A stretch of 64,000 nt of DNA from an uncultured Actinomycetes bacterium (lineage in GTDB: Bacteria; Actinomycetota; UBA4738; HRBIN12). The position numbers were made by a program, and so were the translations under genes. Shown one piece after another: positions 1 to 64,000 of this stretch; position 1 is the first letter of the stretch, and the number at the start of each line of letters is the position of its first letter. The DNA is taken from positions 211,320-275,319 of the forward strand of contig CAVTIC010000006.1 in the NCBI GenBank assembly GCA_963734685.1. Direction: 5' to 3'. Under the pieces are notes generated by a model. The model ran no database searches, had not been told where the DNA came from, and saw only the letters and a program-made list of their open reading frames with translations.

Positions 1-1344
1 CGCGATCGCGGTCTGTTGCCCGGGCGTGAGCCCGAGTACCGCGAGGCTCGGCACCAGCACCGCTTCGAGCCTCGTGAACAGGATCGTGCCGAGCAGCGCG
101 ATGCCGAACACGCCTCCGACCTCGCGGCTGGTGTTCGTCATCGCGGAGCCGAGACCGGCCCGCTGCGGTCCCACTGAGTTCATCACCGCGGCGGTCATGG
201 GCGCCATCGTGGCTCCCATTCCGTGACCCATGATCGCGAAGAGCACACCCATCACCCAGTACGGGGTGTCGGGGGTCAGACGCGAGAGCGCGAGGAGCCC
301 GCCGCCGGCCAGGATCAATCCGTACGTCATGGGCGCCCGCGATCCGTGCTTGGAGGCGTACCGTCCTGAGTTGGGTGCCGTCACCACGATCATCAGCGTC
401 ATCGGCAGGAACCGAAGGCCGGTCTCGAACGCCGTGTAGCCCCGCAGGAAGGGGCTCTGCATGAACAGGCTGAGGAAGAAGAACGTCGCGAACATGCCGA
501 GCGAGACGGAGAACGCGACGACGTTGCCGGCCGTGAACGCCGGGATGCGGAAGAACGAGAGCGGCATCATCGCGTGCGGGCTACGGCTTTCCCATACGAG
601 GAAGGCCACCCCGAGCGCTGCGCCGGCGACGAGGCCGGTCACGATCAGCGGATCGCTCCACCCTCGCTGGTTCGCCTCGATCAGCGAGTAGGTGAGTGCG
701 AACAGGGCGCCGGTGCCGAGCAGCAGGCCCCCGACGTCGAGGCTCCTCGCCTCGTCGGAGCGCGACTCACGCACCGTGCGAACGGCCACCGCGAACGCCA
801 GGATGCCGATCGGCACGTTCACGAAGAACACCGACTCCCAGCCGAGGTGCTCGACCATGTATCCGCCGAGCGTGGGACCGAGTGCGAGCGCCAGGCCAGA
901 CACGCCTGCCCACAGCCCGATCGCCTTGGCGCGCTCGTGCGGCGGGAACGTCACCGTGAGGATCGACAGCGTGCCGGGCATCAGCAGCGCAGCGCCGACG
1001 CCCTGCAGAGCGCGCGCGCCGATCAGCTGCGTGCTCGAGGAAGCGAGGCCGCACGCCAGCGACGACATCGTGAAGATCGCGAGCCCCGTCAGGAACATGC
1101 GCTTGCGCCCGTAGCGATCGCCCAGGATGCCGCCGGTGAGCAGCAGCGAGGCGAACGCGAGCACGTACCCGTCGACGATCCACTGCAGGTCGGACAGGCT
1201 GGCGCCCAGTTCGCGGTTGAGCGTCGGCAGCGCCACGTTCACGACGGTGTTGTCGATCATCACCATCGCGAGCGCGAAGCACATCGTGAGTAGCACGACG
1301 ACCTTCTCGCGCGCGTGCTCACCTTCGAAACCGAACAGACCCAC
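1..1344 (-). CDS. MFS transporter, DHA2/EmrB-like drug:H+ antiporter (C-terminus runs off the window edge)
   Basis: The minus-strand reading frame is open from GTG at 1344 (GGAG 5 nt upstream) to position 1. Translation VGLFGFEGEHAREKVVVLLTMCFALAMVMIDNTVVNVALPTL...GDRYGRKRMFLTGLAIF...LMPGTLSIL... shows the typical MFS 14-TMS motif pattern. It is absent from the ORF track because it is unterminated. Confidence 0.8.
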   Translation of the reverse strand, partial: MGLFGFEGEHAREKVVVLLTMCFALAMVMIDNTVVNVALPTLNRELGASLSDLQWIVDGYVLAFASLLLTGGILGDRYGRKRMFLTGLAIFTMSSLACGLASSSTQLIGARALQGVGAALLMPGTLSILTVTFPPHERAKAIGLWAGVSGLALALGPTLGGYMVEHLGWESVFFVNVPIGILAFAVAVRTVRESRSDEARSLDVGGLLLGTGALFALTYSLIEANQRGWSDPLIVTGLVAGAALGVAFLVWESRSPHAMMPLSFFRIPAFTAGNVVAFSVSLGMFATFFFLSLFMQSPFLRGYTAFETGLRFLPMTLMIVVTAPNSGRYASKHGSRAPMTYGLILAGGGLLALSRLTPDTPYWVMGVLFAIMGHGMGATMAPMTAAVMNSVGPQRAGLGSAMTNTSREVGGVFGIALLGTILFTRLEAVLVPSLAVLGLTPGQQTAIA

Positions 1345-1418
1345 GGGCACTCCTCGTCCGATGCGCGGCTCGAGGTCTTCGAACGCGCCGGGCCCTCGCG
1401 ATGTTCCTGCCGAGCCCG

Positions 1419-2282
1419 TCAGTCCAGCCTGCGGTAGAGCCGGATCGCGAGCGGCACGGCGATCGCCAGGATGATCGCGATCCACATGACCGATTTGAAG
1501 AGCAGGTTCTCGAGCGTGTCGACGGGGACGTTCGTGATCGGGTCGGTGATGCCGAGGGGGCCGTTGGACAGGTACCTCGCGAGGTTGCACCAGATCGAGA
1601 CCGGATTCGCACGGGCGATGGGTTGGAGCCAGCTGACCATGCCCTCGACCGGCGCGAACGCCGAACTGACGAAGACGACCGGGAAGATCAGCGTGAACGA
1701 CGCCGCCTGCACCGCCTCGACCTGCTTCAGGGCCAGTCCCAGGCACGCGAAGACCCACGACCACGCGAACCCGACGGCGAGCACGAGCAACACGACGCCG
1801 ACGGCCGGCACGAACCCGTACATGAACCGGAAGCCCACGAGGTAGCCGATGACGATGACGAGCAACACGAGCAGGAAGTTCTTCGCGAGGTCGGACGTCG
1901 TGCGGCCGGCGAGGACCGCGGATCGCGCCATCGGCAGCGACCGGAATCGATCGATGATGCCGGTCTTCAAGTCCTCGGCGAGCCCGACCGCCGTCGTCGT
2001 CGCGCCGAAGATCGCGTTCTGCACGAAGATGCCCGGCATCAGGAACTGCACGTAGTCGAGGCCTTCGGGCAGGAAACGGAACTGGTTCGCGTAGATGAAC
2101 CGGAACAGCAGCACGAACATCACCGGCTGCACCAGCTCGAAGATGAACACCGTCGGGACCCTGGTGAGCGTCACGAGGTTCCGCCTCGCGACCAGCAGCC
2201 CGTCGGCCAGCGCGAGGGCGATGCGCCCACCCATGCTCGAGGGGGCCCGGCGGTCGGCCGGCGCCTGCACCACCGCACTCAT
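1419..2282 (-). CDS. ABC-2 type transporter permease (DrrB-like)
   Basis: 287-aa ORF with multi-pass hydrophobic segments. Its start overlaps the upstream ATPase stop (ATGA). Co-directional with the MFS gene. Confidence 0.85.
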   Translation of the reverse strand: MSAVVQAPADRRAPSSMGGRIALALADGLLVARRNLVTLTRVPTVFIFELVQPVMFVLLFRFIYANQFRFLPEGLDYVQFLMPGIFVQNAIFGATTTAVGLAEDLKTGIIDRFRSLPMARSAVLAGRTTSDLAKNFLLVLLVIVIGYLVGFRFMYGFVPAVGVVLLVLAVGFAWSWVFACLGLALKQVEAVQAASFTLIFPVVFVSSAFAPVEGMVSWLQPIARANPVSIWCNLARYLSNGPLGITDPITNVPVDTLENLLFKSVMWIAIILAIAVPLAIRLYRRLD

Positions 2283-3313
2283 GCGTTCTCCTCCTTCTTG
2301 GCTTTCTTGGCTCGGCGTCCCTTGCCCCGGTCACGCCCTGCCGGCTCGGTCTCGGGTTCGGAGCCGTCCTCGGCCACCCGGCCGGTGAGCGACAGGAACA
2401 CGTCGTCGAGCGTGGGCCGATGCAGGGCGATGTCGGCCACCCAGATCTTGTTCTCGTCGAGCCGGAGCACGCTCTCGCGCAGCGCGTCGAAGCCCTCGTT
2501 GCCCACAGGGATGCGCACGAGCCCTGCGTCGTCGTCGACGGCGGGCGCCCCGGCGCCGACGCCGGTGAGCGCCTCGGCCACGCGGGCGATGTTGGCTCGG
2601 TTCTCGACGTGCAGCTCGAGCACCTCGCCTCCGATGCGATCCTTGAGCTCGTCGCTCGTGCCCTCGGCGATCACGGTGCCGACGTCGATCACCGCGATGC
2701 GGTCGGCAAGCTGGTCGGCTTCATCCAGATATTGCGTCGTAAGCAGCAGCGTCGTGCCGTCTGCCTGCAGCTCGCGGATGAAGTCCCACACGTCGATGCG
2801 GCTGCGCGGGTCGAGACCGGTCGTGGGCTCGTCGAGGAACAGGATGTCGGGTCGCCCCACGAGGCTCGCCGCGAGATCGAGGCGCCGACGCATGCCGCCC
2901 GAGTACGTCTTCGCGGAGCGATCGGCTGCGTCGGACAGCCCGAAGCGCTCGAGCACCTCGCCGCCGCGCCGACGGGCCTCGGCCTTCGGCAGGTGGTAGA
3001 GGCGCCCGACGAGCTCGAGGTTCTCGCGTCCGGTCAGGTTCTCGTCGATCGCGGCACTCTGCCCCGCGAGCCCGATGCGGAAGCGCAGTTCCTCGGCGTC
3101 GCGCACGACGTCGAGGCCGTCGACCTCGGCGCGGCCGCTCGTCGGAGCGAGCAGTGTCGTGAGGATGCGCACGGCGGTCGTCTTACCGGCGCCGTTGGGT
3201 CCGAGCATGCCGAGCACGGTGCCCTTCTGCACCTCGAGATCGACACCCTTGAGTGCCTCGACCTCACCGAAGTGCTTGACCAGCTGTTCGGTCCTGATGA
3301 TGGGAGAGGACAT
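2279..3313 (-). CDS. ABC transporter ATP-binding protein (DrrA-like)
   Basis: Walker [10 protein letters not shown], signature [12 protein letters not shown], Walker [13 protein letters not shown]. Lys-rich C-terminal tail. Confidence 0.9.
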
Positions 3314-3410
3314 GGTTCGGAAACCCTACCGAGCCGGACCGACAACGCCCGCCCTCGAGACCATGCGCCTGTGCGGTTCCTCGACCGAAACAGGATCGGG
3401 TACGCCCGTG

Positions 3411-3434
3411 CCATATACCCCTGGGGGTATATGG
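3411..3434. promoter_or_regulatory. Perfect palindrome CCATATACCCC-TG-GGGGTATATGG, candidate CsoR/CstR-type operator
   Basis: Read directly: 11-bp arms around a TG centre, 34 nt upstream of the DUF156 repressor start and in the divergent intergenic region shared with the DrrA-like ABC gene. GC-rich ATACCCC...GGGGTAT palindromes are the known operator type for CsoR-family repressors. Confidence 0.55.
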
Positions 3435-3467
3435 TTCCAACGTCGTGACCACGAGGAGGAAACGCGG

Positions 3468-3737
3468 ATGAACGTCGACGCCACCGAGCTACGCGAGGTC
3501 GTGAACCGCCTGCATCGTGTGCAGGGCCAGGTCGAGGGCCTGGCGACGATGATCGAGGAAGGCCGGGACTGCCGCGACGTCGTTCGCCAGTTCGGGGCGT
3601 CGGCCCGAGCGCTCGAGCGTGCCGGAGCGCGATACCTGGTGGCGAACCTCACCGCCTGCCTCCGCGACGAAGAGGCCGCGGCGGCCGAGGGGTACGACAC
3701 CGAGGAGTTGCAGCGCCTGTTCCTGCAGCTGGCATGA
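3468..3737 (+). CDS. CsoR/RcnR-family (DUF156) transcriptional repressor with a C35-N60-C64 sensing triad
   Basis: 89 aa; AGGAGGA RBS 8 nt upstream. [22 protein letters not shown]...[10 protein letters not shown] aligns to RcnR/CsoR helices. The ORF track's 3075 start is an upstream extension. Confidence 0.85.
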
Positions 3738-3861
3738 GGTCCCGCGCCCCCCGAGTAATCCGTATTACGCCGAGGGAATAGTCGTCCGGGCGGCGTCGTT
3801 CTTGCACCTGCAAGGCCGGTGCGGTCACGTTGCCGCACCCCGACCCTACGGAGACGATGAG

Positions 3862-6222
3862 ATGCCCGACATCGATACCCCTGAGATCGACCAGCAGGTC
3901 CTACCCCTTCTTCCTCTGACCACGGGAGTCGTGCTGCCCGGCATGGTCGTGACCCTCACCCTTGAGACCGATGAAGCCCACGCCGCGGCCGAGGCCGCCG
4001 CGTCGACCGACGCCGCGTTGCTGCTGCTCGTGCCCAAGGTCGACGGCCGCTACGCCCGCGTGGGCACGGTCGCCAAGATCGAGGAGCTGGGCCAGACGCG
4101 CAGCGGCGTCGAGGCGCTGGTGATCCGCGGGCTCTCGCGCGCCGTGGTCGGTGTCGGGGTGCCCGGGACCGGCGAGGCCGTCTGGGTACAGGCCGAGCCG
4201 GTCGAGGAAGCTGAGGCGACTCCCCGCGCCCGTGAGCTCGTCCGCGAGTATCGGGCCGTGATCCAGAACATCGTCGAGGCGCGAGGCGTGCCGCAGGTGG
4301 CGGAGTTCCTCCGCGGCATCGATGACCCGGGACAGATCGCCGACACGTCCGGGTACTCGCCCGACCTGAGCTTCGAGCAGAAGATCGAGGTGCTCGAGAG
4401 CCTCGACGTCGAGGCGCGGCTCGAGCTGGTCACGACGTGGGCGAAGGACACGCTCGCCGAGATCGAGCTGAAGGACAAGATCCGCACCGACGTCAGCGAG
4501 GGCATGGAGAAGCGCCAGCGCGAGTTCCTGCTGCGCGAGCAGATGAGCGCGATCCGAAAGGAGCTCGGCGAGGACGGCGAGGAAGACGTCGTCGAGTCCT
4601 ACCGGGCGACGATCGCCGAAGCGGGGATGCCCGAGGACGTGCTCGTCCAGGCCGAGAAGGAGCTCGGGCGGCTCGAGCGCACCAGCGAGCAGTCGCCCGA
4701 GTACGGCTGGATCCGCACGTACCTCGACTGGCTGATCGACGTGCCCTGGGCCACCCGGACCGACGACAACCTCGAGATCGCAGAGGCGCGTGCGGTGCTC
4801 GACGCCGACCACGAAGGCCTGGACGATGTGAAGGACCGCATCCTCGAGTACCTGGCCGTGCGGAAGCTCCGCGCCGAGCGCGGGCTCGGGGAGGCGACCG
4901 GCCGCGGCTCGGGCGCGATCCTCACCCTGATCGGACCTCCCGGTGTGGGCAAGACGTCCCTCGGCGAGTCCGTCGCGCGCGCGCTCGGCCGCACGTTCGT
5001 GCGCGTCTCGCTCGGCGGTATCCACGACGAGGCCGAGATCCGTGGGCATCGGCGCACCTACGTGGGCGCGCTGCCCGGCCGCATCGTGCGCGCGCTGAAG
5101 GACGCCGGCTCGAAGAACCCCGTGATGATGCTCGACGAGATCGACAAGGTCGGGGCCGACTGGCGGGGCGATCCCTCGAGCGCGCTGCTCGAGGTGCTCG
5201 ACCCGGCGCAGAACCACACGTTCCGCGACCACTACCTCGACGTCGACCTCGACCTCAGCGAGGTCCTGTTCATCACCACGGCCAACGTGGCTGAGACGAT
5301 CCCCGGCCCCCTCTTCGACCGTATGGAAGTGATCCGGATCGACGGCTATACCGAGGACGAGAAGGTCGCGATCGCCAAGCACCACCTGGTGGCGCGGCAG
5401 CGCGAGCGCAACGGTCTTCGAGAGGACGAGGTTCGCTTCACCGACGACGCCCTGCGGACGATCGTCGGCGACTACACGAGGGAGGCCGGCGTGCGCAACC
5501 TCGAGCGGGAGCTCGGGAAGGCGCTGCGGAAGGTCGCGACGAAGGTCGCGTCGGACCACGTCGAGCTGCCCGTGACGATCGAGCCGGACGACGTGCGTGA
5601 GTACCTGGGGCGCCAGAAGTTCTTCTTCGAGGCCGCCGAACGCACCGCGGTGCCCGGCGTCGCGACCGGCCTCGCGGTCACGGGCGTCGGAGGAGACGTG
5701 CTGTTCATCGAGGCGTCGCGCGAAGCGGGCGGTGATTCACCCGACGGGCTGACCCTCACCGGGCAGCTCGGCGACGTGATGAAGGAATCCGCCCAGATCG
5801 CCCTGAGCTACGTGCGCTCGCACGCCGAGGAGCTCGGCATCGCGCCGGAGCGCCTGCGCGGACGGTTCCACGTGCACGTGCCGGCGGGCGCCGTGCCCAA
5901 AGACGGGCCGAGCGCGGGTGTCACGATGACGACCGCCCTCGTCTCGCTGCTCACCGACACCGAGGTACGCGCGGAGGTGGGCATGACCGGCGAGGTCACG
6001 CTGCAGGGCCGCGTGCTGCCGATCGGTGGCGTGAAGCAGAAGGTGCTCGCCGCACACCGATCCGGTCTGAAGGAGGTCGTGCTTCCGAAGCGGAACGAGG
6101 GCGATCTCGACGACGTCCCCGAGCAGGTTCGCGACCAGATGACGTTCCACGTCGTCGAGGGGATCGACGAGGTGCTCACGGTGGCGTTGCGCGCCGAGGA
6201 GGCGGTAGGGTCGGCCGCGTGA
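3862..6222 (+). CDS. lon: ATP-dependent Lon protease
   Basis: Lon N-terminal domain, AAA+ Walker [10 protein letters not shown], catalytic PKDGPSAGV...K. GGAG 9 nt upstream of ATG at 3862. Confidence 0.9.
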
Positions 6223-6818
6223 ACCTCGCGGTCTTCGGGGCGGCCGGCGCGACCGGCCGCCCACTCGTGGCGCAGGCGCTCGAACGGGGGCACATCGTCA
6301 CCGCGCTCGCACGCACGCCTCCCCTCGACGGCTCGCTCGACGGTGTCGCGCGGATCGTGACCGGAGACGCACGCAACGTCGACGCGGTCACATCCGCGCT
6401 GCGCGACGTCGATGCGGTGATCTCGGCGATGGGTCCCAGGGGCGCGGAGCCCGGCGCCGTCTACTCGAACGCGATCGGCACGCTCTCGCGCGCGATGCGC
6501 GACGCCGGGCCGCGGCGACTCGTGATCTCTGCGAACTCGCGGGTGTTCGACGACCGTCCCCTCGACGGTCCCTATGCAGCCGTCTCACAGGAGCACCGAG
6601 ACGCCCTGGCCACGCTCCGAGCATGCGATCTCGACTGGACCATGGTGGCCGCACCGATGCTCTCCGACGACGAGCCCACCGGTTCCTACGAGAGCGTCGT
6701 GGGAGCGCGCGGCCGCGGGAGATCGATCTCGCGTGCCGACCTCGCCTCCGCCCTGCTCGACGCCCTCGATCGCCCGGAGTGGATCGGCGAGGTCGTCGAC
6801 GTCTCGACCCCGGGTTGA
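6219..6818 (+). CDS. NAD(P)H-binding protein (SDR/NmrA-like)
   Basis: N-terminal Rossmann motif VFGAAGATG. Start GTG overlaps the lon stop (GTGA). Confidence 0.7.
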   Translation: MNLAVFGAAGATGRPLVAQALERGHIVTALARTPPLDGSLDGVARIVTGDARNVDAVTSALRDVDAVISAMGPRGAEPGAVYSNAIGTLSRAMRDAGPRRLVISANSRVFDDRPLDGPYAAVSQEHRDALATLRACDLDWTMVAAPMLSDDEPTGSYESVVGARGRGRSISRADLASALLDALDRPEWIGEVVDVSTPG

Positions 6819-6866
6819 GCGCGCCGTCCGACAGCTCGCGTGAACCATCCCTAAGCTGGCTGACGT

Positions 6867-7781
6867 GTGCCTGCCGATGACTCCCGCATGCTCGAGCTGA
6901 CCGGCCTGCGCCGGACCTTCGGTGGGATCGTCGCGCTCGACGACGTGTCGTTCACCGTGCCCGAGGGCAGCATCGTCGGGTTCGTCGGGCCGAACGGGGC
7001 GGGCAAGACGACCGCGATGCGCATCGCGCTCGGCGTGCTCACGCCCGACGCCGGCGAGGTGCGTTGGCGCAGCGAGCCGGTCGATGCGCGGGTCCGACGT
7101 CGCTTCGGCTACATGCCCGAGGAACGCGGGCTCTACCCGAAGATGCGTGTGCTCGACCAGCTCGTGTACCTGGCGAGACTGCACGGTGTCGGCCGGACCG
7201 ACGCGCGTCGACGCGCGCAGGAGACGCTCGACGTGCTGGGAGTGGTAGGGCGCTCGAAGGATCGCGTCGAGGCGCTCTCGCTCGGCAACCAACAGCGGGT
7301 GCAGCTGGCGTCGGCGCTCGTGCACGAACCGGACCTGCTCGTGCTCGATGAGCCCTTCTCGGGGCTCGACCCCGTGGGGGTCGACGTGCTCTCGGGCATG
7401 CTCAGGCGTCAGGCGACGAACCACGGCGTGCCCGTGGTCTTCTCGAGCCATCAGCTCGATCTCGTGGAACGGCTCTGCGACGCCGTCGTGCTGATCGACG
7501 GTGGCCGGATCGTGGCCCAGGGCACGATCGCGGAGCTGCGGTCACGCCGCGAGCGGCGCCTCTTCGTCGTGGAGGTACGTGGTGCGGTCGACGGATGGTA
7601 CGGGTCGATCCCGGGAGTGGCGCTCGCCGAGCCGTCGTCCGACGGGCTGGTACTCGAGCTGGGCGACGGTGTCGACGAACAGCGGGTGCTCGACCTCGCT
7701 CGTGCTTCCGGAGACGTGGTGCGGTTCGGTCCGGTGCGCCCGACCCTCGCCGAGTTGTTCCGAGAGGTGGTCGGCGCGTGA
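6867..7781 (+). CDS. ABC transporter ATP-binding protein (ABC-2 family, C-terminal DUF4162-like extension)
   Basis: Walker [10 protein letters not shown], signature LSLGNQQRV, Walker B LLVLDEPFSGLD. Alternative start at 6888. Confidence 0.85.
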   Translation: MPADDSRMLELTGLRRTFGGIVALDDVSFTVPEGSIVGFVGPNGAGKTTAMRIALGVLTPDAGEVRWRSEPVDARVRRRFGYMPEERGLYPKMRVLDQLVYLARLHGVGRTDARRRAQETLDVLGVVGRSKDRVEALSLGNQQRVQLASALVHEPDLLVLDEPFSGLDPVGVDVLSGMLRRQATNHGVPVVFSSHQLDLVERLCDAVVLIDGGRIVAQGTIAELRSRRERRLFVVEVRGAVDGWYGSIPGVALAEPSSDGLVLELGDGVDEQRVLDLARASGDVVRFGPVRPTLAELFREVVGA

Positions 7782-9013
7782 GCGATCAGCGTCCTCGCGA
7801 GACCGACCGTGGCACCTGGCGTCTCGTGGCGGCCCGCGACTTCTGGGTCCGCCTGCGCGACAAGGGGTTCGTGATCTCCACGGCGATCACGCTCACCGTG
7901 CTTTCGGTGTTCATCCTCGTCCGGGCCTACGGGGGCGACTCCGCGCCCTCGTTCGATCTGGGCCTGACGGGGCGCGATCCCGCAGCCCTCGAGACGACCG
8001 CGGCGGCGCTCGACGAGGTCGCCGCACGCAGGGGGATCGAGCTCATCACGCGGTTGTGGAACGACGAGGCGACCGCGGAGGAAGCGCTGCTGGCCGGACG
8101 GCTGGACGCCGTGCTGCGGGAGGACGGTACCCTCGTGGGCAAGGCCTCGGTGCCGCCCACGCTGACTCAGCTGGTTCAGGACGCCGTCGTGCGATCCCGG
8201 ATCACTCGCTCCCTCGACGAAGCCGGCGTACCGCCAGACGAGGTCGAGGATCTCCTCAACCAGACGGCGATCGAGGTGCGCACGCTCGAGCCGCAGGATC
8301 CGAACCGTGACGAGAACGCCGGCATCGCGTTCATCGCCGTGCTGCTCGCCTACGGCCAGCTCTTCGGCTACGGGGTGTGGGTCGCGACCGGCGTGATCGA
8401 GGAGAAGGCGTCGCGCGTGGTCGAGATCCTGCTCTCGGCGATCCGTCCGCGGCAGCTGCTCGCCGGCAAGATCGCCGGCATCGGCCTGCTCGGCATCGTG
8501 CAGCTGGCGTTCATCGCGACGTTCGCGATCGGACTCTCGCTCGTGACCGGCGCGCTCGAGCTCCCGGCCACCGCGGTGGGCATCGCGCTCGTGGTGCTCG
8601 TGTGGTTCGTGATGGGCTTCGCGTTCTACGCAGGCCTGTTCGCGGTCTCCGGCTCGCTCGTCTCCCGTATGGAGGAACTCCAGAACGCGCTGGTGCCGAT
8701 CAATCTCACGATCTTCGTCTCCTTCTTCATCTCGCTCGGCGCGCTCGAGAACCCCGACTCCACGCTGTCGGTCGTGGCGTCGGTGCTGCCGTTCTCGTCG
8801 GCGCTCGCGATGCCGGTGCGCATCGCACTCGGGTCGGCGACGGCGGCGCAGATCGCGCTGTCGGTCTCGCTGCTCGTCGCCGGTACGGGGTTGCTGGTGC
8901 CGCTCTCGGCCCGCCTGTACGCCGGGGCGGTGCTGAAGACCGGCTCCCGCGTGAAGCTCAGCGAGGCGTGGCGGTCGGCCGCGTCGAACGGCGGCGCGAC
9001 GGCGGATGCCTGA
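7778..9013 (+). CDS. ABC-2 family transporter permease
   Basis: GTG start overlaps the ATPase stop. About 6 TMS after a soluble N-terminal loop. The ORF-track start at 7595 is a GC-rich extension. Confidence 0.8.
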   Translation: MSDQRPRETDRGTWRLVAARDFWVRLRDKGFVISTAITLTVLSVFILVRAYGGDSAPSFDLGLTGRDPAALETTAAALDEVAARRGIELITRLWNDEATAEEALLAGRLDAVLREDGTLVGKASVPPTLTQLVQDAVVRSRITRSLDEAGVPPDEVEDLLNQTAIEVRTLEPQDPNRDENAGIAFIAVLLAYGQLFGYGVWVATGVIEEKASRVVEILLSAIRPRQLLAGKIAGIGLLGIVQLAFIATFAIGLSLVTGALELPATAVGIALVVLVWFVMGFAFYAGLFAVSGSLVSRMEELQNALVPINLTIFVSFFISLGALENPDSTLSVVASVLPFSSALAMPVRIALGSATAAQIALSVSLLVAGTGLLVPLSARLYAGAVLKTGSRVKLSEAWRSAASNGGATADA

Positions 9014-9908
9014 GCCGGTGGGCGCGACCGGCTGGACGCGGGAGAACGCGCGACACGCGCTCTCCCTGTTCCGCCACGGGCCGAACCCCGCTGCGACCGT
9101 GTACGACAGCATCGGGTCGGACTTCTCCGTGGCGCTCGCCCCCGGGTGGCTGAACCTGGGGCTCTGGGAAGGCGACGGCAGCGATCCCGACGAGGCGCCG
9201 ATGGCCGTACGTCGCCTGGTCGAGGCGATCGCCGGCGAGCTGCCGACGGACGGCGACGTGCTCGACGTCGGCAACGGCCTGGCCGAGCAGGATCCCTTGA
9301 TCGCCCTGGTGGCCGAGACCCGCAGCCTCACCGCCGTGAACATCACGCTCTCCCAACTCGTCACCGGGACGCCCCGCCTCGCCGAGGCGAGAGCCCGAGG
9401 TGTGAACGGCGACGCGACGCGACTCCCGCTCCGGAGCAGTTCGTTCGACGGTGTGATCAGCGTGGAGGCGGCGTTCCACTTCCCGTCGCGGGGCCAGTTC
9501 TTCGCGGAAGCGTTCCGCGTGCTGCGGCCGGGCGGCGTGCTGACGATGTCGGACATCCCGACCGCGCGGATGCCACGCACGCCCGGCGAGGCCCTCGCCG
9601 CGTGGACGCAGCTCCGCGCGTGGGGTCTCGGCATGCATGCGGCCGCGACCGCCGACGAGATCGTCGCGCTCGCGTTCGATGCCGGGTTCATCGACGTGCG
9701 CGCGGAGTCGGTGGGGGAGCGCACGATCGGCCCGGCCTTGCGGTTCGTGCGCACCCGGCTCGATCATGCGAGGAGCGAGCTGCCACGCGGCCACGAGCTC
9801 GCGCTACGGCTCATGCTGCGCCAGGTCGAGCTGCTGTGGGACCGGGGCGTGCTCGACTACATCCTGCTGCACGGCACGAAGCCGGACGACGAGCCCAACG
9901 TCGACTAG
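9006..9908 (+). CDS. Class I SAM-dependent methyltransferase
   Basis: Motif I VLDVGNGLAEQ and post-I DGVISVEAAFHF. Start overlaps the permease stop by 8 nt. Confidence 0.8.
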   Translation: MPEPVGATGWTRENARHALSLFRHGPNPAATVYDSIGSDFSVALAPGWLNLGLWEGDGSDPDEAPMAVRRLVEAIAGELPTDGDVLDVGNGLAEQDPLIALVAETRSLTAVNITLSQLVTGTPRLAEARARGVNGDATRLPLRSSSFDGVISVEAAFHFPSRGQFFAEAFRVLRPGGVLTMSDIPTARMPRTPGEALAAWTQLRAWGLGMHAAATADEIVALAFDAGFIDVRAESVGERTIGPALRFVRTRLDHARSELPRGHELALRLMLRQVELLWDRGVLDYILLHGTKPDDEPNVD

Positions 9909-10582
9909 TTGTGCTGGGTCGGGAGTTGCGGGATCAGCCAGCCGACGAAGTCGGCCGGACTTCGCGTCTGCATCCAGAGCCTCCCGGGCCCGGTGAACGT
10001 CGCGACGAGTCCTTCGCCCGAGAGCAGCGTCGACTTCCATCCGCCGACCTTGTTGACCTCGTACCCGATGCCTTCCTCGAACGCGACGATGTGGCCGGTG
10101 TCGATCTTCAACACCTCGCCGGCGCCGAGCTGCCGCTGCTCGATCGCGCCGTAGCTCGACACGAGCATGTCGCCCGCTCCGCTGCAGCGCAGCAGGAACA
10201 GGCCCTCGCCCGAGAAGAACGTCTTCGCGCCGCCCCACTTCGTGTCGACCTGGACACCGGTCTCCGAGGCGAGCCATGACCCCGACTGCACCATCAGCGC
10301 CTTCGACGCGTCCACGGGCATGTGCACGATGTCCCCCGGAAGCGTAGGCGAGACGGTGAGCTCGCCGCCCTGCGGTGCCCGGAACGTGTTGATGAAGAAG
10401 CTCTCGCCACCGAGCACCGATCGCTTCAGGCCCGCCATCATGCCGCCCTGCGCCTTGGTCTCGATCTCGACACCGCCGGACATGCTCGTCATGGCGCCGG
10501 CCTCGGCCTTGATCTCGCCGCCACCCGGGATCGTGACCACCGCCAACGCGAACGACGGGCTGAAACGGATATCGACATCCAT
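9905..10582 (-). CDS. AIM24/TIGR00266 (DUF124) family protein
   Basis: MDVDIRFSPSFALAVVTIPGGGEIKAEAGAM...GEGLFLLRCSGAGDMLVSSYGAIE... GGGAGG RBS before ATG at 10582. The upstream 89 aa in the track is an extension. Confidence 0.75.
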   Translation of the reverse strand: MDVDIRFSPSFALAVVTIPGGGEIKAEAGAMTSMSGGVEIETKAQGGMMAGLKRSVLGGESFFINTFRAPQGGELTVSPTLPGDIVHMPVDASKALMVQSGSWLASETGVQVDTKWGGAKTFFSGEGLFLLRCSGAGDMLVSSYGAIEQRQLGAGEVLKIDTGHIVAFEEGIGYEVNKVGGWKSTLLSGEGLVATFTGPGRLWMQTRSPADFVGWLIPQLPTQHN

Positions 10583-10673
10583 CGTGGGACCTCCCTCGGA
10601 TCGGGTCGTCGCGGGGCAGCCTACCCGCGGTTCGGAACCGTCCGACGGTCGACCTCGCGATACCCTGGCCACG

Positions 10674-11609
10674 ATGACGGGTCGCGCTTCCCCCCGCACG
10701 ATCGTGCTCGCGGTCGTCGCCCTCCTCGGGCTGGTGGCGGTCATCGCCGTGCTGGCGGGTCGCGACACCGCCTCTGAGGCGATCGAGCCGCTCGTGCGGC
10801 CGAACCCGGTGACGAGACCGTTCGAGGGGCTGGGGGTCTGGGTCGACATCTACGACGACGAGGCGTGGAACGATCCCGCCGGCGCGATCGACACGATGGT
10901 GGCGAACGGCGCGACCACCCTGTACCTGCAGAGCTCGAACGCCGACCGCATCGGGCCGTTCGTGTACCGCGACGAAACGGCCGCGTTCATCGAGGCCGCC
11001 CACGACCGCGGTGTGCAGGTGGTCGCCTGGTACCTGCCGCATCTCACGGACCTCGTGGTCGACCGCGCTCGCACACGGGCCGCGGTCTCGTTCACGACGC
11101 CCCGCGGTGACCGATTCGACGGTTTCGCTCTCGACATCGAGTCGGCGCTGGTGCGCGATCCGGCGAGGCGGACCGAGCGGCTCGTGAAGCTGTCCGCGCG
11201 TCTGCGTGAGATCGCCGGAGACCGCTATCCGCTCGGCGCGATCGTGCCCTCGCCGGTGCGCCTGGTCGACGACGAGGCGTACTGGCCCGACTTCCCGTGG
11301 GGCGACCTGGCGCGAACCTACGATGCCGTGCTCCCGATGACCTACTACACGTTCCGGGTGCAGGGGCCTCGCGGCACGATGGAGTACGTGACGCGAGCGA
11401 TCGACGAGATCAGGGCGGGAGTGGGGTCAGATCGTGTTCCGATCCACGTGATCGGCGGGCTCGCGCGAGACGCCACCGGACCCGAGACGGGGGCGTTCGT
11501 CCGGGCCGTGCGGAAGGCCGGCGCGATCGGCGCGAGCTACTACACGCTTCCGTTCGTGACCGCAGAGCAGTGGACGCTGTTGCGCGAGGTGTCCACGCCC
11601 GCCGTTTGA
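10674..11609 (+). CDS. Membrane-anchored/secreted hypothetical protein, possible glycoside-hydrolase-like TIM barrel (DUF4015/GHL10-like)
   Basis: N-terminal TM RTIVLAVVALLGLVAVIAVLAG, then VWVDIYDDEAWNDP...LYLQSSNADRIGPF...VVAWYLPHL. Family call is tentative. Confidence 0.5.
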   Translation: MTGRASPRTIVLAVVALLGLVAVIAVLAGRDTASEAIEPLVRPNPVTRPFEGLGVWVDIYDDEAWNDPAGAIDTMVANGATTLYLQSSNADRIGPFVYRDETAAFIEAAHDRGVQVVAWYLPHLTDLVVDRARTRAAVSFTTPRGDRFDGFALDIESALVRDPARRTERLVKLSARLREIAGDRYPLGAIVPSPVRLVDDEAYWPDFPWGDLARTYDAVLPMTYYTFRVQGPRGTMEYVTRAIDEIRAGVGSDRVPIHVIGGLARDATGPETGAFVRAVRKAGAIGASYYTLPFVTAEQWTLLREVSTPAV

Positions 11610-11673
11610 CCCTCTCGTGGCGGCGTCGCTAGGCTCACTCCACCCGTCCGACCTCCGAGGAGGCTCGCCGCCC

Positions 11674-12000
11674 GTGTCCATGCGCTCGCGCTCCGCCCGC
11701 CTCGCCGCCGTGGCCGTGCTCGCGCTCGCCGTGGCCGCGTGCACGAAGACTCTCGACACCGACGGGCTCGAGGGCGATCTCAAGAAGCAGATCGAACAGG
11801 AGACGCCCACCACGATCACCTCGGTCGACTGCCCGGCCGACGTCGAGGTGAAGACGGGCGGCACGTTCGAGTGCACCGCCGTGGAGGAGTCGGGCGCCAC
11901 GTTCACGATCAAGGTCACGCAGACGGACGACCAGGGCAACGTGGAGTGGGAAGTCGTGGACGCCAGCGCCGAGAGCCCGGCCGCGAGCCCTGAGGCCTGA
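11674..12000 (+). CDS. DUF4333-like lipoprotein
   Basis: Signal with lipobox LALAVAAC. GAGGAGG RBS 10 nt before GTG 11674 (alternative ATG at 11680). Confidence 0.6.
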   Translation: MSMRSRSARLAAVAVLALAVAACTKTLDTDGLEGDLKKQIEQETPTTITSVDCPADVEVKTGGTFECTAVEESGATFTIKVTQTDDQGNVEWEVVDASAESPAASPEA

Positions 12001-12010
12001 GGGGAGCCAC

Positions 12011-12790
12011 GTGCTGCTGGAAGGGAAGCGCTTCCTGATCACCGGCGTGCTCACGCCGCAGTCGATCGCGTTCGCCGCGGCGCGCTCCGCCCAGGAGCAG
12101 GGTGCCGAGATCGTGCTCACGAACTTCGGGCGCACGGTGAGCCTGACGGAGAAGACGGCCAAGCGCCTACCGAACACGCCGGACGTGTTCGAGCTCGACG
12201 TGAACGAGCCGGCGCACATCGCGTCGGTCCGCGACGAGCTGGCGAACCGCTGGGGGCGACTCGACGGCTTCCTGCACGCGATCGCGTTCGCGCCGCAGGA
12301 TGCCCTCGGCGGCAACTTCCTCAACACCGAGTGGGACAGCGTGGCGACCGCCGTGCGCACGAGCGCCTTCTCGTTGAAGGAGCTCGCGACCGGCATGCTG
12401 CCGCTGATGAACGAGGGCGGCTCGATCGTCTCTCTCGACTTCGACGCGCGGGTCGCCTGGCCGATCTACGACTGGATGGGCGTCGCGAAGGCCGGTCTCG
12501 AGTCGGTCACGCGCTACCTCGCGCGCGACCTCGGGCCCATGGGCGTGCGGGTGAACACCGTCAGCGCCGGTCCTCTGCGGACGATGGCCGGCAAAGGCAT
12601 CCCGGGGTTCGAGGCGATCACCGAGTCGTGGGGGCGGCGCGCGCCGCTCGGCTGGGACGTGACGGACCCGACGCCGGTGGGCAACACGGTCGCGTTCCTG
12701 CTCTCCGACCTGTCGGCCGGCATCACCGGCGAGATGATCCACGTCGACGGCGGGTTCCACGCCATGGGCACCGACCTCTCGATCGACTGA
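12011..12790 (+). CDS. fabI: NADH-dependent enoyl-ACP reductase (InhA-type FabI)
   Basis: Near-collinear with mycobacterial InhA: GKRxLxxG, ...SIVSLDFD...YDWMGVAKAGLESVTRYLAR...GVRVN. GGGGAG RBS. Confidence 0.9.
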   Translation: MLLEGKRFLITGVLTPQSIAFAAARSAQEQGAEIVLTNFGRTVSLTEKTAKRLPNTPDVFELDVNEPAHIASVRDELANRWGRLDGFLHAIAFAPQDALGGNFLNTEWDSVATAVRTSAFSLKELATGMLPLMNEGGSIVSLDFDARVAWPIYDWMGVAKAGLESVTRYLARDLGPMGVRVNTVSAGPLRTMAGKGIPGFEAITESWGRRAPLGWDVTDPTPVGNTVAFLLSDLSAGITGEMIHVDGGFHAMGTDLSID

Positions 12791-14639
12791 GGCGCCGGGT
12801 CATCTCCTGGCCTGGCTCGATGCCTTCCTCGGTCGCGAGCTGGCGCTGCGCCCTGCCGATCACGCGGAAGGCCTCCTTCAGGCCGCTTCGCGAGAACGAG
12901 CCGAGCGTGGAGGGGTCGACGAAATCGTCGGGCGTCTCGCCCGCCGTCACCTGCTGCGCCTGGTGGGTGAGGCGTACATCCCACAGGAAGTGGAACGCTT
13001 CGATCAGCTCCGTCGCGACGGTGTCTCCGATCGTGCCCGCGGCCGCGGCGGAACGCAGACGCCCGCGCGTGTCCTTCGTGGTCACGCCCGCACGCAGCGC
13101 CCAGACGCGAGCCAGGTTGTTCACGATCGTGATGCCCCGATGCTTGACGTCGAGCCGGCCCGCGTGCTCGCCCCTGCCTTCCACGACGAGATCTCGCAGG
13201 AACCCGGTCGGCGGGCGCAGGTCGAGGGCCCGGCGGGCCATCTGGCGAACGAACGCAGGGCGTGCGCGGGCCATGCGGATCGCCGCGTCGAGGACGGGCT
13301 CGGCGTCGAGTGGACCCGAGACACGGCGGAAGTCGTATCCGATCGATGAGAGCAAGGTCGAATGGGGATCGTGGCTGTCCATCCAGGTGACGAAGGCCTC
13401 GGCGAACTCTCCGATGGGACGCCGTAGCGTCGGATGCACCGCCATCGCGTCGCCCTCGCATCGCGGGATGCCGGCCGCTTCGAGTCCGGCCGTCACGCGC
13501 TCGGCGAACACGGCGAAGTAGGGGTCGGCGTCGGGCTCGCCCTGCACGGGATCGAAGACGAGCGCGTGGTCTTGGTCGGTGTGCAGCGCCTGCTCGTGGC
13601 GGGCCGCGCTGCCGAGCGCGAGCCACGCCCACGCGCACGGCGGATCGCCGAGGTCGTCGATCACGAGGGCGATCAGCCGCTCGGTCATCGCGTCGACCAC
13701 GAGGGCGACGACACGGCCCACGTCGATCGGGTCGGCGTTGGCCTGCACCATCGCCACGACGAGGTCGGGGAGCTCGCGACCGGCGGCCGCCACCTCCTCG
13801 CTCGAGCTCGCCCGCTCGATCGCGCTCTTCGCGGCGAACGGCGTGTGACGGCCGAGGCCCATCAGGTCGGTGTCGGTCACCACGCCGAGCACCTCGCCGG
13901 TGGGGCCGGTCACCGGGAAGTGGTGCACGCCCTGGGCGAACATCCTCAGGAGCGCATCGCCCGCCAGGGTGTCGTGCGGGAGGGTCCGCACGGGGAAGGT
14001 CGCGATCACCTCGAGGGGCGTACCGAGGTCGGCGCGGGCGGCGACGATGCGCGTCCGCAGGTCCCGGTCGGTCACGATGCCCCAGCCGTCGCGCATCGGC
14101 ACGAGCAGCGAGGAGACCCGCTCGGCGGCCATCCGTTCGGCGGCCGCGGAGGTCGGCGTCTCCGGTGGCGCGGTCACGGGGGCCCGCCGGACGAGCGAGC
14201 CCACCATCGTCAGCCTCGCATCGGGAACGTCGACGGCCGCATCGGTGGCGGAGGCGATGCGCCGGCGCATGCTGCCGACCACGAACGTGAGGCCGGCGTG
14301 GCTCTCGAGCACCGGGTCGGCGATGTCCTCCGGGATCAGGTAGCAGAGCGTGTCCTCCTGCGCGCGGACGCTGAGCGAGGGCACCTCGTGCGCGAGCAGC
14401 GAGAACTGACCGAACACCTCGCCTTCGACCAGCAGGTCGAGCACGTGGCCGTCGTCGAGCAGCTCCACGGCGCCCTTGCGTACGACGTAGAGGGCTGCGG
14501 CCGGATCACCACCCTGCTGCAGGATCACCGTGCCCGCCGGGAAGTGCTCGATCTCGACCGAGCCCGCCACCTCGTCGAGCCGCTCAGACGTCAGCGCGTC
14601 GAAGGGCGAGTAGCGGCGCAGGAATCCCGCGATGTCCAC
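12723..14639 (-). CDS. DUF294 putative nucleotidyltransferase with N-terminal cNMP-binding domain and tandem CBS domains
   Basis: cNMP-binding (FPAGTVILQQGGDPAAALYVVRKGAVEL), two CBS stretches, then the DUF294 core (ALGSAARHEQALHTDQDHALVF...). The Arg-rich C-terminal 30 aa overlaps the fabI 3' end on the opposite strand, so the true stop may be earlier. Confidence 0.75.
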   Translation of the reverse strand: MDIAGFLRRYSPFDALTSERLDEVAGSVEIEHFPAGTVILQQGGDPAAALYVVRKGAVELLDDGHVLDLLVEGEVFGQFSLLAHEVPSLSVRAQEDTLCYLIPEDIADPVLESHAGLTFVVGSMRRRIASATDAAVDVPDARLTMVGSLVRRAPVTAPPETPTSAAAERMAAERVSSLLVPMRDGWGIVTDRDLRTRIVAARADLGTPLEVIATFPVRTLPHDTLAGDALLRMFAQGVHHFPVTGPTGEVLGVVTDTDLMGLGRHTPFAAKSAIERASSSEEVAAAGRELPDLVVAMVQANADPIDVGRVVALVVDAMTERLIALVIDDLGDPPCAWAWLALGSAARHEQALHTDQDHALVFDPVQGEPDADPYFAVFAERVTAGLEAAGIPRCEGDAMAVHPTLRRPIGEFAEAFVTWMDSHDPHSTLLSSIGYDFRRVSGPLDAEPVLDAAIRMARARPAFVRQMARRALDLRPPTGFLRDLVVEGRGEHAGRLDVKHRGITIVNNLARVWALRAGVTTKDTRGRLRSAAAAGTIGDTVATELIEAFHFLWDVRLTHQAQQVTAGETPDDFVDPSTLGSFSRSGLKEAFRVIGRAQRQLATEEGIEPGQEMTRRLSRSRGRCPWRGTRRRRGSSRR

Positions 14640-14696
14640 GGGCGGAGTATGGTCGATGCGATCGACCGAGCGCGACCGGTCGGCGGCGGCCGAGTG

Positions 14697-15119
14697 TCAG
14701 CGAGCGGGCGAGATGCGCCACGTGCCGTACTCGACGGTGGTGGCCACGGTCCGCACGCGCGTCACCCGATACGCGCCGCCCACCAGCTCCACCCGAAGGA
14801 TCACCCCGTCCTCCACGCCGTCGGGCCAGAGCGCGCTCGCCCGCATGCCCGACAGGAAGTTGCCCATGCCGTGGGCGACCACCTTCCCGTTGACTCGCTC
14901 GACCGGCTGCACGACGTGGGCGTGGTGCCCCACGATCGCGTCCACCGCGGGTGACCGGGTGAGCCGCTCGGCCACCTGCGTCTGGAAGGCGGTCGGGGTG
15001 ACGAGCGGCTCCACGCCCCAGTGCATGCTGACGACCGTGAAGCGCGACCCCCTCGCGCTGGCGCGACGGGCGTCATCCAGGATGCGGTCGATCGCGATCA
15101 GGTCGGCCTGCCATGGTCG
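14697..15119 (-). pseudogene. CapA-family (poly-gamma-glutamate/metallophosphatase) C-terminal fragment, N-terminal ~200 aa missing
   Basis: Only ...VVSMHWGVEP...AIVGHHAHVVQPVERVNGKVVAHGMGNFLS... resembles CapA. The rest of track ORF 14697..15776 is an Arg-rich out-of-frame overlap with pfkB. An intact CapA paralog lies at 46144..47508. Confidence 0.45.
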
Positions 15120-15310
15120 AGCGGGTGATGGGCCCCGGGGGCGGCCGCCGACGTCGGTGCTTCCCGCGCATCGTGGGTCCTCGGCTTGGGGAAGGGACGG
15201 ATCCGAACGTTCCGTCCAGTGAGAGGCCCGGCCACGATATGCCCGGAACCACCGATTCCGGTGGAGGCCGGGTGAGGTCATTCGCCGCCTGAGGGGCGGC
15301 CGCGCCTCCC

Positions 15311-16135
15311 TCACACGCCGTCCCACTGCCCGGCGTAGGGACCTGAACCCGAGGCGCATGCCGCCCCGCACCGCGCTGCGAACCCGAGTGCGCGCTCGAC
15401 CTCCCACCCCGCGCCGAGGGCGTAGGTGAGCCCGGCTGCGAACGAGTCCCCGGCTCCGTACGCGTCGCCCGCCGACCCCGTCACCTCGATCGCGTCGTAC
15501 CGACCGGTCCCCCCGCTCGCAGTCTCGTAGCGGCCGCCCGACCTCCCCTCGGTCCGAACGAGCAGCGGCGGCCGCCACGGCAGCACCTCGGTATCCACAT
15601 GCTCGGCCGGGTCGCGGCCGCTGCCGACGAGGGCGTCGGGCACGACGTCGGCCTCGAGCAGCTCCTCGAGCACCCGGGTGGTCACGACCATGACGCGGGC
15701 CCGACGCGCGCATCGGAACGCCTCGGCGTCGCCCGCCGTGACGTAGACGGCATCGATCGGGGGGAAGCGATCCCACGGCAGGGGGTCGGCGCCACCCGGC
15801 ATCAGCCGGCGCCCGAGAGTCGTGATCGTCCGTTCCCCGGCGGGGTCGACGAGCGTGAGCGCCCGGCGGGTGCGGTCCTCACGCCTTCCGGCGTGCACGT
15901 CGACCCCGAGGGCGGTGAGCTCGCGGAGCGCGCGGTCGCCGAGATCGTCGTCCCCGAGCGCGGTGAAGAAGTCGCATGCGCCTGCGAGCCTGGCGAGCTG
16001 CACGGCGGCGACGGCGCCGCCTCCGCCCGGCTCCTCCCAGTCGTCGGTGGCGTGGGCGATGTCGCCCGGACCGGGGATGCGGTCGACGGCGCCGAACCAG
16101 ATCCACTCGACGTGCCCGACGACCGCGACGCGCAT
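15311..16135 (-). CDS. PfkB-family carbohydrate kinase (ribokinase-like)
   Basis: GGGAVAA N-terminal motif and C-terminal DAYGAGDSFAAGL motif. Confidence 0.8.
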   Translation of the reverse strand: MRVAVVGHVEWIWFGAVDRIPGPGDIAHATDDWEEPGGGGAVAAVQLARLAGACDFFTALGDDDLGDRALRELTALGVDVHAGRREDRTRRALTLVDPAGERTITTLGRRLMPGGADPLPWDRFPPIDAVYVTAGDAEAFRCARRARVMVVTTRVLEELLEADVVPDALVGSGRDPAEHVDTEVLPWRPPLLVRTEGRSGGRYETASGGTGRYDAIEVTGSAGDAYGAGDSFAAGLTYALGAGWEVERALGFAARCGAACASGSGPYAGQWDGV

Positions 16136-16379
16136 GCGGTCAGTCTGGCACCCGGTCGCGGAACCATCGACGCCGTGCGAGGGTCTCCTGCACGGAACCC
16201 ATCGCGGAGCGAGCGTGCCACCTCACCGGAGCGACGACGAGCAGGACCCAGGTCTGCCGATCGAGTTCGGCCCGGCCTCCAACGGAGAGTTCGACCCCGA
16301 GCCGCAGCTGCCGGCCGTGCTCCGGGAGACGGTCGCGCGAGCGCGCGCGTGGTCGATCGAGCACTCCGACCGGCTCGGC

Positions 16380-17750
16380 ATGTCCCGGCGCGAGTTCCTC
16401 CTCTCGGCCTGTGGGGCTGCCACCGCGTTCCTCGCGCTCAACGCCTGTACGGCCGAGGAGCATGCCGCGGGGCCGTCGTCGCCGAGCGCGACCGGCACGA
16501 CCCCGGGCGGCACGTACGAGATCCCGCCGAGCGCGTCGGTCGAGCCCGAGAGCGCGTTCGAGGCGCTCGGCGGCGAGGAGTTCGTCTTCGACATCCAGGG
16601 GCATCTGCTCGAGTACCACCTGAACCCGGTGCTGAACGGCCAGGACTTCTGGGCATCGTTCCCGCAACAGGACTGCGGCGAGGACGACCCCCGCGCCTGC
16701 TACTCGATCGAGCACTTCCTCGAGCTGATGTTCCTGCGCTCCGACACGAACATGCTCGTGCTCTCCGCGCTGCCGATCTTCCCCGAGGGCAGCCCGCAGT
16801 CCCACGACATCATGGACCTGACCCGGAAGGTCGCCGCAGGCCTTTGCCAGGATGAGCGCATCCTGCTGCACGGCCAGGCCCTGCCGAACGTCGGGAAGCT
16901 CGACGCTGCGCTCGCCGCGATGGAGCACACGGCCGCCAGCTACCCCGTCGCCGCATGGAAGACGTTCACGCACTTCCCCGACGCCTTCGAGGGTGACGGC
17001 AACGGTTGGTGGCTCGACGACCGCGACCCGAACGCGCGCCAGGTGGGAGAGCGGTTCATCCGCAAGGCGAAGGAGATCGGCACCGACACGATCTGCATCC
17101 ACAAGGGGCTCTCGCTCGGCTCGCCGTTCGCCTCGCCCGACGACATGGGGCCGGCGGCGAAACGGCACCGTGACATGAACTTCGTCGCCTATCACTCGGG
17201 ATTCGAGGCCGGCGTGCCCGAGGTGCCCTACACGAAGGCCACGCGGAACGTGGGCACGAACCGCCTGATCTGGTCGATGGAACGTGAGGGCATCGGCCCG
17301 AACGAGAACGTCTACGCCGAGATGGGCACATCGTGGTGGTACGTGATGCGATACCCGGATCAGGCGGCGCACTTCCTGGGGAAGCTCCTGAAGCACGTCG
17401 GCGAGGACAACGTGCTGTGGGGTACCGACTGCCTGTTCTACGGTTCGCCGCAGCCGATGATCCAAGCGATGCGCGCGTTCCAGATCTCACCCGAGTTCCA
17501 GGAGCGCTACGGCTACCCGAAGCTCACGAAGGAGCTGAAGGCGAAGATCCTCGGCCTGAACGGCGCGGCGCTCTACGGCGTCGAGCCGAACACCGAGGAG
17601 TGTCGATTCTCGCGGCGTGAGCTCGAGCAGATACGACGAAAGCTCCCCGGCCGCAACCGGGTGCTGGGACCGACCACGATGTCCGAGACACAGGCGTTCC
17701 GCGACGACGATCGCGAGCAATGGGCCACGATGGCCACGATGTTGGCGTAG
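16380..17750 (+). CDS. Tat-secreted amidohydrolase-2 family metal-dependent hydrolase
   Basis: Twin-arginine signal MSRREFLLSACGAATAFLALNAC, then amidohydrolase-like stretches (DIQGHLLEY, CIHKG, AYHSGFE, WGTDCLFYG). Confidence 0.7.
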   Translation: MSRREFLLSACGAATAFLALNACTAEEHAAGPSSPSATGTTPGGTYEIPPSASVEPESAFEALGGEEFVFDIQGHLLEYHLNPVLNGQDFWASFPQQDCGEDDPRACYSIEHFLELMFLRSDTNMLVLSALPIFPEGSPQSHDIMDLTRKVAAGLCQDERILLHGQALPNVGKLDAALAAMEHTAASYPVAAWKTFTHFPDAFEGDGNGWWLDDRDPNARQVGERFIRKAKEIGTDTICIHKGLSLGSPFASPDDMGPAAKRHRDMNFVAYHSGFEAGVPEVPYTKATRNVGTNRLIWSMEREGIGPNENVYAEMGTSWWYVMRYPDQAAHFLGKLLKHVGEDNVLWGTDCLFYGSPQPMIQAMRAFQISPEFQERYGYPKLTKELKAKILGLNGAALYGVEPNTEECRFSRRELEQIRRKLPGRNRVLGPTTMSETQAFRDDDREQWATMATMLA

Positions 17751-17984
17751 CGGTCAGGCGCGAAGCGGGACGGCGGCGAGGTGGCGCTGAGCGACGCGGC
17801 CGTGATCGGACCCTGCGACGACGTGCACGAGCCTGCCGCCACGATCAGGGTGCGCCTGAGGAAGCCGACGTGACTACTCACTCGCACGATCGATCCGGTT
17901 CGCGAGGGTTCCATCTCCTGTGGATTGACCGGCCGAGACGGTCCGGTGAAGCTACGCCAGACGTCGACCAAGGGGGATGCACCG

Positions 17985-19265
17985 ATGGATATGAAAACCC
18001 CACCGCCCGGCCTCGAGACCGCCCTCAGCTACCCGTTGATCGAGGCTTTGCACGGCAGGCGTGCTCGCCGCTTCTCCGCGGGCGCCGTGATCCCCGACGG
18101 CCCGCTCGCGTTCGAGTCGATGCTCGACCCCCAACCGTTGAGCGACCTCGAGACGATGATGGTGCTCACATCGGCCGCGGGGAACACCGGCTGGCACTTC
18201 GCGATCACGCGCAACGCGACCTACGCCCCGCACTTCCCGAACTACGCTGGCGCGGCGGGCGGCCGAACGTTCCCGTCGGCGGCGGGCTTCCACACGATGG
18301 AGATGTTCTTCACCGACGACAGCGGCGTGTACCTGTTCGAGACGCGCGACGCGCCGAAGCTCGTCGACCGCGACCCCGACGATCCGGTCGACATCGACGC
18401 GGTGATCGACGCGCACCGGGGACGCATCCGCAAGCTGGCCGACGGTCGCATGAACATCCCGGCGGAAGAGCCGTATATGGAAGGCCACAACACGTGGTGC
18501 GTGAACCGCCCGGGGAGCCTGTTGCTGATCCCCCTCGCCGACATCGCGCAGACGCTGATCGCGATCCTCTGCTTCATCGTGCAGAACGGCGCGTGCATGT
18601 TCGACGACGTGAACGGCGATCAGGTGCCGGGCTTGGAGCGGTTCCGCGACCTCGTGAACGTCGACGAGCCCTACCCGCTGACGTTCCTCGAGCAGTACGC
18701 GCTCACCGAGGCCACCGCCGAGCTCACGACGTCGTGCTACGCGGGCATGCTGATCCTGCAGGGCATGGGTCTCGGTGGTTGGATGTTCGACGGCATCGAC
18801 CGCTACACGGTGCTCGGGGCGAGCGGCGATCCCGACGTGCCCGGGCTGGGGTTCGACGTCCAGACCGACGAGCGGTGGGCGCTGCCGAACCCGACCGGGC
18901 TCGACGGCGTGTACACGGCGTACTGCCCGCCGCACTTCCCCGACATGCGGGCGGCGGTCGAGGCGTTCAGCGAGCGGAAGTTCGGTCAGGGCGGACCGTT
19001 CAACCCCGACACTCCGGGCGCATGGAGCGAGAGCGCCAAGGTTCGGGGGGCGGCGCAGGTGCACTCCGAGGAGTTCAAGGAGTGCGTCGCGATCCAGGCG
19101 CAGTACATCTTCGACCGCTTCGGGAAGTTCCCCGGCACGGTGCCGAGCCTGTTCATCCTCACGTACCTGCAGGCCCATCACCTGGACCTGTCGTTCTACG
19201 ACGAGCACTTCGAGCCGGGGGCGTACCTGCGCACGCACGCCGAACATCAGGAACGCTGGCACTGA
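17985..19265 (+). CDS. Hypothetical protein (possible nitroreductase-fold; HGRRARRFS motif)
   Basis: 426-aa ORF with no stop, right after the amidohydrolase. N-terminal LIEALHGRRARRFS resembles the RRSxRxF motif of nitroreductase/SagB-type folds. Weak call. Confidence 0.45.
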   Translation: MDMKTPPPGLETALSYPLIEALHGRRARRFSAGAVIPDGPLAFESMLDPQPLSDLETMMVLTSAAGNTGWHFAITRNATYAPHFPNYAGAAGGRTFPSAAGFHTMEMFFTDDSGVYLFETRDAPKLVDRDPDDPVDIDAVIDAHRGRIRKLADGRMNIPAEEPYMEGHNTWCVNRPGSLLLIPLADIAQTLIAILCFIVQNGACMFDDVNGDQVPGLERFRDLVNVDEPYPLTFLEQYALTEATAELTTSCYAGMLILQGMGLGGWMFDGIDRYTVLGASGDPDVPGLGFDVQTDERWALPNPTGLDGVYTAYCPPHFPDMRAAVEAFSERKFGQGGPFNPDTPGAWSESAKVRGAAQVHSEEFKECVAIQAQYIFDRFGKFPGTVPSLFILTYLQAHHLDLSFYDEHFEPGAYLRTHAEHQERWH

Positions 19266-19374
19266 CCGGCGATACCCATATCGATATCGACCGCGGGCAT
19301 CGCGCCCCGACCCTCGATCGATACCGGGATCGGTATCAGCCCGGGTTCTGTCGATCCATCCGTATGCTCGTGTC

Positions 19375-20425
19375 ATGCAGACGGAACGGCGGCTGACCTC
19401 GTTCAGCCACGGCGCGGGTTGTGGATGCAAGCTCGGGCCGCAGCAACTCAGCGAGGTGCTCGGAACGCTCTCTCTCCCGGGGGTTCCGCCCGAGGTGCTC
19501 GTCGCTGCCGACACCGAGCGACGACGCGGCCGTCTACGCGCTCGAGGACGACCGCGCGCTCGTCGCGACGCTCGACTACTTCACCCCGATCGTCGACGAC
19601 CCCTACGACTGGGGCCGCATCGCGGCCACGAACGCGATGAGCGACGTCTACGCGATGGGTGGCACGCCGTTCCTGGGCCTCAACATCGTGAACTGGCCGA
19701 TCGACGACCTGCCCGCGGAGATGCTCGGCCGCGTGCTGCAGGGAGGCGCCGACGCTGCGGGAGCCGTCGGCGTGCCCGTGCTCGGGGGGCACTCGATCAC
19801 CGACCCCGAGCCGAAGTACGGCATGGTCGTGCTCGGCTTCGTCGATCCGCGCCGCATGCTGCGGAACTCGACCGCGGTGGCCGGCGATTCGCTGGTGCTC
19901 ACGAAGCCGCTCGGCCTCGGCGTGATCTCCACGGCGGTCAAGCGCGGCGTCGCGACCGACGAGATGCTCGCGACCGCCGTCGAGCTGATGACGACCCCGA
20001 ACCGAGCGGCGAGCGAGGCCGTGAACGAGATCGGCGCCGACGCCGCGACCGACGTCACCGGGTTCGGCCTGCTGGGTCACCTCCACCGCATGCTGCTCGC
20101 GAGCGGCGTCGCCGCCGAGATCGACGCGAGCGCCGTGCCCCTGATCGCCGGTGCGCTCGACCTCGCTCGCAGCGGGGTCGTGCCCGGCGGCACGCAGCGG
20201 AACCACGCCTACGTCTCGCCGCACGTCGACTGGGGCGACCTGACCGAGCCCGAGCAGCTCCTGCTCGCGGACGCCCAGACGAGCGGGGGATTGCTCGTCG
20301 CGACCCGGGAACCCGACGCGCTCATCAACGCACTCACCGAGCGAGGTGTCGCCGGCGCCCAGGTCGGTCGCGTTCGCGCCGGAGCAGCGGGCGCCCTGGC
20401 CGTCACCGGCCGGCTCCCGGAATAA
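19375..20425 (+). pseudogene. selD: Selenide, water dikinase (selenophosphate synthetase SelD), apparent +1 frame change near 19505-19520
   Basis: N-terminus MQTERRLTSFSHGAGCGCKLGPQQLSEVL (frame of track ORF 18775) matches E. coli SelD including the GAGCGCK Cys17/Lys20 site. The rest (DDAAVYALEDDRALVATLDYFTPIVDDPYDWGRIAATNAMSDVYAMGG...) is in the frame of ORF 19421..20425. The junction looks like a 2-bp CG deletion (expected ...ADTERDDAAVY). Confidence 0.8.
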
Positions 20426-20507
20426 CCGACCCCACTGGTAGCATTTGCACCTGCAACGGCGGCGGACGACGGCATCCGCGCGCGGCTGCATCCCACGGGA
20501 GCACGGG

Positions 20508-20906
20508 TTGAGCGAGTTGGACGGCGTCTTCTACAAGGAGATCGTGGAGCAGGGGCTCCGCGAGTTCCCGAACGAGTGCTGCGGTGTGATCGCGGCCGCC
20601 GAGGGCGAGCCTGTGAAGGTCTTCCCGATGCGGAACGCCGACGCGAGCCCGGTGACCTACCGTCTCGACGGCAAGGAGCAGATCCGCGTCTTCGGAGAGA
20701 TCGACGATCGGGGTTGGGAGCTCTGGGCGATCTACCACTCGCACACCCATTCCGAGGCGTATCCGAGCGAGACCGACATCCGGCTCGCGTTCTACCCCGA
20801 GGCGCGGTACATCCTGGTGTCACTCGCCGACCGCGACGAACCGGTGATCCGCTCGTTCTTCATCACCGACGGCGAAGTCACCGACGAGGAGCTGACGATC
20901 ACGTGA
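20508..20906 (+). CDS. mec: Mec+ JAMM/MPN+ metalloprotease (CysO-processing hydrolase)
   Basis: JAMM motif HSHTHSEAYPSETD and E-x-CG (NECCGVIAA). TTG start with GGGAG upstream is a guess; the ORF track starts at 20445. Confidence 0.75.
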   Translation: MSELDGVFYKEIVEQGLREFPNECCGVIAAAEGEPVKVFPMRNADASPVTYRLDGKEQIRVFGEIDDRGWELWAIYHSHTHSEAYPSETDIRLAFYPEARYILVSLADRDEPVIRSFFITDGEVTDEELTIT

Positions 20907-21724
20907 CGCCCACGCCGATGTTCAACGAGGACCAGGTGCAGCGATACGCGCGGCACATCATCCTCCCCAACATCGGGGGCAAGGGTCAGCGGAAGCTCCT
21001 CGACAGCTCGGTGCTCGTGATCGGGGCCGGCGGGCTCGGCTCGCCCATCGCGATGTACCTGGCCGCCGCCGGGATCGGCAAGCTCGGCATCGTCGACTTC
21101 GACGCGGTCGACCTGTCGAACCTGCAGCGCCAGATCCTGCACACGAGCGACGACGTCGGCCGCTCGAAGGTCGAGAGCGCGGTCGAGCACTTGCGCGCGA
21201 TCAACCCGACGATCGAGATCGAGGGCCACGACACGCTGCTGTTCTCGACGAACGTGTTCGACGTGTTCGAGGGCTACGACATCATCATCGACGGCACCGA
21301 CAACTTCCCGGTGCGCTACCTCGTGAACGACGCGACGCAGTTCACCGGGAAGCCGCTCGTGTACGGCTCGATCTACCAGTTCGAGGGTCAGGCCACGGTG
21401 TTCATGCCCGGCAAGGAGACGCCCTGCTACCGGTGCCTCTTCCCGTCGCCGCCGCCGCCGGGCACGGTGCCGAGCTGCGCCGAAGGGGGCGTGTTCGGGG
21501 TGCTGCCCGGCGTGATCGGCGCGATCCAGGCGACCGAGGCGATCAAGCTGATCACGGGCGAGGGCGACACGCTCGAGGGACGCCTGCTGCTCTACGACGC
21601 CCTGCACATGGACTTCCAGGAAGTGAAGATCCGCTGGGACGCCGACTGCCCGGTCTGCGGCAAGGAGCCCTCGATCACCGAGCTGATCGACTACGAGGCG
21701 TTCTGCGGCGTGCCCGCCCGCTGA
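20903..21724 (+). CDS. MoeB/ThiF-family E1-like adenylyltransferase (MoeZ-like but lacking a rhodanese domain)
   Basis: VLVIGAGGLGSP nucleotide loop and Zn-binding CYRC...CPVC. GTG overlaps the mec stop (GTGA); alternative ATG at 20918. Confidence 0.85.
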   Translation: MTPTPMFNEDQVQRYARHIILPNIGGKGQRKLLDSSVLVIGAGGLGSPIAMYLAAAGIGKLGIVDFDAVDLSNLQRQILHTSDDVGRSKVESAVEHLRAINPTIEIEGHDTLLFSTNVFDVFEGYDIIIDGTDNFPVRYLVNDATQFTGKPLVYGSIYQFEGQATVFMPGKETPCYRCLFPSPPPPGTVPSCAEGGVFGVLPGVIGAIQATEAIKLITGEGDTLEGRLLLYDALHMDFQEVKIRWDADCPVCGKEPSITELIDYEAFCGVPAR

Positions 21725-21777
21725 GACACTGGTATCGAGGAACGACTTCAGCCCACACGACAGGAGACCGAACGCCG

Positions 21778-22062
21778 ATGGCCGTGACCGTGAAGCTTCC
21801 GACGATCCTGCGCAAGCACGCCGGGGGAGAGGCGAAGGTCGGCGCGGACGGCGCGACGCTCCGCGACGTGCTCACCGACCTCGAGGGCCACTACCCGGGC
21901 ATCACGAAGAACGTGATCTCCGACGACGGCGGCCTGCACCGCTTCATCAACGTCTACGTGAACGACGAGGACGTTCGCTACCTCGGCTCGCTCGAAACGG
22001 AAGTCGTCGACGGCGACACCGTGAGCATCTTGCCGGCGGTCGCCGGCGGCTGCGGCTGCTGA
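21778..22062 (+). CDS. cysO: CysO/ThiS/MoaD-family sulfur carrier with C-terminal ...AVAGG-CGC extension
   Basis: MAVTVKLPTILRKHAGG...FINVYVNDEDVRYLGSLETEVVDGDTVSILPAVAGGCGC* parallels M. tuberculosis CysO (which ends ...AVAGG) plus three extra residues. CAGGAGA RBS. Confidence 0.8.
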   Translation: MAVTVKLPTILRKHAGGEAKVGADGATLRDVLTDLEGHYPGITKNVISDDGGLHRFINVYVNDEDVRYLGSLETEVVDGDTVSILPAVAGGCGC

Positions 22063-22166
22063 ACGCTGGTCTGCCGGCGATCGCATCGAGAGCCACGCCA
22101 CGATCGCGATCAGCACCACTCGCCAGCTCCTGGCATCGTGAGGGATCGCACGGCTACGCTCGCCCG

Positions 22167-22583
22167 ATGATCGAGATCCGCAGGCTCGATCCCGACGACG
22201 TCGACCTCCTCGACGCGGCGGTGCGGGTGCTGAAGGACCGCCCGTCGCCGGCGCCGGAGATGTTCCTGCGCGATCCGCGTGCCCACGCGTTCGTCGCGAT
22301 CGACGACGAGAGAGTCGTCGGGTGCGCGTACGGCTACGAGCTCTTCCGCCCGGACGGCTTCTGGATGATGCTCCTGTACGACCTGGGGGTCGCGGAGCCC
22401 TACCGGAAGCAGGGCCTCGGCCGGGAGCTGCTCGACGCGTTCGTCGAGTTCGCGCGGGGCAAGGGGCATTCGAAGATGTGGCTGTTCACCGATGCCGGCA
22501 ACTCGGCGGCCCGGCGACTGTACGAGGGTGCCGGTGGCGAGCGCGACGACGGGGCGGTCGGCTACTGGTGGGTCTTCGAGTGA
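22167..22583 (+). CDS. GNAT-family N-acetyltransferase
   Basis: Acetyl-CoA motif YRKQGLGRELLDAFVEFARGKG. Confidence 0.8.
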   Translation: MIEIRRLDPDDVDLLDAAVRVLKDRPSPAPEMFLRDPRAHAFVAIDDERVVGCAYGYELFRPDGFWMMLLYDLGVAEPYRKQGLGRELLDAFVEFARGKGHSKMWLFTDAGNSAARRLYEGAGGERDDGAVGYWWVFE

Positions 22584-22643
22584 CCTATTGACCTGCAGGT
22601 CAACCCGGGTCTAGCGTCCGACCCGGAAGGGAGGCGCTTCCCT

Positions 22644-23492
22644 GTGAGGACCCCTACGAGAGGACCGGAGCGTCGGGTGCCTGGCGCGCCGACGGCGTCA
22701 CGTCCGTCGCGCCGTGAGGAAGATCTCATCGTCATCCCCGAGGCTCCGCAGCCGCGGAAGTGGGGCTTGATCGCTGCATCGGTGGCTGCCGGGCTCGCGC
22801 TGGTGCTGGCCCTCGGCCTCGCCGCGGCCTACTGGGGTGAACGTCGAAGCGCCGACGAGCTCGAGGCTCAACTCGAGATCGCGCTCGACGACCAGGCGGC
22901 GCTCACGGGTGCCGCGGCCTCATCACGGGACCGCATCGTCCTGCTCGAGAGCCAGGTGATCGAGATCCAGGAGGAACTCAAGCTGGCCCGTCAAGGGAAG
23001 TCGGTGCTCGCCGCGAGCAAGCGGGAGACACGCGAGCAGCTTCGCCGCTCCCGCGACGAGCTCGAGGTCGAGCGCGCCAGATTCCGCTCGCTCATGGGCC
23101 CGTCGGTCGCCGACGGCACGCACGTCGGCAGGCTGGTGGCGGTCGGCGCCGATCAGACGCCGGTGCGTGTCGTCACCGATCTGGGTCGCTGGTTCACGGG
23201 TCCTGCTGCGACCCAGGCGGCGATCGCAGACGGAGCGATCGCGTCGGGCCACACCATGCCTCGGTACTTCCGCAACGACGACCCGACATGGCGCACTTTG
23301 CCCGTCGACCCGCTCGCGACGGTGACGCTGCTCCGGTGGAACGGCGCCGGCACCTACACGGTCACGCTGGCCGAGCTGCAGCGGCTGTCGGGAGCCGACT
23401 CGAGGCGCGCGGAGGCGGTGTTCCACGACCCGTTCTCGATGGTGGTCGCCGGGGGACAGGTGACGTCGCTCAGGGAGCTGCGCTACCCCTGA
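22644..23492 (+). CDS. Hypothetical membrane-anchored protein with coiled-coil region
   Basis: GTG start after GGAAGGGAGG. TM GLIAASVAAGLALVLALGLAAAY, then a heptad-like region (ELEAQLEIALDDQAAL...LESQVIEIQEELK). Confidence 0.5.
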   Translation: MRTPTRGPERRVPGAPTASRPSRREEDLIVIPEAPQPRKWGLIAASVAAGLALVLALGLAAAYWGERRSADELEAQLEIALDDQAALTGAAASSRDRIVLLESQVIEIQEELKLARQGKSVLAASKRETREQLRRSRDELEVERARFRSLMGPSVADGTHVGRLVAVGADQTPVRVVTDLGRWFTGPAATQAAIADGAIASGHTMPRYFRNDDPTWRTLPVDPLATVTLLRWNGAGTYTVTLAELQRLSGADSRRAEAVFHDPFSMVVAGGQVTSLRELRYP

Positions 23493-24847
23493 TCGTCGAG
23501 CAGCGGGAGCCTCACCTCGAACCGTGCGCCGCCCGTCGGTGCATCGGAGACCGTGACCGTGCCCCGATGCGCATGCACGATCTCGAGCACGATCGCCAGT
23601 CCGAGTCCGGTGCCGCCGGAGTCGCGGTCGCGTGCTTCGTCCAACCGCTCGAACCGCTCGAAGATGCGCTTGCGGTCCCGGGCGGGGATGCCGGCCCCGT
23701 CGTCATCGATCGTGAGGATCACGTCGCCCTCGACCGATTGCAGGGAGACCGTGACCGTCGTCTGGGCGTGCCGGCTGGCGTTGTCCAGGAGGTTGCGCAC
23801 GAGGCGGTCGAGGTGCGCCTCGTCGCCGAGGACCCGTCCCGCCGAGACACCCCTCGTGTCGACTCGCACGTGCGTGTTGGCTGCGCGCAGTCGTGATGCC
23901 TCGGCGAGCACGATGTCGTCGAGGTCGACCTGGGACCGACGGAGCGCCAGCGTGCCCTCGTCTATCCGCGTGAGCAGGAGCAGATCCTCGACCATGCGCT
24001 GCAGGCGCAGGTCTTCGGCGAGCACGACCTCGGCGAGCTCCTGTCCGTCGGTCTGCTCTGGGTGGGCGAGGGCGACCTCGGCATGTTGGCGGATCGCCGC
24101 GATCGGGGACCTGATCTCGTGCGACGCGTCGGAGACGAGACGCCGCTGTCGATCCCGCCCCTCCTCGAGGCGATCGAGCATCGTGTTCATCGTCGTGGCC
24201 AGGTGCGCGATCTCGTCGTCGGCAGGGGGAACCGGCACACGCCGATCGAGGTGATCGCCGGAGATCGTCTGCACCTCGCTGCGGATCGCCTCGACCGGAG
24301 CGAGCGCCCTGCCGACCACGATCCACGTGACCACCGCGACCACCAGCAACAGCATCGGGATGCCGAACGCGATCGGACCGATCACCGCGCTGGTCGTGTC
24401 GGCCACGGGTTCGAGCGTCCGTCCGACCAGGACGGTCTGCTGCCCTTCCGGCAGAGGGACCGCGACCGCGACCACCATGAAAGGTCCGTCCTCGAACGGC
24501 AGACCCTCGATGCGCGTATTCCGGTTGGCCTGAAGATCGACGGCCGGAGCGCTGCCCTTCATGTTCGCCGTTGAGGCGACGACCCGACCGGTCGGATCGA
24601 TGACCTGGACGAACTCCTCGTCCGCGTCGCCCGACTCGATCACGTCAGAGGACTCATCGTCCATGATCGTGTCGGCGATGGTCTCGGCCGTGAGTTGGGC
24701 TGCGTCCCGGATGTTATCGGTGAGCGAACGGCGAAGCTGCCAGACCATGCCGGCGCTCGCGATGACCAGGGCCGCGCCTACCACGAGCACGGCAGCGACG
24801 GTGGTGCGGACGCGGACCCCCGCCATCAACTGACGCAGTCGCATCAT
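23483..24847 (-). CDS. Two-component sensor histidine kinase (TM-periplasmic loop-TM-HAMP-HisKA-HATPase_c)
   Basis: H-box LVSDASHEIRSPIAAI, N/G boxes (DRLVRNLLDNASRHA, DDGAGIP, GGTGLGLAIV). Start MMRLRQL at 24847 with GGAG RBS, 13 nt after the response-regulator stop. Confidence 0.9.
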   Translation of the reverse strand: MMRLRQLMAGVRVRTTVAAVLVVGAALVIASAGMVWQLRRSLTDNIRDAAQLTAETIADTIMDDESSDVIESGDADEEFVQVIDPTGRVVASTANMKGSAPAVDLQANRNTRIEGLPFEDGPFMVVAVAVPLPEGQQTVLVGRTLEPVADTTSAVIGPIAFGIPMLLLVVAVVTWIVVGRALAPVEAIRSEVQTISGDHLDRRVPVPPADDEIAHLATTMNTMLDRLEEGRDRQRRLVSDASHEIRSPIAAIRQHAEVALAHPEQTDGQELAEVVLAEDLRLQRMVEDLLLLTRIDEGTLALRRSQVDLDDIVLAEASRLRAANTHVRVDTRGVSAGRVLGDEAHLDRLVRNLLDNASRHAQTTVTVSLQSVEGDVILTIDDDGAGIPARDRKRIFERFERLDEARDRDSGGTGLGLAIVLEIVHAHRGTVTVSDAPTGGARFEVRLPLLDDQG

Positions 24848-24860
24848 CGGCCTGCTCCGG

Positions 24861-25535
24861 TCACTCGTCGTCGGCCAGACGATAGCCTGCCCCACGCACC
24901 GTCTGCAGGGTATCTCGACCGAACGGGCGATCGATCTTGTTCCGAAGGTGACCCACGTACACCTCGACGATGTTGACGTCGCCTTCGAAGTCGTAGTCCC
25001 AGACGTGGGAGAGGATCTCGGACTTCGAGATCACGGCGCCTGGGTGCCGCATCAGGTACTCGAGGATCGAAGCCTCCCTGGCCGTGAGCTCGATCTCGTC
25101 GTCCCCACGAGATGTCCGACGGCCCCCCGGGTCGAACCGCAGATCCCCCACCTCCAGGATCGCGGGACGGGCCGGCGCCCCTCGTCGGATCAACGCGCGC
25201 AGGTGCGCCAGCAGCACCACGTAGGAGAACGGCTTCGTGAGGTAGTCGTCGGCGCCGATATCGAGCGCCTCCGCCTGATCGCGCTCGCCTTCCTTCGCGG
25301 TCAGCATGAGGATCGGCGTCCAGATCTCCTCTTCCCGGAGGGCCGCGCACACCTCGAAGCCGTTCAGGCCCGGAAGCATGATGTCGAGCACGATCGCATC
25401 GTACGGCTGCTCGCGAGCCATCCAGAGACCGTCGGTCCCCGTCAGGGCGACGTCGGTCGCGAAGCCCTCGGCCTCGAGCCCGCGCTTGAGGCCGGCGGCC
25501 AGCCGTTGCTCGTCTTCGACCACGAGGAGTCGCAT
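24861..25535 (-). CDS. OmpR/PhoB-family response regulator
   Basis: Receiver MRLLVVEDE...DAIVLDIMLPG...LMLTAK, and winged-helix tail VRGAGYRL. Confidence 0.9.
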   Translation of the reverse strand: MRLLVVEDEQRLAAGLKRGLEAEGFATDVALTGTDGLWMAREQPYDAIVLDIMLPGLNGFEVCAALREEEIWTPILMLTAKEGERDQAEALDIGADDYLTKPFSYVVLLAHLRALIRRGAPARPAILEVGDLRFDPGGRRTSRGDDEIELTAREASILEYLMRHPGAVISKSEILSHVWDYDFEGDVNIVEVYVGHLRNKIDRPFGRDTLQTVRGAGYRLADDE

Positions 25536-25553
25536 AGGGAGAAGTATGCCGCT

Positions 25554-25571
25554 CTTCAGCTGAACTTCAGC
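25554..25571. promoter_or_regulatory. Direct repeat CTTCAGC-TGAA-CTTCAGC (11-bp periodicity), candidate OmpR-family RR box
   Basis: Read directly in the 385-nt divergent region between the RR gene and the first RND gene. Assignment is speculative. Confidence 0.3.
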
Positions 25572-25919
25572 AACGATGTGGCAGGCTGCACCTCAACAAG
25601 GGGTCTCGGGCGCACCCGCGACTCCTGGTGGTGTACGGCTAAGGAGCTTTCTCTCCAAATAGGCCGAATGATGTACGTCTAGGGGTTGCGCAAACGTCAC
25701 ACCTGGGCGTACGGTCCGCCCATGCGCGCATCCGCCATCCAGGGGGGGCCGAATGACCGAGTGGGTTCGCACCTCGGCGTAGGGCTCCTGCCCTCCCTCA
25801 ATCGTGGCTTCCTCCCGAACGACATGCGCCGTCTCGTCCGACACGCCCGCAGCAGGTTGGAGCCCGTCTCGCCAATGCCCAGGGGTCCCCCTGGACCGAC
25901 TCGTGGAGGTCGCAGAACC

Positions 25920-28900
25920 ATGATGCGGTGGATCATCGGATCGAGCATCAAGTTCCGTCGCTTGGTGATCGCTGTCGCCGTCGGGTGCCTCGTCTACGGC
26001 GTCCTGCAGCTCGACAACGCCCGGACGGACATCCTGCCGGAGTTCCAGCGGCCGACCGTCGAGGTGCAGACCGAGGCTCTCGGGCTCTCCGCGGAGGAGG
26101 TCGAGGAGCTGATCACGGTGCCCCTCGAGCAGGACCTGCTCGTGGGGATCGCGTTCCTCGACGAGATCGAGTCGGTCTCGCTGCCCGGGCTCTCGTCGGT
26201 GGTCATGACGTTCGAGCCGGGAACGGACGTGCTCGACGCGCGCCAGGTCGTCGCCGAGCGCCTGACCCAGGCGGTCGCGGCCGCCGGGCTGCCGCAGGTC
26301 GCGAAGCCGCCACAGATGATCCAGCCGCTCTCCTCCACCAGCCGCGTCGCGATGGTGAAGCTGTCCTCCGACGAGCTGACGCCGATCGAGATGTCGCATC
26401 CTGTCCCGCTGGGTGATCACTCCGCGCCTGCTCGGCGTCGAGGGCGTCGCCAACGTCTCGACCTGGGGATTCCGTGACCGGCAGCTCCAGGTGCTGGTCG
26501 ACCCGCAGCGGCTCAACGACGCGGGCGTCACGCTCAACCAGGTGATCCAGACCACCGGGAACGCGCTCGAGGTGTCCCCGCTCACGTTCCTCGAGGCCTC
26601 CTCGCCCGGCACCGGCGGCTTCATCGACACGTTGAACCAGCGGCTCCACATCTTCCACGAGCAGGCGATCTCGACGCCCGCAGAGCTCGGCCCAGGTGCC
26701 GATCGAGGATCCGCAGGGCGACGCGGCGACGTCCGGTGGTTCGGCGCCAACGCTGGGCGACGTCACCGACGTCGTCGAGGATCATCAGCCGCTGATCGGC
26801 GACGCGCTCTGCACCGGCGGCGACTGCCTGCTGCTCGTGGTCGAGAAGTTCCCGGACGCCAACACGCCGGAGGTGGCCGACGGGATCGACGCGGCGCTCG
26901 ACGAGCTCGCGCCCGGACTCCCCGGGCTGGCAGATGGACACCTCGATCTACCGCCCGGCCGAGTTCATCGACACGTCCTTCGACAACCTCGGGCGCGCGG
27001 CCCTGATCGGCTGCGATCCTGCTGATCCTCGTGCTGGGAGCGTTCGCCTTCGAGTGGCGCAGCGCCCTGGTCGGCACGGTGGCGATCGCGATGTCGCTCG
27101 CCGCCGCCTGGCTGGTCCTCTACTTCACGGACACCACCGTGAACACGATGATCCTGGCGGGCCTGGTCATGGCGCTCGTCGCGCTGATCGACGACGCGGT
27201 CATCGACGTCGGCAACGTGGCTGCAGCGCGTCCGACAGCATCGCTGCGCAGGGTGACGGTACCCCCGCCTGGCAGGTCGTGATCGAGGCGACGCTCGAGA
27301 TGCGCAGCGCGATCCTGTTCGCGACGCTGATCGTCGGGCGGTCCTCCTGCCCGCGTTCTTCATGGAGGGGGAGGCGGGCGCTTTCCTGCCGGCGATCGCT
27401 ACCGCGTACCTGCTGGCGATCGTGGCTTCGATCGTGGTCGCCGTGACCGTCACGCCCGCGCTCGGCATGATGCTCCTGGGCAACACGACCCGAGAGCGTC
27501 GCGAGTCGCCGGTGGCGCGCTGGCTGCGTCGGCGCTACGACGGGCTCGGCCTCGCGGATCGTGCCCAAGCCCGGCCCGGCGTTCGCCGTCTTCGGCCTCT
27601 TCGCCGTCGCCGGCCTGCGTGGCGTTGCCGTTCCTCGACCAGTCGATGCGCCCCGTCCTCAAGGAGCGCGACGTGGTGGTGAAGCTGGATGCCCCGCCCG
27701 GCACGTCGCTCCAGCGCATGGACGAGATCACGGCGCAGGCCGTCGAGGAGCTGCGATCGCTGCCCGGGGTCGACGACGTGGGCGCGCACGTCGGCCGCGC
27801 CGTGCAGTCGGACCAGATCGTCAACGTGAACTCCGCCGAGGTGTGGGTCAGCATCGACCCCTCCGCCGACTACGACGACACGATCGCCGCGATCGAGTCG
27901 GTCGGCCGGCGGGCTCCCCGACGTCTCGAGACGACGTGCTGACCTACTCCGAGCAGCGGGTCACCGACGTCCTGGGCAGAGGGGACGACGAGATCGTCGT
28001 GCGGCTCTACGGCCAGGACCAGCAGATCCTCGAGACCAAGGCCGAGGAGGTGCGCGCAGCGATCGCGGGATCGACGGGCTCGAGAACGCTGCAGGTCGAG
28101 CTTCCGCCGACGAGCCGACGATCGAGGTGCAGCCGGACATCGCCCGCGCCGAGCAGTACGGTCTCGCGCCGGGCGACGTGCGCCGCGCCGCGACGACGCT
28201 CCTCTCGGGCCTCGTCGTCGGGAACCTGTTCGAGGAACAGAAGGTGTTCGACGTCGCGGTGTGGGGAACCGAGGAGATCCGCCAGAGCGAAACCGACGTC
28301 GAGAGCCTGCTGATCGACACGCCGGACGGGGGACTCGTGCGCCCTCGGCGACGTCGCCGACGTGCGCATCGTGCCGAACGCGGCGGCGATCCGGCACGAG
28401 TCGGTCGAGTCGTACGTCGACGTCGGCGGCCGAACGTCTCCGGCCGGGACGTCGGCGCCGTCGCGGGCGACGTCGAGCAGGCGCTCGAGCAGGTCACGTT
28501 CCCGCTCGAGCACCACGCGCAGGTCCTCGGGGGCTTCGAGGAGGACGCGGCGGCGCGCTCGCGCGTGATCGCCGTCGCGGTGGCGGCGCTGATCGTGATC
28601 TTCCTGCTGCTCCAGGCCGCGTTCGCGAGCTGGCGACTCGCGGCGCTCGCCTTCGTCGGTCCTGCCGATGGCGCTCGCCGGCGGCGTGGTGGCGGCGCTG
28701 ATCGCGGGCGGCGACATCACGCTCGGCTCCGTGGCCGGGTTCGTCGCCGTGCTCGCGCTCGCGGCCCGTAGCGTCGTCGTCCTCATCCGGCACTACCAGC
28801 AGCTGCAGCGCGAGGGCGAGGCGTTCGGCGCCGACCTCGTGATCCGAGGGACCAGGGAACGGCTCGTGCCGATCCTGACGTCCGCGCTGGGGTCGGCCGT

Positions 28901-29131
28901 CGTCTTCATCCCGTTCGCCTGAGCAGCGGTGCCGGCCGGGTTCGAGATCGTCGGGCCGATGGCCATCGTGATCCTGGGCGGACTGGTCACGACGACGCTG
29001 CTGACCTCGTCGTGGTCCCCGCGATCTACCTGCGGTTCGGCTTCGTCGCCGAACCGGACACGTCGGCCGAGGATCTGTTCGTCAAGGTTCCCGACGATCG
29101 ACACGGTCCGGAGGGTAGGTGGGACCGATGA
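25920..29131 (+). pseudogene. CusA/CzcA-like efflux RND transporter permease, copy 1, broken by at least 10 frame changes
   Basis: N-terminus MMRWIIGSSIKFRRLVIAVAVG...PEFQRPTVEVQTEALGLSAEEVEELITVPLEQ is HME-RND-like. The protein continues across track ORFs 26413, 26696, 26934, 27031, 27362, 27619, 27561, 28127, 28668 and 28929, each in a different frame. Several junctions sit at C/G homopolymers (for example gtcccgctgg ~26410, ggcccagg ~26700). The stop overlaps the next ATG. Confidence 0.8.
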
Positions 29132-29561
29132 AGCGCAGCCTCCTTGCGATCGCCGTGATCCCCGTCGCCGCCTTGATCCTGACGGCCTGCGGCGGAACGG
29201 TGTCGGACGAGTACGAGATCGAAGAGCAGCCCTACACCCTGGAGCCGATCGAGGGTGAGGACGTGCTCCGCGTCACCCTGACCGAATCGGCAGTGGAGCA
29301 CATCGGCATCGAGACGGTGCCGGTCGAGACAGCGCGGCTCGAGGTTGGTCGTGCCCTACGACGCGGTGTACATCGACTCCCACGGTGGGCTTCTGGGTCT
29401 ACACGAACCCCGAGCCGCTCGTGTACGTTCGAGCCCCGATCGACATCGTCCGCGAGACGTCGACCGAGGCGTTCCTCGCCGACGGGCCGCCCGCCGGAAC
29501 CCAGGTCGTGACGGTCGGGGCCCCGGAGCTGTACGGAACCGAGACGGAGTTCGGTACGTAG
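29128..29561 (+). pseudogene. Small efflux-associated lipoprotein (periplasmic adaptor-like), frameshifted
   Basis: MKRSLLAIAVIPVAALILTAC lipobox; the body is spread over three frames (..ARLEV / VVPYDAVYIDSHGG / WVYTNPEPLVYVRAPIDIVRETSTEAFLADGPPAGTQVVTVGAPELYGTETEFGT*). Confidence 0.5.
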
Positions 29562-29589
29562 GCGTGATCACGGAAGGAAGGAACGCGCG

Positions 29590-32500
29590 ATGCTTCGCTG
29601 GATCGTCGGGTCGAGCCTCAAGTTCCGATACCTCGTGGTCGCGCTCGCCGCCGCGCTGATGTTCTTCGGCGTGCAGCAGCTCCGCCACACCGCGGTCGAC
29701 GTCTTCCCCGAGTTCGCGCCGCCGAAGGTCGAGGTCCAGACGCCGTCCCTGGGGCTGTCCGCGAACCAGGTCGAGTCGCTGGTCACGATCCCGCTCGAGC
29801 AGACGCTCAACGGGGTCCCCGGCCTCGACGAGATCCGCTCGAAGTCGGTGGAGTCGCTGTCGTCGATCGAGATGATCTTCAAGCCCGGCACCGATCTGCT
29901 CACCGCTCGGCAGCACGTCGCGGAGCGCATCGCCCAGATCTCGCCGCAGCTCCCGACCTGGGCGAGCCCTCCCTTCATGATCCAGCCCCTGTCCGCGACG
30001 AGCCGCGTCATGAAGATCGGGCTCACGACGACCGACCCAGACTTGGACCTGATCGACCTGTCGATGACGACCTACTGGAAGATCAGGACCCGTCTGATGC
30101 GGGTGCCGGGCGTCGCGAACGTGCCGATCTGGGGCGAGCGGATCGAGATGCCCACGATCCAGATCGATCCGAAGCGGCTCCGCGAGCACAACGTCACGGT
30201 CGACGCCGTCTCGACGGCCGTGGCGGACGCCCTGGACGCGGGGCTGCTCCAGTACTCCGACGGCAACTACATCGGGCGCGGCGGCTTCATCGACACCGCC
30301 GACCAACCGCTACCAGGTCCGGCACGTCCTGCCGATCGTGGAGGCCGCGGACCTGGCCGAGATCCCGGTCGAGTCGGCCGACGGCAAGAAGCTCGAGCAT
30401 CGAGGACGTGGCGAACCTCGAGCGAGGCACCTGGCCGCTGGTGGGTGACGCCGTCATCAACGACGGCCAGGGCCTGATGCTCATCGTCGAGAAGCTGCCC
30501 TGGGCGAACACCCTGGACGTGACGCGCGGGGTCGAGGCGGCGCTGGAGGAGCTCAAGCCCGGCCTGTCCGGCATCGCGATCGACGCGACGATCTTCCGCC
30601 CGGCGACCTTCATCGAGGAGTCGATCAGCAACCTCTCCAAGGCCATCTGGTTCGGGGCGATCCTGATGGTCCTGATGCTCTGCCTGTTCCTCTACAGCTG
30701 GCGCACCGCCGTGATCAGCGTGGTGGCGATCCCGCTGTCGCTGATCGCGGCCGGTCTCGTCCTGCACTGGCGCGGGGCGACGATCAACACGATGATCCTG
30801 GCCGGCATGGTGATCGCCCTCGGCGACATCGTCGACGACGCGATCATCGACATCGAGAACGTGGTCCGACGTCTGCGGCAGCGTCGCCGGCGAGGGCGGC
30901 GGCGCGTCGACCGCCAGGATCATCCTCGACGCCTCGCTCGAGGTTCGAAGCGCGATCGTGTACGCGACGCTGATCGAGATCGTCGCCGTCGCGCCGATCT
31001 TCATGCTCGAGGGACTGTCCGGGTCGTTCTTCCGGCCGCTCGCCACGTCGTACGCGCTCGCGTTGCTCGCGTCGATGGTCGTCGCGCTGACGGTGACCCC
31101 GGCGATGAGCCTGATCTTCTTCAGGAAGCCGTCCTCCCTGCAGCACCGCGAGTCGCCGGTCGTCCCCGCCCTCCAGCGCGGGTACCACTTCGTCCTCGAG
31201 AGGATCGTCCGACGGCCTCGTCGCGCGTACGCGGCGGTCGGCCTCGCGACGGTGATGGGCGTCGCGGCCCTGCCGCTGCTCGGCCAATCGCTCCTGCCCT
31301 CCTTCAAGGAGCGCGACTTCCTGATGCACTGGCTGACGGTGCCCGGCACCGGGCCAGCCGGAGATGTTCCGGATCTCCGCTCGGGCCAACCACGAGCTGC
31401 TGGAGATCCCCGGGGTCAGGAACGCCGGGTCGCACATCGGGCAGGCGCTGCTGATGGACGAGGTCGTCGGGATCGACTTCGGCGAGAACTGGATCAGCGT
31501 CGACCCGTCCGTCGACTACGACGAGACCCTCGCGAAGATCCAGGAGGTCGTCGACGGCTACCCGGGCCTGTACCGCGACGTGCTGACCTACCTGAAGGAG
31601 CGGATCCGGGAGGTCCTGACGGGCTCGAGCGAGGCCATCACGATCCGGATCTACGGGCAGGACCTGGCTCAGCTGCAGGAGACGGCCGACGAGATCAACG
31701 AGATCGTCGGGAGCATCCCCGGCGTGACGAGGACCACGTCGAGTCCCTCAAGGACATCCCCCAGGTCAGCGTCGAGGTCGATCTCGGCGCAGCGCAGCGC
31801 TACGGGCTCAAGCCCGGCGACGTCCGCCGGGCCGCCGCCCGGCTGCTCGCAGGTGAGGAGGCCGGCGACATCTTCCGGGAGGCAAGGCCTACGACATCCA
31901 GGTCTGGAGCACGCCCGAGACCCGTGACACCTACAGCGACATCGGGAACCTGCTGATCGACACGCCCAGCGGCAAGTACGTCCACCTGAAGGACGTGGCG
32001 ACGGTGACGATCGAGCCCGTTCCCAACGTCATCTATCACGACAACCTGTTCAGGAGCCTCGACGTCGGCGCCAACATCGACGGCAGCCGGGACCTCGGCT
32101 CGATCGTGGGCGAGCTCGAGAATCGCCTCGAGACTACGACTGGCCGGCCGAGTACCACGCCGAGTTCCTCGGTGAGTACACGGAGCGGCGAGAGGCCGCG
32201 AACCGGTTGAACGTCGGCGCGATCGCGGCGGCCATCGGGATCTTCCTGCTGCTGCAGGCGTCGTTCGGCAGCTGGCGGCTCGCCACGCTCTCGTTCCTGA
32301 CCCTGCCGATCGCGCTGATCGGTGGCGTGATCGCGGCGTACCTCACCGGTGGAGTCATCTCGCTCGGATCGCTCGTCGGGTTCTTCACGGTGCTGGGGAT
32401 CGTCGCGCGGAACGGGATCATGCTGATCAGCCACTACCAGCATCTCGAGCGGTTCGAGGGCGTTCCCTTCGGCCCGGAGCTGGTCCTGCAGGGAGCCCGT

Positions 32501-32740
32501 GAGCGGGTCGTACCGATCATGATGACGGTCCTGACGACCGGGCTCGCCCTCGTGCCGCTGCTCATCGCGGGGGAGATCCCCGGCCAGGAGATCGAGTATC
32601 CGATGGCCTGGGTCATCCTCGGCGGGCTCATCACGGCGACGTTGCTGAACCTGTTCGTCGTGCCATCGTTGTACCTGCGGTTCGCGAAGAAGGGTGGCCA
32701 GGCCGGAACGCCGATGCCTGCGGCTCCGGTGCCCGCGTAA
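29590..32740 (+). pseudogene. CusA/CzcA-like efflux RND transporter permease, copy 2 (about 50% identical to copy 1 over the first 160 aa), broken by at least 6 frame changes
   Basis: [40 protein letters not shown]... through GGFIDTADQ, then continues in ORFs 30408, 30958, 31364, other unlisted frames, and 32207 (C-terminus ...[37 protein letters not shown]). Confidence 0.8.
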
Positions 32741-32750
32741 GGAGACGAAG

Positions 32751-33728
32751 GTGACGGAGGCACGCTTCCCCAGGTGGGTGCCGCGTGCGGGAGCACGGCG
32801 AGTGCCCGCGGCGATGCGCAGGTGCCTCGCTCCCCTCGTGTGCGTGGCCGTGCTCGGTGCGTGCAGCCAGGGCGGGTCGGGGTCGACGACCCCGGCCCCC
32901 TCGGGCACCGCCCAGGCGGCCCCGTCGCCGACGACGACCAGTCCGGAGCCGCACGTGGACGTCAAGGCGAGCGACTTCGACCCCGCCAACTTCGATCCCT
33001 CGACCGCCGTCGACAACCGGTGGTTCCCTCTGACCCCCGGGACCCAGTTCGTCTATCGCGGGTCGTCGCTCGAGGATGGCGAACGTCTCACGCACAAGGT
33101 GGTCTTCACGGTCAGCGACATGACCAAGGAAGTCGCCGGTGTTCGCGTGGTCGTGATCTGGGACCGCGACTACACGGAAGGCGAGCTCGTGGAAGCCGAG
33201 GTCGCGTTCTTCGCTCAGGACCGCGACGGGAACGTGTGGCACCTGGGGCAATATCCCGAGGAGTACGAGGCAGGGAAGCTCGTCAAGTCTCCCGGCTGGG
33301 TCGCGGGCGAGGAAGGCTCGAAGGCGGGCATCGCGATGAAGGCCGAGCCGAAGCTGGGCGCACCGGATTATTCTCAGGGGTACTCGCCACCACCGATCAA
33401 CTGGATCGATCGAGCGCGGACGTACGAGATAGGTGCCAAGACGTGCGTGCCGGTCGACTGCTACGAGGATGTGCTCATCACTGAGGAGTTCGAGCGATCG
33501 AAGCCGGGAGCGTTCCAGCTCAAGTACTACGCGCCGGGAGTGGGCAACGTCCGTGTCGGGTGGCGAGGTAAGAACGAGGAAGAGCGAGAGGAGCTCGTGC
33601 TGATCGAGTATCGCCGACTCGACGGAGCGCAGATGGAGATGGTCCGCGAGGCCGTGCTCGCGCTCGACCGGAACGCTTTCGAGCGGATCCCGGCCTACGC
33701 TTCGACATCGCCTGCCGAAGCCTCGTGA
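32751..33728 (+). CDS. Lipoprotein, uncharacterized family (paralog A)
   Basis: Lipobox VAVLGAC (GTG 32751 after AAGGAGA; alternative ATG 32814). Conserved blocks DNRWFPLTPGTQFVY, GNVWHLGQYPEEYEAG, GAKTCVPVDCYEDV, ALDRNA shared with paralogs at 33774 and 54119. Confidence 0.65.
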   Translation: MTEARFPRWVPRAGARRVPAAMRRCLAPLVCVAVLGACSQGGSGSTTPAPSGTAQAAPSPTTTSPEPHVDVKASDFDPANFDPSTAVDNRWFPLTPGTQFVYRGSSLEDGERLTHKVVFTVSDMTKEVAGVRVVVIWDRDYTEGELVEAEVAFFAQDRDGNVWHLGQYPEEYEAGKLVKSPGWVAGEEGSKAGIAMKAEPKLGAPDYSQGYSPPPINWIDRARTYEIGAKTCVPVDCYEDVLITEEFERSKPGAFQLKYYAPGVGNVRVGWRGKNEEEREELVLIEYRRLDGAQMEMVREAVLALDRNAFERIPAYASTSPAEAS

Positions 33729-33773
33729 GGTCCAACCTTCTGACACGCTGAAGTGTTGGGGGGTCGGACGGAG

Positions 33774-34487
33774 ATGCGGCGTGGACGGAGATGCTGGGCC
33801 CTGATGAGCTTGGTCGTGCTCGCGTCCGCATCGTGCTCCCGCCCGGAGAGCTTCGAGGATCTCATGGACATCGGCGTCTGCGATCCGGCCACCGCGGAGT
33901 TCACGCTCCAGATCGACAATCCGTTCTTCCCGTTGCCGGTTGGGCGCCAGATCGTGCTGGAGGGGTCGGAGTTCTTCTTCACCGACGTGCTCGTCCGGAT
34001 CACCGTCCTCGACGATGTGGAGACGGTGGCCGGGGTGGAGACCCGGGTCGTCGAGGAGTACGAGGCCAAGGACGGACAGGTGGTCGAGGTCTCCCGGAAC
34101 TACTTCGCACAGACTGCCGACGGCACCGTGTGCTACTTCGGGGAAGAGGTCGACATCTACGACGGCGACGGGAACGTCACATCGCACGGCGGAGCCTGGC
34201 GCGCCGACGGGACGACGAACATCCCGGGCATCTTCATGCCCTCCGATCTGGAGGTGGACCAGGCCTTCCCACAGGAGATCGCGCCGGGCGTCGCGGAGGA
34301 CCAAGCGAAGGTGATCGCCCTCGGCGAGGTCGTGGAGGTGCCCGCCGGCACGTTCGACGACACGGCCGCGCTGCTCGACCGCAACCCCCTCGACGGCAGC
34401 GAGGATGAGAAGGTCTACGCCTCCGGCGTGGGCCTGATCGTCGACGGATCCGCTCGGATGACGGGGTTCACGCCGGGTGGAGGATAG
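33774..34487 (+). CDS. Lipoprotein, same uncharacterized family (paralog B)
   Basis: Signal MRRGRRCWALMSLVVLASASC. Shares DNPFFPLPVGRQIVLEGS and GTVCYFGEEVDIYDG blocks with paralog A. Confidence 0.65.
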   Translation: MRRGRRCWALMSLVVLASASCSRPESFEDLMDIGVCDPATAEFTLQIDNPFFPLPVGRQIVLEGSEFFFTDVLVRITVLDDVETVAGVETRVVEEYEAKDGQVVEVSRNYFAQTADGTVCYFGEEVDIYDGDGNVTSHGGAWRADGTTNIPGIFMPSDLEVDQAFPQEIAPGVAEDQAKVIALGEVVEVPAGTFDDTAALLDRNPLDGSEDEKVYASGVGLIVDGSARMTGFTPGGG

Positions 34488-34533
34488 GATCGAACCGAGC
34501 GCGCGTTCTATCCGGCCACGGCGGCGAGCCTCG

Positions 34534-35490
34534 ATGAGTGACTGGGATAATCCGGGCGTGCGGTACGACGACATCCTGGAGGCGATCGGCAACACGCCGC
34601 TCGTCGGTATGCCCCGGATGTCGCCGAACCCTCGGGTGCGGCTGTGGGCGAAGCTCGAGGGCTCGAATCCGACGGGGTCCACGAAGGACCGCATCGCCTT
34701 GAGGATGATCGAGACGGCGGAAGCGAGCGGCGAGCTCACGTCGGCCAAGACGATCCTCGAGCCCACATCGGGGAACACGGGCATCGCGCTCGCCATGGTG
34801 GCGGCGCGCAAGGGGTACGGGCTCACGGTGGTCATCCCCGACAATGCGAGCGAGGAGCGCATCGGCCTGCTTCGTCTGTTCGGCGCCGAGATCGTGTTCA
34901 GCGACGGCGAGAAGGGCACGAACGGATCGATCGAGGTGGCGCGCGCGCTCGCCCAGGACGAGAAGTACTTCATGCCGTTCCAGTACGGGAACCCGGCGAA
35001 CCCGTTGGCGCACCAAGAAGGCACCGCGCAGGAGATCATCCGCGACCTGCCCGAGGTGACTCATTTCGTGGCCGGCATGGGCACCGGTGGCACGCTCACC
35101 GGCAACGGCCGCGGCCTGCATGCCCACAACCCCGACGTCAGGATCATCGCGGCCGAACCGGAGCTCGGCGACCTCGTCTACGGTCTGCGCTCACTCGACG
35201 CGGGGTTCATCCCACCGATCTTCGATCCGAGCGAGATCGATCGGAAGTTCCTCGTCGACTCGTCCAGCTCGCTGCGAACGAACCGCGAGCTCACCTCGAC
35301 CGAGGGCATCTTCGCCGGCATCTCGAGCGGCGCCGTGGTCTACGTGGCGCAGCGCATCGCGAGCGAGATCGACCACGGCGACATCGTGTGCCTGCTGCCC
35401 GACGGCGGGTGGAAGTACCTATCGACGGAGGCCTGGGCGGAGGACCTCGCGACGGCCGAGAAGGGCGTCGCGGAGTCGCTCTGGTGGTGA
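34534..35490 (+). CDS. cysM: CysO-dependent cysteine synthase CysM (O-phosphoserine sulfhydrylase, PLP-dependent)
   Basis: Near-collinear with M. tuberculosis CysM: RLWAKLEGSNPTGSTKDR, ILEPTSGNTGIALA, GNPANP, TEGIFAGISSGAVV, DGGWKYLS. Confidence 0.85.
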   Translation: MSDWDNPGVRYDDILEAIGNTPLVGMPRMSPNPRVRLWAKLEGSNPTGSTKDRIALRMIETAEASGELTSAKTILEPTSGNTGIALAMVAARKGYGLTVVIPDNASEERIGLLRLFGAEIVFSDGEKGTNGSIEVARALAQDEKYFMPFQYGNPANPLAHQEGTAQEIIRDLPEVTHFVAGMGTGGTLTGNGRGLHAHNPDVRIIAAEPELGDLVYGLRSLDAGFIPPIFDPSEIDRKFLVDSSSSLRTNRELTSTEGIFAGISSGAVVYVAQRIASEIDHGDIVCLLPDGGWKYLSTEAWAEDLATAEKGVAESLWW

Positions 35491-35553
35491 GCGCGCTGGG
35501 GTCGTGCACGTGGCGGTGAGCGCCCCGGCCTCGTGCACCGTGGTGGCGAGCAG

Positions 35554-36381
35554 ATGAGCGATCCGCGGCCGATCGGGGTCTTCGACTCCGGGGTCGGAGG
35601 CCTCACGGTCGTGCGAGCCATCATGGATCAGCTGCCGCACGAGCCCATCCTCTACGTGGGTGACACGGCTCGGTTCCCGTACGGCCCGAAGCCCGTCGAC
35701 CTGATCCGGCGTTACGCCCTGGGGATCGCCGACTACCTCGTGCACCGCGACGTGAAGATGCTCGTGGTCGCCTGCAACTCAATCGAGGTGAGCGCCATCG
35801 ATGACATCGCCACCCGTGCAGGGATCCCGGTCGTCGGCGTGATCGACCCCGGCACGCGCGCGGCGGTCCGCTCGACGCGCAACGGGATGATCGGCTTGAT
35901 CGGCACCGAGGCGACGGTGACGAGCGGTGCGTACGACCGAGCCCTGTCGGCGACGGGCGCTGCGGTGACGCTGCGATCTCAGCCCTGCCCCAGCTTCGTC
36001 GAACACGTCGAACGAGGGGACACGACGAGTCCCACGCTCAGGGCGGCCGCGCGCGGGTATCTTTCCCCGCTGATGGCCGAGGGCATCGACACGCTGATCC
36101 TGGGGTGCACCCACTACCCGCTGCTGTCGGGTCTGCTGCAGCTCGAGCTCGGGCCGGGCGTCGTGCTCGTTTCGTCGGCGGAGGAGACGGCCAAGGACGT
36201 GTATGCGACCCTGCTCGCCGACGACCTGCTCCAGGACGACGGATCGCCCGCCGGTCACGAGTTCCTCGCGACCGGTGATCCGCACGCATTCGAGCGCGTC
36301 GCCACCGTATTCCTCGGGCCCGAGCTGACCGACGTCGGCGCCGCACAGGCGCAACCGGTGGGGGGTGGCACGTGGAGCTGA
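35554..36381 (+). CDS. murI: Glutamate racemase
   Basis: IGVFDSGVGGLTV, FPYGPKP, VVACNS, LILGCTHYPLL. Confidence 0.9.
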   Translation: MSDPRPIGVFDSGVGGLTVVRAIMDQLPHEPILYVGDTARFPYGPKPVDLIRRYALGIADYLVHRDVKMLVVACNSIEVSAIDDIATRAGIPVVGVIDPGTRAAVRSTRNGMIGLIGTEATVTSGAYDRALSATGAAVTLRSQPCPSFVEHVERGDTTSPTLRAAARGYLSPLMAEGIDTLILGCTHYPLLSGLLQLELGPGVVLVSSAEETAKDVYATLLADDLLQDDGSPAGHEFLATGDPHAFERVATVFLGPELTDVGAAQAQPVGGGTWS

Positions 36382-37124
36382 CGGTGTTGGGCTCGGCCGG
36401 CACATGGCCCGGTCCAGGCGGCGCGACCTGCGGCCACCTGCTCAGCCACGACGGCACCCACGTCTGGCTCGACGCCGGCACCGGCACCTTCGCTCGGCTC
36501 CAGGAGCACATCGGCATCGACGAGATCGCGGCGATCGCGGTGACCCATGGACACACCGACCACTTCATCGACGTGCTGCCGGCGTTCTACGCCCGCCACT
36601 ACGGGGGGATGGGCGCGCCCGGCCTTCCGTTCTACTCGCCCGACGGATTCGTCGAGGGCATGAAGTTGCTCGTCTCCGAGAACGGTCGGGACGTGATGTC
36701 CGAAGCCTATGCGTTCCACACGGTGCGCGGCGGTGACGGGTTCGAGGTCGGACCCTTTCGGTTCGCGGTCTTCGACATGACCCATATCGGCGTGAACGCG
36801 GTCGGGTATCGGGTCGAGGCCGGTGGGGCGGTGCTCGCCTACACGGGCGATTCCGGCCCGTGCCAGGAGGTCGTCGAGATGGCCCTGGGAGCCGATCTGT
36901 TCGTGGCCGAAGCCACGTATCAGGACGCGTCGAACCAGGCGTTCTTCCACATGAGCGCGACTCAGGCGGCCGAGCATGCCACGGCCGCCGGCGCGAAGCG
37001 GCTCATGCTCACTCACATCCTCCCCACGCTCGACCCCGAGATCTCGCGCGATGAGGCCGCCGTGGCATTCGACGGCGTGATCGATCTCGCCCAGGACGGC
37101 ATGACGGTTGAGATCGAGCCGTGA
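36372..37124 (+). CDS. MBL-fold metallo-hydrolase (Rv1339-like cyclic-nucleotide phosphodiesterase position)
   Basis: [10 protein letters not shown] metal motif. Conserved position between murI and rph as in mycobacteria. Confidence 0.8.
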
Positions 37125-37146
37125 TGACGGTGACGGAGATCGTCCC

Positions 37147-37875
37147 GTGACGAGGCCCGACGGTCGTTCGGCCGACGAGCTGCGTCCGGTCTCCTGGGAG
37201 ATCGGGTTCCAGGAATGGGCCGCCGGCTCGGTGCTCTTCTCGATGGGCAAGACCCGTGTGCTCGTGGCCGCCAGCGTCTCGGAGGACGCGCCCCGATGGC
37301 TCAAGGGAACGGGCCGAGGCTGGGTGACCGGTGAGTACTCGATGTTGCCTGCCTCGACGTCGGAGCGTTCGAGCCGCGAGGTGAACCGGGGCCGCCCGGG
37401 TGGGCGGACGCAGGAGATCCAGCGGCTGATCGGTAGGTCACTGCGGAGCGTCACCGACCTCTCGCGTCTGGGCGAGCGCACGATCACGATCGACTGCGAC
37501 GTGCTGCAGGCCGATGCGGGCACGCGCACGGCCTCGATCACCGGTGGGTACATCGCGCTTGCGATCGCGCTGCGCGGGCTCGTCGAGCTCGGCAAGGTGC
37601 CCGAGGACCTGCTGTCCGAGAGCGTGGCGGCCGTGAGCGTCGGCATCGTGGACGGCGAAGCACGACTCGATCTGTGCTACGAGGAGGACGCGGGTGCCGA
37701 GGTCGACTTCAACGTGGTGATGACCGGTGGCGGCGCGTTCGTGGAGGTGCAGGGAACGGCCGAGGGCACGCCGTTCTCTCGTGACGACCTCGGCGTCATG
37801 CTCGACCTCGCCGCCACGGGCGTCGGACGGCTCACCGAGCTGCAGCACGAGGCACTGGGTTCGATATCGGGTTGA
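37147..37875 (+). CDS. rph: Ribonuclease PH
   Basis: [13 protein letters not shown]...[18 protein letters not shown]...[16 protein letters not shown]...[19 protein letters not shown] collinear with E. coli Rph. GTG 37147. Confidence 0.9.
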
Positions 37876-37883
37876 GATCGCCG

Positions 37884-38489
37884 ATGACCTTCCCCGATCG
37901 GCTCGCGATCGCATCCCGAAACACGCACAAGCTCCGCGAGCTCGGCCGCATCTGCGCCGGATGGCCCGTCGCTTGGATCACGGTCGACGACCACGATCCG
38001 GCGGCGTGGCCCGACGTCGAGGAGACGGGGGAGACCTACCTCGAGAACGCCATCCTGAAAGCCACCCAGGTCGCGGCCGCCCTCGGCGTACCGGCGATCG
38101 CCGACGACTCCGGCATCGAGGTCGACGCGCTCGGCGGGGCGCCGGGGCCCCGTTCCGCCCGGTACGCCGGTGAGGACGCCACCGACGAGCGGAACCTGGA
38201 GGCGCTGATGAGCGCCGTGCGAGGTGTACCGTCAGGCGGCCGCACGGCCCGCTACCGATGCGTCGCCGCGATCGCCTGGCCCGACGGACCGACCGACCAC
38301 GCCGAGGGCGTCTGCGAAGGGTCGCTCGTGTCGAAGCGGCGCGGCGTCCGCGGGTTCGGATACGACCCGATCTTCGTGCCCGCCGGATGGGACGAGACCA
38401 TGGCGCAGCTCACCGACGAGCAGAAGGACCGCATCAGCCATCGCGGGCGGGCGTTCCGGGCGCTCGCCGAGCGGCTGGGGAAGCCGTAG
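37884..38489 (+). CDS. rdgB: RdgB/HAM1 non-canonical purine NTP pyrophosphatase
   Basis: LAIASRNTHKLRE, ETGETYLENA, ADDSGIEVDALGGAPG, RGFGYDPIF. Confidence 0.85.
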   Translation: MTFPDRLAIASRNTHKLRELGRICAGWPVAWITVDDHDPAAWPDVEETGETYLENAILKATQVAAALGVPAIADDSGIEVDALGGAPGPRSARYAGEDATDERNLEALMSAVRGVPSGGRTARYRCVAAIAWPDGPTDHAEGVCEGSLVSKRRGVRGFGYDPIFVPAGWDETMAQLTDEQKDRISHRGRAFRALAERLGKP

Positions 38490-38564
38490 GCGGCTTCCAC
38501 GGCGTCTCGCGGAGCCGACGGTACCCGACTCAAGGTAGCCGCTCGGTTTGTCGAGTCATCTTCC

Positions 38565-39725
38565 GTGGAACCCACGACGACCGCTCCGCCGGTCATGGAC
38601 CGCCGCGTGCTGCGCAGCACGAAGGGCTTCTTCGACGGGAAGTCCCCGATGCTCGTGGCCGTGCTCGGTCTGGCCTTCATCGCGGTCGTGAGCGTGCTCG
38701 ACTACCTCACCGGTCCGCAGCTCTCGCTGTCGCTCCTGTACCTCATGCCGATCGGCCTCGTGACGTGGAACCTCGGCCGCCGGTGGGGTGCCGTCGCCGT
38801 GGTCATCTCTACGGTCGCCGCGCTCGTCTCCGACGTCCTCTCGTCTCCCTCCACGACGACGACCGACCCGGTGCCGTACTGGAACGGCATCGTGCGGTTC
38901 GCCGTCTTCCTGGCGGCGGCGATGCTGCTGGACACCCTGCGCTCGATCATCGACGCGCAGTGGAACCTGGTCGAGGAGGAGGCCGGACGCTCGAGCGATC
39001 TGCGTGAGATGAACGACGTGAAGAACACGCTGTTGCATGCCGTGTCGCATGACCTGAAGGGTCCTCTGGCCGGCATCCTCGGTGCGATGCAGACGATCCG
39101 GCGCGACGACGTGTTGCATCTGACGCCCGACGAGCGCGAGGCGCTCTACCAGGTGATCGAGCAGAGCGGCCGGAAGATGAACCGTCTGATCGACGACCTG
39201 CTCGACCTCGACCGCATCGACCGGGGCAAGGTCCTGCCGCAGCGCAAGCCCACCGACGTGGGGGCGTTGGCCCGCCGCGTCGTGGCGGAGAGCTCACTGT
39301 TGACCGAACATCCCGTCCGGGTACGAGCCGACGCCGTCATGGTCGAGGTCGATCCGGGCAAGGTCGAGCGGGTGGTGGAGAACCTGCTCGTGAACGCGGC
39401 GCGGCACACCCCGCCGGGCACGGCCGTGGAGGTCGACGTCACCGCCCGGCCCGGCGGTGTCGTGCTGACCGTGGAAGACGACGGCCCGGGCGTCCCCGAC
39501 GAGCTCAAGGAGGCGCTGTTCGAGCCGTTCCGCCAGGGAGAGGATTCGAGCGGGCGCGGCATGGGCATCGGCCTCTCGCTCGTCCAGCGATTCGCGGAGC
39601 TCCACGGGGGAACCGCCAGGATCGAGGACGCTCCGACCGGCGGGGCTCGGTTCGTCGTGACCCTGCCGGGCGAGGTCGTTACTCTCGACGAACCGATCGC
39701 CGAACCACAGCTCCACGCGGTCTGA
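38565..39725 (+). CDS. Sensor histidine kinase with N-terminal multi-TM (DUF4118-like) domain; no adjacent response regulator
   Basis: H-box LLHAVSHDLKGPLAGI, N/G boxes (ENLLVNAARHT, DDGPGVP, GMGIGLSLV). Confidence 0.8.
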   Translation: MEPTTTAPPVMDRRVLRSTKGFFDGKSPMLVAVLGLAFIAVVSVLDYLTGPQLSLSLLYLMPIGLVTWNLGRRWGAVAVVISTVAALVSDVLSSPSTTTTDPVPYWNGIVRFAVFLAAAMLLDTLRSIIDAQWNLVEEEAGRSSDLREMNDVKNTLLHAVSHDLKGPLAGILGAMQTIRRDDVLHLTPDEREALYQVIEQSGRKMNRLIDDLLDLDRIDRGKVLPQRKPTDVGALARRVVAESSLLTEHPVRVRADAVMVEVDPGKVERVVENLLVNAARHTPPGTAVEVDVTARPGGVVLTVEDDGPGVPDELKEALFEPFRQGEDSSGRGMGIGLSLVQRFAELHGGTARIEDAPTGGARFVVTLPGEVVTLDEPIAEPQLHAV

Positions 39726-39790
39726 GTCCGCACCTTCGCGGCACCGTGGAGATGGGTGACCGAGACCGCTTCGGCGGGTGGTCGACGAGG

Positions 39791-40063
39791 TCAATGTCCG
39801 CCAGGTGCCACGAGGCGCGCGCGGATCACGCTGTCCATCTCATCCTGCGACCAGACCCTCGCTATCGCCTCTCTGATGATGGCATGGCGCAACTCCTCGT
39901 CGGCATCAAGGTCCGCCTGTTCCGCCTCCGTCCGTGTCCCCGGCTGGTCGTGAGTCTCGATCCGCTCACGACCTGCGCGCCGTATCGCAGCGAAATCATC
40001 GCAGGGATCGACGGCGTGCCCGTCCAGGAACCACGTGTCCACCCGGGGCTCGTAATGCAGCAT
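39791..40063 (-). CDS. Hypothetical small protein (90 aa)
   Basis: Strong RBS GGAGAAGGAG immediately upstream on the minus strand. No recognizable family. Confidence 0.4.
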   Translation of the reverse strand: MLHYEPRVDTWFLDGHAVDPCDDFAAIRRAGRERIETHDQPGTRTEAEQADLDADEELRHAIIREAIARVWSQDEMDSVIRARLVAPGGH

Positions 40064-40181
40064 CTCCTTCTCCCCTCCCCTCAGATCTCGGGGCTGAACC
40101 GTCGGCTTCCTCTACCGCAAGGGTAGGCCGTGACCCGCCTGGTCGGGGGGCCGGACGAACCGCACGGAGGGAGCCGGTCGG

Positions 40182-40340
40182 TGCGAGAGGGGGGGTCGAA
40201 CCACACGCCCTTTCGGGCACCGGGGCCTAAAGGCGGTGCCACCACGCACGGATCCCGTCGTCACGGGTCGCCTGGTGCCCGCTCGTGTCGTCTCGTGACC
40301 GTGAGGGTCACTCCCTTGTGAGCAAAGCGTGAGCAAGAGG
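40182..40340 (-). repeat. Repeat unit A: degenerate tRNA-Leu 3'-half copy plus ~100-nt shared flank ending in an AGCGTGAGCA motif
   Basis: About 75-80% identical to unit B (43117..43275). The first ~55 nt align to the 3' half of the intact tRNA-Leu at 45142..45225. Confidence 0.6.
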
Positions 40341-40639
40341 ATCGGTGGACATGTAAAGGATTCGTCTCTCCTGGACCACCATCTGTGCGGTGGACGATGT
40401 GGACCTGACCGTGTGCAGGTGCGCGGTTTCGCCGACGACGAGATCGACAGCGCTGTCTTCTACCCGCAGGATGACGGCTTCCTCGTCGACCGAGAAACAT
40501 TGGTACGCCACTACGCCTTCCACTGACACCAGGACGGCTCGGCAGGCCGTTGACACCGAGACCGGGCCGCACTCTTCGGGGGCGGTGGGCGCGTCCGCCC
40601 GAGAGAGATGACGTTGCCGGCGTGGCGTCGTGGTCTGTC

Positions 40640-42088
40640 TCAGGTGTGGTTCTGGCGCTGGACAGCTTCGGCGAGTGTGCGGATGCCCCCGCGGATCTGC
40701 TGCTCGCCGACGTTGCCGAAGCCGAGCACGAGAGCGGGCGGGCGCGGGTCCGGTTCAGCTTCCGTGTCTGCGGCCACGAACCGGTAGCGGTCGAGTCCGT
40801 TGACCCCGACACCCATGGTCGCCGCGGTCGCCACGACAGCGCGCTCGGATGTCCCGTCGGGGAGGCGCAGCAGGGCGTGACAGCCGGCCGCCAGCCCCTG
40901 CAACCGACCCTGCCCGAAAGCGAGTTCGGCCTCGGCTGCCAGCACGTCCCGGCGTGCGCGGTAGACCTCCCGCACGCGTCGCAAGTGACGGTCGAAACGG
41001 CCCGTCTCCATGAGCAGCGCCAGCGCTTCCTGGTCCAGGCCGGGAGCGCCGCGACTGCTGAGCCGCTTCTCCTCGACGATCCCCTCCACGAACCGTGCTG
41101 GCGCGAGCACCCAGCCCAGCCGGATCGCCGGCGCGAGCGTCTTGCTGACCGATCCCAGGGCGATCACGCGGTCCGGGTTGAGGCCCTGAAGTGAACCGAC
41201 CGGCTGACGGTCGTACCGGAAATCGGCGTCGTAATCGTCCTCGAGGATCACCCCGTCGACCTCGTCGGCCCAGGCAACCAGGTCGCGTCGCCGCGACGGG
41301 CCGAGCGCCACACCGGTGGGGCATTGGTGGGCAGGTGTTAACAGCACCGCTCGTGCTCCGGTTTCGCGCAGGCGATCCACGTCGAGGCCATGGTCGTCGA
41401 CGGGAACCGGCACCGCGTCCAGGCCGGCGCGGCGGGCGATGACGTCGTGCTCGCGGGGGCCGGGGTCCTCCAGCGCGATGCGCCCGATGCCGTGCTGTGC
41501 CAGCGTCGCCAGGGCGAAAGCCAGTCCCTGCCGGAAGCCAGAAACGACGATGGCGTCCTCGGCGACCGCGCAGCCCGACCGAACGCGACGGTGGTAGGCG
41601 GTGACAACCTCACGCAGATGCCTCGAACCGGCCGGGTCCTCGTCACCCAACTCGGCGGTCGGAAGGGTCCGCGTCGCCTCCGACACCGCCCAACTCCAGG
41701 CCGTCAACGGCACCGAGCCGAGATCGGGGATGCCGTACTCGAAGTCGGCCACGGCCGGCCGGGACGACAAGGGCGAGGCAAGGACGGCGCCGGGCCCTGG
41801 CCGGGCCGGCCCGCTGGCCGGCATCGCGGCCACCCGCGTCCCGGAGCCGACCGCCGACTCGACGTACCCTTCGGCCAGCAACTGCTCGTAGACATCGACC
41901 ACCGTGCCGCGTGAGACGCCGAGCAGCTCGGCCAGGCGTCGAGTCGACGGCAAGCGTTCCCCGGCACCGAGCCGTCGATCGCGGATCGCCGCCCGCAACT
42001 GGTCCTGGATCTGGAGCCCGAGCTGTCCGGCGTCGCGGTCCAGCGCCACCAGCAGGTCGGGGCCACCGCGCGCCCAGTCCACCGCCAT
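40640..42088 (-). CDS. MocR/GntR-family transcriptional regulator with PLP-dependent aminotransferase domain
   Basis: N-terminal GntR wHTH (STRRLAELLGVSRGTVVDVYEQLLAEGYV) and fold-type I aminotransferase body (SVSKTLAPAIRLGW). Confidence 0.85.
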   Translation of the reverse strand: MAVDWARGGPDLLVALDRDAGQLGLQIQDQLRAAIRDRRLGAGERLPSTRRLAELLGVSRGTVVDVYEQLLAEGYVESAVGSGTRVAAMPASGPARPGPGAVLASPLSSRPAVADFEYGIPDLGSVPLTAWSWAVSEATRTLPTAELGDEDPAGSRHLREVVTAYHRRVRSGCAVAEDAIVVSGFRQGLAFALATLAQHGIGRIALEDPGPREHDVIARRAGLDAVPVPVDDHGLDVDRLRETGARAVLLTPAHQCPTGVALGPSRRRDLVAWADEVDGVILEDDYDADFRYDRQPVGSLQGLNPDRVIALGSVSKTLAPAIRLGWVLAPARFVEGIVEEKRLSSRGAPGLDQEALALLMETGRFDRHLRRVREVYRARRDVLAAEAELAFGQGRLQGLAAGCHALLRLPDGTSERAVVATAATMGVGVNGLDRYRFVAADTEAEPDPRPPALVLGFGNVGEQQIRGGIRTLAEAVQRQNHT

Positions 42089-42219
42089 GCCACCAGCATG
42101 CCAAATGGTTCACTCAGCGGGACAGCCAGTGGCCCTTCGCATCGGACCGCATCAAGCCTCAGACTCGATGTCATGACCCCCGAGGCAGGCAGTTGCACAC
42201 CACGAGTGGGAGGTGCCCC

Positions 42220-43056
42220 ATGTTGACGCAGGTCGCCGACGGTGTGATGGTCCACCAGAGCGAGCTACTCGAGAACAACGCCGTCGTCGTACAAGGCCAG
42301 GCCGGCGTGTTGCTCATCGACCCCGGGATACAAGGCTCCGAGATGGCCTGCCTCGCGAACGACCTTCGCGAGTTGGGCCAGTCCGTCGTGGCGGGCTTCT
42401 CGACGCATCCCGATTGGGATCACGTGCTCTGGCACGCCGAGCTCGGTGAAGCGCCGCGTTACGGCACCGCCCGCTGCGCAGCGTCCATGCGAGATCTGCT
42501 GTCGAACGCGGACTGGCAGGCCCGCGTCGCCGAGGGGTTGCCGCCAGAGATCGCCGAGGAGGTACCGCTGGACCTGTTCGGCCTCATCACCGGCCTGCCC
42601 GCCGGAACCGCGCAGATCCCTTGGGATGGCCCGAGGGTCCGGATCATCGAGCATCCGGCGCATGCACCGGGCCATGCGGCGTTGTTCATCGAAGAACGCG
42701 GGGTTCTCGTCGCCGGTGACATGCTCTCTGATGTCTTGATCCCGATGCTCGACGACTTCGATGGCTCCAACGACCCGGTCGAGGACTACCTCATCGGGCT
42801 GCAGCTGCTGGAGGGGGTGGCGGACGACGTTGATGTCCTCATCCCGGGTCACGGGTCCGTCGGCGGAGCCGATCAGCTACGCGCACGGATCGAACAGGAC
42901 CGCGCGTACGTGCTCGCCCTGCGTGACGGCGGTGGTCCCGACGACCCGCGGATCGGCCCATCGGCCAAGCCCGGCTGGGAGTGGGTAAGCGATGTGCACA
43001 ACGGGCAAGCCCAGCGCCTCGCCGAAAGGAACGAACGCGACGCGACGCCCGGCTAG
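42220..43056 (+). CDS. MBL-fold metallo-hydrolase
   Basis: STHPDWDH metal motif. Divergent from the MocR regulator. GGGAGG RBS. The track start 41911 is an extension. Confidence 0.75.
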   Translation: MLTQVADGVMVHQSELLENNAVVVQGQAGVLLIDPGIQGSEMACLANDLRELGQSVVAGFSTHPDWDHVLWHAELGEAPRYGTARCAASMRDLLSNADWQARVAEGLPPEIAEEVPLDLFGLITGLPAGTAQIPWDGPRVRIIEHPAHAPGHAALFIEERGVLVAGDMLSDVLIPMLDDFDGSNDPVEDYLIGLQLLEGVADDVDVLIPGHGSVGGADQLRARIEQDRAYVLALRDGGGPDDPRIGPSAKPGWEWVSDVHNGQAQRLAERNERDATPG

Positions 43057-43116
43057 CGATCCGCTTGCGACACAAGACGACCCTGCCAAATTCTTGACGC
43101 ACGACACTCTAGGGGG

Positions 43117-43275
43117 TGCGAGAGGGGAGATTCGAACTCCCACGCCCTTTCGGGCACCGGGACCTAAAGGCGGTGCCGCCACGCACGGATCCCGCTTCCA
43201 CGAGTCGTCTGGTGCCCCCTTGTGTCGTCTCGTGCCCGTCGGTGTCGAACCCTTGTGAGCGAAGCGTGAGCAGAG
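43117..43275 (-). repeat. Repeat unit B: 52-nt exact copy of the tRNA-Leu 3' end (anticodon loop to discriminator) plus shared flank with AGCGTGAGCA motif
   Basis: 43117..43168 is identical to 45142..45193 and then diverges, so it is a tRNA fragment rather than a gene. Confidence 0.65.
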
Positions 43276-43393
43276 ACTTCATCCGCCGGCATCGATTTCC
43301 GCGCAGTCTCGCCGGGTTCCCCGGAGCCTGGTGACCGTACGGGCAGGTCGTTCATCCCTTCGACCCCGCCGCGCGCCTCCCCTGCAGCCTGCG

Positions 43394-44329
43394 TCATCGA
43401 GGGCGTTTGACTGAGAGGGGAGCGCCTTCCTTCATGTTGATCTCGGGGACCAACGGTTCGACCGGCTTGCTGGAGTTGATGTCGGGTACGAATCCAGCAG
43501 CCGCGACGAGCTTGAAGATGTTGACCTCGTCGGGATCCTCACCAGCTTCCATCTCGGTGGATGCCATGACCTGCAGGCTGTCGGGATCGAACCACCAGAT
43601 CTTGAGCCGGCGCTCGGTCTCGATCTCGACGCTGATGGCAGCGCGGCCAGCAGGGTCAATCACATCGTGTTGGACCGATGCACCTTCGAGACCCGCGAGC
43701 ACCTGAGCGAGCGCCGCCCGCAGTTCGGGGCTCACGTTGTCGTCTTGAAGTAGTTCGCCGATCGATCGAACGACACCCGCGATGATCGGTGCCTCTGCTC
43801 CAAGCGTCCATTCCCGGTGCGCTTCGGGAGAGGCGCCTCCCGGTTCCGCCCGCTCGACCAGCTGGTCGTAGAGAACCTCGGGATCTGCGACGAGGTAGGT
43901 CACATCGCCCGCATCGGTGATGTACTCACCGGCTCCGAAGACCTCGTCATGGCCCCGCTGGTCGTGTCGACGACCCGAGGCATCGAGTCCGTACCAACGT
44001 TGCTGGTCATAGGCGACGCGTTTGGCCGAGCCGTCGTTGGCCAGCGTCACCCAGGCGCTGCGCTCGTAGGCGAAGGCATCGGGGGGGAAGGCGAGTACCG
44101 CTGAGGGCGGCGCCAGGCGATCGCCTGCGGCATCCTCGGGAGGACGGCCCAGGCTGAGGCTGTAGAGCCCGACACCGATCATCGCAAGGATTCCCAGCCC
44201 CAAGGCTCCTGCGCCCGAGCGTCGGCGCAGCTCGCGTCGGTCTCTCTTCCGCTCCAGGGCATCGAGGCCGAAGGCTGGATCCGGCACTGCGTTCACCGCA
44301 CCCCTCAGACGTTCCCGAAGTCCGTTCAT
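43394..44329 (-). CDS. Membrane-anchored hypothetical protein, probable anti-sigma factor partner
   Basis: Translationally coupled to the ECF sigma gene (ATGA overlap). Single TM ALGLGILAMIGVGLYSL after a cytoplasmic N-terminus. Confidence 0.5.
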   Translation of the reverse strand: MNGLRERLRGAVNAVPDPAFGLDALERKRDRRELRRRSGAGALGLGILAMIGVGLYSLSLGRPPEDAAGDRLAPPSAVLAFPPDAFAYERSAWVTLANDGSAKRVAYDQQRWYGLDASGRRHDQRGHDEVFGAGEYITDAGDVTYLVADPEVLYDQLVERAEPGGASPEAHREWTLGAEAPIIAGVVRSIGELLQDDNVSPELRAALAQVLAGLEGASVQHDVIDPAGRAAISVEIETERRLKIWWFDPDSLQVMASTEMEAGEDPDEVNIFKLVAAAGFVPDINSSKPVEPLVPEINMKEGAPLSVKRPR

Positions 44330-44856
44330 CGTTCGACCCCCATCCGCTCTCGGAGCTTCTCGTGAGCTCTCGACCTCAGGACCCGGACCGTCGAGGCGCG
44401 GATGCCGAGGGCGCTGCCCGCCTGCTGACTCGTCCAGTCAAGGAGATCCGTCAAGATCACCACCGCTCGTTCGCGTGGCGAGAGATGGCGCATCGCTCTT
44501 GTCACTGCGTCGGCCTCGTCGACGAGTGACAGGTCGTCCCTCCCGAGTTCGGAGTGCAGGGCCCGTCGCAGGGCGGTCTGCACTCGCCGTCGTCGGCTGC
44601 GCCAGACGTTCATCGCGATTCGGAACGCGTAGGCCACCGGATCGTCGATGGCTTCGAGCCGGTCCCATCGTTGCCACATGCGGACGAACGTCTCCTGGGC
44701 GATGTCTTCGGCTTCGTGTCGATCGTGGGTCACGAGCAACATGGCGGCGAAGAGCTCGCGCCTATGCGTCTCGAAGAACTCCTCGAAGGACTGCGAGGCC
44801 ATCACCTCAACGGAATCGATCACTTCGGACACTCGAGGCATGGACGCCGGAGCCAT
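44326..44856 (-). CDS. ECF-subfamily sigma-70 factor
   Basis: Region 2 EDIAQETFVRMW and region 4 LSPRERAVVILTDLLDWTSQQAGSALGIRASTVRV. Confidence 0.85.
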   Translation of the reverse strand: MAPASMPRVSEVIDSVEVMASQSFEEFFETHRRELFAAMLLVTHDRHEAEDIAQETFVRMWQRWDRLEAIDDPVAYAFRIAMNVWRSRRRRVQTALRRALHSELGRDDLSLVDEADAVTRAMRHLSPRERAVVILTDLLDWTSQQAGSALGIRASTVRVLRSRAHEKLRERMGVER

Positions 44857-45141
44857 GCGAAGTGCTTACAGGAATCTTCGTGGCGTTGCTTGCCGACTGA
44901 ATGTGGCGAACGACGAGCTCCGTCCCGTGCCGGCGCCGACCGGGTGTCGGTTCTCCTCGCGGGACTCCGGACGCCGTCCGCCCGTCCTCGGGCGACACTT
45001 GGGCGCCTCAATGCGCTCGGGACGGGCTCCTAGCATCGAACCCGGAACCGGCTGCCGCGACTTCTGTCAGCAAGCGTGAGCAAGTCGGGATTCTCGACGC
45101 CGTGGCTCGAACACCTCAGAAGAGGAATCCGCAGCTCACAG

Positions 45142-45225
45142 TGCGAGAGGGGAGATTCGAACTCCCACGCCCTTTCGGGCACCGGGACCTAAACCCGGCG
45201 CGTCTGCCAGTTCCGCCACTCCCGC
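45142..45225 (-). tRNA. tRNA-Leu (anticodon UAG), 84 nt, long variable arm, no encoded CCA
   Basis: Reverse complement GCGGGAG-TG-GCGG-AACTGGCAGA-CGC-G-CCGGG-TTTAGGT-CCCGG-TGCCCGAAAGGGCG-T-GGGAG-TTCGAAT-CTCCC-CTCTCGC-A folds as a class II tRNA (one G.U in the acceptor stem). Confidence 0.85.
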
Positions 45226-45284
45226 TCGGATGAAGGCTACTCCGCCGATGTGGGGACTCCACCTTCATGCTCCATCTGGAATGA

Positions 45285-46133
45285 TTGACCGCGGTGCCCC
45301 CCCGAGTATCGATCGCCGTCGGTGTCGCGCTCGTCGCCGCTCTCGCGGCGTCGTGCACCGAACTGCCCACTGACAGCGCGACCGCCCGGACGGTCGATGT
45401 CACCGATGACGCGTCGTCTTCACCGATCCCGCGGGAGTTCCTGGAAGTCGGGGTCCGCGCCTCCTCCTCCAGCGTCGACGAGCCGCCTCGAACCGAGGAG
45501 GTGCCGGCGCCCCGGTCGCTGAAGAGGTCCGCGTGGGTGGTTCGGGCCGACGGGAACAGGCTGGGCGTGTGGACGGATCCCCATGCGGAGAAGGGCACGC
45601 GCACACCCGTCGACGCGGTGAATCCGTGGGGCCAGCAGGTCGCCTTCCCGGTGATGAAGGTCGCCTTCGTCGATGGTGACCCCTGGTACCGGGTGCTGCT
45701 CGGCATCGAGCCCAACGGCTCTCAGGGATGGGTCCGCGCCCGCGATGTCACCTTCCATCGGGTGCGTCACCGGGTGACGATCGATCTCTCCGAACGGGTG
45801 CTGCGCCACTACCGCAACGGGCATCTGCGACACCGGTTCTCCGTCGGCGTGGGCGCCGCGGGTACCCCCACGACGTCCGGGCGGTTCTTCGTCTGGGCGG
45901 TCCTGGAACCGAGCGATCCGACCGGACCCTACGGTTCGTACCTGCTCGGCCTCTCCGGATTCTCCGAGGTGCTTGCCGACTGGCCTGGTGGGGGGCGCAT
46001 CGCGATCCACGGCACCGACGACCCTTCGGATCGGGGACGCCCCGTCTCCCACGGGTGCGCCCGCGTGTACAACCCGCAGATGAACCGCTTGCGGAACATC
46101 CCGATGGGCACCACCGTGACGATCCACCCGTAG
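45285..46133 (+). CDS. L,D-transpeptidase (YkuD domain) lipoprotein
   Basis: Lipobox LAASC. Catalytic HGTDDPSDRGRPVSHGCARV. Confidence 0.8.
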   Translation: MTAVPPRVSIAVGVALVAALAASCTELPTDSATARTVDVTDDASSSPIPREFLEVGVRASSSSVDEPPRTEEVPAPRSLKRSAWVVRADGNRLGVWTDPHAEKGTRTPVDAVNPWGQQVAFPVMKVAFVDGDPWYRVLLGIEPNGSQGWVRARDVTFHRVRHRVTIDLSERVLRHYRNGHLRHRFSVGVGAAGTPTTSGRFFVWAVLEPSDPTGPYGSYLLGLSGFSEVLADWPGGGRIAIHGTDDPSDRGRPVSHGCARVYNPQMNRLRNIPMGTTVTIHP

Positions 46134-46143
46134 CATCTGGTCC

Positions 46144-47508
46144 GTGGGACGAGTCAACGGGGCAGCCGGAACGACCTTGCGGGGCTCGTTCACCCTCGCG
46201 ACCGTCGGCGACTGCATCGTCACCCGGCCGTTGCTGCCGTTCGTCGCCGGCGATGGGTCGTTCGCCGAGGTGGTCTCGCTGCTCCGAGGGGCGGACGCTA
46301 CGTTCGGGAACCTCGAGACATCGATCGTCGATCTCTCCAACACCGAGTCGGTTCCCTCGGGCTTGCCCGACGACTGGGCCGTGAGGGCGCAGCCGGATGC
46401 CGCCCTCGACCTCCGTGCGCTCGGCTTCGACGTGTTCGGCAGGGCGAACAACCACGCCACGGACTGGGGCGCCGGGGGCTTGATCGAGACCGGCCTCTGG
46501 CTCGAGGAAGCGGCGCTCGTGCACGCCGGGGCGGGACCGACGCTGGCTGCCGCCCGAGCTCCCCGGTACCTGGAGACCGACGCGGGGCGGCTGGGGCTGG
46601 TCTCGATGACCACGAGTCCCGCGAGCGGACTGGCACCCGCACTCGACGCGTTCGGCGAAGTGCCAGCGCGGCCGGGTGTGCACGCGGTGCCCGTGCGCAC
46701 GACGGTGATCGTGACCCCGAAGGTGATGCGGGGGCTCATGGCGATCCGCGAGGCGCATCCGGAAGGCGACGTGGCGTGGCTCGCGCAGCACGTCGATGCC
46801 GACGGCGAACCGCCGGAAGCGCTGGAGCTATACGGGCGCCGCTTCGAGTTGGGGAAGGCGATGGGGGTGCGCCACGATGCCGACGACGAGGCGCTGGCGG
46901 CCAACCTCCACGCGATCAGGCTGGCCGCGCAGCATGCCGATGTGGTGGTGGCGGCGGCGCATTCGCACCAGGGCGACGCGAACCCACAGGACCCTCCGGC
47001 CTTCCTGCGCTCATGGGCCCATGCTGCGATCGATCGCGGAGCCGACGTCGTGGTGGTGAGCGGCCCACACCGGCTCGCCCCGGTCGAGCTGCACCGAGGA
47101 CGTCCGATCCTGTACGGGCTCGGCAACTTCCTCTGGTGCGACATGCAGGAGCCGCTCCAGCGGTACTACTACGACGAGAGCCGTGATGTGTTGCGCGAGC
47201 GCCTCGACGACGCCTCCCAGGTCACCGACGCCGACCTCATGGGCGTCCTCGGCGAGGATTCCTTCGGCGACGACGCGATCTTCCACTCGGTGATGGCCCG
47301 AGTGATGCTGGGACCCGACGGCCTCGAGGAGCTCCTGCTCCATCCGGTCGACCTCGGCCGGGCCGAGCCGCTCACGCGCCGAGGGATCCCGAGGACGCCG
47401 GCTCCCGGGGTCGCGCACCGGATCCTCGAAGACCTTGCAACGATGTCGGAGCCGCTCGGGGTCTCGGTCGTCACCGAGGAAGGCATCGGCCTGGTTCGGG
47501 CCCGCTGA
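46144..47508 (+). CDS. CapA-family protein (poly-gamma-glutamate synthesis-type metallophosphatase)
   Basis: Full-length; GRANNHATDWG, AAHSHQGDAN, GPHRLAPVELHRGRPILYGLGNFL. Confidence 0.8.
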   Translation: MGRVNGAAGTTLRGSFTLATVGDCIVTRPLLPFVAGDGSFAEVVSLLRGADATFGNLETSIVDLSNTESVPSGLPDDWAVRAQPDAALDLRALGFDVFGRANNHATDWGAGGLIETGLWLEEAALVHAGAGPTLAAARAPRYLETDAGRLGLVSMTTSPASGLAPALDAFGEVPARPGVHAVPVRTTVIVTPKVMRGLMAIREAHPEGDVAWLAQHVDADGEPPEALELYGRRFELGKAMGVRHDADDEALAANLHAIRLAAQHADVVVAAAHSHQGDANPQDPPAFLRSWAHAAIDRGADVVVVSGPHRLAPVELHRGRPILYGLGNFLWCDMQEPLQRYYYDESRDVLRERLDDASQVTDADLMGVLGEDSFGDDAIFHSVMARVMLGPDGLEELLLHPVDLGRAEPLTRRGIPRTPAPGVAHRILEDLATMSEPLGVSVVTEEGIGLVRAR

Positions 47509-47632
47509 AGGTGCGCTTTTCGGCTCGCGCCGGAGGCGCCCGGAAGACTTCGGCCGAAAGTCCTAGGCAATTCGCTTGAGTCCTTGCTAGGGTATCGCCG
47601 AGAATCACCCCCCGATGACTGGAGAGAATGCG

Positions 47633-49492
47633 ATGTCGGTGTCACGACGTGCAGTCTCGAGAAGCGCCGGTGTGTTCGCCCTGGCCCTCTCGATCGTCTT
47701 GGTCCTCTTGCCCACGCCGCAGGCGTTCGCGGTGCAGTTGTTCGCGGACAACTTCGAGAGCGGTGTGCTGGTGCCGCCCTGGACGGCCACCGCCAACTTC
47801 ACGAACCAGACCGCGCTCTTCTTCGCAGGCAGCCGTGCCGGCCGCGCGACCACGACCGGCGCAGGCGCGTACGCTTACAAGGACCTCTCGCCGGCGCAGA
47901 CCAACGTCTACCTCAAGACCCAGATCAGGGTCGTGAGCGCTGCCGGCACCACGCCGGTGCTCCGCTTCCGGCAGTCCGGCGCCGGCACGAACATCATCTC
48001 GCTCAACCGAAACAAGAACGGCGCACTGGTGCGGAAGAACCACGTCACGGCGTCCCAGGATGCGACCAGCGCCACCTCGATGGCGTTGAACACGTGGTAC
48101 GACCTGCAGATCCACGCTCAGATCAACGGCACCTCGAGCGTCTTCGAGGTGTGGCTCAACGGCACGCTCGTGAGCGACATCTCCGGCGTCGTCTCGCTCG
48201 GGAGCGCCCCGATCGGACGACCCCAGCTCGGATCCAACGCGACCTCGACCGGCTACGACATCGTCTATGACGACGTCGTGATCGACACCGCGTTCATCGG
48301 CGGAGGTGGGGGAGGCACGCCGCCGCTGCCGCCGACCAATGTCACGGCGACCCCGGTGGCTTCGAACCGGGTCGACCTGTCATGGACCGCGTCGGCGGGC
48401 GCCACCAGCTACAACGTGATCAGGACCCCTGGCCCGAACCCGGGCGGCACGACGGGCACGACGTTCAGCGACACGACGGTCGCCGCGTCCACCCAATACA
48501 CCTACACGGTCACCGCGACGAACGGTTCGGGAACGTCGGCGCCGTCGTCTCCACCGGTCGTCGTGACCACTCCGCCGGGCGGCGGGGGCGGTGGGGGAAC
48601 GCTGATCGGCGCCGCGGGCGACATCGCCTGCGACCCGTCAGACACCAACTACAACGGCGGCAACGGCACCGCCTCGAGGTGCCGGATGAAATACACGGCA
48701 CAGCAGCTGACCAGCGTGGATCACATCCTCGCCCTCGGCGACCAGCAGTACGAGTGCGGTGGACTGGCTGCGTTCAACCAGAGCTACGCCCAGTCGTGGG
48801 GCGTGTCGGCGCTCAAGAACAAGACTCACCCGATCCTCGCGGACGAGGAGTACGCCACCACGGGCGGCACCGACTGCGGGGCGGCGGGAGCCGACGGCTA
48901 CTTCTCGTACTTCAGCAGCGTGCTGGCCGCCCAGCCTGGGAACACCGCCGAGGACCCCAACAAGGGCTACTACAGCTTCGAAGTCGGCGCGTGGCACATC
49001 GTGGCATTGAACTCCGAGTGCAGCAAGATCGGCGGCTGCAACGCCGGCTCGGCCCAGTACAACTGGCTGCAAGCTGACCTGGCAGCGAGCAGCACCGCGT
49101 GCACGCTCGCCTACTGGCACACGCCGCGGTTCGCGTCGAAGAAGAACGGGACCCAGGTCAACTCGAGCACGCTTGACTTCTGGAACCTGTTGCAGACCGA
49201 AGGCGCGGAGATCGTGCTCGGCGGCAACTCGCACTTCTACGAGCGGCTGGCTCCGAGGCTCCCCTCGGGCACGCTCAACGCGAACGGCATCCGGCAGTGG
49301 GTGGTCGGGACCGGTGGCAAGAGCCACGGCGGACTCGCTGATCCGGGAGCCCGGCTGCCCGGCAGCGAGTCGGGCCAGCGGACCGAGTTCGGTGTGCTGA
49401 AGCTCACGCTGAACGCCACGAGCTACAGCTGGGACTACGACGTCGAGGGCTCGTCGAGCTTCACCGACACGGGCACCACGAACTGCCACTGA
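47633..49492 (+). CDS. Secreted multidomain protein: LamG/lectin-like N-terminal domain, fibronectin type III domain, C-terminal calcineurin-like metallophosphoesterase
   Basis: Signal peptide ...PTPQAFA. FN3 (VTATPVASNRVDLSWTASAGATSYNV) between Gly runs. Metallophosphoesterase motifs GDIACD, LALGDQQYE, GNSHFYER. Lower GC than neighbours. Confidence 0.7.
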   Translation: MSVSRRAVSRSAGVFALALSIVLVLLPTPQAFAVQLFADNFESGVLVPPWTATANFTNQTALFFAGSRAGRATTTGAGAYAYKDLSPAQTNVYLKTQIRVVSAAGTTPVLRFRQSGAGTNIISLNRNKNGALVRKNHVTASQDATSATSMALNTWYDLQIHAQINGTSSVFEVWLNGTLVSDISGVVSLGSAPIGRPQLGSNATSTGYDIVYDDVVIDTAFIGGGGGGTPPLPPTNVTATPVASNRVDLSWTASAGATSYNVIRTPGPNPGGTTGTTFSDTTVAASTQYTYTVTATNGSGTSAPSSPPVVVTTPPGGGGGGGTLIGAAGDIACDPSDTNYNGGNGTASRCRMKYTAQQLTSVDHILALGDQQYECGGLAAFNQSYAQSWGVSALKNKTHPILADEEYATTGGTDCGAAGADGYFSYFSSVLAAQPGNTAEDPNKGYYSFEVGAWHIVALNSECSKIGGCNAGSAQYNWLQADLAASSTACTLAYWHTPRFASKKNGTQVNSSTLDFWNLLQTEGAEIVLGGNSHFYERLAPRLPSGTLNANGIRQWVVGTGGKSHGGLADPGARLPGSESGQRTEFGVLKLTLNATSYSWDYDVEGSSSFTDTGTTNCH

Positions 49493-49530
49493 TACCACGA
49501 ACGGCCACTGAGGTCCTCGGGGGGAGAGGG

Positions 49531-52500
49531 CTACTCCTCCCGGAGGATCTCGGTCGGCCTGAGGCGGCGGAGGACCCTCGTCGCGGTCACGCCCGCGACG
49601 AGGGTCGCCGCAAGCACCAACGCCGCCAGCGTCAGTAGGTGCCCGATCGGGAAGGTCACGGTGGGGTCCAGGATGAACAGTGCCCGCAGGATGAGCACGA
49701 GCAGGACGGCGACCCCTGAACCCACCAGGATCCCGGCGATCAGGCCGCAGACCGCCACCAGCGCGGCCTCGGCCAGCACCATCGCTTGAAGCTCCCGTAC
49801 GTGCAGACCCTGTGCCCGAAGGGTCACGTACTCCCTGCGCCGCTGCAGCATCAGGCCGAAGACGAAGATCGCGATCGTCGCGACGCTCATCAGCAACACG
49901 TAGAAGGAATCGAGACGCACCAAGCCGACGATGTTCAGCGCCGTCAGGCTGGACTGGTCCTTGTCCAGGGCCGTCTCTGAGGAGTCGATGTGGATCGGGT
50001 CGCTGGCGCCGGGACCCGACCGGAGCGCGGCGATCGCTCGGTTCAGACCTGCGCGGCTGTCGTCGGTCACCTCGGCCAGGAAGAAGTCGACGCTCTGACG
50101 CCCCGTGGCCTCCTGGTACCGACCGAGGTTCACGACGAGGTTCGCGCCCTCCGGGAACCCAGGGAAGCGCTCGAACAGGCCGACCACGCGGAAGCGCTCC
50201 TGGGTCTCCCGCGCGGTCCCCAGGGCGAGGATGACCTCGACCGCGTCGCCCGTATCGACCGAGAGGTCATCCGCCGTCTCCGCGTCGACCATGAGCCCTC
50301 TCGGGTCCGCCTCGAGAGCCGCCAGCGCGCCGGTGGCCGAGCGATCCACGAAGAACTGATCCGGCAGCGGCGCGACCCGGGCGAAGCTCGCGGGATCGAT
50401 GGCGGCGAGGTTCGCTCGGGCCTGGTTGTAGGGCCCGATCAGCACCGAGTTCTCGAGATCGAACACCACCGGTGTCACGGCGGACACACCGGCGACGGTG
50501 AGCCATGAGCCGTCGCTCGCTCGACGTGGACCGGTGCCCACGACGCTGGGCGTGATGCGGAGGTCCGACCCGACGAAGAACCTCGAGTCGGCCGTCTTCG
50601 CCGCGTCGTAGGTCGCGCTGAAGATGGCGAGGCTCGTCCCGAAACCGACCACGAGACCGAGTCCGATGATCCCGGTGGCGAGCGCCCAGGATCTCCGTCG
50701 CAGGCTGCGGCCCAAGACCCCGTGAACCACCGACCCGAACGGGTCGGTGGAGCGCAACGGAAGACGCGCCGCGACGGCCAAGAACAGTCGAACGCAGAGC
50801 AGGAGGCCCCCGACCCAGACCATCAGGGGCGCGAGCAACAGCCTGGCCGGCACCGAGATCGCCACACCGGAGTAGACGGACCCCGACGGGGGGTCGAAGG
50901 CGCCGGTGCGGAGCGCGAGGACCCCGGCGATGCCGGCAGCTGCGAGCAGGACGAGGTCGAGGTGCAGACGCCGCCAGGCCGGGACCTGTGCCACGTGCAT
51001 CTGCCGGCGCTCCTGGTTGATCTCGCGGCCGACCGAACGGCGTGCGGGGACGTACAGGGCAAGGGTCGTGAGCGTCGCACCGACGGCGACCGCGATGAGC
51101 CCGGAGATCGCGAGCTCCTGCCGGGAGGCGTGGAAGATCACCGCTCGTCCCAGGATCGCCGTCGCCGATCCGAGTCCGAGCGCGATCCCGAGGATCGAGC
51201 CCGCGACGGCGAACGCGAGCGCCTTGTAGACCGCGATCCGTCGCAGGTGCCCTCGATGGGCCCCGCGGACCCGCAGGTTCGCCTGTTCCCGACGTTGTGC
51301 CGAGGCCAGGATGCCGACGGCGTACGCGGCGAGGAACACCGCCATCAGCAGGCCGGGCACCCCGAGGAACAAGAACATCCGCTTGCCCACGGCCGCGTCA
51401 TCGCGGGCAACGGCGAGCGTGTTGGAGATGTTGTCGATGAGGTAGTCCTGGCCAGGGCCGATCCGGTCGATGGCCCGCGAGATGCGTCTCGTCTGCGCGA
51501 GGGCCGTGCCCGGGTCCGCCTCCAGCCGGGCTCGATCCACGAGCACGTCGAGTTCCTGCACCGGGAAGCTCTTGGTGACGCTGCCCACCGAGGCCCTGGC
51601 TGCGTCGAACGCGGGGACGATCTCGTCCCGGAACGTCGAGGGGGTCACCACCACCACATCGGGGACGTAGAGGAAGTCCTCGAGTTTCGTGGAGTTCCGG
51701 CTGGAGAACAGCGACCGTGCGCGTGCCAGGTCGACCACGCCGCTCACCGGCAGGGAGAGCGGGGTTCTGCGGCCGGGGAGGCGCAACTCGACCGTGGCGC
51801 CGGGCCCCGCGACCAGAGCCTCTCCCGCCTCGGCGCTCAACAGCGCCGACCCGGGCCGGAAGCCCCCGGCGGTGAGCCGGATCGACGGGTAATGCTCCTG
51901 ATAGCGACGGTCGAACGCGAAGACACGCACCGGGCGTCGGATCCTGACGCCACCCGATGCGAGCGAGCCCGGCGGAAGATCGACGTAGCCGAGCCCGTCC
52001 GCAGCCGCGACCCCCGGGATCGACGCCACCTGATCCGCCATCTCCTCCAGTGCCGGCGCCGGCGGGACGTTCGCCGGGATCGGCACCACCTGTTCACGGC
52101 CGGAGACCGTGCCGTGAAGCCCGACCGCCGTCGCATCGTCGACGCCCTGCTCGGCCCGGACGACGTAGGTGATCGTCACGGTGGCTCCGGGACCGATCCT
52201 TCCGATGTTCATGCCGATGCCCGCCGGACCGTGAGCCAGGGGGCTCTCGCCGTCCGACGTCGGGCAGCGGGTCGCCGTCCATGACCGTGGTGCCCTGCAC
52301 GTAGGTGAGCGGCGGCGGCGGCACGTCGTTCACCACCACCTCGTTCGCCGGCGCGGCGTTCCCGTTCGTCACCGTGAGCGTGATCGTGGCCTCCTGCCCG
52401 GGACCGAGCGGCCCCGGCGTCGAGAGCCGTTCCGTCAAGCTGAGGCCGCCGCCGGGCCGAGCGGTCAGCACCCGCTGGATGTCGAGGGCGAGGGGCGCGA

Positions 52501-52645
52501 CGGCCCGCGCCGTCATCGTGGCGCCCGAGCCGTCCATGAAGAACAGGACGCCGGAGAACAGGCCGATCCCGAGCGTCACCCCGACCAGCGAGGCCAGGGT
52601 GCGTCGAGGATTGTGCAGCAGATCACGCCAGACGTACCTAAGCAC
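49531..52645 (-). pseudogene. MacB/FtsX-like ABC transporter permease (two FtsX domains) with one frame change near 52225-52245
   Basis: N-terminal 135 aa ([30 protein letters not shown]...) are in track ORF 52094..52681; the rest is ORF 49531..52212. The junction lies at a CCCCC run (gagccccctggc). Confidence 0.7.
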
Positions 52646-53369
52646 GGGGTGGCGTGGGGGTCGGCGATCCTGCCTCCGCACCGGCGGGGTCCGCCCGATC
52701 CGTCAGGTGCCCGTCGCGCATGCCGACGGTCCGGTCCAACCGTCGGGCCACCTCCGGCTCGTGGGTGACGAGCACCAGGGTCGCGCCGGAGACGCGCTGA
52801 GCGGCGAGCAGGAGGTTCACCACGTCCACCGCGTTCTCGGCGTCGAGCGAGCCGGTCGGTTCATCCGCGACGATCAGGCTCGGTCGGTGGACGAGGGCGC
52901 GGGCCACAGCCACGCGCTGGCGCTGGCCCCCGGACAGCTGGTCCGGGAACCTGTCCGCTTCGTCCGCGAGTCCGAGCTGGGTCAGCAACTCGATGCTTCG
53001 CGCGTTGCCGTCATCGATGCCGTTCAGCGAGCACTGCACGCTCACGTTCTCGGTGGCCGTCAGGAACGGCAGCAGGTTGTCGGATTGGAAGACGAACCCG
53101 ATCTCGTGCCGGCGCAGGCGATCGCGGTCCACCTCGGGCAGCGTCGAGATCTGCCGGCCGCCGATCCAGACGTGACCCTCGGTGGGGGCATCGAGACCGC
53201 CGATCAGACCCAGCAGGGTCGACTTGCCGCACCCGCTCGGTCCGGTGATCGCGATGCTGGTTCCGGGCTGCACGTCGAGGCTGACCCGTTCGACGGCCCG
53301 GACCACCCCGGCCGGGGTCTCGTACCGCTTCGCCACCTCGTTCAGCTCGACGCCCCCCCGTGCGCTCAC
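52638..53369 (-). CDS. ABC transporter ATP-binding protein (second ATPase of the MacB-like system)
   Basis: Walker [10 protein letters not shown], signature LSGGQRQRV, Walker [16 protein letters not shown] start overlaps the upstream gene stop. Confidence 0.8.
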
Positions 53370-54122
53370 AGGTCGTGCACCACGCCGTCTTCGAGCACCA
53401 GTGAACGTTCGGCGCGTGCGGCAAGCTCGCGATCGTGGGTGACGAACAGCACGGTCAGTCCGCGCCGGCGCCAGGCGTCGAAGATGACGTCCATGACACG
53501 ATCCGCGTTCGCCGAGTCGAGCTGGCCGGTGACCTCGTCGGCCAGGAGCAGGTCGGGCCGATTCGCCATCGCCACCGCCACGGACACACGCTGGCCTTCC
53601 CCACCCGACATCCGGTGGGGGAGGTGATGGAGACGGTCGCCGACGCCGAGCTCTTCGAGCAGTTCCTCCGCCTTGCCTCCCCTGCGAGCCCCGCCCCCGA
53701 GCTCCATGGCGAGCTCGACGTTCTGGAGCGGCCGTGAGGAACGGGATCAGGTTGCCGCTCTGGAGCACGACCCCGACCCGTCGGGCTCGGAGCCCCGCCC
53801 TGGTGACGTCATCGAGCCCGGTGATCTCGTCGCCGTCGAAGACCACCCTGCCCGAGTCGGGCAGCATCAGCCCGGCGAGCAGGGAGATCAGCGTGGACTT
53901 CCCGCTGCCCGACCGACCGATGAGGCTCGTCATCTCGCCGCGGGGGATCTCCAGGTTCGCGCCGCAGAGGACCGGCCGGTCTGCCGAGCCTTCCTTGTAG
54001 GAGAGAGAGACATCCTGGAGCCGCACGAGCGGCCCCGACGCCCCCGGAAGCGGGTCCTCCTCGGAGGTCGTTCGCGGGATCGGAAGGTCGGGTCCCATGC
54101 CGGGCCGGCCCCCTGCCCTCAT
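53366..54122 (-). pseudogene. ABC transporter ATP-binding protein (first ATPase), one frame change near 53710-53740
   Basis: N-terminal part with Walker A GRSGSGKST in ORF 52638..54122; C-terminal part (signature MSGGEGQRV, Walker B LLLADEVTGQLD) in ORF 53366..53707. Confidence 0.7.
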
Positions 54123-55066
54123 CTGCTCCGCTTGGCCGGCTTGGAGCCGCCGAACACGGTCGGGGCGTACACGGCGGCGTTGCGGTCCAGCTTCATGACC
54201 TCTGCGCTGAGCTCAGCCAGCGCTTTGGCACCGAGTTGGACCGCGTTGACGAGCTCTTCGGTCTCCTGGGCGACGCCCGCCAGCGGCTCGGTGAGGATCC
54301 CGCCCACGCCTGGTCCCCAGTACTTGTTCTCGGTGCCCTGCTCCTGGATGACGACCACGTCGGTGAAGCACTTGAACGGGACGCAGGTCTTCGCTCCGAC
54401 CTTGACGACCTCGGCCGAGGACTGCTCCCCCCCTGGGATCTGCACCTGATAGAAGGGCGGGGTCCCGGTCTTCGGATCCCCAGGCATGTACATGCCGGTG
54501 GTGGCTCCGTTCACACCGGCGAGCCAGGCGTCCTGTGCGTTGAGGAATTGCCCCCCCTCGTAGGCCTCCGTGTAGGAGCCGACGTACCAGACGTTCCCCC
54601 CCTCGTCCTCGGCCAGGTAGTCGATGGATTGCTCGCTGAGCTGACCACCGTTGTAGTCCTGATCCAGGACCAACACCGCGCGCACTCCGTTGACCACCTT
54701 CGTCACATCGGTGATCGTCGTGACGCGGACGTGCGGCAGATGTCGGTCGCCGACGTTCACGAAGCCCTTGCTGACCGTCTGGAGCCCGGGTGTCAGGGGC
54801 ATCCACGGGTTCACGTCGGTCAGGGAAGCACTGAAGTGCTTCGGGTCGAACGTTGACGGGATCTTCGCGGGCGGGCTCGGGGTCGACCCCGAGCCCGATC
54901 CCGAGCTCGGGGACTTCGTTCCCTCCGTGGGGGCAGGGGTCGAGGGGGCAGCGACCGAGGTCGGTGCGGTCGGGGCCTGCGCGCCCTCCTCGCCGCCGCA
55001 CGAGGCGAGGGCACCGAGGCACACGCCTCCCGCCATGGCAGCCGACACGAACCGCTTCCCGAGCAT
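54119..55066 (-). CDS. Lipoprotein, same uncharacterized family (paralog C), first gene of the MacB-like ABC operon
   Basis: Lipobox LGALASC. Shares DVNPWMPLTPGLQTV, GNVWYVGSYTEAYEGG, GAKTCVPFKCFTDV, KLDRNA blocks with paralogs A and B. ATGA overlap with the ATPase gene. Confidence 0.65.
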   Translation of the reverse strand: MLGKRFVSAAMAGGVCLGALASCGGEEGAQAPTAPTSVAAPSTPAPTEGTKSPSSGSGSGSTPSPPAKIPSTFDPKHFSASLTDVNPWMPLTPGLQTVSKGFVNVGDRHLPHVRVTTITDVTKVVNGVRAVLVLDQDYNGGQLSEQSIDYLAEDEGGNVWYVGSYTEAYEGGQFLNAQDAWLAGVNGATTGMYMPGDPKTGTPPFYQVQIPGGEQSSAEVVKVGAKTCVPFKCFTDVVVIQEQGTENKYWGPGVGGILTEPLAGVAQETEELVNAVQLGAKALAELSAEVMKLDRNAAVYAPTVFGGSKPAKRSR

Positions 55067-55212
55067 GCCGAGATGCTATCCAATGGAACATGAGAGGAAG
55101 CTGAAGACGATGGCCGGTGCGCTCGGGGACTTGAACCCCGAATCTGCGCCCAAGCAACACCCCTCGGCGACGATGGAGGCGCGTCGAGGGGCGGCCTGCG
55201 TCATGATGAGGC

Positions 55213-58200
55213 GTGCCCGCCCTCAGTGACCTGCCGACGGGAACCGTCACGTTCCTGTTCACCGACATCGAGGGCAGCACGCGGCTCGTCCAGAACCTGG
55301 GTGACGCGTACCCGCCGCTGCTCGAGCAGCATCACGACATCGTGCGGTCGGCGGTCGAGGTGAACGACGGCCTGGTCGTCAGCACGGAGGGCGACTCGTT
55401 CTTCGCCGTCTTCCCGGCCGCACCCGCGGCCCTGCGCGCCGCGGTTGAGGCGCAGCTCGCGCTCGAGCGGCATCCGTGGCCCGACGACGCACGGATCCGC
55501 GTGCGCATGGGGCTCCACACGTGCGAGGGACGGATCGGCGCAGGGTCCTACGTGGGGGTCGAGGTGCATCGCGGCGCGAGGATCGGCGCGGCCGGTCACG
55601 GCGGTCAGGTGCTCGTCTCGGCCAGCGCCGCGCAGCTCGCCGAACGCGCCCTGCCCCCCGGGGTGTCCCTGACCGACCTCGGAGAGCATCGGCTCAAGGA
55701 CCTGCTGCAGCCGGAGCGCATCTTCCAGGTGGAGCATCCGGCGCTCGAAGCCGAGTTCCCGCCCCTCAAGACCCTCACCGACCGCCCGAACAACCTGCCC
55801 ACGCAGACCTCCGAGCTCGTGGGGCGGGATCGGGAGCTCCGCGAGATCCGGGACCTGCTCGCCGACCCCGCCGTGCGCCTGCTGACGTTGATCGGGCCGG
55901 GGGGCATCGGCAAGACCAGGCTGGCGCTGCAGGTCGGCGCGGAGCATGCGGACCTCTCGCCCGACGGCGTCTATTTCGTCGATCTCTCACCGGTGACCGA
56001 CGCCGATGCGGCGTTCGACGCCGTCGCGCGGGCGGTGGGTGCGTCCGGCAGCGGCGGCCCGCTCGACCTCCTGCGCGAGCACCTTGCGTCGCGGCGCGTG
56101 CTCCTGGTGCTCGACAACCTGGAGCAGGTGATGGACGCAGCGAGCGGCATCGCCGAGCTGCTGCGATCGAGCCCGGGTCTTCGGGTCCTCGTGACGAGCC
56201 GGGAGGCGCTGCGGATCCGCGGCGAGCGCCTCTTCGCCGTGCCGCCGCTGACGCTTCCCGACGACGTCGCGTCCGCGGACGCCGTCGAGCGTTCGGCGGC
56301 GGGACGACTCTTCGTCGAGCGAGCGCGTGACGCCCGTCCGGGGTTCGAGCTCACCGATGACGACGCCGAGGACGTGGCCGAGATCTGCGTTCGGCTCGAC
56401 GGGCTCCCCCTCGCGATCGAGCTGGCGGCCGCCCGGATCGCGCTGTTCTCCCCGGGCGAGCTGCGGGACCGGCTGCGCGAGCACGCCGGCGTCCTCGGCG
56501 GCGGCACCCGCGACCTCCCGGAGCGGCAGCAGACCTTGCGGAGCACGATCGAGTGGAGCGAGCGCCTCCTCGACGAGGACGAGCGCTCGACGTTCCGGCT
56601 GTTCTCGGTCTTCGCGTCCGCTCGCATCGAGGCGGTGGAGGCGGTCGCCGCACGGTTGGACGGCGGCGCCGGAACGGACGTGCTCCCGCGACTGGTGTCG
56701 CTCGTCGACAAGAGCCTCGTCCGCAGCCTCGACGAGGACGGTCACCGCCGGCTCGCGATGCTCGAGACGATCCGCGACTACGCCGCCGAGCGGCTCGACG
56801 AGCTGTCGGAGCAGCGCGACGCCGCTCGGCGCGCGCACGCGGAGCACTTCGCCGACGTCGCGCACGAGCGGCGGGAGCGCCTCACCGGCCGGGAGCGGGC
56901 GGAGGTCCTCGCCGAGCTGGAAGCCGACCTCGGCAACCTGCGTGCCGCGTGGCGCTACTGGGTGGAGGCCGGCGACCTCGGGCGACTCGACGCGATGCTC
57001 GACGCGCTGTGGACGTTGCACGACGACCGCGGCTGGTACCACGGGGCGATCTCGCTCTCGAACGACCTGCTCGCGGTGCTCTCGGCAGCGCCGGCGACGG
57101 CTGAGCGCACCGCCCAGGAGATCACGGTGCGGACGAGCCTGGCCCGCGGGCTCATGGCGATCCGCGGGTACACGCAGGAGGTCGAGGACATGTTCGCGGC
57201 CGCGCTCGCCCAGCTCGAGGAGACCGGAGAGCCCTCGGACGCGGTGCCGCTGTTGCGGAGCCTCGCCGCGTTCTACCTGTATCGCGCTGACTTCGACAAG
57301 GGCAACAAGATCGGGCGCCGGCTCCTGGAACTCGCCGAACGACAGCAGGACCCCGCGCTCCAGGCGGAGGGGCATCTGCGCGTCGGCACGAACCTCGTAT
57401 CGCTTGGCCATGTCGACGAGGGTCTCGAGCACCTCGATCGTGCGATCGGATTGTTCGACCCGCAGCGGCAGGCCTCGGGGCGGCTGCGCCTGGGCCCGAG
57501 CCCCGGGATCGTGCCCTACACGACGTCGGCGTTCGTGCTGTGGTCGATCGGGCATCCTGCGCGGGCGGTCGAACGTGGTGCGGGTGCCTTGCGCCTCGCG
57601 GCGGAGCTGCGTCACCCGTACAGTGCGGCGTACGCGCTCTTCCACGTGGCCTTCCTCGACATGTGGCGCAGGGACTGGTCGAGCGTGCACGAGCGGGCGT
57701 CGCAGGTTCGGGACATCGCCGAGGAGCACGACTACCAGGTGTGGAGGGCGCTCGCACTCATCTTCCTCGGCGTGTCGGAAGCGGCGCTGGGCCGCCCGGC
57801 CGAGGGGATGGCGCTCAGCGATCAGGGGTTCGCTCGTTACCAGGACCTCACGACGCCGCCGGTCTTCTGGCCGCTGCTGCTGTCGGTGCGCGCACGGGGA
57901 TTCGGGATGGCCAGCCGGCCCGAGGAAGGTCTCGAACCGGTCGACCAGGCGATCGAGCTGATGCAGGGCCGCGATAACGTCCTGTTTCCCCAGCTGCCGT
58001 TGGTCAAGGGCGACCTGCTCGCTGCCACGTCGGGTGCGGCCGACGCTCGAGGCTCGTTCCGCGACGCCTTCGACGCGGCGGACGCAGCCGGGGCCCGCAT
58101 GTGGCAGCTCCGCGCCGCCACCCGGCTCGCGGAGCTGCGTTCGGCCTCGGGTGAGCCGGCGGGCGAGGAGCGCGCCGCGCTCCGGGCGGTCTACGAGACG

Positions 58201-58269
58201 TTCGCCGAAGAGTCCGACACGGCGGACCTCGCCGACGCGCGCATCGCCCTCGGGGACAGCGGGCCCTGA
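55213..58269 (+). CDS. Class III adenylyl/guanylyl cyclase domain fused to an NB-ARC/AAA ATPase (STAND) and TPR repeats; no C-terminal LuxR HTH
   Basis: N-terminal CHD (VTFLFTDIEGSTRL...GLHTCEG...GVEVHRGARIGAAGHGGQVLVS), P-loop GPGGIGKTRLA, and long helical TPR-like C-terminus. 1018 aa without stops. Confidence 0.85.
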   Translation: MPALSDLPTGTVTFLFTDIEGSTRLVQNLGDAYPPLLEQHHDIVRSAVEVNDGLVVSTEGDSFFAVFPAAPAALRAAVEAQLALERHPWPDDARIRVRMGLHTCEGRIGAGSYVGVEVHRGARIGAAGHGGQVLVSASAAQLAERALPPGVSLTDLGEHRLKDLLQPERIFQVEHPALEAEFPPLKTLTDRPNNLPTQTSELVGRDRELREIRDLLADPAVRLLTLIGPGGIGKTRLALQVGAEHADLSPDGVYFVDLSPVTDADAAFDAVARAVGASGSGGPLDLLREHLASRRVLLVLDNLEQVMDAASGIAELLRSSPGLRVLVTSREALRIRGERLFAVPPLTLPDDVASADAVERSAAGRLFVERARDARPGFELTDDDAEDVAEICVRLDGLPLAIELAAARIALFSPGELRDRLREHAGVLGGGTRDLPERQQTLRSTIEWSERLLDEDERSTFRLFSVFASARIEAVEAVAARLDGGAGTDVLPRLVSLVDKSLVRSLDEDGHRRLAMLETIRDYAAERLDELSEQRDAARRAHAEHFADVAHERRERLTGRERAEVLAELEADLGNLRAAWRYWVEAGDLGRLDAMLDALWTLHDDRGWYHGAISLSNDLLAVLSAAPATAERTAQEITVRTSLARGLMAIRGYTQEVEDMFAAALAQLEETGEPSDAVPLLRSLAAFYLYRADFDKGNKIGRRLLELAERQQDPALQAEGHLRVGTNLVSLGHVDEGLEHLDRAIGLFDPQRQASGRLRLGPSPGIVPYTTSAFVLWSIGHPARAVERGAGALRLAAELRHPYSAAYALFHVAFLDMWRRDWSSVHERASQVRDIAEEHDYQVWRALALIFLGVSEAALGRPAEGMALSDQGFARYQDLTTPPVFWPLLLSVRARGFGMASRPEEGLEPVDQAIELMQGRDNVLFPQLPLVKGDLLAATSGAADARGSFRDAFDAADAAGARMWQLRAATRLAELRSASGEPAGEERAALRAVYETFAEESDTADLADARIALGDSGP

Positions 58270-58740
58270 CGGGGCAAGGAACGGGCCTGGCCGATCACCA
58301 GAACCTCCTACTCGACGAGGCTGCATCGCTCCTCGCGCGCCTATCGTCACCGCTGTCCAGCCCCACCACCGCGCGGTGGTGGTTCAGGGAGACGTTGACC
58401 ATCAGTGTGCCGATGGAGGGACAGGACAACCTCGCCCTGGAAGTCCCGTATCAGACCACTGGCTTTGCCCTCATCACTGTTGGCCGCGACGTGAACGATG
58501 ACCCCGACTTCGTCCTCTGGGAAATGGACGCCTTCCCGACCGACCGGCCGGGAGAGGCGATCGTGCAGGCGCTGCGCTGGCTGGAGGACGAGATACTCGA
58601 TACGACCGCTGCGGAAGAAGCGGCCGAGTCCGACGGCGAGTCGGAAGAGGACGCCTGATTGTCGGCGTAGGCGGCGGACGTTCTCACACCTCCGCGATTT
58701 TTCGACGGCGGCGGATGATCCTCGCCTGTTCTTGCGCCTC

Positions 58741-58768
58741 GTATACCAATCGTTTCTTTGGTATACGC
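58741..58768. promoter_or_regulatory. Perfect 10-bp inverted repeat CGTATACCAA-N8-TTGGTATACG just upstream of the serine recombinase start (coordinates approximate)
   Basis: Read directly; AT-rich relative to surroundings. Candidate recombinase binding/crossover site or operator. Confidence 0.4.
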
Positions 58769-58775
58769 TTCCGTC

Positions 58776-59417
58776 ATGCAGAGAGCCGTCGGATACGTGC
58801 GAGTGAGCACAGAGGAGCAGGGAACGTCCGGGGCTGGCCTGGAGGCGCAGCGTCGAGCCATCCGTCGCGAGGCGAAGCACCGAGGGTGGACGCTCATCGA
58901 CATCCACCAAGACGTCGCCTCGGGCAAGAGCATGAAGCGTCGCCCGGGTCTCGAATCGGCGATCGCTTCATTGTCGGCCGAGGAGGGCGACCTCCTGGTC
59001 GTATCCAAGCTCGACAGACTCTCCCGATCGGTCTCGGACTTCGCCCGATTCATGGAGGAGCGTGCACGGCTCAACGGGTGGGAACTCGTCGTCCTCGACC
59101 TCGGGGTGGATACATCCACGCCAACGGGCGAGATGTTCGCGAACATGATGGTGACCCTCGCCCAGTGGGAACGGAGGATCATCGGAGAACGGACGAGAGA
59201 TGGCCTTGCCGCGAAGCGTGCGGCTGGCGTCCGGCTCGGGCGGCCACCCGTGTTGCCGTCCTCCACGGTTCGTCGCATCCGAAGCCTCCGCTCGCGGGGG
59301 CACTCGTTCGCCGAGATCTCGCGTCGCCTGAACGCCGACGGGACGCCGACGGCTCACCCTCCGAGCCGATGGCATGCCGCTACGGTGAAGAAGGTCGTCG
59401 AGCGTCGCTCTAGGTGA
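58776..59417 (+). CDS. Serine recombinase (resolvase/invertase family)
   Basis: Canonical N-terminus MQRAVGYVRVSTEEQ (catalytic Ser) and C-terminal HTH (GHSFAEISRRLN). The track ORF starts 18 nt earlier at a non-ATG codon. Confidence 0.85.
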   Translation: MQRAVGYVRVSTEEQGTSGAGLEAQRRAIRREAKHRGWTLIDIHQDVASGKSMKRRPGLESAIASLSAEEGDLLVVSKLDRLSRSVSDFARFMEERARLNGWELVVLDLGVDTSTPTGEMFANMMVTLAQWERRIIGERTRDGLAAKRAAGVRLGRPPVLPSSTVRRIRSLRSRGHSFAEISRRLNADGTPTAHPPSRWHAATVKKVVERRSR

Positions 59418-59998
59418 GCGATGCCGTTCAGCGTTCGTCTCCGATGAAGGACACGGGCAGGGCCGGTGACTCCCCTTGGCCATCCGCTTTGTTCTCGACC
59501 TCTTTGACCTGCTGACCATCGAGTTCGGTTATGAGTTCGACCAGGCGCTGTGAGGCGTCGATGTTGAGGTTCTGTGTGCTCTGGGACCCATCCCAGTTCG
59601 ATCGAGGATCGCCTGTGCGGTCCGCACCCGGATGGCGTGATCAGGACCGACATCGACGACGAGACCGTGGCGATCGAGCTGCCGGAGGACCGCGTCCAGT
59701 GCTTCCTGGAGGCGTGTGACGGCCGAGGGCTGGAGTAGCTAGTAAGGGGTCCCCGCGCGTTTGGAAGTGGTTGCCTCCGAGTCTTGGTGGGTCGGCGTGG
59801 TTCACCGTGCGGACTTTCGTCATCCCTACCTTGTAGTTCGCCTGGGCTCCTATGCAGACTGACCTTCCCCAACACGCATCGCCCTGCCGCTCACGAGCCG
59901 AGACACCATCGGCGGGTGCCAGCACCCGCCGCCTCTCGGTAGCAGCTCCTCGGTTTCGAGACGGTCGGCGATCTGACGGTACGAGAGCCCTTGCTTCC

Positions 59999-60392
59999 TC
60001 AGCCGCTTCGCGAACTTGATAGCTCGCTGCTCGTCGGGAACCGCCACGAGCGAACCGCCGTCTGCCCGGTAGCCGTAGCGTGGTCGACCCGGCGGTCGAG
60101 CGCCGCCGCGAAGAAAGCCGAAGCGGACTTGAGGATCTCGTTGGCCCGTCGGAGTTCTTTGACCTCGCGCTCCAGGCGGCGCATCTCCTCGCGCTCACTG
60201 GTGGTCAGGCCGGGTCGCCGTCCCTGGTCTCGTTCGACCTGGCGGACCCAAGAACGAAGCGTCTCGGCCGACATGCCGGACTTGCCCGACACCGAGCGTC
60301 GCCCACTGCGACGGATACTCGGGCTCGTGCTCGAAGACCATCCGGACCGCTCGCTCGCGGACCTCAGGTGGGTACTTGGTCGATCTGGTCAT
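59999..60392 (-). mobile_element. IS3-family orfA remnant (HTH transposase), internally frameshifted, no orfB
   Basis: [31 protein letters not shown] (ORF 60195..60569 frame) continues as ...[56 protein letters not shown] (ORF 59999..60292 frame). No DDE transposase follows. Confidence 0.6.
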
Positions 60393-60511
60393 GGCTCCAT
60401 CCTCTCGGTTCAGAGCGGCCAAACGCTCGATGTCTTTGTGCAAAGTGGGAAGCCGCCCCCAGCCTGTGGGACCATCGGGCAGAGACATCCCCGACAGGGA
60501 AGAAGGTACGT

Positions 60512-61784
60512 ATGAAGCGCCCGCGCGCAAGTTCCCGGGTCTTCCTCCCGATCCTCGTCGCCTTCGCATGCTTGGTGATGGGCTCAGGCACTGCTTGGGG
60601 GGCCGCGGGGGATCTCGATCCCTCGTTCGGCGGCGATGGTGTCGCGGCGATCGTCCTCAAGACCGGCATCGCCTCGGCCGTCGCGATCCAAGATGACGGG
60701 GCAGTCGTCATCGCGGGGACGAGTGGAGGCTGGCAGAATCAGCGCTTCACGACAGCCCGCATCTTGAGCGACGGGAGTCCAGACACCTCTTTCGGCGGGG
60801 ACGGTCGCGTGTCGACAACCTTCGCGCACAGAAGCGCTGCGTCGGCGGTGGTCATACAGTCCGACGGCGCGATCGTCGTCGCTGGCCGACAAGGACACCA
60901 GATCGCCGTTGCGCGCTACCTCACCAATGGGGTACTCGATCCGTCGTTCTCGGGTGACGGCCTCTTCACGTTCAAATTCAAGAACACGTCCTCGGCCGCC
61001 ATCGACGTCGGTCTGCTTCCGAACGGTGACGTTCTGGTCGGGGCAGAAGTGTTGCGGTCGCGCGGAGTACTTCTTGGGTTGGTTGCGCTGGCTCCGGACG
61101 GAACGCTCGACGGCTCATTTGGGACGAACGGACGAAGGACTCTCTTCATCGGCAAGCAAGCTCAGAGCGCTCATGTCGGCGCCACGGCTATGAGTGACGG
61201 TGGGATCGTCGGCGCCGCGAGTACGGACTCCGGCATCGATGTCGTTCGATGGACACTGGACGGCACGCTCGACCCGGCCTTCGGGTCGGGTGGGATCGCG
61301 AGGATCCCCTTCCTGCCGGGAGGTTGCGTTCCCTCGGGACATCGCGATCGATGGATCGGGAGGTCTCGCGGTCGCGGCGACCGACTGGGGCCGGGGGTTC
61401 TCCCCCAAGGCGGCGCTCTTCCGACTTACGTCGGCCGGAGTCTTGGACACGTCCTTCTCGGGTGATGGCATCGCGCGTGGCCAAGGAGGCATCAACGTCG
61501 GCGCCGCGGTTGCGATCCAGGATGATGGAAAGATCGTCCTAGGCGGCGGGCAGTGCTGCGGTGGCGGGAGCGAAATCACCTACGCAGTGGAGCGGTTCGC
61601 GTTGGATGGCAGTCCCGACCCAACTTTCGGAGGAGACGGCACCGTCGTCACGACGGCACCAGAGACCCAGTACACCGACACTGGGGCGGCTGACGTGGCC
61701 ATTCAGCAGGACGGGAACATCGTGACGGTCGGTGCGCTTGGCTTCTCCTATGGCTTCGCGGCGGTTCGTTATCTCGCGTCCTGA
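60512..61784 (+). pseudogene. Secreted delta-60 repeat (beta-propeller, LDPSFGGDG repeats) protein with a frame change near 61310-61330
   Basis: Signal MKRPRASSRVFLPILVAFACLVMGSGTAWG. Repeated DxSFGGDGxV...IQxDGxIV units. The two halves are in ORFs 60080..61465 and 61194..61784. Confidence 0.6.
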
Positions 61785-61834
61785 AGAACGATGCGGGCGG
61801 GAGGGTGCATCACTTTGCACAACACAGCAACGCT

Positions 61835-61950
61835 CGCACCCGCGGAAACGGTCGCAACCCCCGGCAACCATCGCACCCCCGGAAACGTTCGCACCTCTTA
61901 AACGGTCCCACCCCCAGCAACTGTCGCACCGACCCCCAACGAATTGCAGG
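61835..61950. repeat. About six degenerate tandem copies of an 18-20-bp unit (CGCACCCCCGGNAACNNTCG-like)
   Basis: Read directly: ...caacgctcgcacccgcggaaacggtcgcaacccccggcaaccatcgcacccccggaaacgttcgcacctcttaaacggtcccacccccagcaactgtcgcaccgaccccc... Confidence 0.4.
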
Positions 61951-62777
61951 CTCGGATGGCATGGTTGGCCGTGGAGTCGGACCTCAGGGCAACCTGCACC
62001 ATCAATGGCGGGCGCTGGCTTCCCGGCTCTGCACCGCCGCTAACCGATTCGACTTCTTGGGCTCACGGGACCTGTTTGCCTACCTGCGGGTTCGTCGCCG
62101 GGAGACCGCCGCAGTCTTCTTGCTGCCACTCTTGCTGCCAGTTACTCGTCCCCGCTGCCGTTCAGTACCGACGCGACTAGCACCGCCGACGGTGACGTGG
62201 CCGGTAGCGGGCGATGATCCACCACGACCCGACCACCCAGACGACGACGACGACGACCTGACCCGATACCCTCGCCGAGGTCGAGACCGAAGCCATCCGG
62301 CTGATGTCCGTGGCCGCCGACGGGGACAAGGTGTTCCGCGAGACGGGCATCCGCGACCCTCGGACGCAAGCAGCCGAGTCGAAGGCCAAGCGCGAGCTTG
62401 CGGCCCTCAACCCCCAGCTCGACGCCATGCATCGCGAGACCGAGCATCGTAAGACCGACAGGCTCAACCGCGTCGGCGCGCAGGCGTTGGAAGTCAAGAC
62501 TGCGACTTCCGATACGTGATCCCGTCAGGTTTCGTGGCCTGCACCCCGAGCTACTACGAAGAGACGGGAAGGAAGTCGTGCGATGCGCGCAACCTCTTCG
62601 AGAGTTGATCGCATGGCGGGGGTTGTCGAGGACGTGGGCCTCAAGCGGACGTAGGTAGCCTCGGCCGCGTGTTCAATCACCATGCCCAGGGGTCGTGGAT
62701 CCTGCATGTACGACAGCGCTCCGTGGAGGATGGCTGAACTCCGCTTTGATAGCTGAAGCCGTGGGGGTACGTTGGCG

Positions 62778-64000
62778 ATGATGAGGCGTCGCGCCGTCCT
62801 AGCTATCGCCCTGCTCGCGCCCTTCTTGATCGCCCTACCTTCTCTGCGGGCTGGCGCATCCCCTGGAGCCCTCGATCGCTCCTTCGGGGGCGACGGCAAG
62901 GTCACCACGAACGGATCGTTCGGCACGGCCAAGGGCGTTGCGATCCAGCAAGACGGGAGGATCGTTGCCGTCGGAGGTACGAGCGACTCCCTGAGGTTCG
63001 CGCTGGCCCGCTACAACCGGGATGGAACCCTCGATCCCTCGTTCGGCGGTGATGGCAAGGTCTCGACGGACTTCACGCCGCTCGATTTTGACGAGGCGGA
63101 TGACGTCGTCGTCCAGGCGGACGAGTCTCTGGTGGTCCTCGGCAGTTCTGGGTTCTTCGCGGGGTCCAACTCGGTGCTCACGCTGGCTCGATACCTGCCG
63201 GACGGGAGTCTCGATCCCGCCTTCGGGGACGGCGGAGCGGTCACCATCGACTTCAACGCCGATCCTGAGGTCACGGAGTTCGCCGCCGGGGTTGCGATCG
63301 ATGCCGAGGGCAGGATCGTCGCGGGTGGGAGCGTCAACGCGACGAGGTTCGCGGTTGCCCGCTTCGACAGCGACGGGAACCCGGACGGTTCGTTCAGCGG
63401 CGATGGCATGGTCACGACCAAGATCGCGCCGGGGAGGGAGGAGGCGTCGGATCTCGCCATCCAGGCCGACGGGCGCATCGTGGTCGTGGGTGACGTCCGC
63501 CTGCAACGATTCGCGCTGGTCCGTTACACGGACGGAGGGGAGCTCGACCCGAGCTTCGGCGGCGACGGTACGATCACGACGAACCTCGGCCGGGGCGGCG
63601 CAGATGCGCGCGGGATCGCCATCCAGGGGAACGGGAAGATCGTGGCCGCGGGGACCGCCAAGGGGAAGTTCGCGCTCGCCCGGTACAACGAGGACGGGAC
63701 GCTCGACCCGTCGTTCAGCGAGAATGGAACGGTCAAGACCAACTTCACCCATCGGGGCGAGGGGGCGTTAGATGTGGCCCTCGATCCCGACGGCAGGCTT
63801 GTCGCAGCCGGTGGGCGCTTCGTTGGGCCAGGGTTCGACCTCGCCAGGTATCGACGCAACGGGAGGTTGGACCCCTCGTTCGGTGATCACGGGAAGGTGA
63901 CGACGGAGTTCGGCCCGCTTGGGGCGGTCGCCTGGGAAGTCGCGATTCAAGGCGACGGGCGCATCGTTGCGGCGGGAGTCGAGTTCGTACAAAAGGCTAC
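62778..64000 (+). CDS. Secreted delta-60 repeat (beta-propeller) protein, 3' end beyond window
   Basis: MMRRRAVLAIALLAPFLIALPSLRAGASP signal, then at least 8 LDPSFGGDGKV...IQxDGRIVAxG repeats in one frame open to the window end. It is absent from the ORF track because it is unterminated. Confidence 0.7.
   Translation, partial: MMRRRAVLAIALLAPFLIALPSLRAGASPGALDRSFGGDGKVTTNGSFGTAKGVAIQQDGRIVAVGGTSDSLRFALARYNRDGTLDPSFGGDGKVSTDFTPLDFDEADDVVVQADESLVVLGSSGFFAGSNSVLTLARYLPDGSLDPAFGDGGAVTIDFNADPEVTEFAAGVAIDAEGRIVAGGSVNATRFAVARFDSDGNPDGSFSGDGMVTTKIAPGREEASDLAIQADGRIVVVGDVRLQRFALVRYTDGGELDPSFGGDGTITTNLGRGGADARGIAIQGNGKIVAAGTAKGKFALARYNEDGTLDPSFSENGTVKTNFTHRGEGALDVALDPDGRLVAAGGRFVGPGFDLARYRRNGRLDPSFGDHGKVTTEFGPLGAVAWEVAIQGDGRIVAAGVEFVQKA

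Follow-up and report, generated by a model that had tools for sequence, protein, structure and literature searches.

The window, a 64-kb stretch of actinomycete DNA, carries near one end a small gene for a regulator of the CsoR/RcnR superfamily, which points towards lon and diverges from a drrA-drrB-MFS exporter cluster (Table 1). The original prediction had described both sides of the locus in this way. Pfam identifies drrA and drrB on one side and lon and an NmrA-like NAD(P)H-binding gene on the other; the MFS gene is deduced from the genes listed for the 97%-identical contig L013 (PF07690 MFS_1, 525 aa), and its coordinates, transferred by blastn offset, are approximate. The spacer between the regulator and lon is 124 nt long. 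The NAD(P)H-binding gene shares its first 4 nt with the end of lon, and in loci L001, L005, L007, L008 and L011 it likewise abuts lon (within ~20 nt). Six contigs, each assembled independently from a different sample (ENA, JGI, Logan), show the regulator–lon adjacency, which is therefore not a misassembly. The regulator protein is identical on all six, and their DNA is only 95–97% identical to the window.

Table 1. Genes and sequence features around the regulator gene, in window coordinates.
Feature	Position	Strand	Remarks
MFS transporter gene	~1..1344	-	cut by window start; last gene of divergent drrA-drrB-MFS cluster
ABC-2 type permease (DrrB-like)	1419..2282	-	Pfam ABC2_membrane E 4e-22
ABC ATPase (DrrA-like), divergent from regulator	2279..3313	-	ABC_tran E 1e-30; weak DrrA1-3_C match
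Predicted CsoR/CstR-type operator CCATATACCCC-TG-GGGGTATATGG	3411..3434	.	fits ATACC-N6-GGTAT
Possible -10 element TATGGT (TANNNT type)	3430..3435	+	predicted; overlaps right operator arm
CstR/ScCsoR-type (x-C-N-C) repressor gene	3468..3737	+	89 aa; Cys35, Asn60, Cys64
Junction where tauE-rhodanese-PDO are missing	3738..3754	.	comparison with L001 flanks
Conserved palindrome GTAAT-N4-ATTAC	3755..3768	.	just upstream of lon promoter motif
SigR/SigH-type ECF promoter motif GGGAAT-N17-CGTT (= GGAAT-N18-GTT)	3774..3800	+	62 nt upstream of lon ATG
Palindrome CTTGCA-CC-TGCAAG	3801..3814	.	at expected lon transcription start
lon (ATP-dependent protease La), 786 aa	3862..6222	+	Lon_C E 6e-84; LON_substr_bdg, AAA, Lon_lid
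NAD(P)H-binding (NmrA-like/SDR) protein	6219..6818	+	NAD_binding_10 E 7e-34; NmrA E 5e-7

The regulator ORF begins with ATG, with a ribosome-binding site (GAGGAGG) 8 nt upstream of the start, and its product matches PF02583 (CsoR/RcnR superfamily, DUF156) over residues 9–84 with an E value of 4.1e-19 (69.2 bits, against a cut-off of 22.8 bits). This match and a residue count on the ORF bear out the C35-N60-C64 pattern that had been predicted for a protein of this family. Assignment to a subfamily is less direct. A phmmer search of the PDB returns InrS, CsoR, CstR and FrmR; the highest score belongs to InrS, and the CstR structures, at ~36 bits, score no better than InrS or CsoR. For these sequences the phmmer score by itself does not tell the subfamilies apart. 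In NCBIfam the regulator has only sub-threshold matches, to RicR, FrmR and RcnR (the best, RicR, reaches 40 bits against a 175-bit cut-off), and no match to a CstR-specific model.

The alignments themselves are more informative. The segment 'vANLTaCl' of the regulator pairs with 'tENLTeCi' of CstR 7MQ1, so that the W-X-Y-Z comparison suggested in the original prediction places Asn at position Y, with N60 equivalent to Asn55 of S. pneumoniae CstR (SpCstR). In that protein Asn55, the ‘wedge’, stands in place of the Cu(I)-ligating histidine of CsoRs, and the x-C-x-C fingerprint marks the persulfide-sensor clusters 3, 4 and 10 of the sequence similarity network (SSN) of the CsoR superfamily (PMC8643695). 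The earlier reading of Cys/Asn/Cys as a CstR-type pattern agrees with this substitution and with the sulfur genes found beside orthologues (see below). The spacing of the two cysteines, 29 residues, is the same as in ScCsoR (C37/C66) and SpCstR (C30/C59).

Comparison with the Cu(I)-CsoRs (M. tuberculosis CsoR and RicR, S. lividans CsoR, and the B. subtilis and G. thermodenitrificans CsoRs) shows a shared fold family, two shared cysteine positions and a shared type of operator, in which AT-rich inverted repeats enclose a GC tract. The Cu(I) sensors, however, have His at Y, Tyr before the first Cys and copZ/copA as neighbours. In the regulator Y is Asn60, and Asp34 replaces the tyrosine ('RDCrD', compared with 'RYCiD' and 'vYCiD' of CsoRs in the phmmer alignment), a second-shell residue whose role in the Cu-CsoRs has been described (PMC8643695). 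A search of the 64 kb for ORFs with the P-type ATPase motif DKTGT or the HMA motif GMxCxxC returned none, and thus no CopA or HMA gene. The W-X-Y-Z fingerprints of RcnR, InrS and FrmR are described in PMC8643695 and are in part general background. Both the W-position ligand (His3 in RcnR/InrS, Pro2 in FrmR) and the His at Y are absent from the regulator, whose N-terminus reads M-N-V-D-A-T and contains no His, Cys or Pro2. That the protein is nevertheless a copper (or nickel/cobalt) sensor of the CsoR/RcnR type, with its cop genes elsewhere, is barely credible. The operator type is common to the whole superfamily, and the rankings of InrS in the PDB and RicR in NCBIfam, the latter far below its cut-off, would agree with such a sensor; against this stand the missing ligands and tyrosine, the position of the orthologues in sulfur-oxidation rather than cop operons, and the observation that Cu(I) does not release a His-less CstR from DNA (PMC8643695). 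Release by Cu(I), a property of the Cu(I)-CsoRs, is likewise predicted to be absent for the regulator.

Among 25 close homologues, Y is Asn in 23; Cys35 is invariant and Cys64 is kept in at least 90%. A wider set, the 150 closest representatives at 50% identity, has Gly at Y in ~90 and Asn in only 13, with C-H-C in only five and Asp or Glu before the first Cys in 129. Because Gly predominates in this set, Asn at Y is, as far as these sequences go, not the defining residue of the x-C-x-C class. The nearest neighbours of the regulator are not Firmicute proteins; they come from actinomycetes, have the x-C-x-C pattern (C-G-C in most cases) and occur in the same gene context, and the cultured C-G-C homologues are ~44–53% identical to it. 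These neighbours are consistent with SSN cluster 3 (ScCsoR, Rv1766).

Directly upstream of the regulator lies the predicted operator, which had been described as a perfect 24-bp palindrome 34 nt from the start codon. Its arms (3411–3421 and 3424–3434, 11 nt each, 2 nt apart) are indeed 100% complementary; the central TG is not self-complementary, and the distance to the ATG is 33 nt. Within it, ATACC-CCTGGG-GGTAT (3415–3430) fits the ScCsoR site ATACC-N6-GGTAT, defined by EMSA in S. coelicolor (PMC7533328), and the whole resembles the S. mitis cst operator ATATACCCTTATGGGGTATAT (PMC8643695). All related loci examined have an equivalent operator, ~30–45 nt ahead of the regulator gene. A scan with the sigma-70 consensus gave no match; the related loci, too, have a TANNNT hexamer that overlaps the right operator arm or lies against it. 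The core ATACCCCTGGGGGTAT (3415–3430) is unique in the 64 kb: the search for further copies that had been proposed found no second full core in the window with up to 3 mismatches, and no second C4/G4-type operator. The relaxed pattern ATACC-N6-GGTAT also occurs at 19272 and 19321, ahead of a selD-like gene; these two sites were rejected as regulon members, since they lack the C4/G4 tract and the total is at chance level (5 observed, 3.8 expected).

The operator lies in the 154-nt intergenic region shared with drrA, ~100 nt upstream of the drrA start, and every related locus has drrAB on that side. It is conceivable on these grounds that the palindrome serves the divergent promoter and that the regulator controls the drrA-drrB-MFS cluster. 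We regard this as very unlikely, because the distance from the operator to the regulator ATG is fixed, whereas that to drrA varies from ~50 to >500 nt, and because unrelated genes (MttB-like, beta-propeller) intervene in L002, L004, L005 and L007. To our knowledge, DrrAB-type exporters have no known link to CstR regulons.

Orthologues 66–92% identical to the regulator, with the same operator, occur in loci of related actinomycete MAGs. In most of these the orthologue is followed by a gene for a persulfide-dioxygenase-like MBL-rhodanese protein, mostly together with tauE and a rhodanese gene, which is the ScCsoR gene set. Thus in L001–L004, L007, L008 and L138 the downstream genes encode TauE (E 4e-47), a rhodanese (E 2e-20) and an MBL protein with two rhodanese domains, and in L005, L009 and L010 an MBL-rhodanese protein. 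The same neighbours and operators accompany more distant homologues that are carried on plasmids of cultured Streptomyces, Pseudonocardia and Arthrobacter. A census of the operator core points the same way: among the 120 metagenome stretches listed with TATACCCC-NN-GGGGTATA, TauE/Rhd/MBL homologues lie within 4 kb in 39 and a CopA-like ATPase in only five (ORFs were called naively and CopA was detected by regular expression; the census was used for neighbouring genes only). The decisive support for a sulfur-sensor reading is the presence of TauE, rhodanese and MBL-rhodanese fusion genes right behind the orthologues. Homology and gene context together support the assignment of the regulator as an x-C-x-C sulfane-sulfur sensor of the CstR/ScCsoR type and not as a copper sensor. 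Annotation pipelines label it ‘metal-sensitive’ or ‘FrmR/CsoR family’; it is better read as a reactive-sulfur sensor because of its fingerprint, its operator and the context of its orthologues.

None of these sulfur genes is present in the window, where tblastn found no TauE, rhodanese or MBL-Rhd homologue in the 64 kb. In several related loci lon follows the sulfur genes, and the outgroup clades keep tauE-rhodanese-PDO. In L001 the tauE ATG lies 9 nt past the regulator stop and the PDO stop 8 nt before the GTAAT palindrome, and the junction sequence in the window fits these flanks. The regulator would thus adjoin lon because the three sulfur-detoxification genes between them were deleted. The original prediction had found the regulon not obvious; there are indeed no cop or cst genes beside lon in the window, and the deletion of the cognate genes explains this. 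Comparative genomics turns the puzzle of a regulator next to lon into a deletion scar rather than a new regulon. In a tree of Lon proteins the other loci without the sulfur genes, L011, L141 and L143, group together (99% bootstrap), apart from the window. Apparently the genes were lost in the window and separately in other lineages, at 45–75% support for the nodes of the Lon tree that are critical for independent deletions. None of the metagenome matches listed in the operator census, in which a relocated cst locus was sought, came from the window's own samples.

The closest characterized system is ScCsoR (SCO0620), the actinomycete CstR of SSN cluster 3 (PMC7533328; PMC8643695), whose experimentally studied circuit in S. 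coelicolor comprises PDO-rhodanese, TauE and rhodanese genes and autoregulation (PMC7533328). The comparison covers published features (cysteine spacing, operator, gene set). Both are actinomycete PF02583 proteins with cysteines at corresponding positions (C35/C64 and C37/C66) and no His ligand; the window operator fits the site of the autoregulated ScCsoR, and orthologues of the regulator occur with the same four-gene set. Differences are the loss of the three effector genes from the window, Asn at Y compared with Gly in the cultured actinomycete homologues examined, and the gene order: the regulator heads a co-directional operon in this lineage, whereas ScCsoR sits between divergent units. 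The Firmicute CstRs (S. aureus, cluster 4; E. faecalis and S. pneumoniae, cluster 10; PDB 7MQ1-3) share with it the x-C-x-C pattern, Asn at Y within 'NLTxC' (SpCstR N55), Asp before the N-terminal Cys, and an operator core, ATATACCC-N-GGGGTATAT, very similar to that of the window. They differ in that they control cst operons for CstA/CstB/SQR or RhdA/CoAPR/RhdB, and their sequence similarity to the regulator is low (the ~36 bits given above). The regulator is a member of an already described reactive-sulfur-sensing class, and current understanding of the family is unchanged.

The loss of the cognate genes raises the question of whether the regulator is a decaying, functionless remnant of a recent deletion. 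The orthologue in L011 has R40P at a nearly invariant position and an operator centre 1 nt shorter, as might be expected of decay; these oddities may be long-read errors, since drrAB of L011 is also frameshifted. In the window, by contrast, the ORF is uninterrupted, both operator arms match perfectly and a good ribosome-binding site is present; the protein is also unchanged on the six contigs in spite of their DNA differences. The dN/dS of the regulator is 0.07–0.09 against L001–L004 and 0.09–0.13 within the clade that shares the absence of the sulfur genes, at dS 0.6–0.8. Decay is highly improbable in the face of these values. The orphaned regulator presumably still works, because both it and its operator are under strong purifying selection; such selection after loss of the effector genes implies some retained function. 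It is a mild puzzle that several soil actinomycete lineages keep sensor and operator but have lost the enzymes, and these lineages could reveal further CstR targets.

The region upstream of lon bears on what this function may be. The GTAAT-N4-ATTAC palindrome is kept in all lon-bearing loci, whichever gene precedes lon, and CTTGCA-CC-TGCAAG is conserved or nearly so in related loci. Between them, GGAAT-N18-GTT (3775–3800) is the sole match in the 64 kb (0.15 expected by chance); the lon upstream regions of L001, L005, L007, L008, L011, L141 and L143 conserve it. With the thiol-oxidative-stress promoters of SigR (S. coelicolor) and SigH (mycobacteria, corynebacteria) lon shares this motif, and the likeness is a motif match only. 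In S. coelicolor lon itself is reportedly a SigR target. The SigR/SigH consensus GGAATN18GTT is cited in PMC2375139, and the SigR regulon has been described as including protein-quality-control proteases (PMC5472188). The interval between the regulator and lon contains no sigma-70 match and no Rfam match, and its predicted RNA fold is no better than that of shuffled sequences (z-score -0.8). A terminator search between lon and the regulator (or pdo in the relatives) gave one weak, non-conserved terminator-like hairpin and no conserved one. From its conserved ECF-type promoter motif, lon appears to have its own promoter and is not evidently in the regulon of the regulator.

Short gap, shared orientation and the lack of a conserved terminator or significant RNA structure would all allow transcription from the sulfane-sulfur-responsive promoter of the regulator to cross the 124-nt spacer and continue into lon and its NAD(P)H-binding neighbour. 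In addition, at least two lineages that lost the cst genes but have lon directly downstream keep regulator and operator under purifying selection. If the circuit were rewired in this way, lon would be induced both from its SigR/SigH-type promoter and by persulfide stress, and the new role would explain the retention of the regulator. We nevertheless consider this unlikely: a promoter motif of its own is conserved ahead of lon in every locus, lon is not behind the operon in L002–L004, L009 and L010, a pair of PIN genes on the opposite strand splits it from the regulator in L139, and in a high-GC actinomycete little follows from the lack of a predicted terminator. The broader proposal, that the repressor was kept after repeated independent loss of its cognate genes for an acquired or original second role, such as persulfide-responsive read-through into the lon/NAD(P)H-binding operon, seems decidedly unlikely; if true, it would tie reactive-sulfur sensing directly to protein quality control.

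Homology and gene context favour instead a still functional CstR/ScCsoR-type sulfane-sulfur repressor whose effector genes have been deleted, with lon as a separate unit; we put the probability of this explanation as a whole at about 0.78. The regulator would be a tetrameric repressor that senses persulfide or polysulfide through the Cys35/Cys64' thiol pair. If it works like ScCsoR and CstR, the reduced form would bind ATACC-N6-GGTAT over its own promoter and repress it, and persulfidation or polysulfide cross-linking of the thiols would take it off the DNA. The ancestral autoregulated operon, regulator-tauE-rhodanese-(persulfide dioxygenase-rhodanese fusion), would have lain just upstream of lon in this lineage and served sulfane-sulfur oxidation and sulfite export. 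A deletion of ~2.6 kb in this genome would then have taken out the three effector genes and left the regulator, the operator and the 124-nt spacer, essentially the native lon upstream region. On this account lon and the NAD(P)H-binding gene would be a unit apart, served by a SigR/SigH-type promoter motif of its own, and the regulator would at minimum autoregulate, with any further targets outside the window or reached by read-through.

As to such targets, it is possible, at somewhat less than even odds, that a persulfide dioxygenase, SQR or rhodanese locus with the same operator exists elsewhere in the genome and that the deletion removed one of several units. The 64 kb contain no second C4/G4-type operator, other CsoR-family gene or TauE/Rhd/MBL homologue, which speaks against it within the window. 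Purifying selection and a perfect operator have, on the other hand, outlasted the loss of the adjacent genes, ScCsoR has three promoters under its control in S. coelicolor (PMC7533328), and in the plasmid relatives the MBL gene is preceded by a second operator.

The regulator is assigned by Pfam to PF02583, the 'metal-sensitive transcriptional repressor' family (E 4e-19), and a residue count places Cys35, Asn60 and Cys64 at the X, Y and Z positions of the fingerprint, as in the original prediction. In a phmmer search of solved structures the window segment 'GRDCRDV...VANLTACL' is aligned with 'DRDCADI...TENLTECI' of the S. pneumoniae CstR (7MQ1); the copper sensors have 'RYCID...H..HC' in this region. 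In S. pneumoniae CstR the place of the Cu(I)-ligating His of CsoRs is taken by Asn55. The tyrosine before the first cysteine is kept in all Cu(I)-sensing clusters, and the x-C-x-C fingerprint marks out three clusters of candidate persulfide sensors; one of these, cluster 3, is a large group of actinomycete proteins whose members include S. coelicolor 'CsoR (CstR)' and Rv1766 (PMC8643695). The RcnR, InrS and FrmR fingerprints are excluded, as the N-terminus of the regulator is without His, Cys or Pro2.

An HMMER search of 1.84 billion representatives returned 1,815 relatives. Among the best 150 of these, the X/Y/Z residues are C-G-C in 90, C-N-C in 13, C-Q-C in 8 and C-H-C in only 5, and Asp or Glu precedes the first cysteine in 129; both features place the regulator in x-C-x-C sequence space. 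On the sequences compared, Asn at position Y is a minority variant within this space, one that the Firmicute cluster-10 CstRs also have, and not a hallmark of the family.

The operator has two 11-nt arms (3411-3421 and 3424-3434), which are 100% complementary and flank a 2-nt TG centre, and it ends 33 nt before the regulator ATG. It had been described as a perfect 24-bp palindrome, which holds for the arms but, because of the TG centre, not strictly for the whole 24-mer. Its 16-nt core, ATACCCCTGGGGGTAT, has no second copy in the 64 kb when up to 3 mismatches are allowed. The site is close to the S. mitis cst operator, ATATACCCTTATGGGGTATAT, and, as ATACC-CCTGGG-GGTAT, is an exact fit to the consensus of the S. 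coelicolor CsoR (ScCsoR, SCO0620). ScCsoR binds ATACCn6GGTAT in EMSA, is released by polysulfide, requires both Cys37 and Cys66, and represses, besides itself, tauE and the genes for a PDO-rhodanese and a rhodanese (PMC7533328). The 29-residue spacing of the cysteines is also the same in the two proteins, and the regulator system corresponds to this experimentally characterised actinomycete circuit.

A search with an alignment of 25 homologues against one genome per species gave 11 loci, all from MAGs of uncultured actinomycetes. In all 11, and in four additional loci from metagenomes, a corresponding site, ATATACCCC-NN-GGGGTATA, lies about 30-45 nt before the regulator start, and a TANNNT hexamer overlaps or abuts its right arm. 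This layout is the one expected for promoter occlusion and autoregulation, with TANNNT as the putative promoter element; the autoregulation proposed earlier is supported. A census of neighbouring genes, made with crude ORF calling on 120 stretches of metagenome DNA with TATACCCC-NN-GGGGTATA among the matches listed, gave TauE, rhodanese or MBL homologues within 4 kb in 39 and a CopA-like ATPase in only 5.

Features of the regulator-lon region (window coordinates)
Feature	Position	Strand	Remarks
MFS gene			truncated by window start
ABC-2 permease	1419..2282	-	Pfam
DrrA-like ATPase	2279..3313	-	divergent; Pfam
Regulator ORF	3468..3737	+	ATG start, GAGGAGG ribosome-binding site 8 nt before; 89 aa
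GTAAT-N4-ATTAC palindrome	3755-3768		conserved upstream of lon
GGGAAT-N17/18-CGTT	3774-3800		conserved upstream of lon
CTTGCA-NN-TGCAAG palindrome	3801-3814		conserved; at expected lon transcription start
lon	3862..6222		Pfam
NAD(P)H-binding, NmrA-like gene	6219..6818		Pfam

The genes around the regulator are those described previously, with lon and the NAD(P)H-binding gene downstream and the DrrA/DrrB/MFS genes on the divergent side. An identical protein and the same regulator-to-lon order are found on six contigs that were assembled independently, from ENA, JGI and Logan samples, and that share 95-97% DNA identity with the window. Hence the arrangement is real and, in the natural population to which this uncultured soil actinomycete belongs, stable. 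In the window, lon and the NAD(P)H-binding gene overlap by the GTGA that holds the stop codon of the first and the start of the second (6219-6222); in every relative having lon the two genes directly adjoin, no more than about 20 nt apart (L001 11322, L005 10182, L007 11281, L011 8740), suggesting a conserved operon. Directly downstream of the NAD(P)H-binding gene, in the stretch 6867-9013, is a second DrrA-type ABC ATPase (ABC_tran + DrrA1-3_C, E 1e-11), followed, in the gene tables of near-identical contigs, by an ABC-2 permease, so that two separate DrrAB-like exporters flank the regulator-lon unit.

Three sulfur genes come after the regulator, at 0-10 nt, in seven related loci (L001-L004, L007, L008 and L138): those for TauE (Pfam E 4e-47), for a rhodanese of 111 aa (2e-20) and for an MBL protein of 466 aa with two rhodanese domains, whose architecture is of the CstB / type III persulfide dioxygenase kind; in L005, L009 and L010 the MBL-rhodanese gene follows alone. 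The next genes after the sulfur genes in L001, L005, L007 and L008 are lon and the NAD(P)H-binding gene. In the window only 124 nt separate the regulator stop codon from lon, and this spacer is the lon upstream region of the relatives joined to a few bases after the L001 regulator stop. No TauE, rhodanese or MBL homologue was detected by tblastn anywhere in the 64 kb, nor does the window hold a second CsoR-family gene, a P-type ATPase or an HMA protein. The simplest reading is that tauE-rhd-pdo were lost from this genome through a clean, roughly 2.6-kb deletion. The proposal of a CstR-type protein rather than a copper sensor is supported by the fingerprint, the CstR alignment, the operator and the sulfur genes of the orthologues, and the window case is that of an orphaned regulator of an already known class.

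The arrangement lacking the sulfur genes also occurs in L011, L141 (P0009) and L143 (P0015), which form one Lon clade (99% bootstrap). The gene-retaining L001 is nearer to this clade than the window is, in a tree whose deep nodes have only 45-75% support. In L139 (P0008; JGI Ga0484862_0022523), whose regulator is 88% identical, the place between regulator and lon where tauE-rhd-pdo stand elsewhere is taken by a PIN-domain protein (Pfam E 2e-12) and an 84-aa partner (1176-1905), both encoded on the opposite strand, which look like a VapBC-type toxin-antitoxin pair. At least two separate losses are therefore probable.

The three elements preceding lon are kept in every locus, whatever gene precedes lon. 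The two palindromes are not known to match any regulator site, nor to be HAIR, CIRCE or ClgR-like. The GGGAAT-CGTT element matches the GGAATN18GTT consensus of SigR as well as the SigH-like GGGAA-N18-20-CGTT (PMC2375139), and the SigR regulon is said to cover protein-quality-control chaperones and proteases (PMC5472188). The match is the single one in the window, against 0.15 expected, and the motif is found again upstream of lon in the relatives. In S. coelicolor, lon itself is reportedly a SigR target (Kallifidas et al. 2010). Given this conserved motif of its own, lon is itself most likely a target of a thiol-stress ECF sigma factor, its nearness to the regulator being incidental. Control of lon by the regulator through read-through is a lesser possibility, compatible with what lies between the regulator (or pdo) and lon, where neither a conserved terminator nor significant RNA structure was found and Rfam gave no match.

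The orphan regulator has a dN/dS of 0.07-0.09 when the window is compared with L001-L004, of 0.07 when it is compared with L011 and, at dS 0.6-0.8, of 0.09-0.13 among L011, L141 and L143. Since these last three share the deletion, essentially all their divergence came after it; the low dN/dS and the retained operator thus indicate that the gene is kept under selection and is not decaying. The regulator would at least autoregulate, and it probably has further targets, which would be sulfur genes at a distance or, through read-through, lon. The drrAB-MFS cluster on the divergent side is unlikely to be one, as the operator stays in register with the regulator while its distance to drrA is highly variable, with unrelated genes intervening in four loci. 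The inserts are an MttB-family trimethylamine methyltransferase homologue in L002 and L004 (~4394-5866; Pfam E 6e-86) and a beta-propeller protein (DUF6923, Vgb-lyase-like) in L005 and L007 (~4783-5934), which makes the drrA-regulator intergenic region a hotspot of gene gain and loss. The L011 orthologue (6001-6267) has Pro at the nearly invariant Arg40, its operator (~5925-5945) has a centre one base shorter (ATACCCC-C-GGGGTAT), and drrA and drrB are broken into several frames; these oddities could be real decay or homopolymer errors of a long-read MAG.

Elsewhere in the window, two ATACC-N6-GGTAT-like palindromes, GATACCCATATCGATATCG and GATACCGGGATCGGTATC (19272-19336, 49 nt apart), both without the C4/G4 tract, precede a selD-like gene (19375-20425; N-terminus MQTERRLTSFSHGAGCGCK) by 40-100 nt. 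The un-shifted translation of this gene has no Pfam match. The frame shifts at about 19515-19525, with the N-terminal 47 codons in one frame and the rest in that of 19421..20425. This is the mark of a pseudogene or else of an error in long-read assembly.

Plasmids of cultured Streptomyces, Pseudonocardia and Arthrobacter carry more distant homologues (44-53% identity, C-G-C). Genes annotated as rhodanese, TauE/SafE and MBL-fold surround them, and ATACCC-N4-GGGTAT sites precede both the regulators and the MBL gene. The second site, at 7894-7909 in L146 (Streptomyces sp. SAT1 plasmid) and 1976-1991 in L148 (Arthrobacter sp. Hiyo8 plasmid), stands shortly before the MBL (PDO) gene, which is transcribed divergently or separately, and parallels the multi-promoter control described for ScCsoR. 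On both plasmids the sulfur cluster adjoins arsenic or heavy-metal resistance genes.

Follow-up and report, generated by a model that had tools for sequence, protein, structure and literature searches.

The genes of the locus

The locus analysed here lies in a 64,000-nt stretch of DNA (hereafter the window) and comprises genes for a selenide, water dikinase (SelD), a JAMM protease, a 273-aa rhodanese-less E1 enzyme and a CysO-like carrier, which all lie on the plus strand, are separated by 82, −4 and 53 nt and are accompanied by no terminator-like site on that strand (Table 1). This layout had been laid out correctly in the original prediction, and the identities it gave to the four genes are borne out by profile matches.

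Table 1. Features of the selD–carrier locus and of the region downstream, in window coordinates.
Feature	Position	Strand	Details
TATGCT box, 6 nt 5' of the selD ATG	19363..19368	+	alignment with relatives
selD (selenide, water dikinase)	19375..20425	+	ATG start; Cys-type active site SHGAGCGCKL; frame broken after codon 47
Single extra A shifting the selD frame	19517	+	alignment with six related DNA sequences
Promoter-like element, selD–JAMM spacer	20419..20455	+	GGAATA, 17 nt, CAT; core CTGGTAGCATTTGCACCTGCAAC
JAMM/MPN+ metalloprotease, Mec+ counterpart, 132 aa	20508..20906	+	TTG start; Prok-JAB PF14464 76.6 bits
E1 adenylyltransferase, MoeB/MoeZ type, 273 aa	20903..21724	+	GTG start overlaps JAMM stop in GTGA
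CysO-like ThiS/MoaD-family carrier, 94 aa	21778..22062	+	ThiS PF02597 61 bits
12.4-kb block between carrier gene and cysM	22063..34461	.	absent from several relatives
GNAT gene	22167-22583		inside the 12.4-kb block
Hypothetical gene	22644-23492		inside the 12.4-kb block
Histidine kinase and response regulator	23483-25535	-	inside the 12.4-kb block
Two broken RND transporter genes	~25.9-31.2 kb		inside the 12.4-kb block, plus other ORFs
cysM, O-phosphoserine-sulfhydrylase-type cysteine synthase	34552..35490	+	PALP PF00291 240 bits
murI, metallo-beta-lactamase-fold gene (MBL), rph, rdgB	35551..38489	+	Asp_Glu_race, Lactamase_B_2, RNase_PH, Ham1p_like

Once one extra A is removed from its gene, SelD reaches 386 bits on TIGR00476 and 379 bits on NF002098, against cutoffs of 125 and 299, is composed of the Pfam domains AIRS (PF00586) and AIRS_C (PF02769), and carries SHGAGCGCKL at residues 11–20 as its glycine-rich loop with the catalytic Cys/Sec and Lys (GAG-C/U-xCK), so that it was rightly taken for a bona fide SelD. 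It is 88–90% identical to its intact homologues P0001–P0004 and retains all invariant residues of the family alignment. In six members of the SelD clade described below (L003, L097, L103, L104, L108, L109), the active-site Cys codon is replaced by TGA, and 28 nt downstream of it follows a SECIS-like hairpin in which two pairs are kept via compensatory changes. Because these six SelDs encode Sec, the protein should have an ordinary job there, which points to ordinary selenium use. None of the known selD partners, namely selA/selB/selC, selU (ybbB), yqeB/yqeC, senA/senB and NADH-oxidoreductase fusions, was found closer than 10 kb to selD, either in the window or in the clade loci examined. Upstream of selD, the alignment shows that L082, L001, L002 and L003 keep TATGCT or TATCCT at an equal spacing from the start codon; possibly, this box is a candidate −10 element of a leaderless or short-leader selD transcript.

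The translated JAMM protease displays the catalytic Glu (PNECCG) and the zinc-site motif HSHTHSEAYPSETD (HxHx7Sx2D), and its counterparts in relatives (77–88% identity) are always encoded directly 5' of the E1 gene. For the E1, ThiF (PF00899, 285 bits) is the sole Pfam domain, confirming that it lacks a rhodanese domain as predicted; it covers just positions 11–275 of the 392-position MoeZ model NF005902, among solved structures it is nearest to E. coli MoeB (1JW9), and GAGGLGS (GxGxxG) as well as the zinc CxxC motifs CYRC and CPVC are present in its translation. Furthermore, its stop codon lies only 53 nt before the carrier gene and therefore leaves no room for a further domain. Judged by this domain content, the E1 should be filed with the MoeB-like enzymes and not with MoeZ, which would require a C-terminal rhodanese domain.

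The closest solved relatives of the carrier are CysO of A. orientalis (4N6E_B, E 1.9e-30) and of M. tuberculosis (3DWG_C, E 1.2e-29), while MoaD and SAMP entries match at E 1e-9 or weaker. The protein ends in AVAGG followed by CGC, so that its Gly-Gly (codons 90–91) remains internal until the Cys-Gly-Cys tail (22051–22059) is trimmed. Relative to L082, this tail is a duplication of GGCTGC; other relatives bear C, S, R, SGR or QG, and about half of the clade has no tail. These variable tails, together with published systems, suggest that the JAMM protease would hydrolyse a carrier–cysteine adduct or the C-terminal tail of the carrier. The JAMM-E1-carrier core is uninterrupted in at least 30 loci, and the selD/JAMM and carrier/cysM junctions both take insertions.

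The original prediction had seen a complete CysO-type module here. The triad of protease, E1 and carrier is indeed present and of the CysO type, given the carrier's relatives and those of the downstream PLP enzyme, but it is not complete, since cysM, which that prediction had not located, lies outside the cluster, 12.4 kb downstream. The best solved relatives of this CysM are those of M. tuberculosis (3DWG/3DKI, E 5e-97, 328 bits; next cysteine synthase 235), and its score on TIGR01136 cysKM (335 bits) is slightly below the cutoff of 344. CysM is expected to be the acceptor enzyme for the carrier thiocarboxylate. The genomic association of the two is evident among relatives, at least nine of which have cysM as the next gene after that of the carrier, starting 30–90 nt behind it (L002, L003, L095, L100, L104, L107–L109, L164). 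The order murI-MBL-rph-rdgB likewise follows cysM in L002, L004 and L164, and presumably corresponds to Rv1338–Rv1341 of the H37Rv map.

The frame break in selD

As written, the selD frame is not uninterrupted: from 19375 it reads ADTE and then RRRGRL, and the +1 frame (DDAAVYAL) runs through to 20425. A frame change near 19505–19520 had been predicted and is real in the sequence, but the 2-bp deletion proposed as its cause is not. Six related DNA sequences (L081, L082, L001, L002, L004, L003) read ACCG-GCGACGAC, whereas the window reads ACCG-A-GCGACGAC, and all 19 aligned SelD homologues read ADTG-DDAAVY; deleting the A at 19517 gives exactly ADTGDDAAVYAL, the motif of these 19. The DNA and protein of relatives thus agree that the lesion is one inserted A at 19517. 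The repair by a 2-bp deletion, ADTERDDAAVYAL, was rejected because it adds a residue absent from every homologue.

Probably, the break reflects a consensus or assembly indel and not the death of the gene. Compared with relatives, the window contains at least seven other frame breaks, all within one RND gene, where base-by-base alignment of the first 1.6 kb identified six of seven indels as single-base insertions outside homopolymers. Like the insertions that dominate this cluster, the break in selD is a gain of 1 nt outside a homopolymer; typical bacterial gene decay, unlike what is seen in the RND gene, favours deletions. Furthermore, sibling contigs with Flye-style names carry random single-base breaks of their own in otherwise conserved genes, namely +1 nt in the E1 and −1 nt in the carrier gene of L081, alongside +2 nt in selD of L082.

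That selD is instead a real and very recent pseudogene, created by a genuine 1-nt insertion next to an intact CysO module, is possible but in our judgement rather unlikely. The A at 19517 lies outside any repeat, and outside the homopolymers in which errors of long reads are most frequent; the breaks are unevenly spread over the window, with none in ~30 kb of comparable coding sequence and at least seven in one RND gene, as would fit the decay of particular genes; and the lineage-specific insertions in the window speak for genome flux. However, SelD has neither acquired a second lesion nor lost an invariant residue, and the likeness of its break to those of the RND gene, along with the separate breaks of the sibling contigs, argues for the artefact. 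A programmed +1 ribosomal frameshift, for which the only support is that both halves of selD are otherwise intact and the needed shift is +1, is effectively refuted by at least 25 intact orthologues without the insertion, the extra base occurring in no relative, the site having no stop and no obvious slippery or hungry codon, the zero frame being open to 20511, and neither structure nor conservation being in its favour.

Neighbourhood of the module among relatives

Among loci with enough DNA to judge what lies upstream, selD precedes the module on the same strand in 29 of 29 belonging to one SelD clade (SelD identities 54–90%). The possibility that the adjacency is sporadic, raised in the original prediction as an argument against a functional link, is not what we found within this lineage: selD is as constant a neighbour of the module as the carrier gene is of cysM, and more so than the DUF294 gene in its position upstream of selD. 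Outside the clade the picture is different. Of 80 species-representative selD loci, 76 are devoid of JAMM, E1 and carrier genes up to 10 kb from selD, and conversely no selD was found in the DNA available for 52 loci that hold the next-closest E1 genes. Since the module-adjacent SelDs form one monophyletic clade to which the adjacency is limited, with no recurrence in independent lineages, it has a single origin and represents one evolutionary observation.

The absence of rhodanese, which was also to be checked in the E1s adjacent to selD, extends to all 26 complete E1s of the clade, which end 0–24 aa past the E1 domain. In contrast, among the next-closest E1s that are complete, 48 of 50 retain ~113–125 aa more, and in the two that were scanned this extension is a rhodanese domain. 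Rhodanese loss and the clade with adjacent selD match exactly; the nearest E1s outside it are rhodanese-bearing and selD-less, which, like the constancy of the adjacency, leaves a functional link unrefuted. We found no rhodanese gene either in the window or among the clade loci. One locus, L157, encodes a rhodanese-less E1 beside cysM and has no selD.

At 22 of the 29 clade loci selD points the same way as the module and ends 30–240 nt from it and, as we found no terminator-like site in the selD-JAMM spacer of the window, co-transcription is plausible. In seven of the 29, unrelated genes are inserted at the selD-JAMM junction, several of them on the opposite strand. Furthermore, the spacer holds a promoter-like element whose GGAAT box overlaps the selD stop codon, which occurs once in the window (0.06 expected), is kept 5' of the JAMM gene in all 29 aligned clade loci, and travels with that gene where others intervene after selD. 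In M. tuberculosis, mec-cysO-cysM is driven by a SigH promoter, GGAAYR-N17-18-GTT, located within 100 bp of mec (PMC4803200, PMC8280819). The GGAA-type box is alike in both, although the −10 here is not GTT. Most likely, then, the JAMM-E1-carrier unit has its own stress-type promoter within the 82-nt spacer. With a junction free neither of other genes nor of an internal promoter-like element, the earlier view of four genes forming one operon becomes doubtful.

Proposed pathway and likeness to known systems

With moderate confidence, we regard the locus as a CysO/CysM-type system with an embedded E1, next to which selD is an inherited neighbour and the extra A an artefact. It would carry out Mec-CysO-CysM cysteine synthesis of the M. 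tuberculosis type by means of a dedicated rhodanese-less E1, encoded between the JAMM and carrier genes. The JAMM protease would first cut off the Cys-Gly-Cys tail to expose Gly-Gly, upon which the E1 would adenylate the carrier and a sulfur donor encoded elsewhere would allow the thiocarboxylate to form; CysM would then transfer this thiocarboxylate to O-phosphoserine, and the JAMM protease would finally free the cysteine. The placement of selD upstream would be a single event in the ancestry of one uncultured Actinomycetota lineage, the gene having since then been carried along in a conserved housekeeping backbone, fabI ... selD-mec-E1-cysO-cysM-murI-rph-rdgB. Counting against this explanation are the adjacency, which equals that of carrier and cysM in conservation, the exact match between rhodanese loss and the selD-adjacent clade, and the lack of a canonical GTT −10 in the spacer element.

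A rival explanation, which we consider improbable, is a real coupling of selenium and sulfur in which SelD, the rhodanese-less E1, CysO and CysM act together in this lineage. Selenophosphate or selenide might attack the acyl-adenylate of the carrier, yielding a protein selenocarboxylate from which CysM would make either free selenocysteine or a selenium store in protected form; alternatively, CysM might react O-phosphoserine with selenophosphate itself, in analogy to the chemistry of SepSecS and SelA. Selenide is known as a substrate of cysteine synthases, and free chalcogenide can react in vitro with the adenylates of carriers. The constant upstream position of selD on the same strand, mostly at a short distance, speaks for such a link, as does the loss of a rhodanese domain that nearly all of the nearest relatives retain, with no rhodanese gene nearby. 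Moreover, CysM and the carrier are known partners and yet their genes, too, are parted by insertions, so that insertions at the selD junction alone do not disprove the link. However, given the single origin, the three coincident features amount to one event, and rhodanese-less E1s usually obtain sulfur from proteins encoded elsewhere, as do E. coli MoeB and ThiF. L157 shows such an E1 beside cysM without selD, the promoter-like element 5' of the JAMM gene is independent of selD, and genes on the opposite strand separate the two in several lineages. SelD itself is fully canonical in sequence, as in known selD partnerships, and some members of the clade are Sec enzymes with the SECIS-like hairpin. 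Our literature search returned no paper tying selD to cysO, mec or moeB, and JAMM, E1, ThiS or cysteine synthase neighbours of selD are unmentioned in PMC2432076, PMC5029168 and the preprint 10.1101/2022.04.13.486033.

More specifically, the CysO system might have been turned over to selenium once rhodanese had gone from the E1, with SelD (by way of selenophosphate) or selenide loading the carrier as a selenocarboxylate or directly serving CysM. We give this very little credence; were it true, the lineage would have a dedicated path towards free selenocysteine, or a selenium carrier in protected form, as a further SelD-dependent selenium-use trait. If only our favoured explanation of an inherited neighbour holds, the result is mostly a housekeeping one: the annotation is corrected in that selD is probably intact and its lesion a single inserted base, cysM is located, and the CysO pathway gains a documented variant in gene order that includes a rhodanese-less E1 of its own as well as carriers with tails. 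In either case, three changes coincide in one deep uncultured actinobacterial lineage, namely the entry of the E1 into the operon, the loss of rhodanese and the placement of selD upstream, a coincidence described in no paper found by our literature search. The locus thereby offers five small soluble proteins for asking whether protein-bound chalcogen carriers ever handle selenium.

Among known systems, that of M. tuberculosis is similar in several respects, its counterparts being Mec+ (Rv1334), CysO (Rv1335), CysM (Rv1336) and MoeZ (Rv3206c). It provides the closest solved carrier and CysM, has the JAMM gene 5' of the carrier gene, and shares cysM followed by murI-MBL-rph-rdgB. In contrast, the present locus has a rhodanese-less E1 gene between the JAMM and carrier genes, a carrier with a CGC tail after Gly-Gly, a cysM displaced by 12.4 kb, and selD upstream, a gene that M. 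tuberculosis is not known to possess. The same four protein families recur in cysM-JAMM-cysO-moeZ clusters of other bacteria (L111–L161), whose E1s are 61–66% identical to that of the window. These clusters differ in their order (CysM-JAMM-CysO-E1), in E1s that mostly bear a C-terminal extension, and in the absence of selD from the DNA available.

Triads of JAMM protease, E1 and ThiS-like carrier are also represented by HcyS/HcyD/HcyF of Wolinella succinogenes and QbsE/QbsD/QbsC of Pseudomonas fluorescens, whose carriers are made with residues after Gly-Gly that the JAMM protease must cut before adenylation. By analogy with these systems, the tails CGC, C, S, R, SGR and QG would imply a similar trimming step. 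The tails of our clade are, however, variable and missing in about half of its members, unlike those of Hcy and Qbs, and whereas the latter feed the synthesis of homocysteine/methionine or thioquinolobactin, the acceptor here would be a CysM-type cysteine synthase. Finally, a rhodanese-less E1 of ~270 aa is likewise paired with a beta-grasp carrier in the archaeal SAMP1/UbaA/HvJAMM1 and the Thermus TtuB/TtuC systems. The window's carrier passes the SAMP1 model (62.7 versus a cutoff of 60), and the E1 on the UbaA model (360 versus 450) and the JAMM protease (65.6 versus 130) both score below curated cutoffs. As its genomic partner the present module has cysM, in place of genes for protein conjugation or the thiolation of tRNA.

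Gene order around selD

We lean towards reading this locus as a CysO/CysM cysteine synthesis module, with a rhodanese-less E1 and a stress-type promoter, into whose conserved housekeeping backbone a canonical selD was captured once, and in which an assembly indel is the probable cause of the selD break. As a finding, it is a moderately interesting lead.

The four genes from selD to the carrier share the plus strand and the spacing originally predicted (82 nt, a 4-nt overlap, and 53 nt), and family scans upheld the label of each. After repair of its frame, SelD scores 386 bits against TIGR00476 (cutoff 125) with both AIRS domains present, the JAMM translation shows the catalytic Glu and the HSHTHSEAYPSETD zinc motif, ThiF is the sole domain of the E1, whose alignment to the MoeZ model (392 positions) is confined to 11-275, and the carrier ends in AVAGG-CGC. 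Missed by the original prediction was cysM, which is parted from the carrier gene by a 12.4-kb insertion holding a GNAT gene, a hypothetical gene, a histidine kinase and a response regulator, broken RND genes, and unannotated ORFs. This block is missing in the related loci L002, L100, L108, and L164, where the carrier-to-cysM gap is 30-90 nt, and part of it is common to the relatives L081 and L082. Among 40 scanned ORFs of the window no other selenium-related gene was found, and an Rfam scan of the whole window returned a single tRNA-Leu and nothing more.

Directly upstream of selD lies a 446-aa ORF with a strong coding signal and no Pfam or NCBIfam match, whose position is taken by an RNase II-like (RNB) gene in L081 and L082 and by a DUF294 gene in the relatives L001, L002, and L004. 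The cNMP-binding/CBS/DUF294 nucleotidyltransferase gene abuts selD divergently in L001, L002, L004, and L163, whereas in the window an insertion of about 4.7 kb separates them (a PGA_cap remnant, a pfkB kinase, an amidohydrolase, and the 446-aa ORF). Unrelated to the selD finding, the window also encodes a 1019-aa protein combining an adenylate/guanylate cyclase domain with a STAND/NB-ARC-type NTPase.

Coordinates of features in the window and, where a locus handle precedes the position, in related loci
Feature	Position	Strand	Remarks
DUF294 nucleotidyltransferase gene	12723-14696	-	
Inserted DNA upstream of selD	14700-19370		
446-aa ORF	17925-19265	+	
selD	19375-20425	+	ATG start
Promoter-like element	20419-20455		~37 nt, directly upstream of JAMM gene; GGAATA, 17 nt, CAT, core CTGGTAGCATTTGCACCTGCAAC
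JAMM gene	20508-20906	+	Prok-JAB, 132 aa
E1 gene	20903-21724	+	GTG start overlaps JAMM stop within GTGA; 273 aa
Carrier gene	21778-22062	+	ThiS family, 94 aa
12.4-kb insertion	22063-34461		
First broken RND gene	25900-28700		
Second broken RND gene	29500-31200		
cysM	34552-35490		PALP enzyme
Cyclase/NTPase gene	55210-58269	+	
selD TGA codon	L003:3826		GAG-U-ACK
selD TGA codon	L097:8528		GAG-U-ACK
selD TGA codon	L103:905		GAG-U-ACK
selD TGA codon	L104:3548		GAG-U-ACK
selD TGA codon	L108:194		GAG-U-ACK
selD TGA codon	L109:6793		GAG-U-ACK
Insert between selD and JAMM gene	L103:1966-2615		
Open frame containing selD	L006:2637-5120		828 codons

The frame break in selD

The predicted frame change in selD is present, after ...AADTE, but its proposed cause, a 2-bp deletion, gives way to one extra A, to which both homologues and related DNA point. 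In all 19 homologues (71-90% identity) the stretch is ADTG-DDAAVY, whereas the repair proposed originally would make it one residue longer. Where the window has ACCG-A-GCGACGAC, six related loci have ACCG-GCGACGAC, and removal of the A at 19517 restores ADTGDDAAVYAL. On these protein and DNA alignments the 2-bp repair was dropped in favour of a 1-nt deletion. The gene is without further damage and retains all invariant residues of the alignment. A programmed +1 frameshift was rejected, as the extra base occurs in no relative and no stop or slippery context accompanies it.

Roughly 30 kb of the window's coding sequence was compared with its counterparts in twelve related loci, and frame breaks turned up only in selD (one) and in an RND transporter gene lying at 25.9-28.7 kb (at least seven). 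Base-by-base alignment of the first 1.6 kb of this RND gene to L082 revealed that six of seven indels were single-base insertions in the window, none of them in a homopolymer, and the selD lesion is of the same kind. Conserved genes of the closest relatives, ENA-assembled contigs named in the Flye style (contig_N), have single-base breaks of their own; L081 is broken in the E1 gene (+1 nt) and the carrier gene (-1 nt), and L082 in the 5' part of selD (+2 nt). Because sibling assemblies are broken in different conserved genes and insertions dominate, consensus errors fit better than gene decay, and the break is probably an assembly indel. A real selD pseudogene seems unlikely, though it retains some weight. 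Two RND (AcrB-family) genes in all are shattered by frame breaks, and here either the consensus is poor locally or an accessory gene is decaying.

selD adjacency, the missing rhodanese and selenium

The adjacency was followed in both directions. Of 80 species-representative selD loci, taken with flanks of at most 10 kb, only the four closest, L001-L004 (59-73% SelD identity), had JAMM, E1, and carrier genes near selD. A metagenome scan with the E1 as query yielded 80 loci; the 27 with 68-93% E1 identity all share the order JAMM-E1-carrier, and wherever enough upstream DNA was available (19 loci) selD precedes these genes on the same strand. Together, these 19, the window, L001-L004, L081, L082, and L163-L165 make up 29 loci, of which 22 have a selD-JAMM gap of 30-240 nt and seven carry other genes between the two. 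On the question whether the adjacency is sporadic, it is conserved within the clade (29 loci) but represents one evolutionary event, since every module-adjacent SelD falls into one clade of a neighbour-joining tree. The other 76 of the 80 selD loci lack the module within the flanks covered. Literature searches on selD beside mec, E1, cysO, or cysM, on selenocarboxylate, on orphan SelD, and on selD genome mining turned up no earlier account of this arrangement.

While the JAMM-E1-carrier core is interrupted in none of the loci, the selD/JAMM junction has tolerated several different insertions: an opposite-strand methyltransferase (L001, L081, and L082), joined in L082 by sigma factor and beta-propeller protein genes, an opposite-strand pfkB kinase (L092, apparently also L091 and L093), a 511-aa ORF (L089), and, in L103, a VapBC-like toxin-antitoxin pair, judged by eye from the translations as a ribbon-helix-helix antitoxin and a PIN-like ORF. 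As the carrier/cysM junction is equally permissive, these insertions by themselves do not disprove a functional link.

The E1 indeed has no rhodanese, as predicted: all 26 complete E1s of the clade stop 0-24 codons past the E1 domain, whereas 48 of the 50 next-closest complete E1s (61-66% identity) extend 113-125 residues further, with a Pfam Rhodanese domain in the extension of the two scanned. In these next-closest loci the order is CysM-JAMM-CysO-E1 and selD is not nearby. A stand-alone rhodanese gave no tblastn match in the window and 33 clade loci. By this comparison, rhodanese loss, E1 relocation, and selD arrival coincide in one lineage, a coincidence which would suit direct selenium-sulfur coupling but, coming from a single clade, carries limited weight. 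E1s without a rhodanese domain commonly depend for sulfur on proteins whose genes lie elsewhere, as do E. coli MoeB and ThiF, and a locus outside the clade, L157, has a rhodanese-less E1 beside cysM without selD.

The clade also indicates what its SelD does. The window SelD is the Cys form; six clade members have TGA at the active-site Cys codon, followed 28 nt downstream by an 8-bp hairpin in which two pairs are kept via compensatory changes, and these genes probably encode Sec-containing SelD with a bacterial SECIS element. Since such organisms must decode selenocysteine, SelD has its normal role in them. No tRNA-Sec was found near selD in the window or 27 related loci; selA, selB, selC, and selU were found neither in the window nor within 10 kb of selD in any relative, and selA, selB, and selU were absent from the Pfam-annotated neighbours of the clade loci and from ten upstream ORFs (fabI, pfkB kinase, adenosine deaminase, malic enzyme, and ABC ATPase). 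We regard direct selenium-sulfur coupling in this lineage as improbable, and a selenocarboxylate or selenophosphate route specifically as very improbable indeed. In L006, an out-group actinobacterial MAG, selD lies within a long open frame, suggesting that ~480 aa of a fusion partner precede SelD; this may be the known oxidoreductase-SelD fusion.

A putative promoter and likeness to known systems

The promoter-like element was kept in all 29 aligned loci (the window and 28 others), staying with the JAMM gene despite the insertions, and occurs once in the window, where its -35-like GGAAT box overlaps the selD stop codon. The strict SigH pattern GGAAT-N17-19-GTT had no match in the spacer, its sole window match lying inside the lon gene; a sigma-70 promoter and terminator scan of 19200-22300 gave nothing useful, and the folded selD-JAMM spacer was no more stable than shuffles (z = 0.74). 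In M. tuberculosis, mec-cysO-cysM has a SigH promoter, GGAAYR-N17-18-GTT, less than 100 bp from mec (PMC4803200, PMC8280819). The element is similar, although the -10 GTT is present in only some relatives, and we infer from this likeness a SigH/SigR-type stress promoter for JAMM-E1-carrier.

The resemblance to M. tuberculosis extends to the proteins. Among solved structures the carrier is closest to the CysO proteins of Amycolatopsis orientalis and M. tuberculosis (E about 1e-30), with MoaD and SAMP entries at 1e-9 or weaker, and the cysM product is closest to M. tuberculosis CysM (328 bits versus 235 for the next cysteine synthase). Downstream of cysM follow murI, a metallo-beta-lactamase-fold gene, rph, and rdgB, which we take to be the M. 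tuberculosis order (H37Rv map). Given the identity of carrier and CysM and the gene order, the locus is the mec-cysO-cysM pathway, with the E1 placed between mec and cysO. Finally, the clade carriers have tails after Gly-Gly that are not conserved (none, C, S, R, SGR, QG, or CGC), the CGC of the window being a GGCTGC duplication relative to L082. Such variable tails point to a further task for the JAMM protease, maturation of the carrier, as in the HcyS and QbsE systems.

Follow-up and report, generated by a model that had tools for sequence, protein, structure and literature searches.

Frame breaks in a tandem RND efflux operon of an uncultured Actinomycetes bacterium are very probably consensus errors

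Results

About 31 frame breaks were found in an operon of two tandem RND permease genes and an intervening lipoprotein gene. The operon lies in the window, i.e., the whole stretch of 64,000 nt that was analyzed. Judged from sequence comparison, these breaks are very probably errors of the deposited consensus, with mixed haplotypes as their likeliest source, and not mutations in the organism. Because the frame breaks would be consensus errors, the operon is to be read as three intact genes. The features of the locus are listed in Table 1.

Table 1. Features of the RND locus and of its surroundings (positions in the window)
Feature	Position	Strand	Remarks
Sensor kinase, intact	23504-24829	-	bounds by orthology; frameshift-free control
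OmpR-type response regulator, intact	24861-25535	-	frameshift-free control
RND permease 1 (RND1)	25920..29118	+	orthologs 1061 aa; readable here only by frame-hopping
Indel-dense block	26396..32132	.	~31 events, mean spacing 191 nt
Hidden compensating -1/+1 pair	28917..28940	+	makes in-frame TGA at 28920-28922
Small lipoprotein gene	29128..29561	+	orthologs 142-144 aa; signal peptide with lipobox LTAC
RND permease 2 (RND2)	29590..32740	+	orthologs 1049 aa; 7 indels
Six downstream orthologous genes, intact	34558..39722	+	PALP, glutamate racemase, metallo-beta-lactamase fold, RNase PH, Ham1, sensor kinase; controls without frameshifts

Catalogue of frame breaks

The window and 10 orthologous loci were aligned using MAFFT. 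This alignment contained 29 indels private to the window, all of 1-2 nt and none a multiple of 3, compared to 0-2 in each of the other loci. Together with a hidden compensating pair (-1 at ~28919, +1 at ~28939), the total was ~31 events. These were distributed as 22 in RND1 (hidden pair counted), two single-base insertions in the small gene (29330 and 29386), and seven in RND2 (+1 at 30296, 30398, 30887, and 31354; -1 at 31729, 31881, and 32132). A previous sequence-only reading had put the number of frame changes at 18 or more, with at least 10 in the first copy, at least 6 in the second, and at least 2 in the lipoprotein gene, and all of these minimum figures held.

The sole in-frame stop codon was explained by the hidden pair, and no nonsense substitutions were found in the operon genes. 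A nonsense mutation at 28920 was considered and rejected, as the -1/+1 pair fits better. Translation of 28917..28940 in the shifted frame gives F-A-L-S-S-G-A-G-G-F, which matches the orthologs (e.g., FALGGGSAGF). The ATG start and the TAG stop of RND1 are at the same positions as in its orthologs, and the start and stop codons of the operon as a whole are placed likewise. Stitched across the frame breaks, RND1 and RND2 covered positions 4-1019 and 5-1020, respectively, of the 1021 positions of the Pfam profile ACR_tran. Based on profile coverage and start/stop positions, no large deletions were present in either permease gene, in agreement with the first impression that none was obvious.

The events were confined to the block given in Table 1, the edges of which do not coincide with those of the operon, since no indels fall within 476 nt of the start of RND1 or within 608 nt of the end of RND2. 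The GC3 phase flipped every 100-500 nt at 26.4-32.7 kb and ran over 1-4 kb elsewhere. A frame-switch scan of the whole window revealed 15 frameshift-like switches in the block; the five switches outside it were weak, and each of them marks a true gene boundary. The flanking orthologous genes each gave a single end-to-end tblastn HSP (13/13), and indels in the flanks were restricted to gene ends and spacers. Lon, the cyclase-STAND gene, and the MacB/FtsX permease gene were intact. The concentration of indels at this locus between unbroken neighbors, as proposed from the sequence alone, was thereby confirmed. An 802-aa ORF on the minus strand over the 3' end of RND2 was dismissed as a spurious high-GC ORF.

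Assignment of the permeases

Both stitched proteins belonged to the RND superfamily (Pfam PF00873, ACR_tran), matching the profile over its full length and above the gathering score (RND1, 533 bits, E=1.5e-159; RND2, 674 bits, E=4.8e-202). Intact homologs of RND2 are up to 93% identical. The best NCBIfam family of the intact orthologs in contig L003 was TIGR00914 (CusA/CzcA), the cut-off of which (701.45 bits) was not reached by the orthologs of RND1 (423.5 bits) and RND2 (557.7 bits). Both permeases are referred to as CusA/CzcA-like, not as demonstrated members of that family. The locus resembles CusA/CzcA-type systems with a CusRS/CzcRS-like regulator in the full-length ACR_tran fold, the OmpR-type regulator, and the HAMP/HisKA kinase; the kinase and regulator genes (23504..25535) are transcribed divergently from the RND operon. 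It differs from these systems by its two tandem permeases, which are 44% identical, and by a 144-aa lipoprotein in place of a recognizable CusB/CusC adaptor and outer-membrane factor.

The N-termini of the two permeases, previously estimated to be about 50% identical and on that ground considered unlikely to result from repeat collapse, were 54.6% identical over 152 aa. The intact L003 orthologs were 44.5% identical over the full length. Collapse of two paralogous copies was rejected as a cause of the frame breaks because the copies are only 44% identical.

Selection and private changes

After correction of the indels, dN/dS was 0.19-0.23 for RND1 and 0.09-0.11 for RND2, compared to 0.16-0.22 and 0.08-0.13, respectively, among intact genes. 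The window carried the lowest number of private amino-acid changes, with five in RND1 (11-54 in other lineages) and none in RND2 (11-17). Neither a raised dN/dS nor an excess of private non-synonymous changes was found in these two genes, as relaxed selection on a biological pseudogene would have left behind. In the operon, the window and contig L086 had the fewest private and the most 'majority' alleles, a pattern absent in the flank. This distribution is suggestive of blending.

Signature of the indels

Insertions outnumbered deletions by 22:7 (23:8 with the hidden pair). The inserted base differed from both of its neighbors in 15 of 22 cases, and the run-length distribution of inserted bases was that of random positions. 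Junctions had been described at short C or G runs; these were no more frequent there than at random positions. The proposal of decay through slippage was not supported, given the same random-like run lengths, the 15/22 non-neighbor bases, the insertion bias, and the lack of relaxed selection. The lesions of the operon also did not show the spectrum of a natural pseudogene, i.e., slippage, deletion bias, nonsense mutations, and larger deletions or IS insertions.

Proximity of insertions to third codon positions was not significant (16/22 vs 14.7 expected), and a neighboring-allele test was adopted in place of the codon-position test. The inserted base was an allele of the orthologs at the adjacent column in 14 of 21 cases (null expectation 5.6 +/- 2.0, P~2e-4). 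A re-test with fixed inserted bases and a second alignment gave 13/21 (P~8.5e-4). Insertions adjoined a variable column in 20/22 cases (P~0.005), and six of the seven deleted columns were variable, compared to a background of 41%. The extra bases read as both alleles of a polymorphism retained in the consensus. For L086 alone, the sample was too small for the neighboring-allele test (4/8 vs 2.1 expected, P=0.13).

Motif- or methylation-specific basecalling errors were considered for the recurring contexts GC[T]GC (four times) and CTCGAG (three times). Such motifs cannot explain the localization, because 157 GCTGC and 79 CTCGAG sites occur outside the block without frameshifts.

Comparison with related assemblies

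The closest relatives of the window are MAG contigs of soil and sediment origin that were built from Nanopore reads alone with metaFlye and Medaka. Relatives were 85.6-86.5% identical to the window, L086 was 88% identical, and two further contigs were 90.8% and 87.3% identical. An intact copy from the same strain was not present in the accessible data, in which the closest relatives are 88-91% identical. The MFD MAGs were assembled from Nanopore reads only, using Flye (--meta --nano-hq, minimum coverage 8) and one round of Medaka (PMC12313526). We infer that the contig of the window was probably also obtained by long-read technology.

The sibling long-read contigs L001 and L002 come from one population, with 17 substitutions over 23.1 kb (99.93% identity), and differed by eight indels. 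Seven of these clustered within 3.2 kb of L001 and disrupt four housekeeping genes, each of which is unbroken in L002, L004, and L005; the remaining one breaks RND1 in L002 only. These indels were mostly +1, with one +2, were not in homopolymers, and were explained by alleles of relatives in 4/6 cases. L086, which is from the same ENA series, carried 13 private events in the operon (11 insertions and 2 deletions), including 11 private indels that are not multiples of 3, and many of its flanking genes were also broken. The signature in the window matches that of the errors proven between the near-identical L001 and L002, and that of L086.

Frameshifts in the operon were found only in long-read-style contigs (the window, L002, L030, and L086). 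They were absent from the related short-read contigs, all seven of which (L003, L004, L006, L007, L010, L014, and L029) were uninterrupted over the parts of the genes that they cover. A truncated RND2 ORF of 295 aa has been deposited as such on a 374,705-bp contig, which, as the MFD contigs, is present in both NCBI and ENA. Locally poor sequence quality, offered earlier as the alternative to decay, was supported by the identity of the signature with proven errors in sibling contigs, its restriction to long-read-style assemblies, and its position at polymorphic sites.

Discussion

The observations are best accommodated by reads of at least two co-occurring, closely related haplotypes that would have piled up on one contig across ~5.7 kb of a conserved operon. 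At single-nucleotide differences, the polisher may have written one allele after the other (net +1) or left the base out (net -1). The indels at polymorphic sites, with the alternative allele as the extra base, are what such a mixture would leave. The underlying genes would be intact and encode permeases of ~1061 aa (RND1) and ~1049 aa (RND2) and a lipoprotein of ~144 aa, forming a conserved efflux module beside a two-component regulator.

It is known that Flye merges close strains into one consensus (PMC8302730). The window resembles a collapsed-strain consensus in its indels at variable sites, with both alleles often kept, and in its few private and many majority alleles. It differs in that the conversion of a SNP into a +1 insertion is proposed here and is not described in the cited assembly literature, and in that no high-identity mosaic tracts were found that could have pointed to a second haplotype; in a 300-nt sliding identity analysis against the available relatives, no mosaic or recombinant tract was close to any one relative. 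Residual errors of Nanopore-only metaFlye plus Medaka assemblies are similar to those of the window, as 1-2-base indels break ORFs in this gene neighborhood only in long-read contigs. Classical Nanopore errors, however, are homopolymer deletions and insertions (PMC9262707), whereas those of the window are insertion-biased, non-homopolymer, clustered within a few kb, and at polymorphic sites. The tight restriction to one operon was counted against an artefact, as it would also be expected of a real operon loss.

A consensus error of another kind, raw-read noise in an unpolished stretch or one of very low coverage, e.g., with few bridging reads and no mixture of strains, appears rather unlikely. 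The density of ~5 indels per kb is compatible with long reads that are raw or poorly polished, error clusters of a few kb are present in sibling contigs, and the workflow takes coverage down to 8x while near-finished quality needs ~40x. Noise of this type should not favor the adjacent-column alleles of relatives (P~2e-4 and 8.5e-4) or polymorphic columns. It should also produce private substitutions, of which the window has the fewest, and residual Nanopore consensus errors are described as homopolymer indels (PMC9262707), which those of the window are not.

That the whole RND module was very recently inactivated by many small indels, i.e., that the genes are real pseudogenes, is considered improbable, and clearly more so than read noise. 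Real frameshift decay, as in host-restricted bacteria, is marked by relaxed selection, nonsense substitutions, deletion bias, and slippage at runs. The operon resembles bacterial frameshift pseudogenes in the multiple disruptions of recognizable genes, but has none of these four marks. The deposited sequence does carry the indels, which are limited to one functional unit within 58 kb of clean surroundings; efflux modules are dispensable, and the RND module is exchanged among populations. Against this stand the unchanged dN/dS and the lack of excess private substitutions, nonsense substitutions, and large deletions. About 31 neutral indels should have been accompanied by far more neutral substitutions, because substitutions dominate bacterial mutation spectra. 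Bacteria also have a well-known deletion bias, to which the insertion bias of the window is opposed, and the contexts, which are not of the slippage type, are unlike those of natural frameshift mutagenesis. There is no natural explanation for the association with polymorphic sites, and the edges of the block are inside genes, 476 and 608 nt from their ends. Finally, essential housekeeping genes are broken by indels of the identical signature in L001, whereas in L002, at 99.93% identity, they are not.

A further reading would take the indels as real scars of homeologous recombination that failed or was aborted along one tract, with a very recent death of the operon. A diverged copy of the frequently exchanged module would have been taken up, and the mismatches of the heteroduplex, which by definition lie at polymorphic sites, would have been cut, e.g., by the actinobacterial mismatch endonuclease NucS/EndoMS, and resealed with 1-nt fill-ins. 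The outcome would be a 5.7-kb cluster of +1/-1 scars at mismatch sites. This would cover both the polymorphic-site association and the absence of relaxed selection. It is scarcely credible, as breaks would have had to occur and be repaired ~31 times independently within a single tract, and as it does not account for the housekeeping genes that are broken with the same signature in only one of two assemblies of 99.93% identity.

Programmed recoding or phase variation (ribosomal frameshifting, transcriptional slippage, or SSR-mediated switching), for which nothing speaks beyond the frame changes themselves, is effectively refuted by the contexts and the intact orthologs: the ~31 sites have neither a slippery heptamer nor a homopolymer or repeat tract in common, the recurring GC[T]GC and CTCGAG are common throughout the window without frameshifts, and the orthologs are plain uninterrupted ORFs.

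If the frame breaks are consensus errors from mixed haplotypes, long-read-only MAGs can hold kb-scale, non-homopolymer, insertion-biased frameshift clusters that mimic the pseudogenization of a whole operon. Such clusters can inflate pseudogene counts, break the annotation of efflux and resistance genes, and introduce truncated fragments into protein databases, where the 295-aa RND2 fragment (P0121) already is the representative of a protein cluster. A diagnostic set that is independent of reads could flag such blocks, combining private non-3n indels relative to orthologs, run-length context, the neighboring-allele test, and unchanged dN/dS. As far as the biology of the organism is concerned, the RND operon most likely is an ordinary one with intact genes.

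Indels in the RND operon

Window 25888-32740 was aligned with ten orthologous loci. As given, none of the three genes of the operon, the tandem RND permease genes RND1 and RND2 and the small lipoprotein gene between them, was an open reading frame. The alignment contained 29 indels private to the window, none of them a multiple of three, and 0-2 private indels in each of the other ten loci. After removal of the 29 indels, the sole stop left was the TGA at 28920-28922. Over the 20 nt that follow it, the neighbouring frame reads F-A-L-S-S-G-A-G-G-F, in agreement with FALGGGSAGF and FAVMSG-AGF of orthologs. This match points to a hidden -1/+1 pair at ~28919 and ~28939 as the probable source of the TGA; a nonsense substitution at 28920 was rejected, since the neighbouring frame restores ortholog-like residues. 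The total was ~31 events (RND1 22, small gene 2, RND2 7) at a mean spacing of 191 nt. The GC content at the third codon position was ~0.9 throughout the operon (window, 69% GC), and its phase flipped every 100-500 nt, whereas in the rest of the window it held for 1-4 kb at a time.

Coordinates of genes and indels in the window (insertions by extra base; each single-base deletion directly before the coordinate)
Feature	Position	Strand	Remark
ThiS/MoaD-like carrier and JAB/Mec-type metallopeptidase neighbourhood	21778-22062 and 20508-20906		
OmpR-type response regulator	24861-25535		divergent from RND operon
RND1, RND permease	25920-29118	+	frame-hopped reading
Small lipoprotein gene	29128-29561	+	lipobox LTAC
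RND2, second RND permease	29590-32740	+	frame-hopped reading
Insertions, RND1	26396 G, 26688 C, 26932 A, 27012 T, 27222 T, 27245 T, 27542 G, 27617 G		
Further insertions, RND1	27903 C, 27930 G, 28090 T, 28341 G, 28429-30 GC, 28658 G, 29097 A, 29108 C		
Insertions, small gene	29330 C, 29386 T		
Insertions, RND2	30296 C, 30398 C, 30887 C, 31354 C		
Deletions, RND1	27337, 28070, 28106, 29005		
Deletions, RND2	31729, 31881, 32132		
Two ORFs without family match	32774-33484, 33753-34487		in ~1.8-kb RND2-PALP interval 32741-34540

The sequence-only reading had counted at least 18 frame changes, which was too low. Its statement that large deletions are lacking was confirmed: stitched RND1 and RND2 span the full length of Pfam ACR_tran (4-1019 and 5-1020 of its 1021 positions), and each of the three genes has its start and its stop codon at the same place as the orthologs. 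The two N-termini, estimated at about 50% identity, were 54.6% identical across the first 152 aa; the intact orthologs of both permeases in the short-read locus L003 were 44.5% identical over their full length.

The concentration of indels at the efflux locus was likewise confirmed. Each of 13 orthologous genes in the flanks (20.5-25.5 kb and 34.6-39.7 kb) gave one end-to-end tblastn HSP, and the window's private indels there were restricted to gene ends and spacers. The whole window was scanned for positions where the coding signal quits an ORF well ahead of its stop and resumes on the same strand in a different frame. Fifteen such switches were found inside 26.3-32.3 kb. The five detected elsewhere were weak, and each coincided with a true boundary between genes or a change of strand. 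The long genes for Lon (3619-6222), the cyclase-STAND protein (55213-58269) and a MacB/FtsX permease were intact. A uniform indel rate across operon and flanking genes was excluded because ~31 events fell in 5.7 kb and none in the ~10.4 kb of orthology-checked flanking genes (0.356^31, ~1e-14). The edges of the indel-dense block do not coincide with the operon borders: RND1 is clean over its first 476 nt and RND2 over its last 608 nt.

Mutational signature and selection

Small indels in bacterial genomes show a deletion bias. Here, insertions and deletions occurred at 23:8, the opposite of what real pseudogenes would be expected to show. The indels are not slippage events, because run lengths at the inserted base followed the distribution at random positions (68% length 1, 27% length 2, 5% length 3) and both neighbours were different from the inserted base in 15 of 22 cases. 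Junctions at short C or G runs were thus not above chance.

With indels removed, dN/dS of the window against five relatives was 0.19-0.23 for RND1 and 0.09-0.11 for RND2; among intact orthologs it was 0.16-0.22 and 0.08-0.13, respectively. At sites with agreement among six other lineages, private amino-acid changes were fewest in the window (RND1 5, RND2 0, small gene 0, versus 11-54, 11-17 and 1-6 in other lineages). Relaxed selection on RND1 and RND2 was not seen in either comparison. Had ~31 indels arisen by drift, a far larger number of neutral substitutions, nonsense changes included, would be expected; no such excess was detectable in the operon. Decay by slippage, as proposed from the sequence alone, was therefore not supported by indel context, insertion bias, dN/dS or private changes.

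Frameshifts in related assemblies

Public long-read contigs of related populations (L001, L002, L030 and L086) contain frameshift errors. L001 (ERZ25039532, contig_58059) and L002 (ERZ25039504, contig_8725, 3.0 Mb) represent the same population, with 17 substitutions in 23.1 kb and 8 internal indels between them. Seven of the eight lie within 3.2 kb of L001 (14440-17650). Glutamate racemase, a metallo-beta-lactamase-fold gene, Ham1 and a sensor kinase are split in L001 and intact in L002, L004 and L005. The L001 indels comprised six insertions (one of +2) and one deletion, mostly outside homopolymers, the signature found in the window; four of the six insertions bore alleles of relatives, and the +2 insertion (GG-A-G-C) stacked all three third-position alleles of the relatives. 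The eighth indel splits RND1 in L002 only (position 7231), and L030 likewise has a single frameshift, in RND1 (~6700). In L086 (ERZ25039576, contig_32402), 11 private indels of the operon were not multiples of three (13 private events, 11 insertions and 2 deletions), and the kinase, PALP, lactamase-fold, Ham1 and both RND genes were fragmented. Among all loci fetched, operon frameshifts occurred only in long-read-style contigs (window, L002, L030, L086); all seven short-read contigs were intact over the operon part that each covers.

The genomes nearest to the window are 'MFD...bin' MAGs, which were assembled from Nanopore reads only using Flye 2.9.2 (--meta --nano-hq, minimum read coverage 8) and one Medaka round (PMC12313526); the contig of the window was presumably produced in the same way. 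Eight proteins of the window have exact matches deposited on a single contig in NCBI and ENA, and the frameshift-truncated 295-aa RND2 ORF is among them. This fragment (P0121, ~60 residues out of frame) is the representative of a 90% protein cluster whose other members (P0122-P0125) are likewise truncated or frameshifted; assembly errors thus appear to be spreading into protein databases.

Polymorphic sites and origin of the frame breaks

Of 21 single-base insertions, 14 added an allele that relatives have at the adjacent column (random, 5.6 +/- 2.0; P ~2e-4), e.g. TC[G]C in the window and TCC or TCG in relatives. A re-test with inserted bases fixed and a second alignment gave 13/21 (P ~8.5e-4). 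A variable column adjoined 20 of 22 insertions (null mean 14.0, P ~0.005), and six of seven deleted columns were variable, versus a background of 41%. A simpler codon-position form of the test was not significant. Close strains are collapsed to one consensus by Flye (PMC8302730); at SNPs between co-assembled haplotypes, the consensus step may have kept both alleles (+1) or neither (-1). The observed pattern would be expected of such a consensus.

Private-allele densities were compared between operon and downstream flank using an identical taxon set. They were 11.5 and 22.7 per kb in the window (nearest relative in the operon, 87.9%) and 6.0 and 22.5 per kb in L086. In the operon, no other lineage had fewer private alleles or a larger majority-allele share than these two; in the flank, both were among the most divergent. 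At variable sites, the window shared the others' majority allele in 77% of cases in the operon (next best 70%) and in 61%, the lowest value, in the flank. These values are suggestive of an operon consensus blended from several populations. They could instead reflect tree position, in line with the conflict between operon and flank trees; high-identity mosaic tracts were not found in the operon against the relatives scanned.

Overall, the frame breaks are very probably a consensus artefact of long-read metagenome assembly. Locally poor sequence quality, the other option of the sequence-only reading, was supported by the shared signature in sibling long-read contigs, the intact short-read contigs and the indels at polymorphic sites. 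Mixed haplotypes across a conserved, exchanged operon are the most likely sub-type and a fairly probable one. Plain low coverage is an unlikely source: near-finished Nanopore MAGs reportedly need ~40x coverage (PMC9262707), but random read noise does not predict the excess of polymorphic sites and neighbouring alleles. Real mutation does not predict the polymorphic-site excess either, and real, very recent pseudogenes, which are also at odds with unchanged dN/dS and the fewest private amino-acid changes, are highly improbable. The probability of programmed recoding or phase variation is negligible.

The RND module and neighbouring loci

The ~1.8-kb interval between RND2 and PALP is missing from L001, L002 and L005 and present in L004, L029 and L086. 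An 802-aa ORF at 32631-35039 (-) has no family match and overlaps the RND2 end and the orthology-confirmed (+) PALP gene; high-GC DNA gives rise to long ORFs of this kind, and it is almost certainly spurious. A ThiS/MoaD-like sulfur-carrier protein, adjoined by a JAB/Mec-type metallopeptidase and a ThiF/MoeB-type adenylyltransferase, ends with ...AVAGGCGC and is two residues longer than its relatives (94 versus 92 aa). The locus resembles the CysO/Mec arrangement, and the C-terminal extension may be trimmed.

A HAMP/HisKA sensor kinase and the OmpR-type response regulator adjoin the RND operon in divergent transcription. The module of regulator and kinase, RND1 (1060-1061 aa), small protein (142-144 aa) and RND2 (1049 aa) is intact in relatives (L001, L003, L004, L005, L029 and others), and stitched RND2 has many intact homologs of 1049-1050 aa (87-93% identity) in Actinomycetota metagenome assemblies. 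Both permeases are ordinary RND permeases, nearest to the CusA/CzcA family but under its curated cut-off score. Profile search assigned the small lipoprotein to no Pfam family; its sole match (15 bits, E=0.009) was to the RND periplasmic-adaptor model, in the C-terminal part, so that a role as minimal adaptor-like partner is possible. The arrangement of two tandem permeases (44% identical), a 142-144-aa lipoprotein between them and a divergent OmpR-type regulator/kinase is conserved in many Actinomycetota MAGs. Since identity between L004 and L005 is 81.7% in the operon and 90.2% in downstream flank genes, exchange of the RND module among related populations is suggested.

Follow-up and report, generated by a model that had tools for sequence, protein, structure and literature searches.

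Results and Discussion

In the 64,000-nt stretch of actinomycete DNA analysed here (the window), the 5.4 kb between a histidine-kinase gene and tRNA-Leu(UAG) are best read, at a rough probability of 0.55, as a tandem array of small, non-autonomous cassettes of a tyrosine integrase. The array holds two clear units, with a possible third that has decayed (Table 1). The usual explanation for islands linked to tRNA genes invokes large self-mobile elements which decay later; here, the recurring entity is an att junction, and the observed units are all minimal, recombinase-free, and different between close relatives.

Table 1. Features of the array and of the adjoining tRNA gene, in window coordinates.
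Feature	Position	Strand	Details
Possible remnant of an older, third unit	39726-40180		90-aa ORF at 39791-40063 (-), GC3 0.75; decayed P′-like stretch at ~40100-40180
Core fragment 2 (decayed tRNA 3′ part)	40181-40231	-	2-nt deletion and mismatches in the T arm
P arm, cassette 2	40232-40335		Motif GTGAGCAAAGCGTGAGCA at 40318-40335; 84-86% identical to 43169-43272
Cassette 2 cargo	40336-43056		MBL-fold hydrolase, MocR-type regulator, lower-GC stretch (Pfam)
Lower-GC sequence	40336-40639		~300 nt; no supported gene
MocR-type regulator (GntR/aminotransferase)	40640-42088	-	Pfam
MBL-fold hydrolase (Lactamase_B)	42220-43056	+	Pfam
P′ arm, cassette 2, degenerate and shortened	43057-43115		Weak alignment to P′ arms
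Core fragment 1	43116-43168	-	Exact 53-nt copy, anticodon loop to 3′ end of the tRNA
P arm, cassette 1	43169-43272		GGCGGTGCCGCCACGCACGG beside the core, two GTCGTCTSGTGCC repeats, terminal motif GTGAGCGAAGCGTGAGCA at 43255-43272
Cassette 1 cargo	43273-45032	-	ECF sigma factor and overlapping 311-aa putative membrane partner
311-aa putative membrane partner	43394-44329	-	No Pfam match; one hydrophobic segment by eye
ECF sigma factor	44326-44856	-	Pfam Sigma70_r2/r4
P′ arm, cassette 1	45033-45140		Distal block GGAACC..CTGCCGCGACTTCTGTCAGCAAGCGTGAGCAAG, motif at 45066-45082, core-proximal block
Putative att core, 3′ part of tRNA-Leu(UAG)	45141-45193	-	
Intact tRNA-Leu(UAG)	45141-45225	-	ARAGORN; Rfam RF00005 at 45142-45225, 51.9 bits

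Copies of the tRNA 3′ part

The only tRNA that ARAGORN detected in the window, tRNA-Leu(UAG), stands at one end of the array and is accompanied by direct repeats of its own 3′ part, as is expected of integrative elements. Fragment 1 is identical to the tRNA at 53 of 53 nt, in direct orientation, the shared block spanning everything from the first anticodon-loop base to the tRNA 3′ end. A 44-nt sub-pattern of this core matched at the tRNA and fragment 1 only, with no match in 100 shuffles. Fragment 2 (51 nt) retains about 85-89% identity. Both copies share the orientation of the intact tRNA and lie on its 3′ side, as the first-pass annotation had stated. That annotation gave the exact copy as 52 nt, omitting one base just past the discriminator, and extended the diverged copy over 40182-40257; the latter copy is real, but its tRNA-derived stretch ends at 40231, and 40232-40257 belong instead to a 104-nt repeat shared by the two P arms.

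The T arms of the core fragments come in versions whose stem changes compensate each other (GGGAG/CTCCC versus GGGGG/CCCCC), and the GGGGG/CCCCC form is native to the tRNA of two relatives, L002 and L003. The fragments thus go back to functional tRNAs belonging to more than one lineage.

A conserved junction around each fragment

Each fragment lies at the centre of a conserved junction of ~265 nt, composed of a P′ arm (~108 nt), the core (53 nt) and a P arm (~104 nt), a layout which resembles that of an attP. The motif GTGAGCA, doubled as a direct repeat, terminates both arms at their outer ends; all P arms end at this point, and sequence beyond it is cargo-specific. A scan for AGCGTGAGCA returned four matches in the window (40326, 43263 and 45073 on the forward strand, 63175 on the reverse) relative to 0.13 expected, a count reached by no shuffle. 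The earlier observation of a motif recurring in direct orientation near the element ends was therefore sound, though the 104-nt repeat of which it forms the terminus had otherwise gone unremarked.

Homologues of the P′ arm were found in the related contigs L001, L004/L006 (three copies), L005, L007 (three copies), L008, L009, L019 and L020, and homology between the window and L001 picks up again at 45033. Most internal boundaries retain both arms, in the order P′-core-P. Such complete junctions divide gene modules in L001, L004/L006, L005, L007 and L019, while the tRNA is flanked by a P′ arm alone in L008, L009 and L020. In L007, a proper P′ arm precedes the MBL gene at the place of the degenerate arm of cassette 2. 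Across eight independent contigs (JGI, ENA long-read-style contigs, Logan) the junction consists of conserved blocks and variable spacers, the pattern expected of protein-binding sites in att arms.

The core sequence GGCACCGGG ACCTAAA GGCGGTGCC is conserved in six of seven complete junctions, and imperfect inverted repeats of 9 bp flank the 7-bp ACCTAAA, which is the anticodon loop. In the 2002 classification of Williams, attP sites of the anticodon-loop class are said to carry an identity block from the anticodon loop to the tRNA 3′ end, as well as imperfect inverted repeats around a 7-bp overlap. The junction displays these features of a tyrosine-integrase attP, with a putative crossover site.

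Cargo and the search for a recombinase

Pfam matches agreed with the gene content first ascribed to the two units (MocR-type regulator, Lactamase_B, ECF sigma factor). The ECF sigma gene overlaps the start of its 311-aa partner by 4 nt. Cargo genes occur on both strands, one or two per unit, with upstream regions of 100-300 nt. In the window, GC3 of the islet genes is 0.72-0.84 relative to 0.85-0.91 in flanking genes.

No integrase domain was detected by Pfam among the window ORFs scanned (37.9-49.5 kb, the right flank, and ten long ORFs at 10-34 kb), consistent with the first-pass annotation that none remains in the islets; other left-flank ORFs were read by eye or matched by synteny to relatives. 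Pfam scans and precomputed gene tables similarly revealed no integrase or integrase fragment in the related loci, and no replication module was found in any unit. Exact-pattern scans of genomes, metagenomes, and viral, phage and plasmid collections yielded, among the listed matches, no element combining these arms with an integrase. It is the comparison of contigs which points to mobility, neither an integrase or excisionase nor a circular or excised form having been observed.

Turnover of units among relatives and alternative explanations

All comparison sequences were metagenomic contigs or MAGs. Checking relatives for an empty site turned up one empty-like locus: in the P0006 contig, the gene table places 176 nt between the histidine-kinase and YkuD genes. 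The region is an insertion hotspot, the same interval holding 3-8 kb of unrelated genes in other relatives. Junction-bounded units in every related contig measure 0.8-2.7 kb and contain one or two cargo genes. Across loci, the cargo includes an ECF sigma factor with its partner, a PD40 propeller, a PMP-repeat protein, a glyoxalase, a pair of 385 and 178 aa, and MBL-MocR. Island order is ECF / MBL-MocR in the window, PD40 / MBL in L001, ECF / 385aa+178aa / MBL in L007, PMP / ECF / glyoxalase followed by MBL in L006, and 114aa+223aa followed by MBL-MocR in L020.

At the position of cassette 1, L001 carries a pair of genes (67 aa and a 345-aa PD40 protein) instead of the ECF cargo. The flanks of these two loci are 92-94% identical, the P arms 78% and the P′ arms 60%; islet 1 has been swapped whole, arms included. 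Cargo of cassette 1 recurs at 94-97% identity in L006, L007 and L008; between the window and L006, the ECF cassette is 95% identical, as against just 74% for the YkuD/PGA_cap flank. Identity to the MocR-MBL block is 95% in L020, and in L019 it is 97.5% for MocR and 93% for MBL. The uniformly small units, the retained arms and the replacement of islet 1 as a whole fit cassettes as the units of exchange, with a recombinase encoded elsewhere.

The first-pass annotation had viewed the islets as products of successive integrase insertions, and the repeats, their orientation and the motif-bearing arms do fit integration at the tRNA anticodon loop. Its picture of two decayed islands, each deprived of its own integrase, is not supported in that form by units of this size, which mostly keep their arms and contain no integrase fragments. 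In its general form, with two successive integrase-carrying islands or actinomycete ICEs reduced by later deletion of integrase and mobility genes to immobile CIME-type remnants, we consider this account unlikely. It is the standard explanation of CIME origin (PMC5704250), it fits the arrangement of repeats, and deletions have indeed occurred: L004/L006 contain a 30-nt tRNA fragment fused to a truncated anti-sigma gene, some P arms in these arrays are partial, and the P′ arm of cassette 2 is degenerate. However, at least seven different cargo units are found in eight contigs, all within the range given above and free of recombinase remnants, and most keep both arms to the same end points, where independent deletions would rarely all have stopped exactly. 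In addition, L020 and L006 are sisters whose flanks share 96.6-97.8% identity, and their arrays are completely different, which implies recent gain and loss.

Several observations weigh against the cassette reading. The L006 ECF cassette has the same cargo and arm motif as that of the window, with a different core-proximal P′ half and core variant. This places a breakpoint at the motif rather than in the core, which the simple model can accommodate only with one further recombination event. Some modules adjoin without a junction, as from MBL to glyoxalase in L004/L006 and throughout the stretch from P′ arm to MBL in L020, so that the island must be remodelled by other processes as well. The MocR-(EamA)-MBL module occurs widely in Actinomycetota with no junction nearby.

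A distinctly unlikely alternative is that one or a few ancient integrations gave rise to the junction repeats and that homologous recombination accounts for everything since, through RecA-dependent swaps between junction blocks following DNA uptake and with no site-specific recombinase active. Mosaic P′ arms, with the ECF breakpoint falling in the most conserved block, are in keeping with this, as is the recombinase not having been found, and junction blocks of 45-53 nt at high identity could support crossovers. Nevertheless, every boundary has its own core copy, and the differing T-arm variants require repeated site-specific events with functional tRNAs. Arms which differ by 20-40% outside the conserved blocks would furthermore be a poor substrate, and the preservation of blocks while spacers drift implies selection on binding sites.

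Still less probable, to the point of being very doubtful, is a crossover at the doubled GTGAGCA itself, whereby cargo and one motif move and the tRNA fragments and inner arm halves act as static spacers. Cargo does diverge directly past the P-arm motif in every junction, and the L006 ECF cargo kept its motif beside a different inner P′ half. Yet the motif is a direct repeat, not an inverted one, unlike recombinase core sites, and such a crossover offers no way to make new copies of the tRNA core. Runs of motif-cargo-motif-cargo without cores, which it predicts, were not seen in these loci, and the inner arm halves were also swapped between the window and L001 despite their similar flanks. It is scarcely credible that the variation is an artefact of assembly, with unrelated contigs fused across a short repeat, even though all comparison sequences are metagenomic and two of them (L007 and L008) start inside the tRNA. 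No exact repeat exceeds 53 nt, independent assemblies and samples show the same architecture, some of them on contigs of 317-573 kb, and three in-register copies lie on one contig within the window.

Proposed mechanism

Under the cassette-array reading, a heterobivalent tyrosine integrase, not found in the examined sequences and presumably acting in trans, would recombine the attP of a cassette with the tRNA gene. The crossover would fall within the conserved core, its 7-bp overlap being the anticodon loop. The 3′ half of the tRNA would be restored by the cassette-borne copy and the old 3′ half displaced outward, so that successive events would stack cassettes behind the tRNA, possibly to the present day. 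A cassette may then be defined as one or two cargo genes between a P′ arm and a P arm, the core being enclosed where cassettes meet. Candidate sites for the integrase or accessory proteins are the doubled GTGAGCA and the conserved blocks of 20-25 nt beside the core. Homologous recombination between conserved junction blocks may provide additional shuffling and deletions.

More tentatively, the arrays may be a working platform for cassette capture, analogous to an integron, in which one outside integrase moves cassettes of 1-3 kb and the tRNA serves as a permanent insertion point. A cassette would on this account, which we put forward as a possibility rather than an expectation, consist of cargo and an arm-type attP of ~265 bp mimicking the 3′ half of tRNA-Leu(UAG), and would circulate between species of Actinomycetota. 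Should a cognate integrase exist, soil Actinomycetota would have a compact means of trading adaptive genes one at a time (sigma factors, surface proteins and detoxifying enzymes are among the cargo seen to date), and the defined tRNA attB and short attP could be used as an integration tool. Should none exist, the locus would be a clean example of att-site relics structuring a hypervariable island.

Resemblance to known systems

The closest parallels to the array are CIME accretion arrays and tycheposon islands. The former, exemplified by ICESt1-related elements and Streptomyces pathogenicity islands, comprise units without integration or transfer genes which are flanked by attL and attR, lie in tandem at the 3′ end of a target gene and form attP-like junctions (PMC5704250). 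Integrase-less cargo flanked by P′ and P arms and core copies is likewise found here. In contrast to CIMEs, no parental ICE or IME is known or occurs within the arrays, the units are all tiny, a single arm family carries at least seven cargos, and arrays turn over between strains that are ~97% identical. The tycheposon islands of Prochlorococcus are also tRNA-anchored, with partial tRNA copies between tandem units, displacement of older material outward by newcomers, and environment-related cargo (bioRxiv 10.1101/2020.12.28.424599). Tycheposons, however, encode a tyrosine or serine recombinase of their own and, in most cases, a replication module. Neither was found in the units described here, where it is the att junction that is conserved as a unit. 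As outlined in PMC3146451, ssrA-targeted islands of Dehalococcoides are similarly site-specific and located at the 3′ end of a small RNA gene.

Like integron arrays, the island gathers small cassettes without recombinases at one insertion point, with cargo varying by strain. An integron proper was nonetheless rejected. Firstly, there is no intI/attI platform, the head of the array being the tRNA gene and then the YkuD gene. Secondly, the junction does not form the hairpin of an attC, folding no better than shuffles (z = -0.26, both strands). Thirdly, integron cassettes are mostly promoterless single ORFs inserted one way, whereas the cargo here lies in either orientation as one or two genes with their own upstream regions.

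Staphylococcal and enterococcal cassette chromosome islands share with this array the tandem placement of cassettes at the 3′ end of a conserved gene with direct repeats between them, and pseudo-SCC units, which lack ccr and have their recombinase supplied in trans, offer a further likeness. SCC elements differ in their target (rlmH, not a tRNA), serine Ccr enzymes, short repeats, lack of 100-nt arms, and much larger units.

A third, decayed unit to the left of the outer fragment is suggested tentatively. The P′-like stretch which precedes that fragment is degenerate and aligns weakly to P′ arms; this alignment, together with a relative in which the kinase gene lies almost directly beside the tRNA, forms the basis of the suggestion.

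Partial tRNA copies and the junctions built on them

The window (GC 68.8%) contains a single tRNA gene, a tRNA-Leu(UAG), and the first-pass annotation had recognised two partial copies of its 3' half lying 3' of the gene in the same orientation, an arrangement that our analysis confirms at essentially the same coordinates. The nearer copy is exact over 53 nt, from the first anticodon-loop base to one base beyond the discriminator; a 44-nt sub-pattern of it occurs at only two places in the window, the copy and the tRNA itself, and in 0 of 100 shuffles. The outer copy is decayed (85–89% identity, 2 nt being lost from its T arm), and its supposed continuation through 40232-40257 is not tRNA-derived but belongs to a stretch of ~104 nt that comes after each fragment on the + strand (84–86% identical). 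At E≤1, the sole Rfam match was the intact tRNA; neither the fragments nor the junction matched an RNA family.

The shared stretch terminates exactly with the doubled motif GTGAGCRAAGCGTGAGCA, a third copy of which lies inside a 108-nt block between islet 1, the ECF sigma unit beside the tRNA, and the intact gene. The recurrence reported at first pass is borne out: the window holds four copies of AGCGTGAGCA, where 0.13 would be expected. The fourth copy lies 18 kb outside the array, in the opposite orientation and without arm or core homology nearby, and is probably due to chance.

Coordinates of features in the window and in related contigs
Feature	Coordinates	Strand	Remark
RND/ACR-like gene pieces	~25686-32740		
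Decayed tRNA copy	40181-40231		
Shared ~104-nt stretch, outer copy	40232-40335		
MocR-type regulator	40640-42088	-	cassette 2
MBL-fold hydrolase	42220-43056	+	cassette 2
Exact tRNA copy (core)	43116-43168		equals 45141-45193
Shared ~104-nt stretch, inner copy	43169-43272		
ECF sigma factor	44326-44856	-	cassette 1
108-nt block	45033-45140		
Third motif copy	45066-45082		
tRNA-Leu(UAG)	45141-45225	-	
Cyclase/STAND gene	55213-58269	+	block 55192-58271
Lower-GC segment	58272-62700		
DUF5122 protein	60080-61465		
Fourth AGCGTGAGCA copy	63175-63184	-	
LtrA-family gene, L009	4413-5612		
LtrA-family gene, L010	7454-8791		
LtrA-family gene, L020	6227-7426		

We denote as P' the block adjoining the tRNA 3' end and as P that at the anticodon-loop side of a fragment; the names are positional, and to regard the two as attP-like arms is our interpretation. 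When arms and tRNA were mapped onto related arrays, the internal module boundaries were composites of P' (~108 nt), a tRNA core (53 nt) and P (~104 nt), as in the full junction at L007 1883-2147, with conserved blocks alternating with fast-drifting spacers: (i) GGAACC..CTGCCGCGACTTCTGTGAGCAAGCGTGAGCAAGAC in distal P'; (ii) AACGAAGATCCGCAGGTCAGAGGG in core-proximal P'; (iii) the 53-nt core; (iv) GGCGGTGCCRCCACGCACGG in core-proximal P; (v) two GTCGTCTSGTGCC repeats ~21 nt apart; and (vi) TTGTGAGCRAAGCGTGAGCA in distal P, beyond which cargo-specific sequence starts in every copy. The core edge of the junction has the sequence GGCACCGGG, ACCTAAA, GGCGGTGCC, that is, 9-bp imperfect inverted repeats (7/9) flanking the 7-nt anticodon loop; the intact tRNA, with GGCACCGGG, ACCTAAA, CCCGGCGCG, likewise scores 7/9. 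Tyrosine integrases classically employ core-type sites that flank a 7-bp overlap, together with arm-type sites ~60–100 bp away, and we infer that the junction may function as such a site here. A folded-DNA site of the attC type was rejected, the single-strand fold being not unusual (z = -0.26 on both strands).

Read on the tRNA strand, the opening 27 nt of P (43169-43195 and equivalents) contain GCGGGAT and GTGGCGG, echoes of the tRNA 5' acceptor strand and of the start of its D arm (GCGGGAG, GTGGCGG); they are not conserved in the related contig L005. These echoes may survive from an ancestral attP that held a complete copy of the tRNA.

Cargo genes and the search for a recombinase

The islets carry the genes described in the first-pass annotation: a MocR-type regulator with an MBL-fold hydrolase, and an ECF sigma factor with a coupled partner. 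The sigma gene overlaps by 4 nt that of a 311-aa protein with no Pfam match and, by eye, one hydrophobic segment. A homolog search recovered a 171-aa version of the sigma factor, the start call probably differing between gene callers. GC3 is lower in islet genes (0.72–0.84) than in flanking genes (0.85–0.91), and a search of the region for promoters and terminators told little, with no promoter-like site and with 3 terminator-like sites where 1.6 would be expected.

Conservation is unusually high in the MBL-fold hydrolase: its best 120 matches, among them proteins with names from Nonomuraea, Streptosporangium, Actinopolymorpha and Nocardioidaceae, show 84–100% protein identity, and at least 8000 candidates were scored, all at E≤1e-30. 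The adjacent MocR gene reaches only 67–69% DNA identity in contigs where the MBL gene reaches 94%. The usual module is MocR-EamA-MBL; the window and L020, another related contig, lack EamA.

No integrase domain was detected among the window ORFs scanned with Pfam or in the variable stretches of wider-clade relatives (those with ~0 kb or 3–8 kb), and no recombinase domain in any cargo protein of the arrays examined. Pfam (E≤1) and PHROGs likewise revealed no recombinase in unannotated cargo (385, 407, 178 and 67 aa, and a 90-aa ORF), in the small ORFs at 40.3–40.6 kb or in the genes right of the L019 junction. Exact-pattern scans for an autonomous parent or other arm copies yielded at least one related MAG contig among GTDB species genomes and at least one contig, of 2 kb, among JGI metagenomes; two patterns gave no listed match in IMG/VR. 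Two junctions compared by blastn with phage and plasmid collections matched ordinary tRNA-Leu genes only, the arms finding no counterpart.

Related arrays

The source bacterium is an uncultured member of the Actinomycetota, and the comparison data are all metagenomic, as are the best matches of the YkuD protein adjoining the tRNA. Arrays are carried by, among others, CAWGUD010000006.1 (MFD09730.bin.2.61), ERZ25039469 contig_89893, ERZ25039576 contig_121367 and a 374,705-nt contig that encodes an MBL protein (P0241) of 100% identity. Gene order in the wider clade is MurI, MBL (RNase Z-like), RNase PH, Ham1, histidine kinase, a variable stretch, tRNA-Leu(UAG), YkuD and PGA_cap, and the left flank of the window from ~25 kb onward is conserved core synteny. 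An empty site, which the first-pass annotation had suggested seeking, has a counterpart in one contig, where the variable stretch is ~0 kb and the kinase-YkuD gap 176 nt (gene table only). Because this stretch elsewhere spans 3–8 kb of unrelated genes, the 3' side of the tRNA is, as judged from these contigs, a hotspot. Three otherwise different relatives have LtrA-family (low temperature requirement A) genes behind tRNA-Leu, within the variable region.

Arrays recovered by pattern scans and by look-ups via the ECF sigma and MBL proteins, listed from the tRNA outward
Contig	Content	Remark
Window	ECF sigma/partner; MBL-MocR; 90-aa ORF + kinase gene	
L001	67 aa + PD40 propeller; MBL	flanks 93.7% (YkuD side) and 92.3% (MBL side) identical
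L007	ECF/partner; 385 aa + 178 aa; MBL	
L006 (= L004 contig)	PMP-repeat protein; ECF with truncated partner; glyoxalase/pterin dehydratase; MBL pseudogene	
L008	ECF/partner	
L020	114 aa + 223 aa; MBL-MocR	L006 sister, flanks 96.6–97.8%
L005, L019	full junction between unrelated genes	no tRNA within available DNA
L009	P' arm adjoining its tRNA	YkuD 70% identical; no distal tRNA fragment detectable

Cassettes as the probable units of exchange

We favour, at a probability of roughly 0.55, an array of non-autonomous, att-flanked cassettes that a putative tyrosine integrase, acting in trans, would insert into tRNA-Leu(UAG) at its anticodon loop, while homologous recombination makes the array more mosaic. 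Successive integrations into a regenerated tRNA leave just such a tandem array, its units separated by attP-like junctions, and this part of the first-pass interpretation stands. Its other part, that the islets are what remains of islands which lost their integrase, is not well supported: decay of ordinary, large islands to stumps is an unlikely explanation when the arm family is common to at least seven cargos, every one of them small (0.8–2.7 kb per unit) and free of recombinases, and both arms extend in most of them to the same end points. Between the window and L001, cargo and both arms have been replaced together (P 78%, P' 60% identity) within flanks of 92–94%; the arrays of sister strains L006 and L020 are entirely different; and the ECF cassette is 95% identical between the window and L006, the tRNA-side flank only 74%. 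We read these comparisons as evidence for small cassettes as the units of exchange. The same reading draws on the core fragments, whose T-arm variants differ by compensating changes in the stem; one variant is native to L002 and L003, so functional tRNAs from more than one lineage have exchanged cores with the fragments.

Homologous recombination as the only process is slightly less probable again than island decay. The ECF cassette of L006 speaks for it: its P' arm is a mosaic, the cargo-side half being kept, including a private TGTCAGC variant, while the core-side half and core variant differ, that half resembling one found in L007 behind another cassette. Several array boundaries also lack a junction or have truncated arms. 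The array is thus not the product of site-specific events alone, but is also altered by plain deletions and by homologous recombination within its conserved blocks. Crossover at the motif is very improbable, and an assembly artefact more so still.

In L004 (4693-4725, equal to L006 8684-8713) a tRNA-core stump of 30–33 nt is fused by deletion to the middle of an anti-sigma-like gene (window equivalent 44148), which shows that arrays of this kind are remodelled by illegitimate deletions.

Comparison with known systems

The ccr-less pseudo-SCC units located at rlmH are a functional analogue. With integrons, only the idea of a recombinase-less cassette is held in common, and the defining integron features, which we tested, are absent here. 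The nearest concept is that of CIMEs and the site-specific accretion arrays of ICE/IME families, although here no array holds a parental element and all units are minimal (PMC5704250). Tycheposon-built islands share tRNA anchoring, partial-tRNA separators and the outward displacement of older material; however, tycheposons bring their own recombinase and replication module, whereas no recombinase was found in the arrays examined (bioRxiv 10.1101/2020.12.28.424599). Given these differences, we file the window array outside every named family, as a variant on known themes.

Other segments of the window

A gene for a 1018-aa adenylate/guanylate-cyclase and STAND NTPase protein behaves as a discrete block whose homology to L006, L007 and L020 (92–93% identity) stops within ~20 nt of the gene ends. 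In those three contigs it closes the tRNA-Leu array on the distal side; the window copy lies across the tRNA, at a distance of 10 kb. L013 and L019 also contain related cyclase/HTH_77 genes, in their variable regions. The ~4.4 kb directly after this gene have lower GC (0.64–0.66) and no high-GC3 ORFs, their sole Pfam match being a DUF5122 beta-propeller protein; neither tRNA fragment nor arm was found there, and the segment may be another acquired one.

Judged by eye, several consecutive ORFs in the left part of the window look like fragments of transporter genes of the RND/ACR type, and two of their N-termini are similar (one being MRWIIGSSIKFRRLV..). In relatives one ACR_tran gene of 1049 aa occupies this position; the fragments may be copies broken by frameshift or pseudogenisation, or may reflect sequencing errors.
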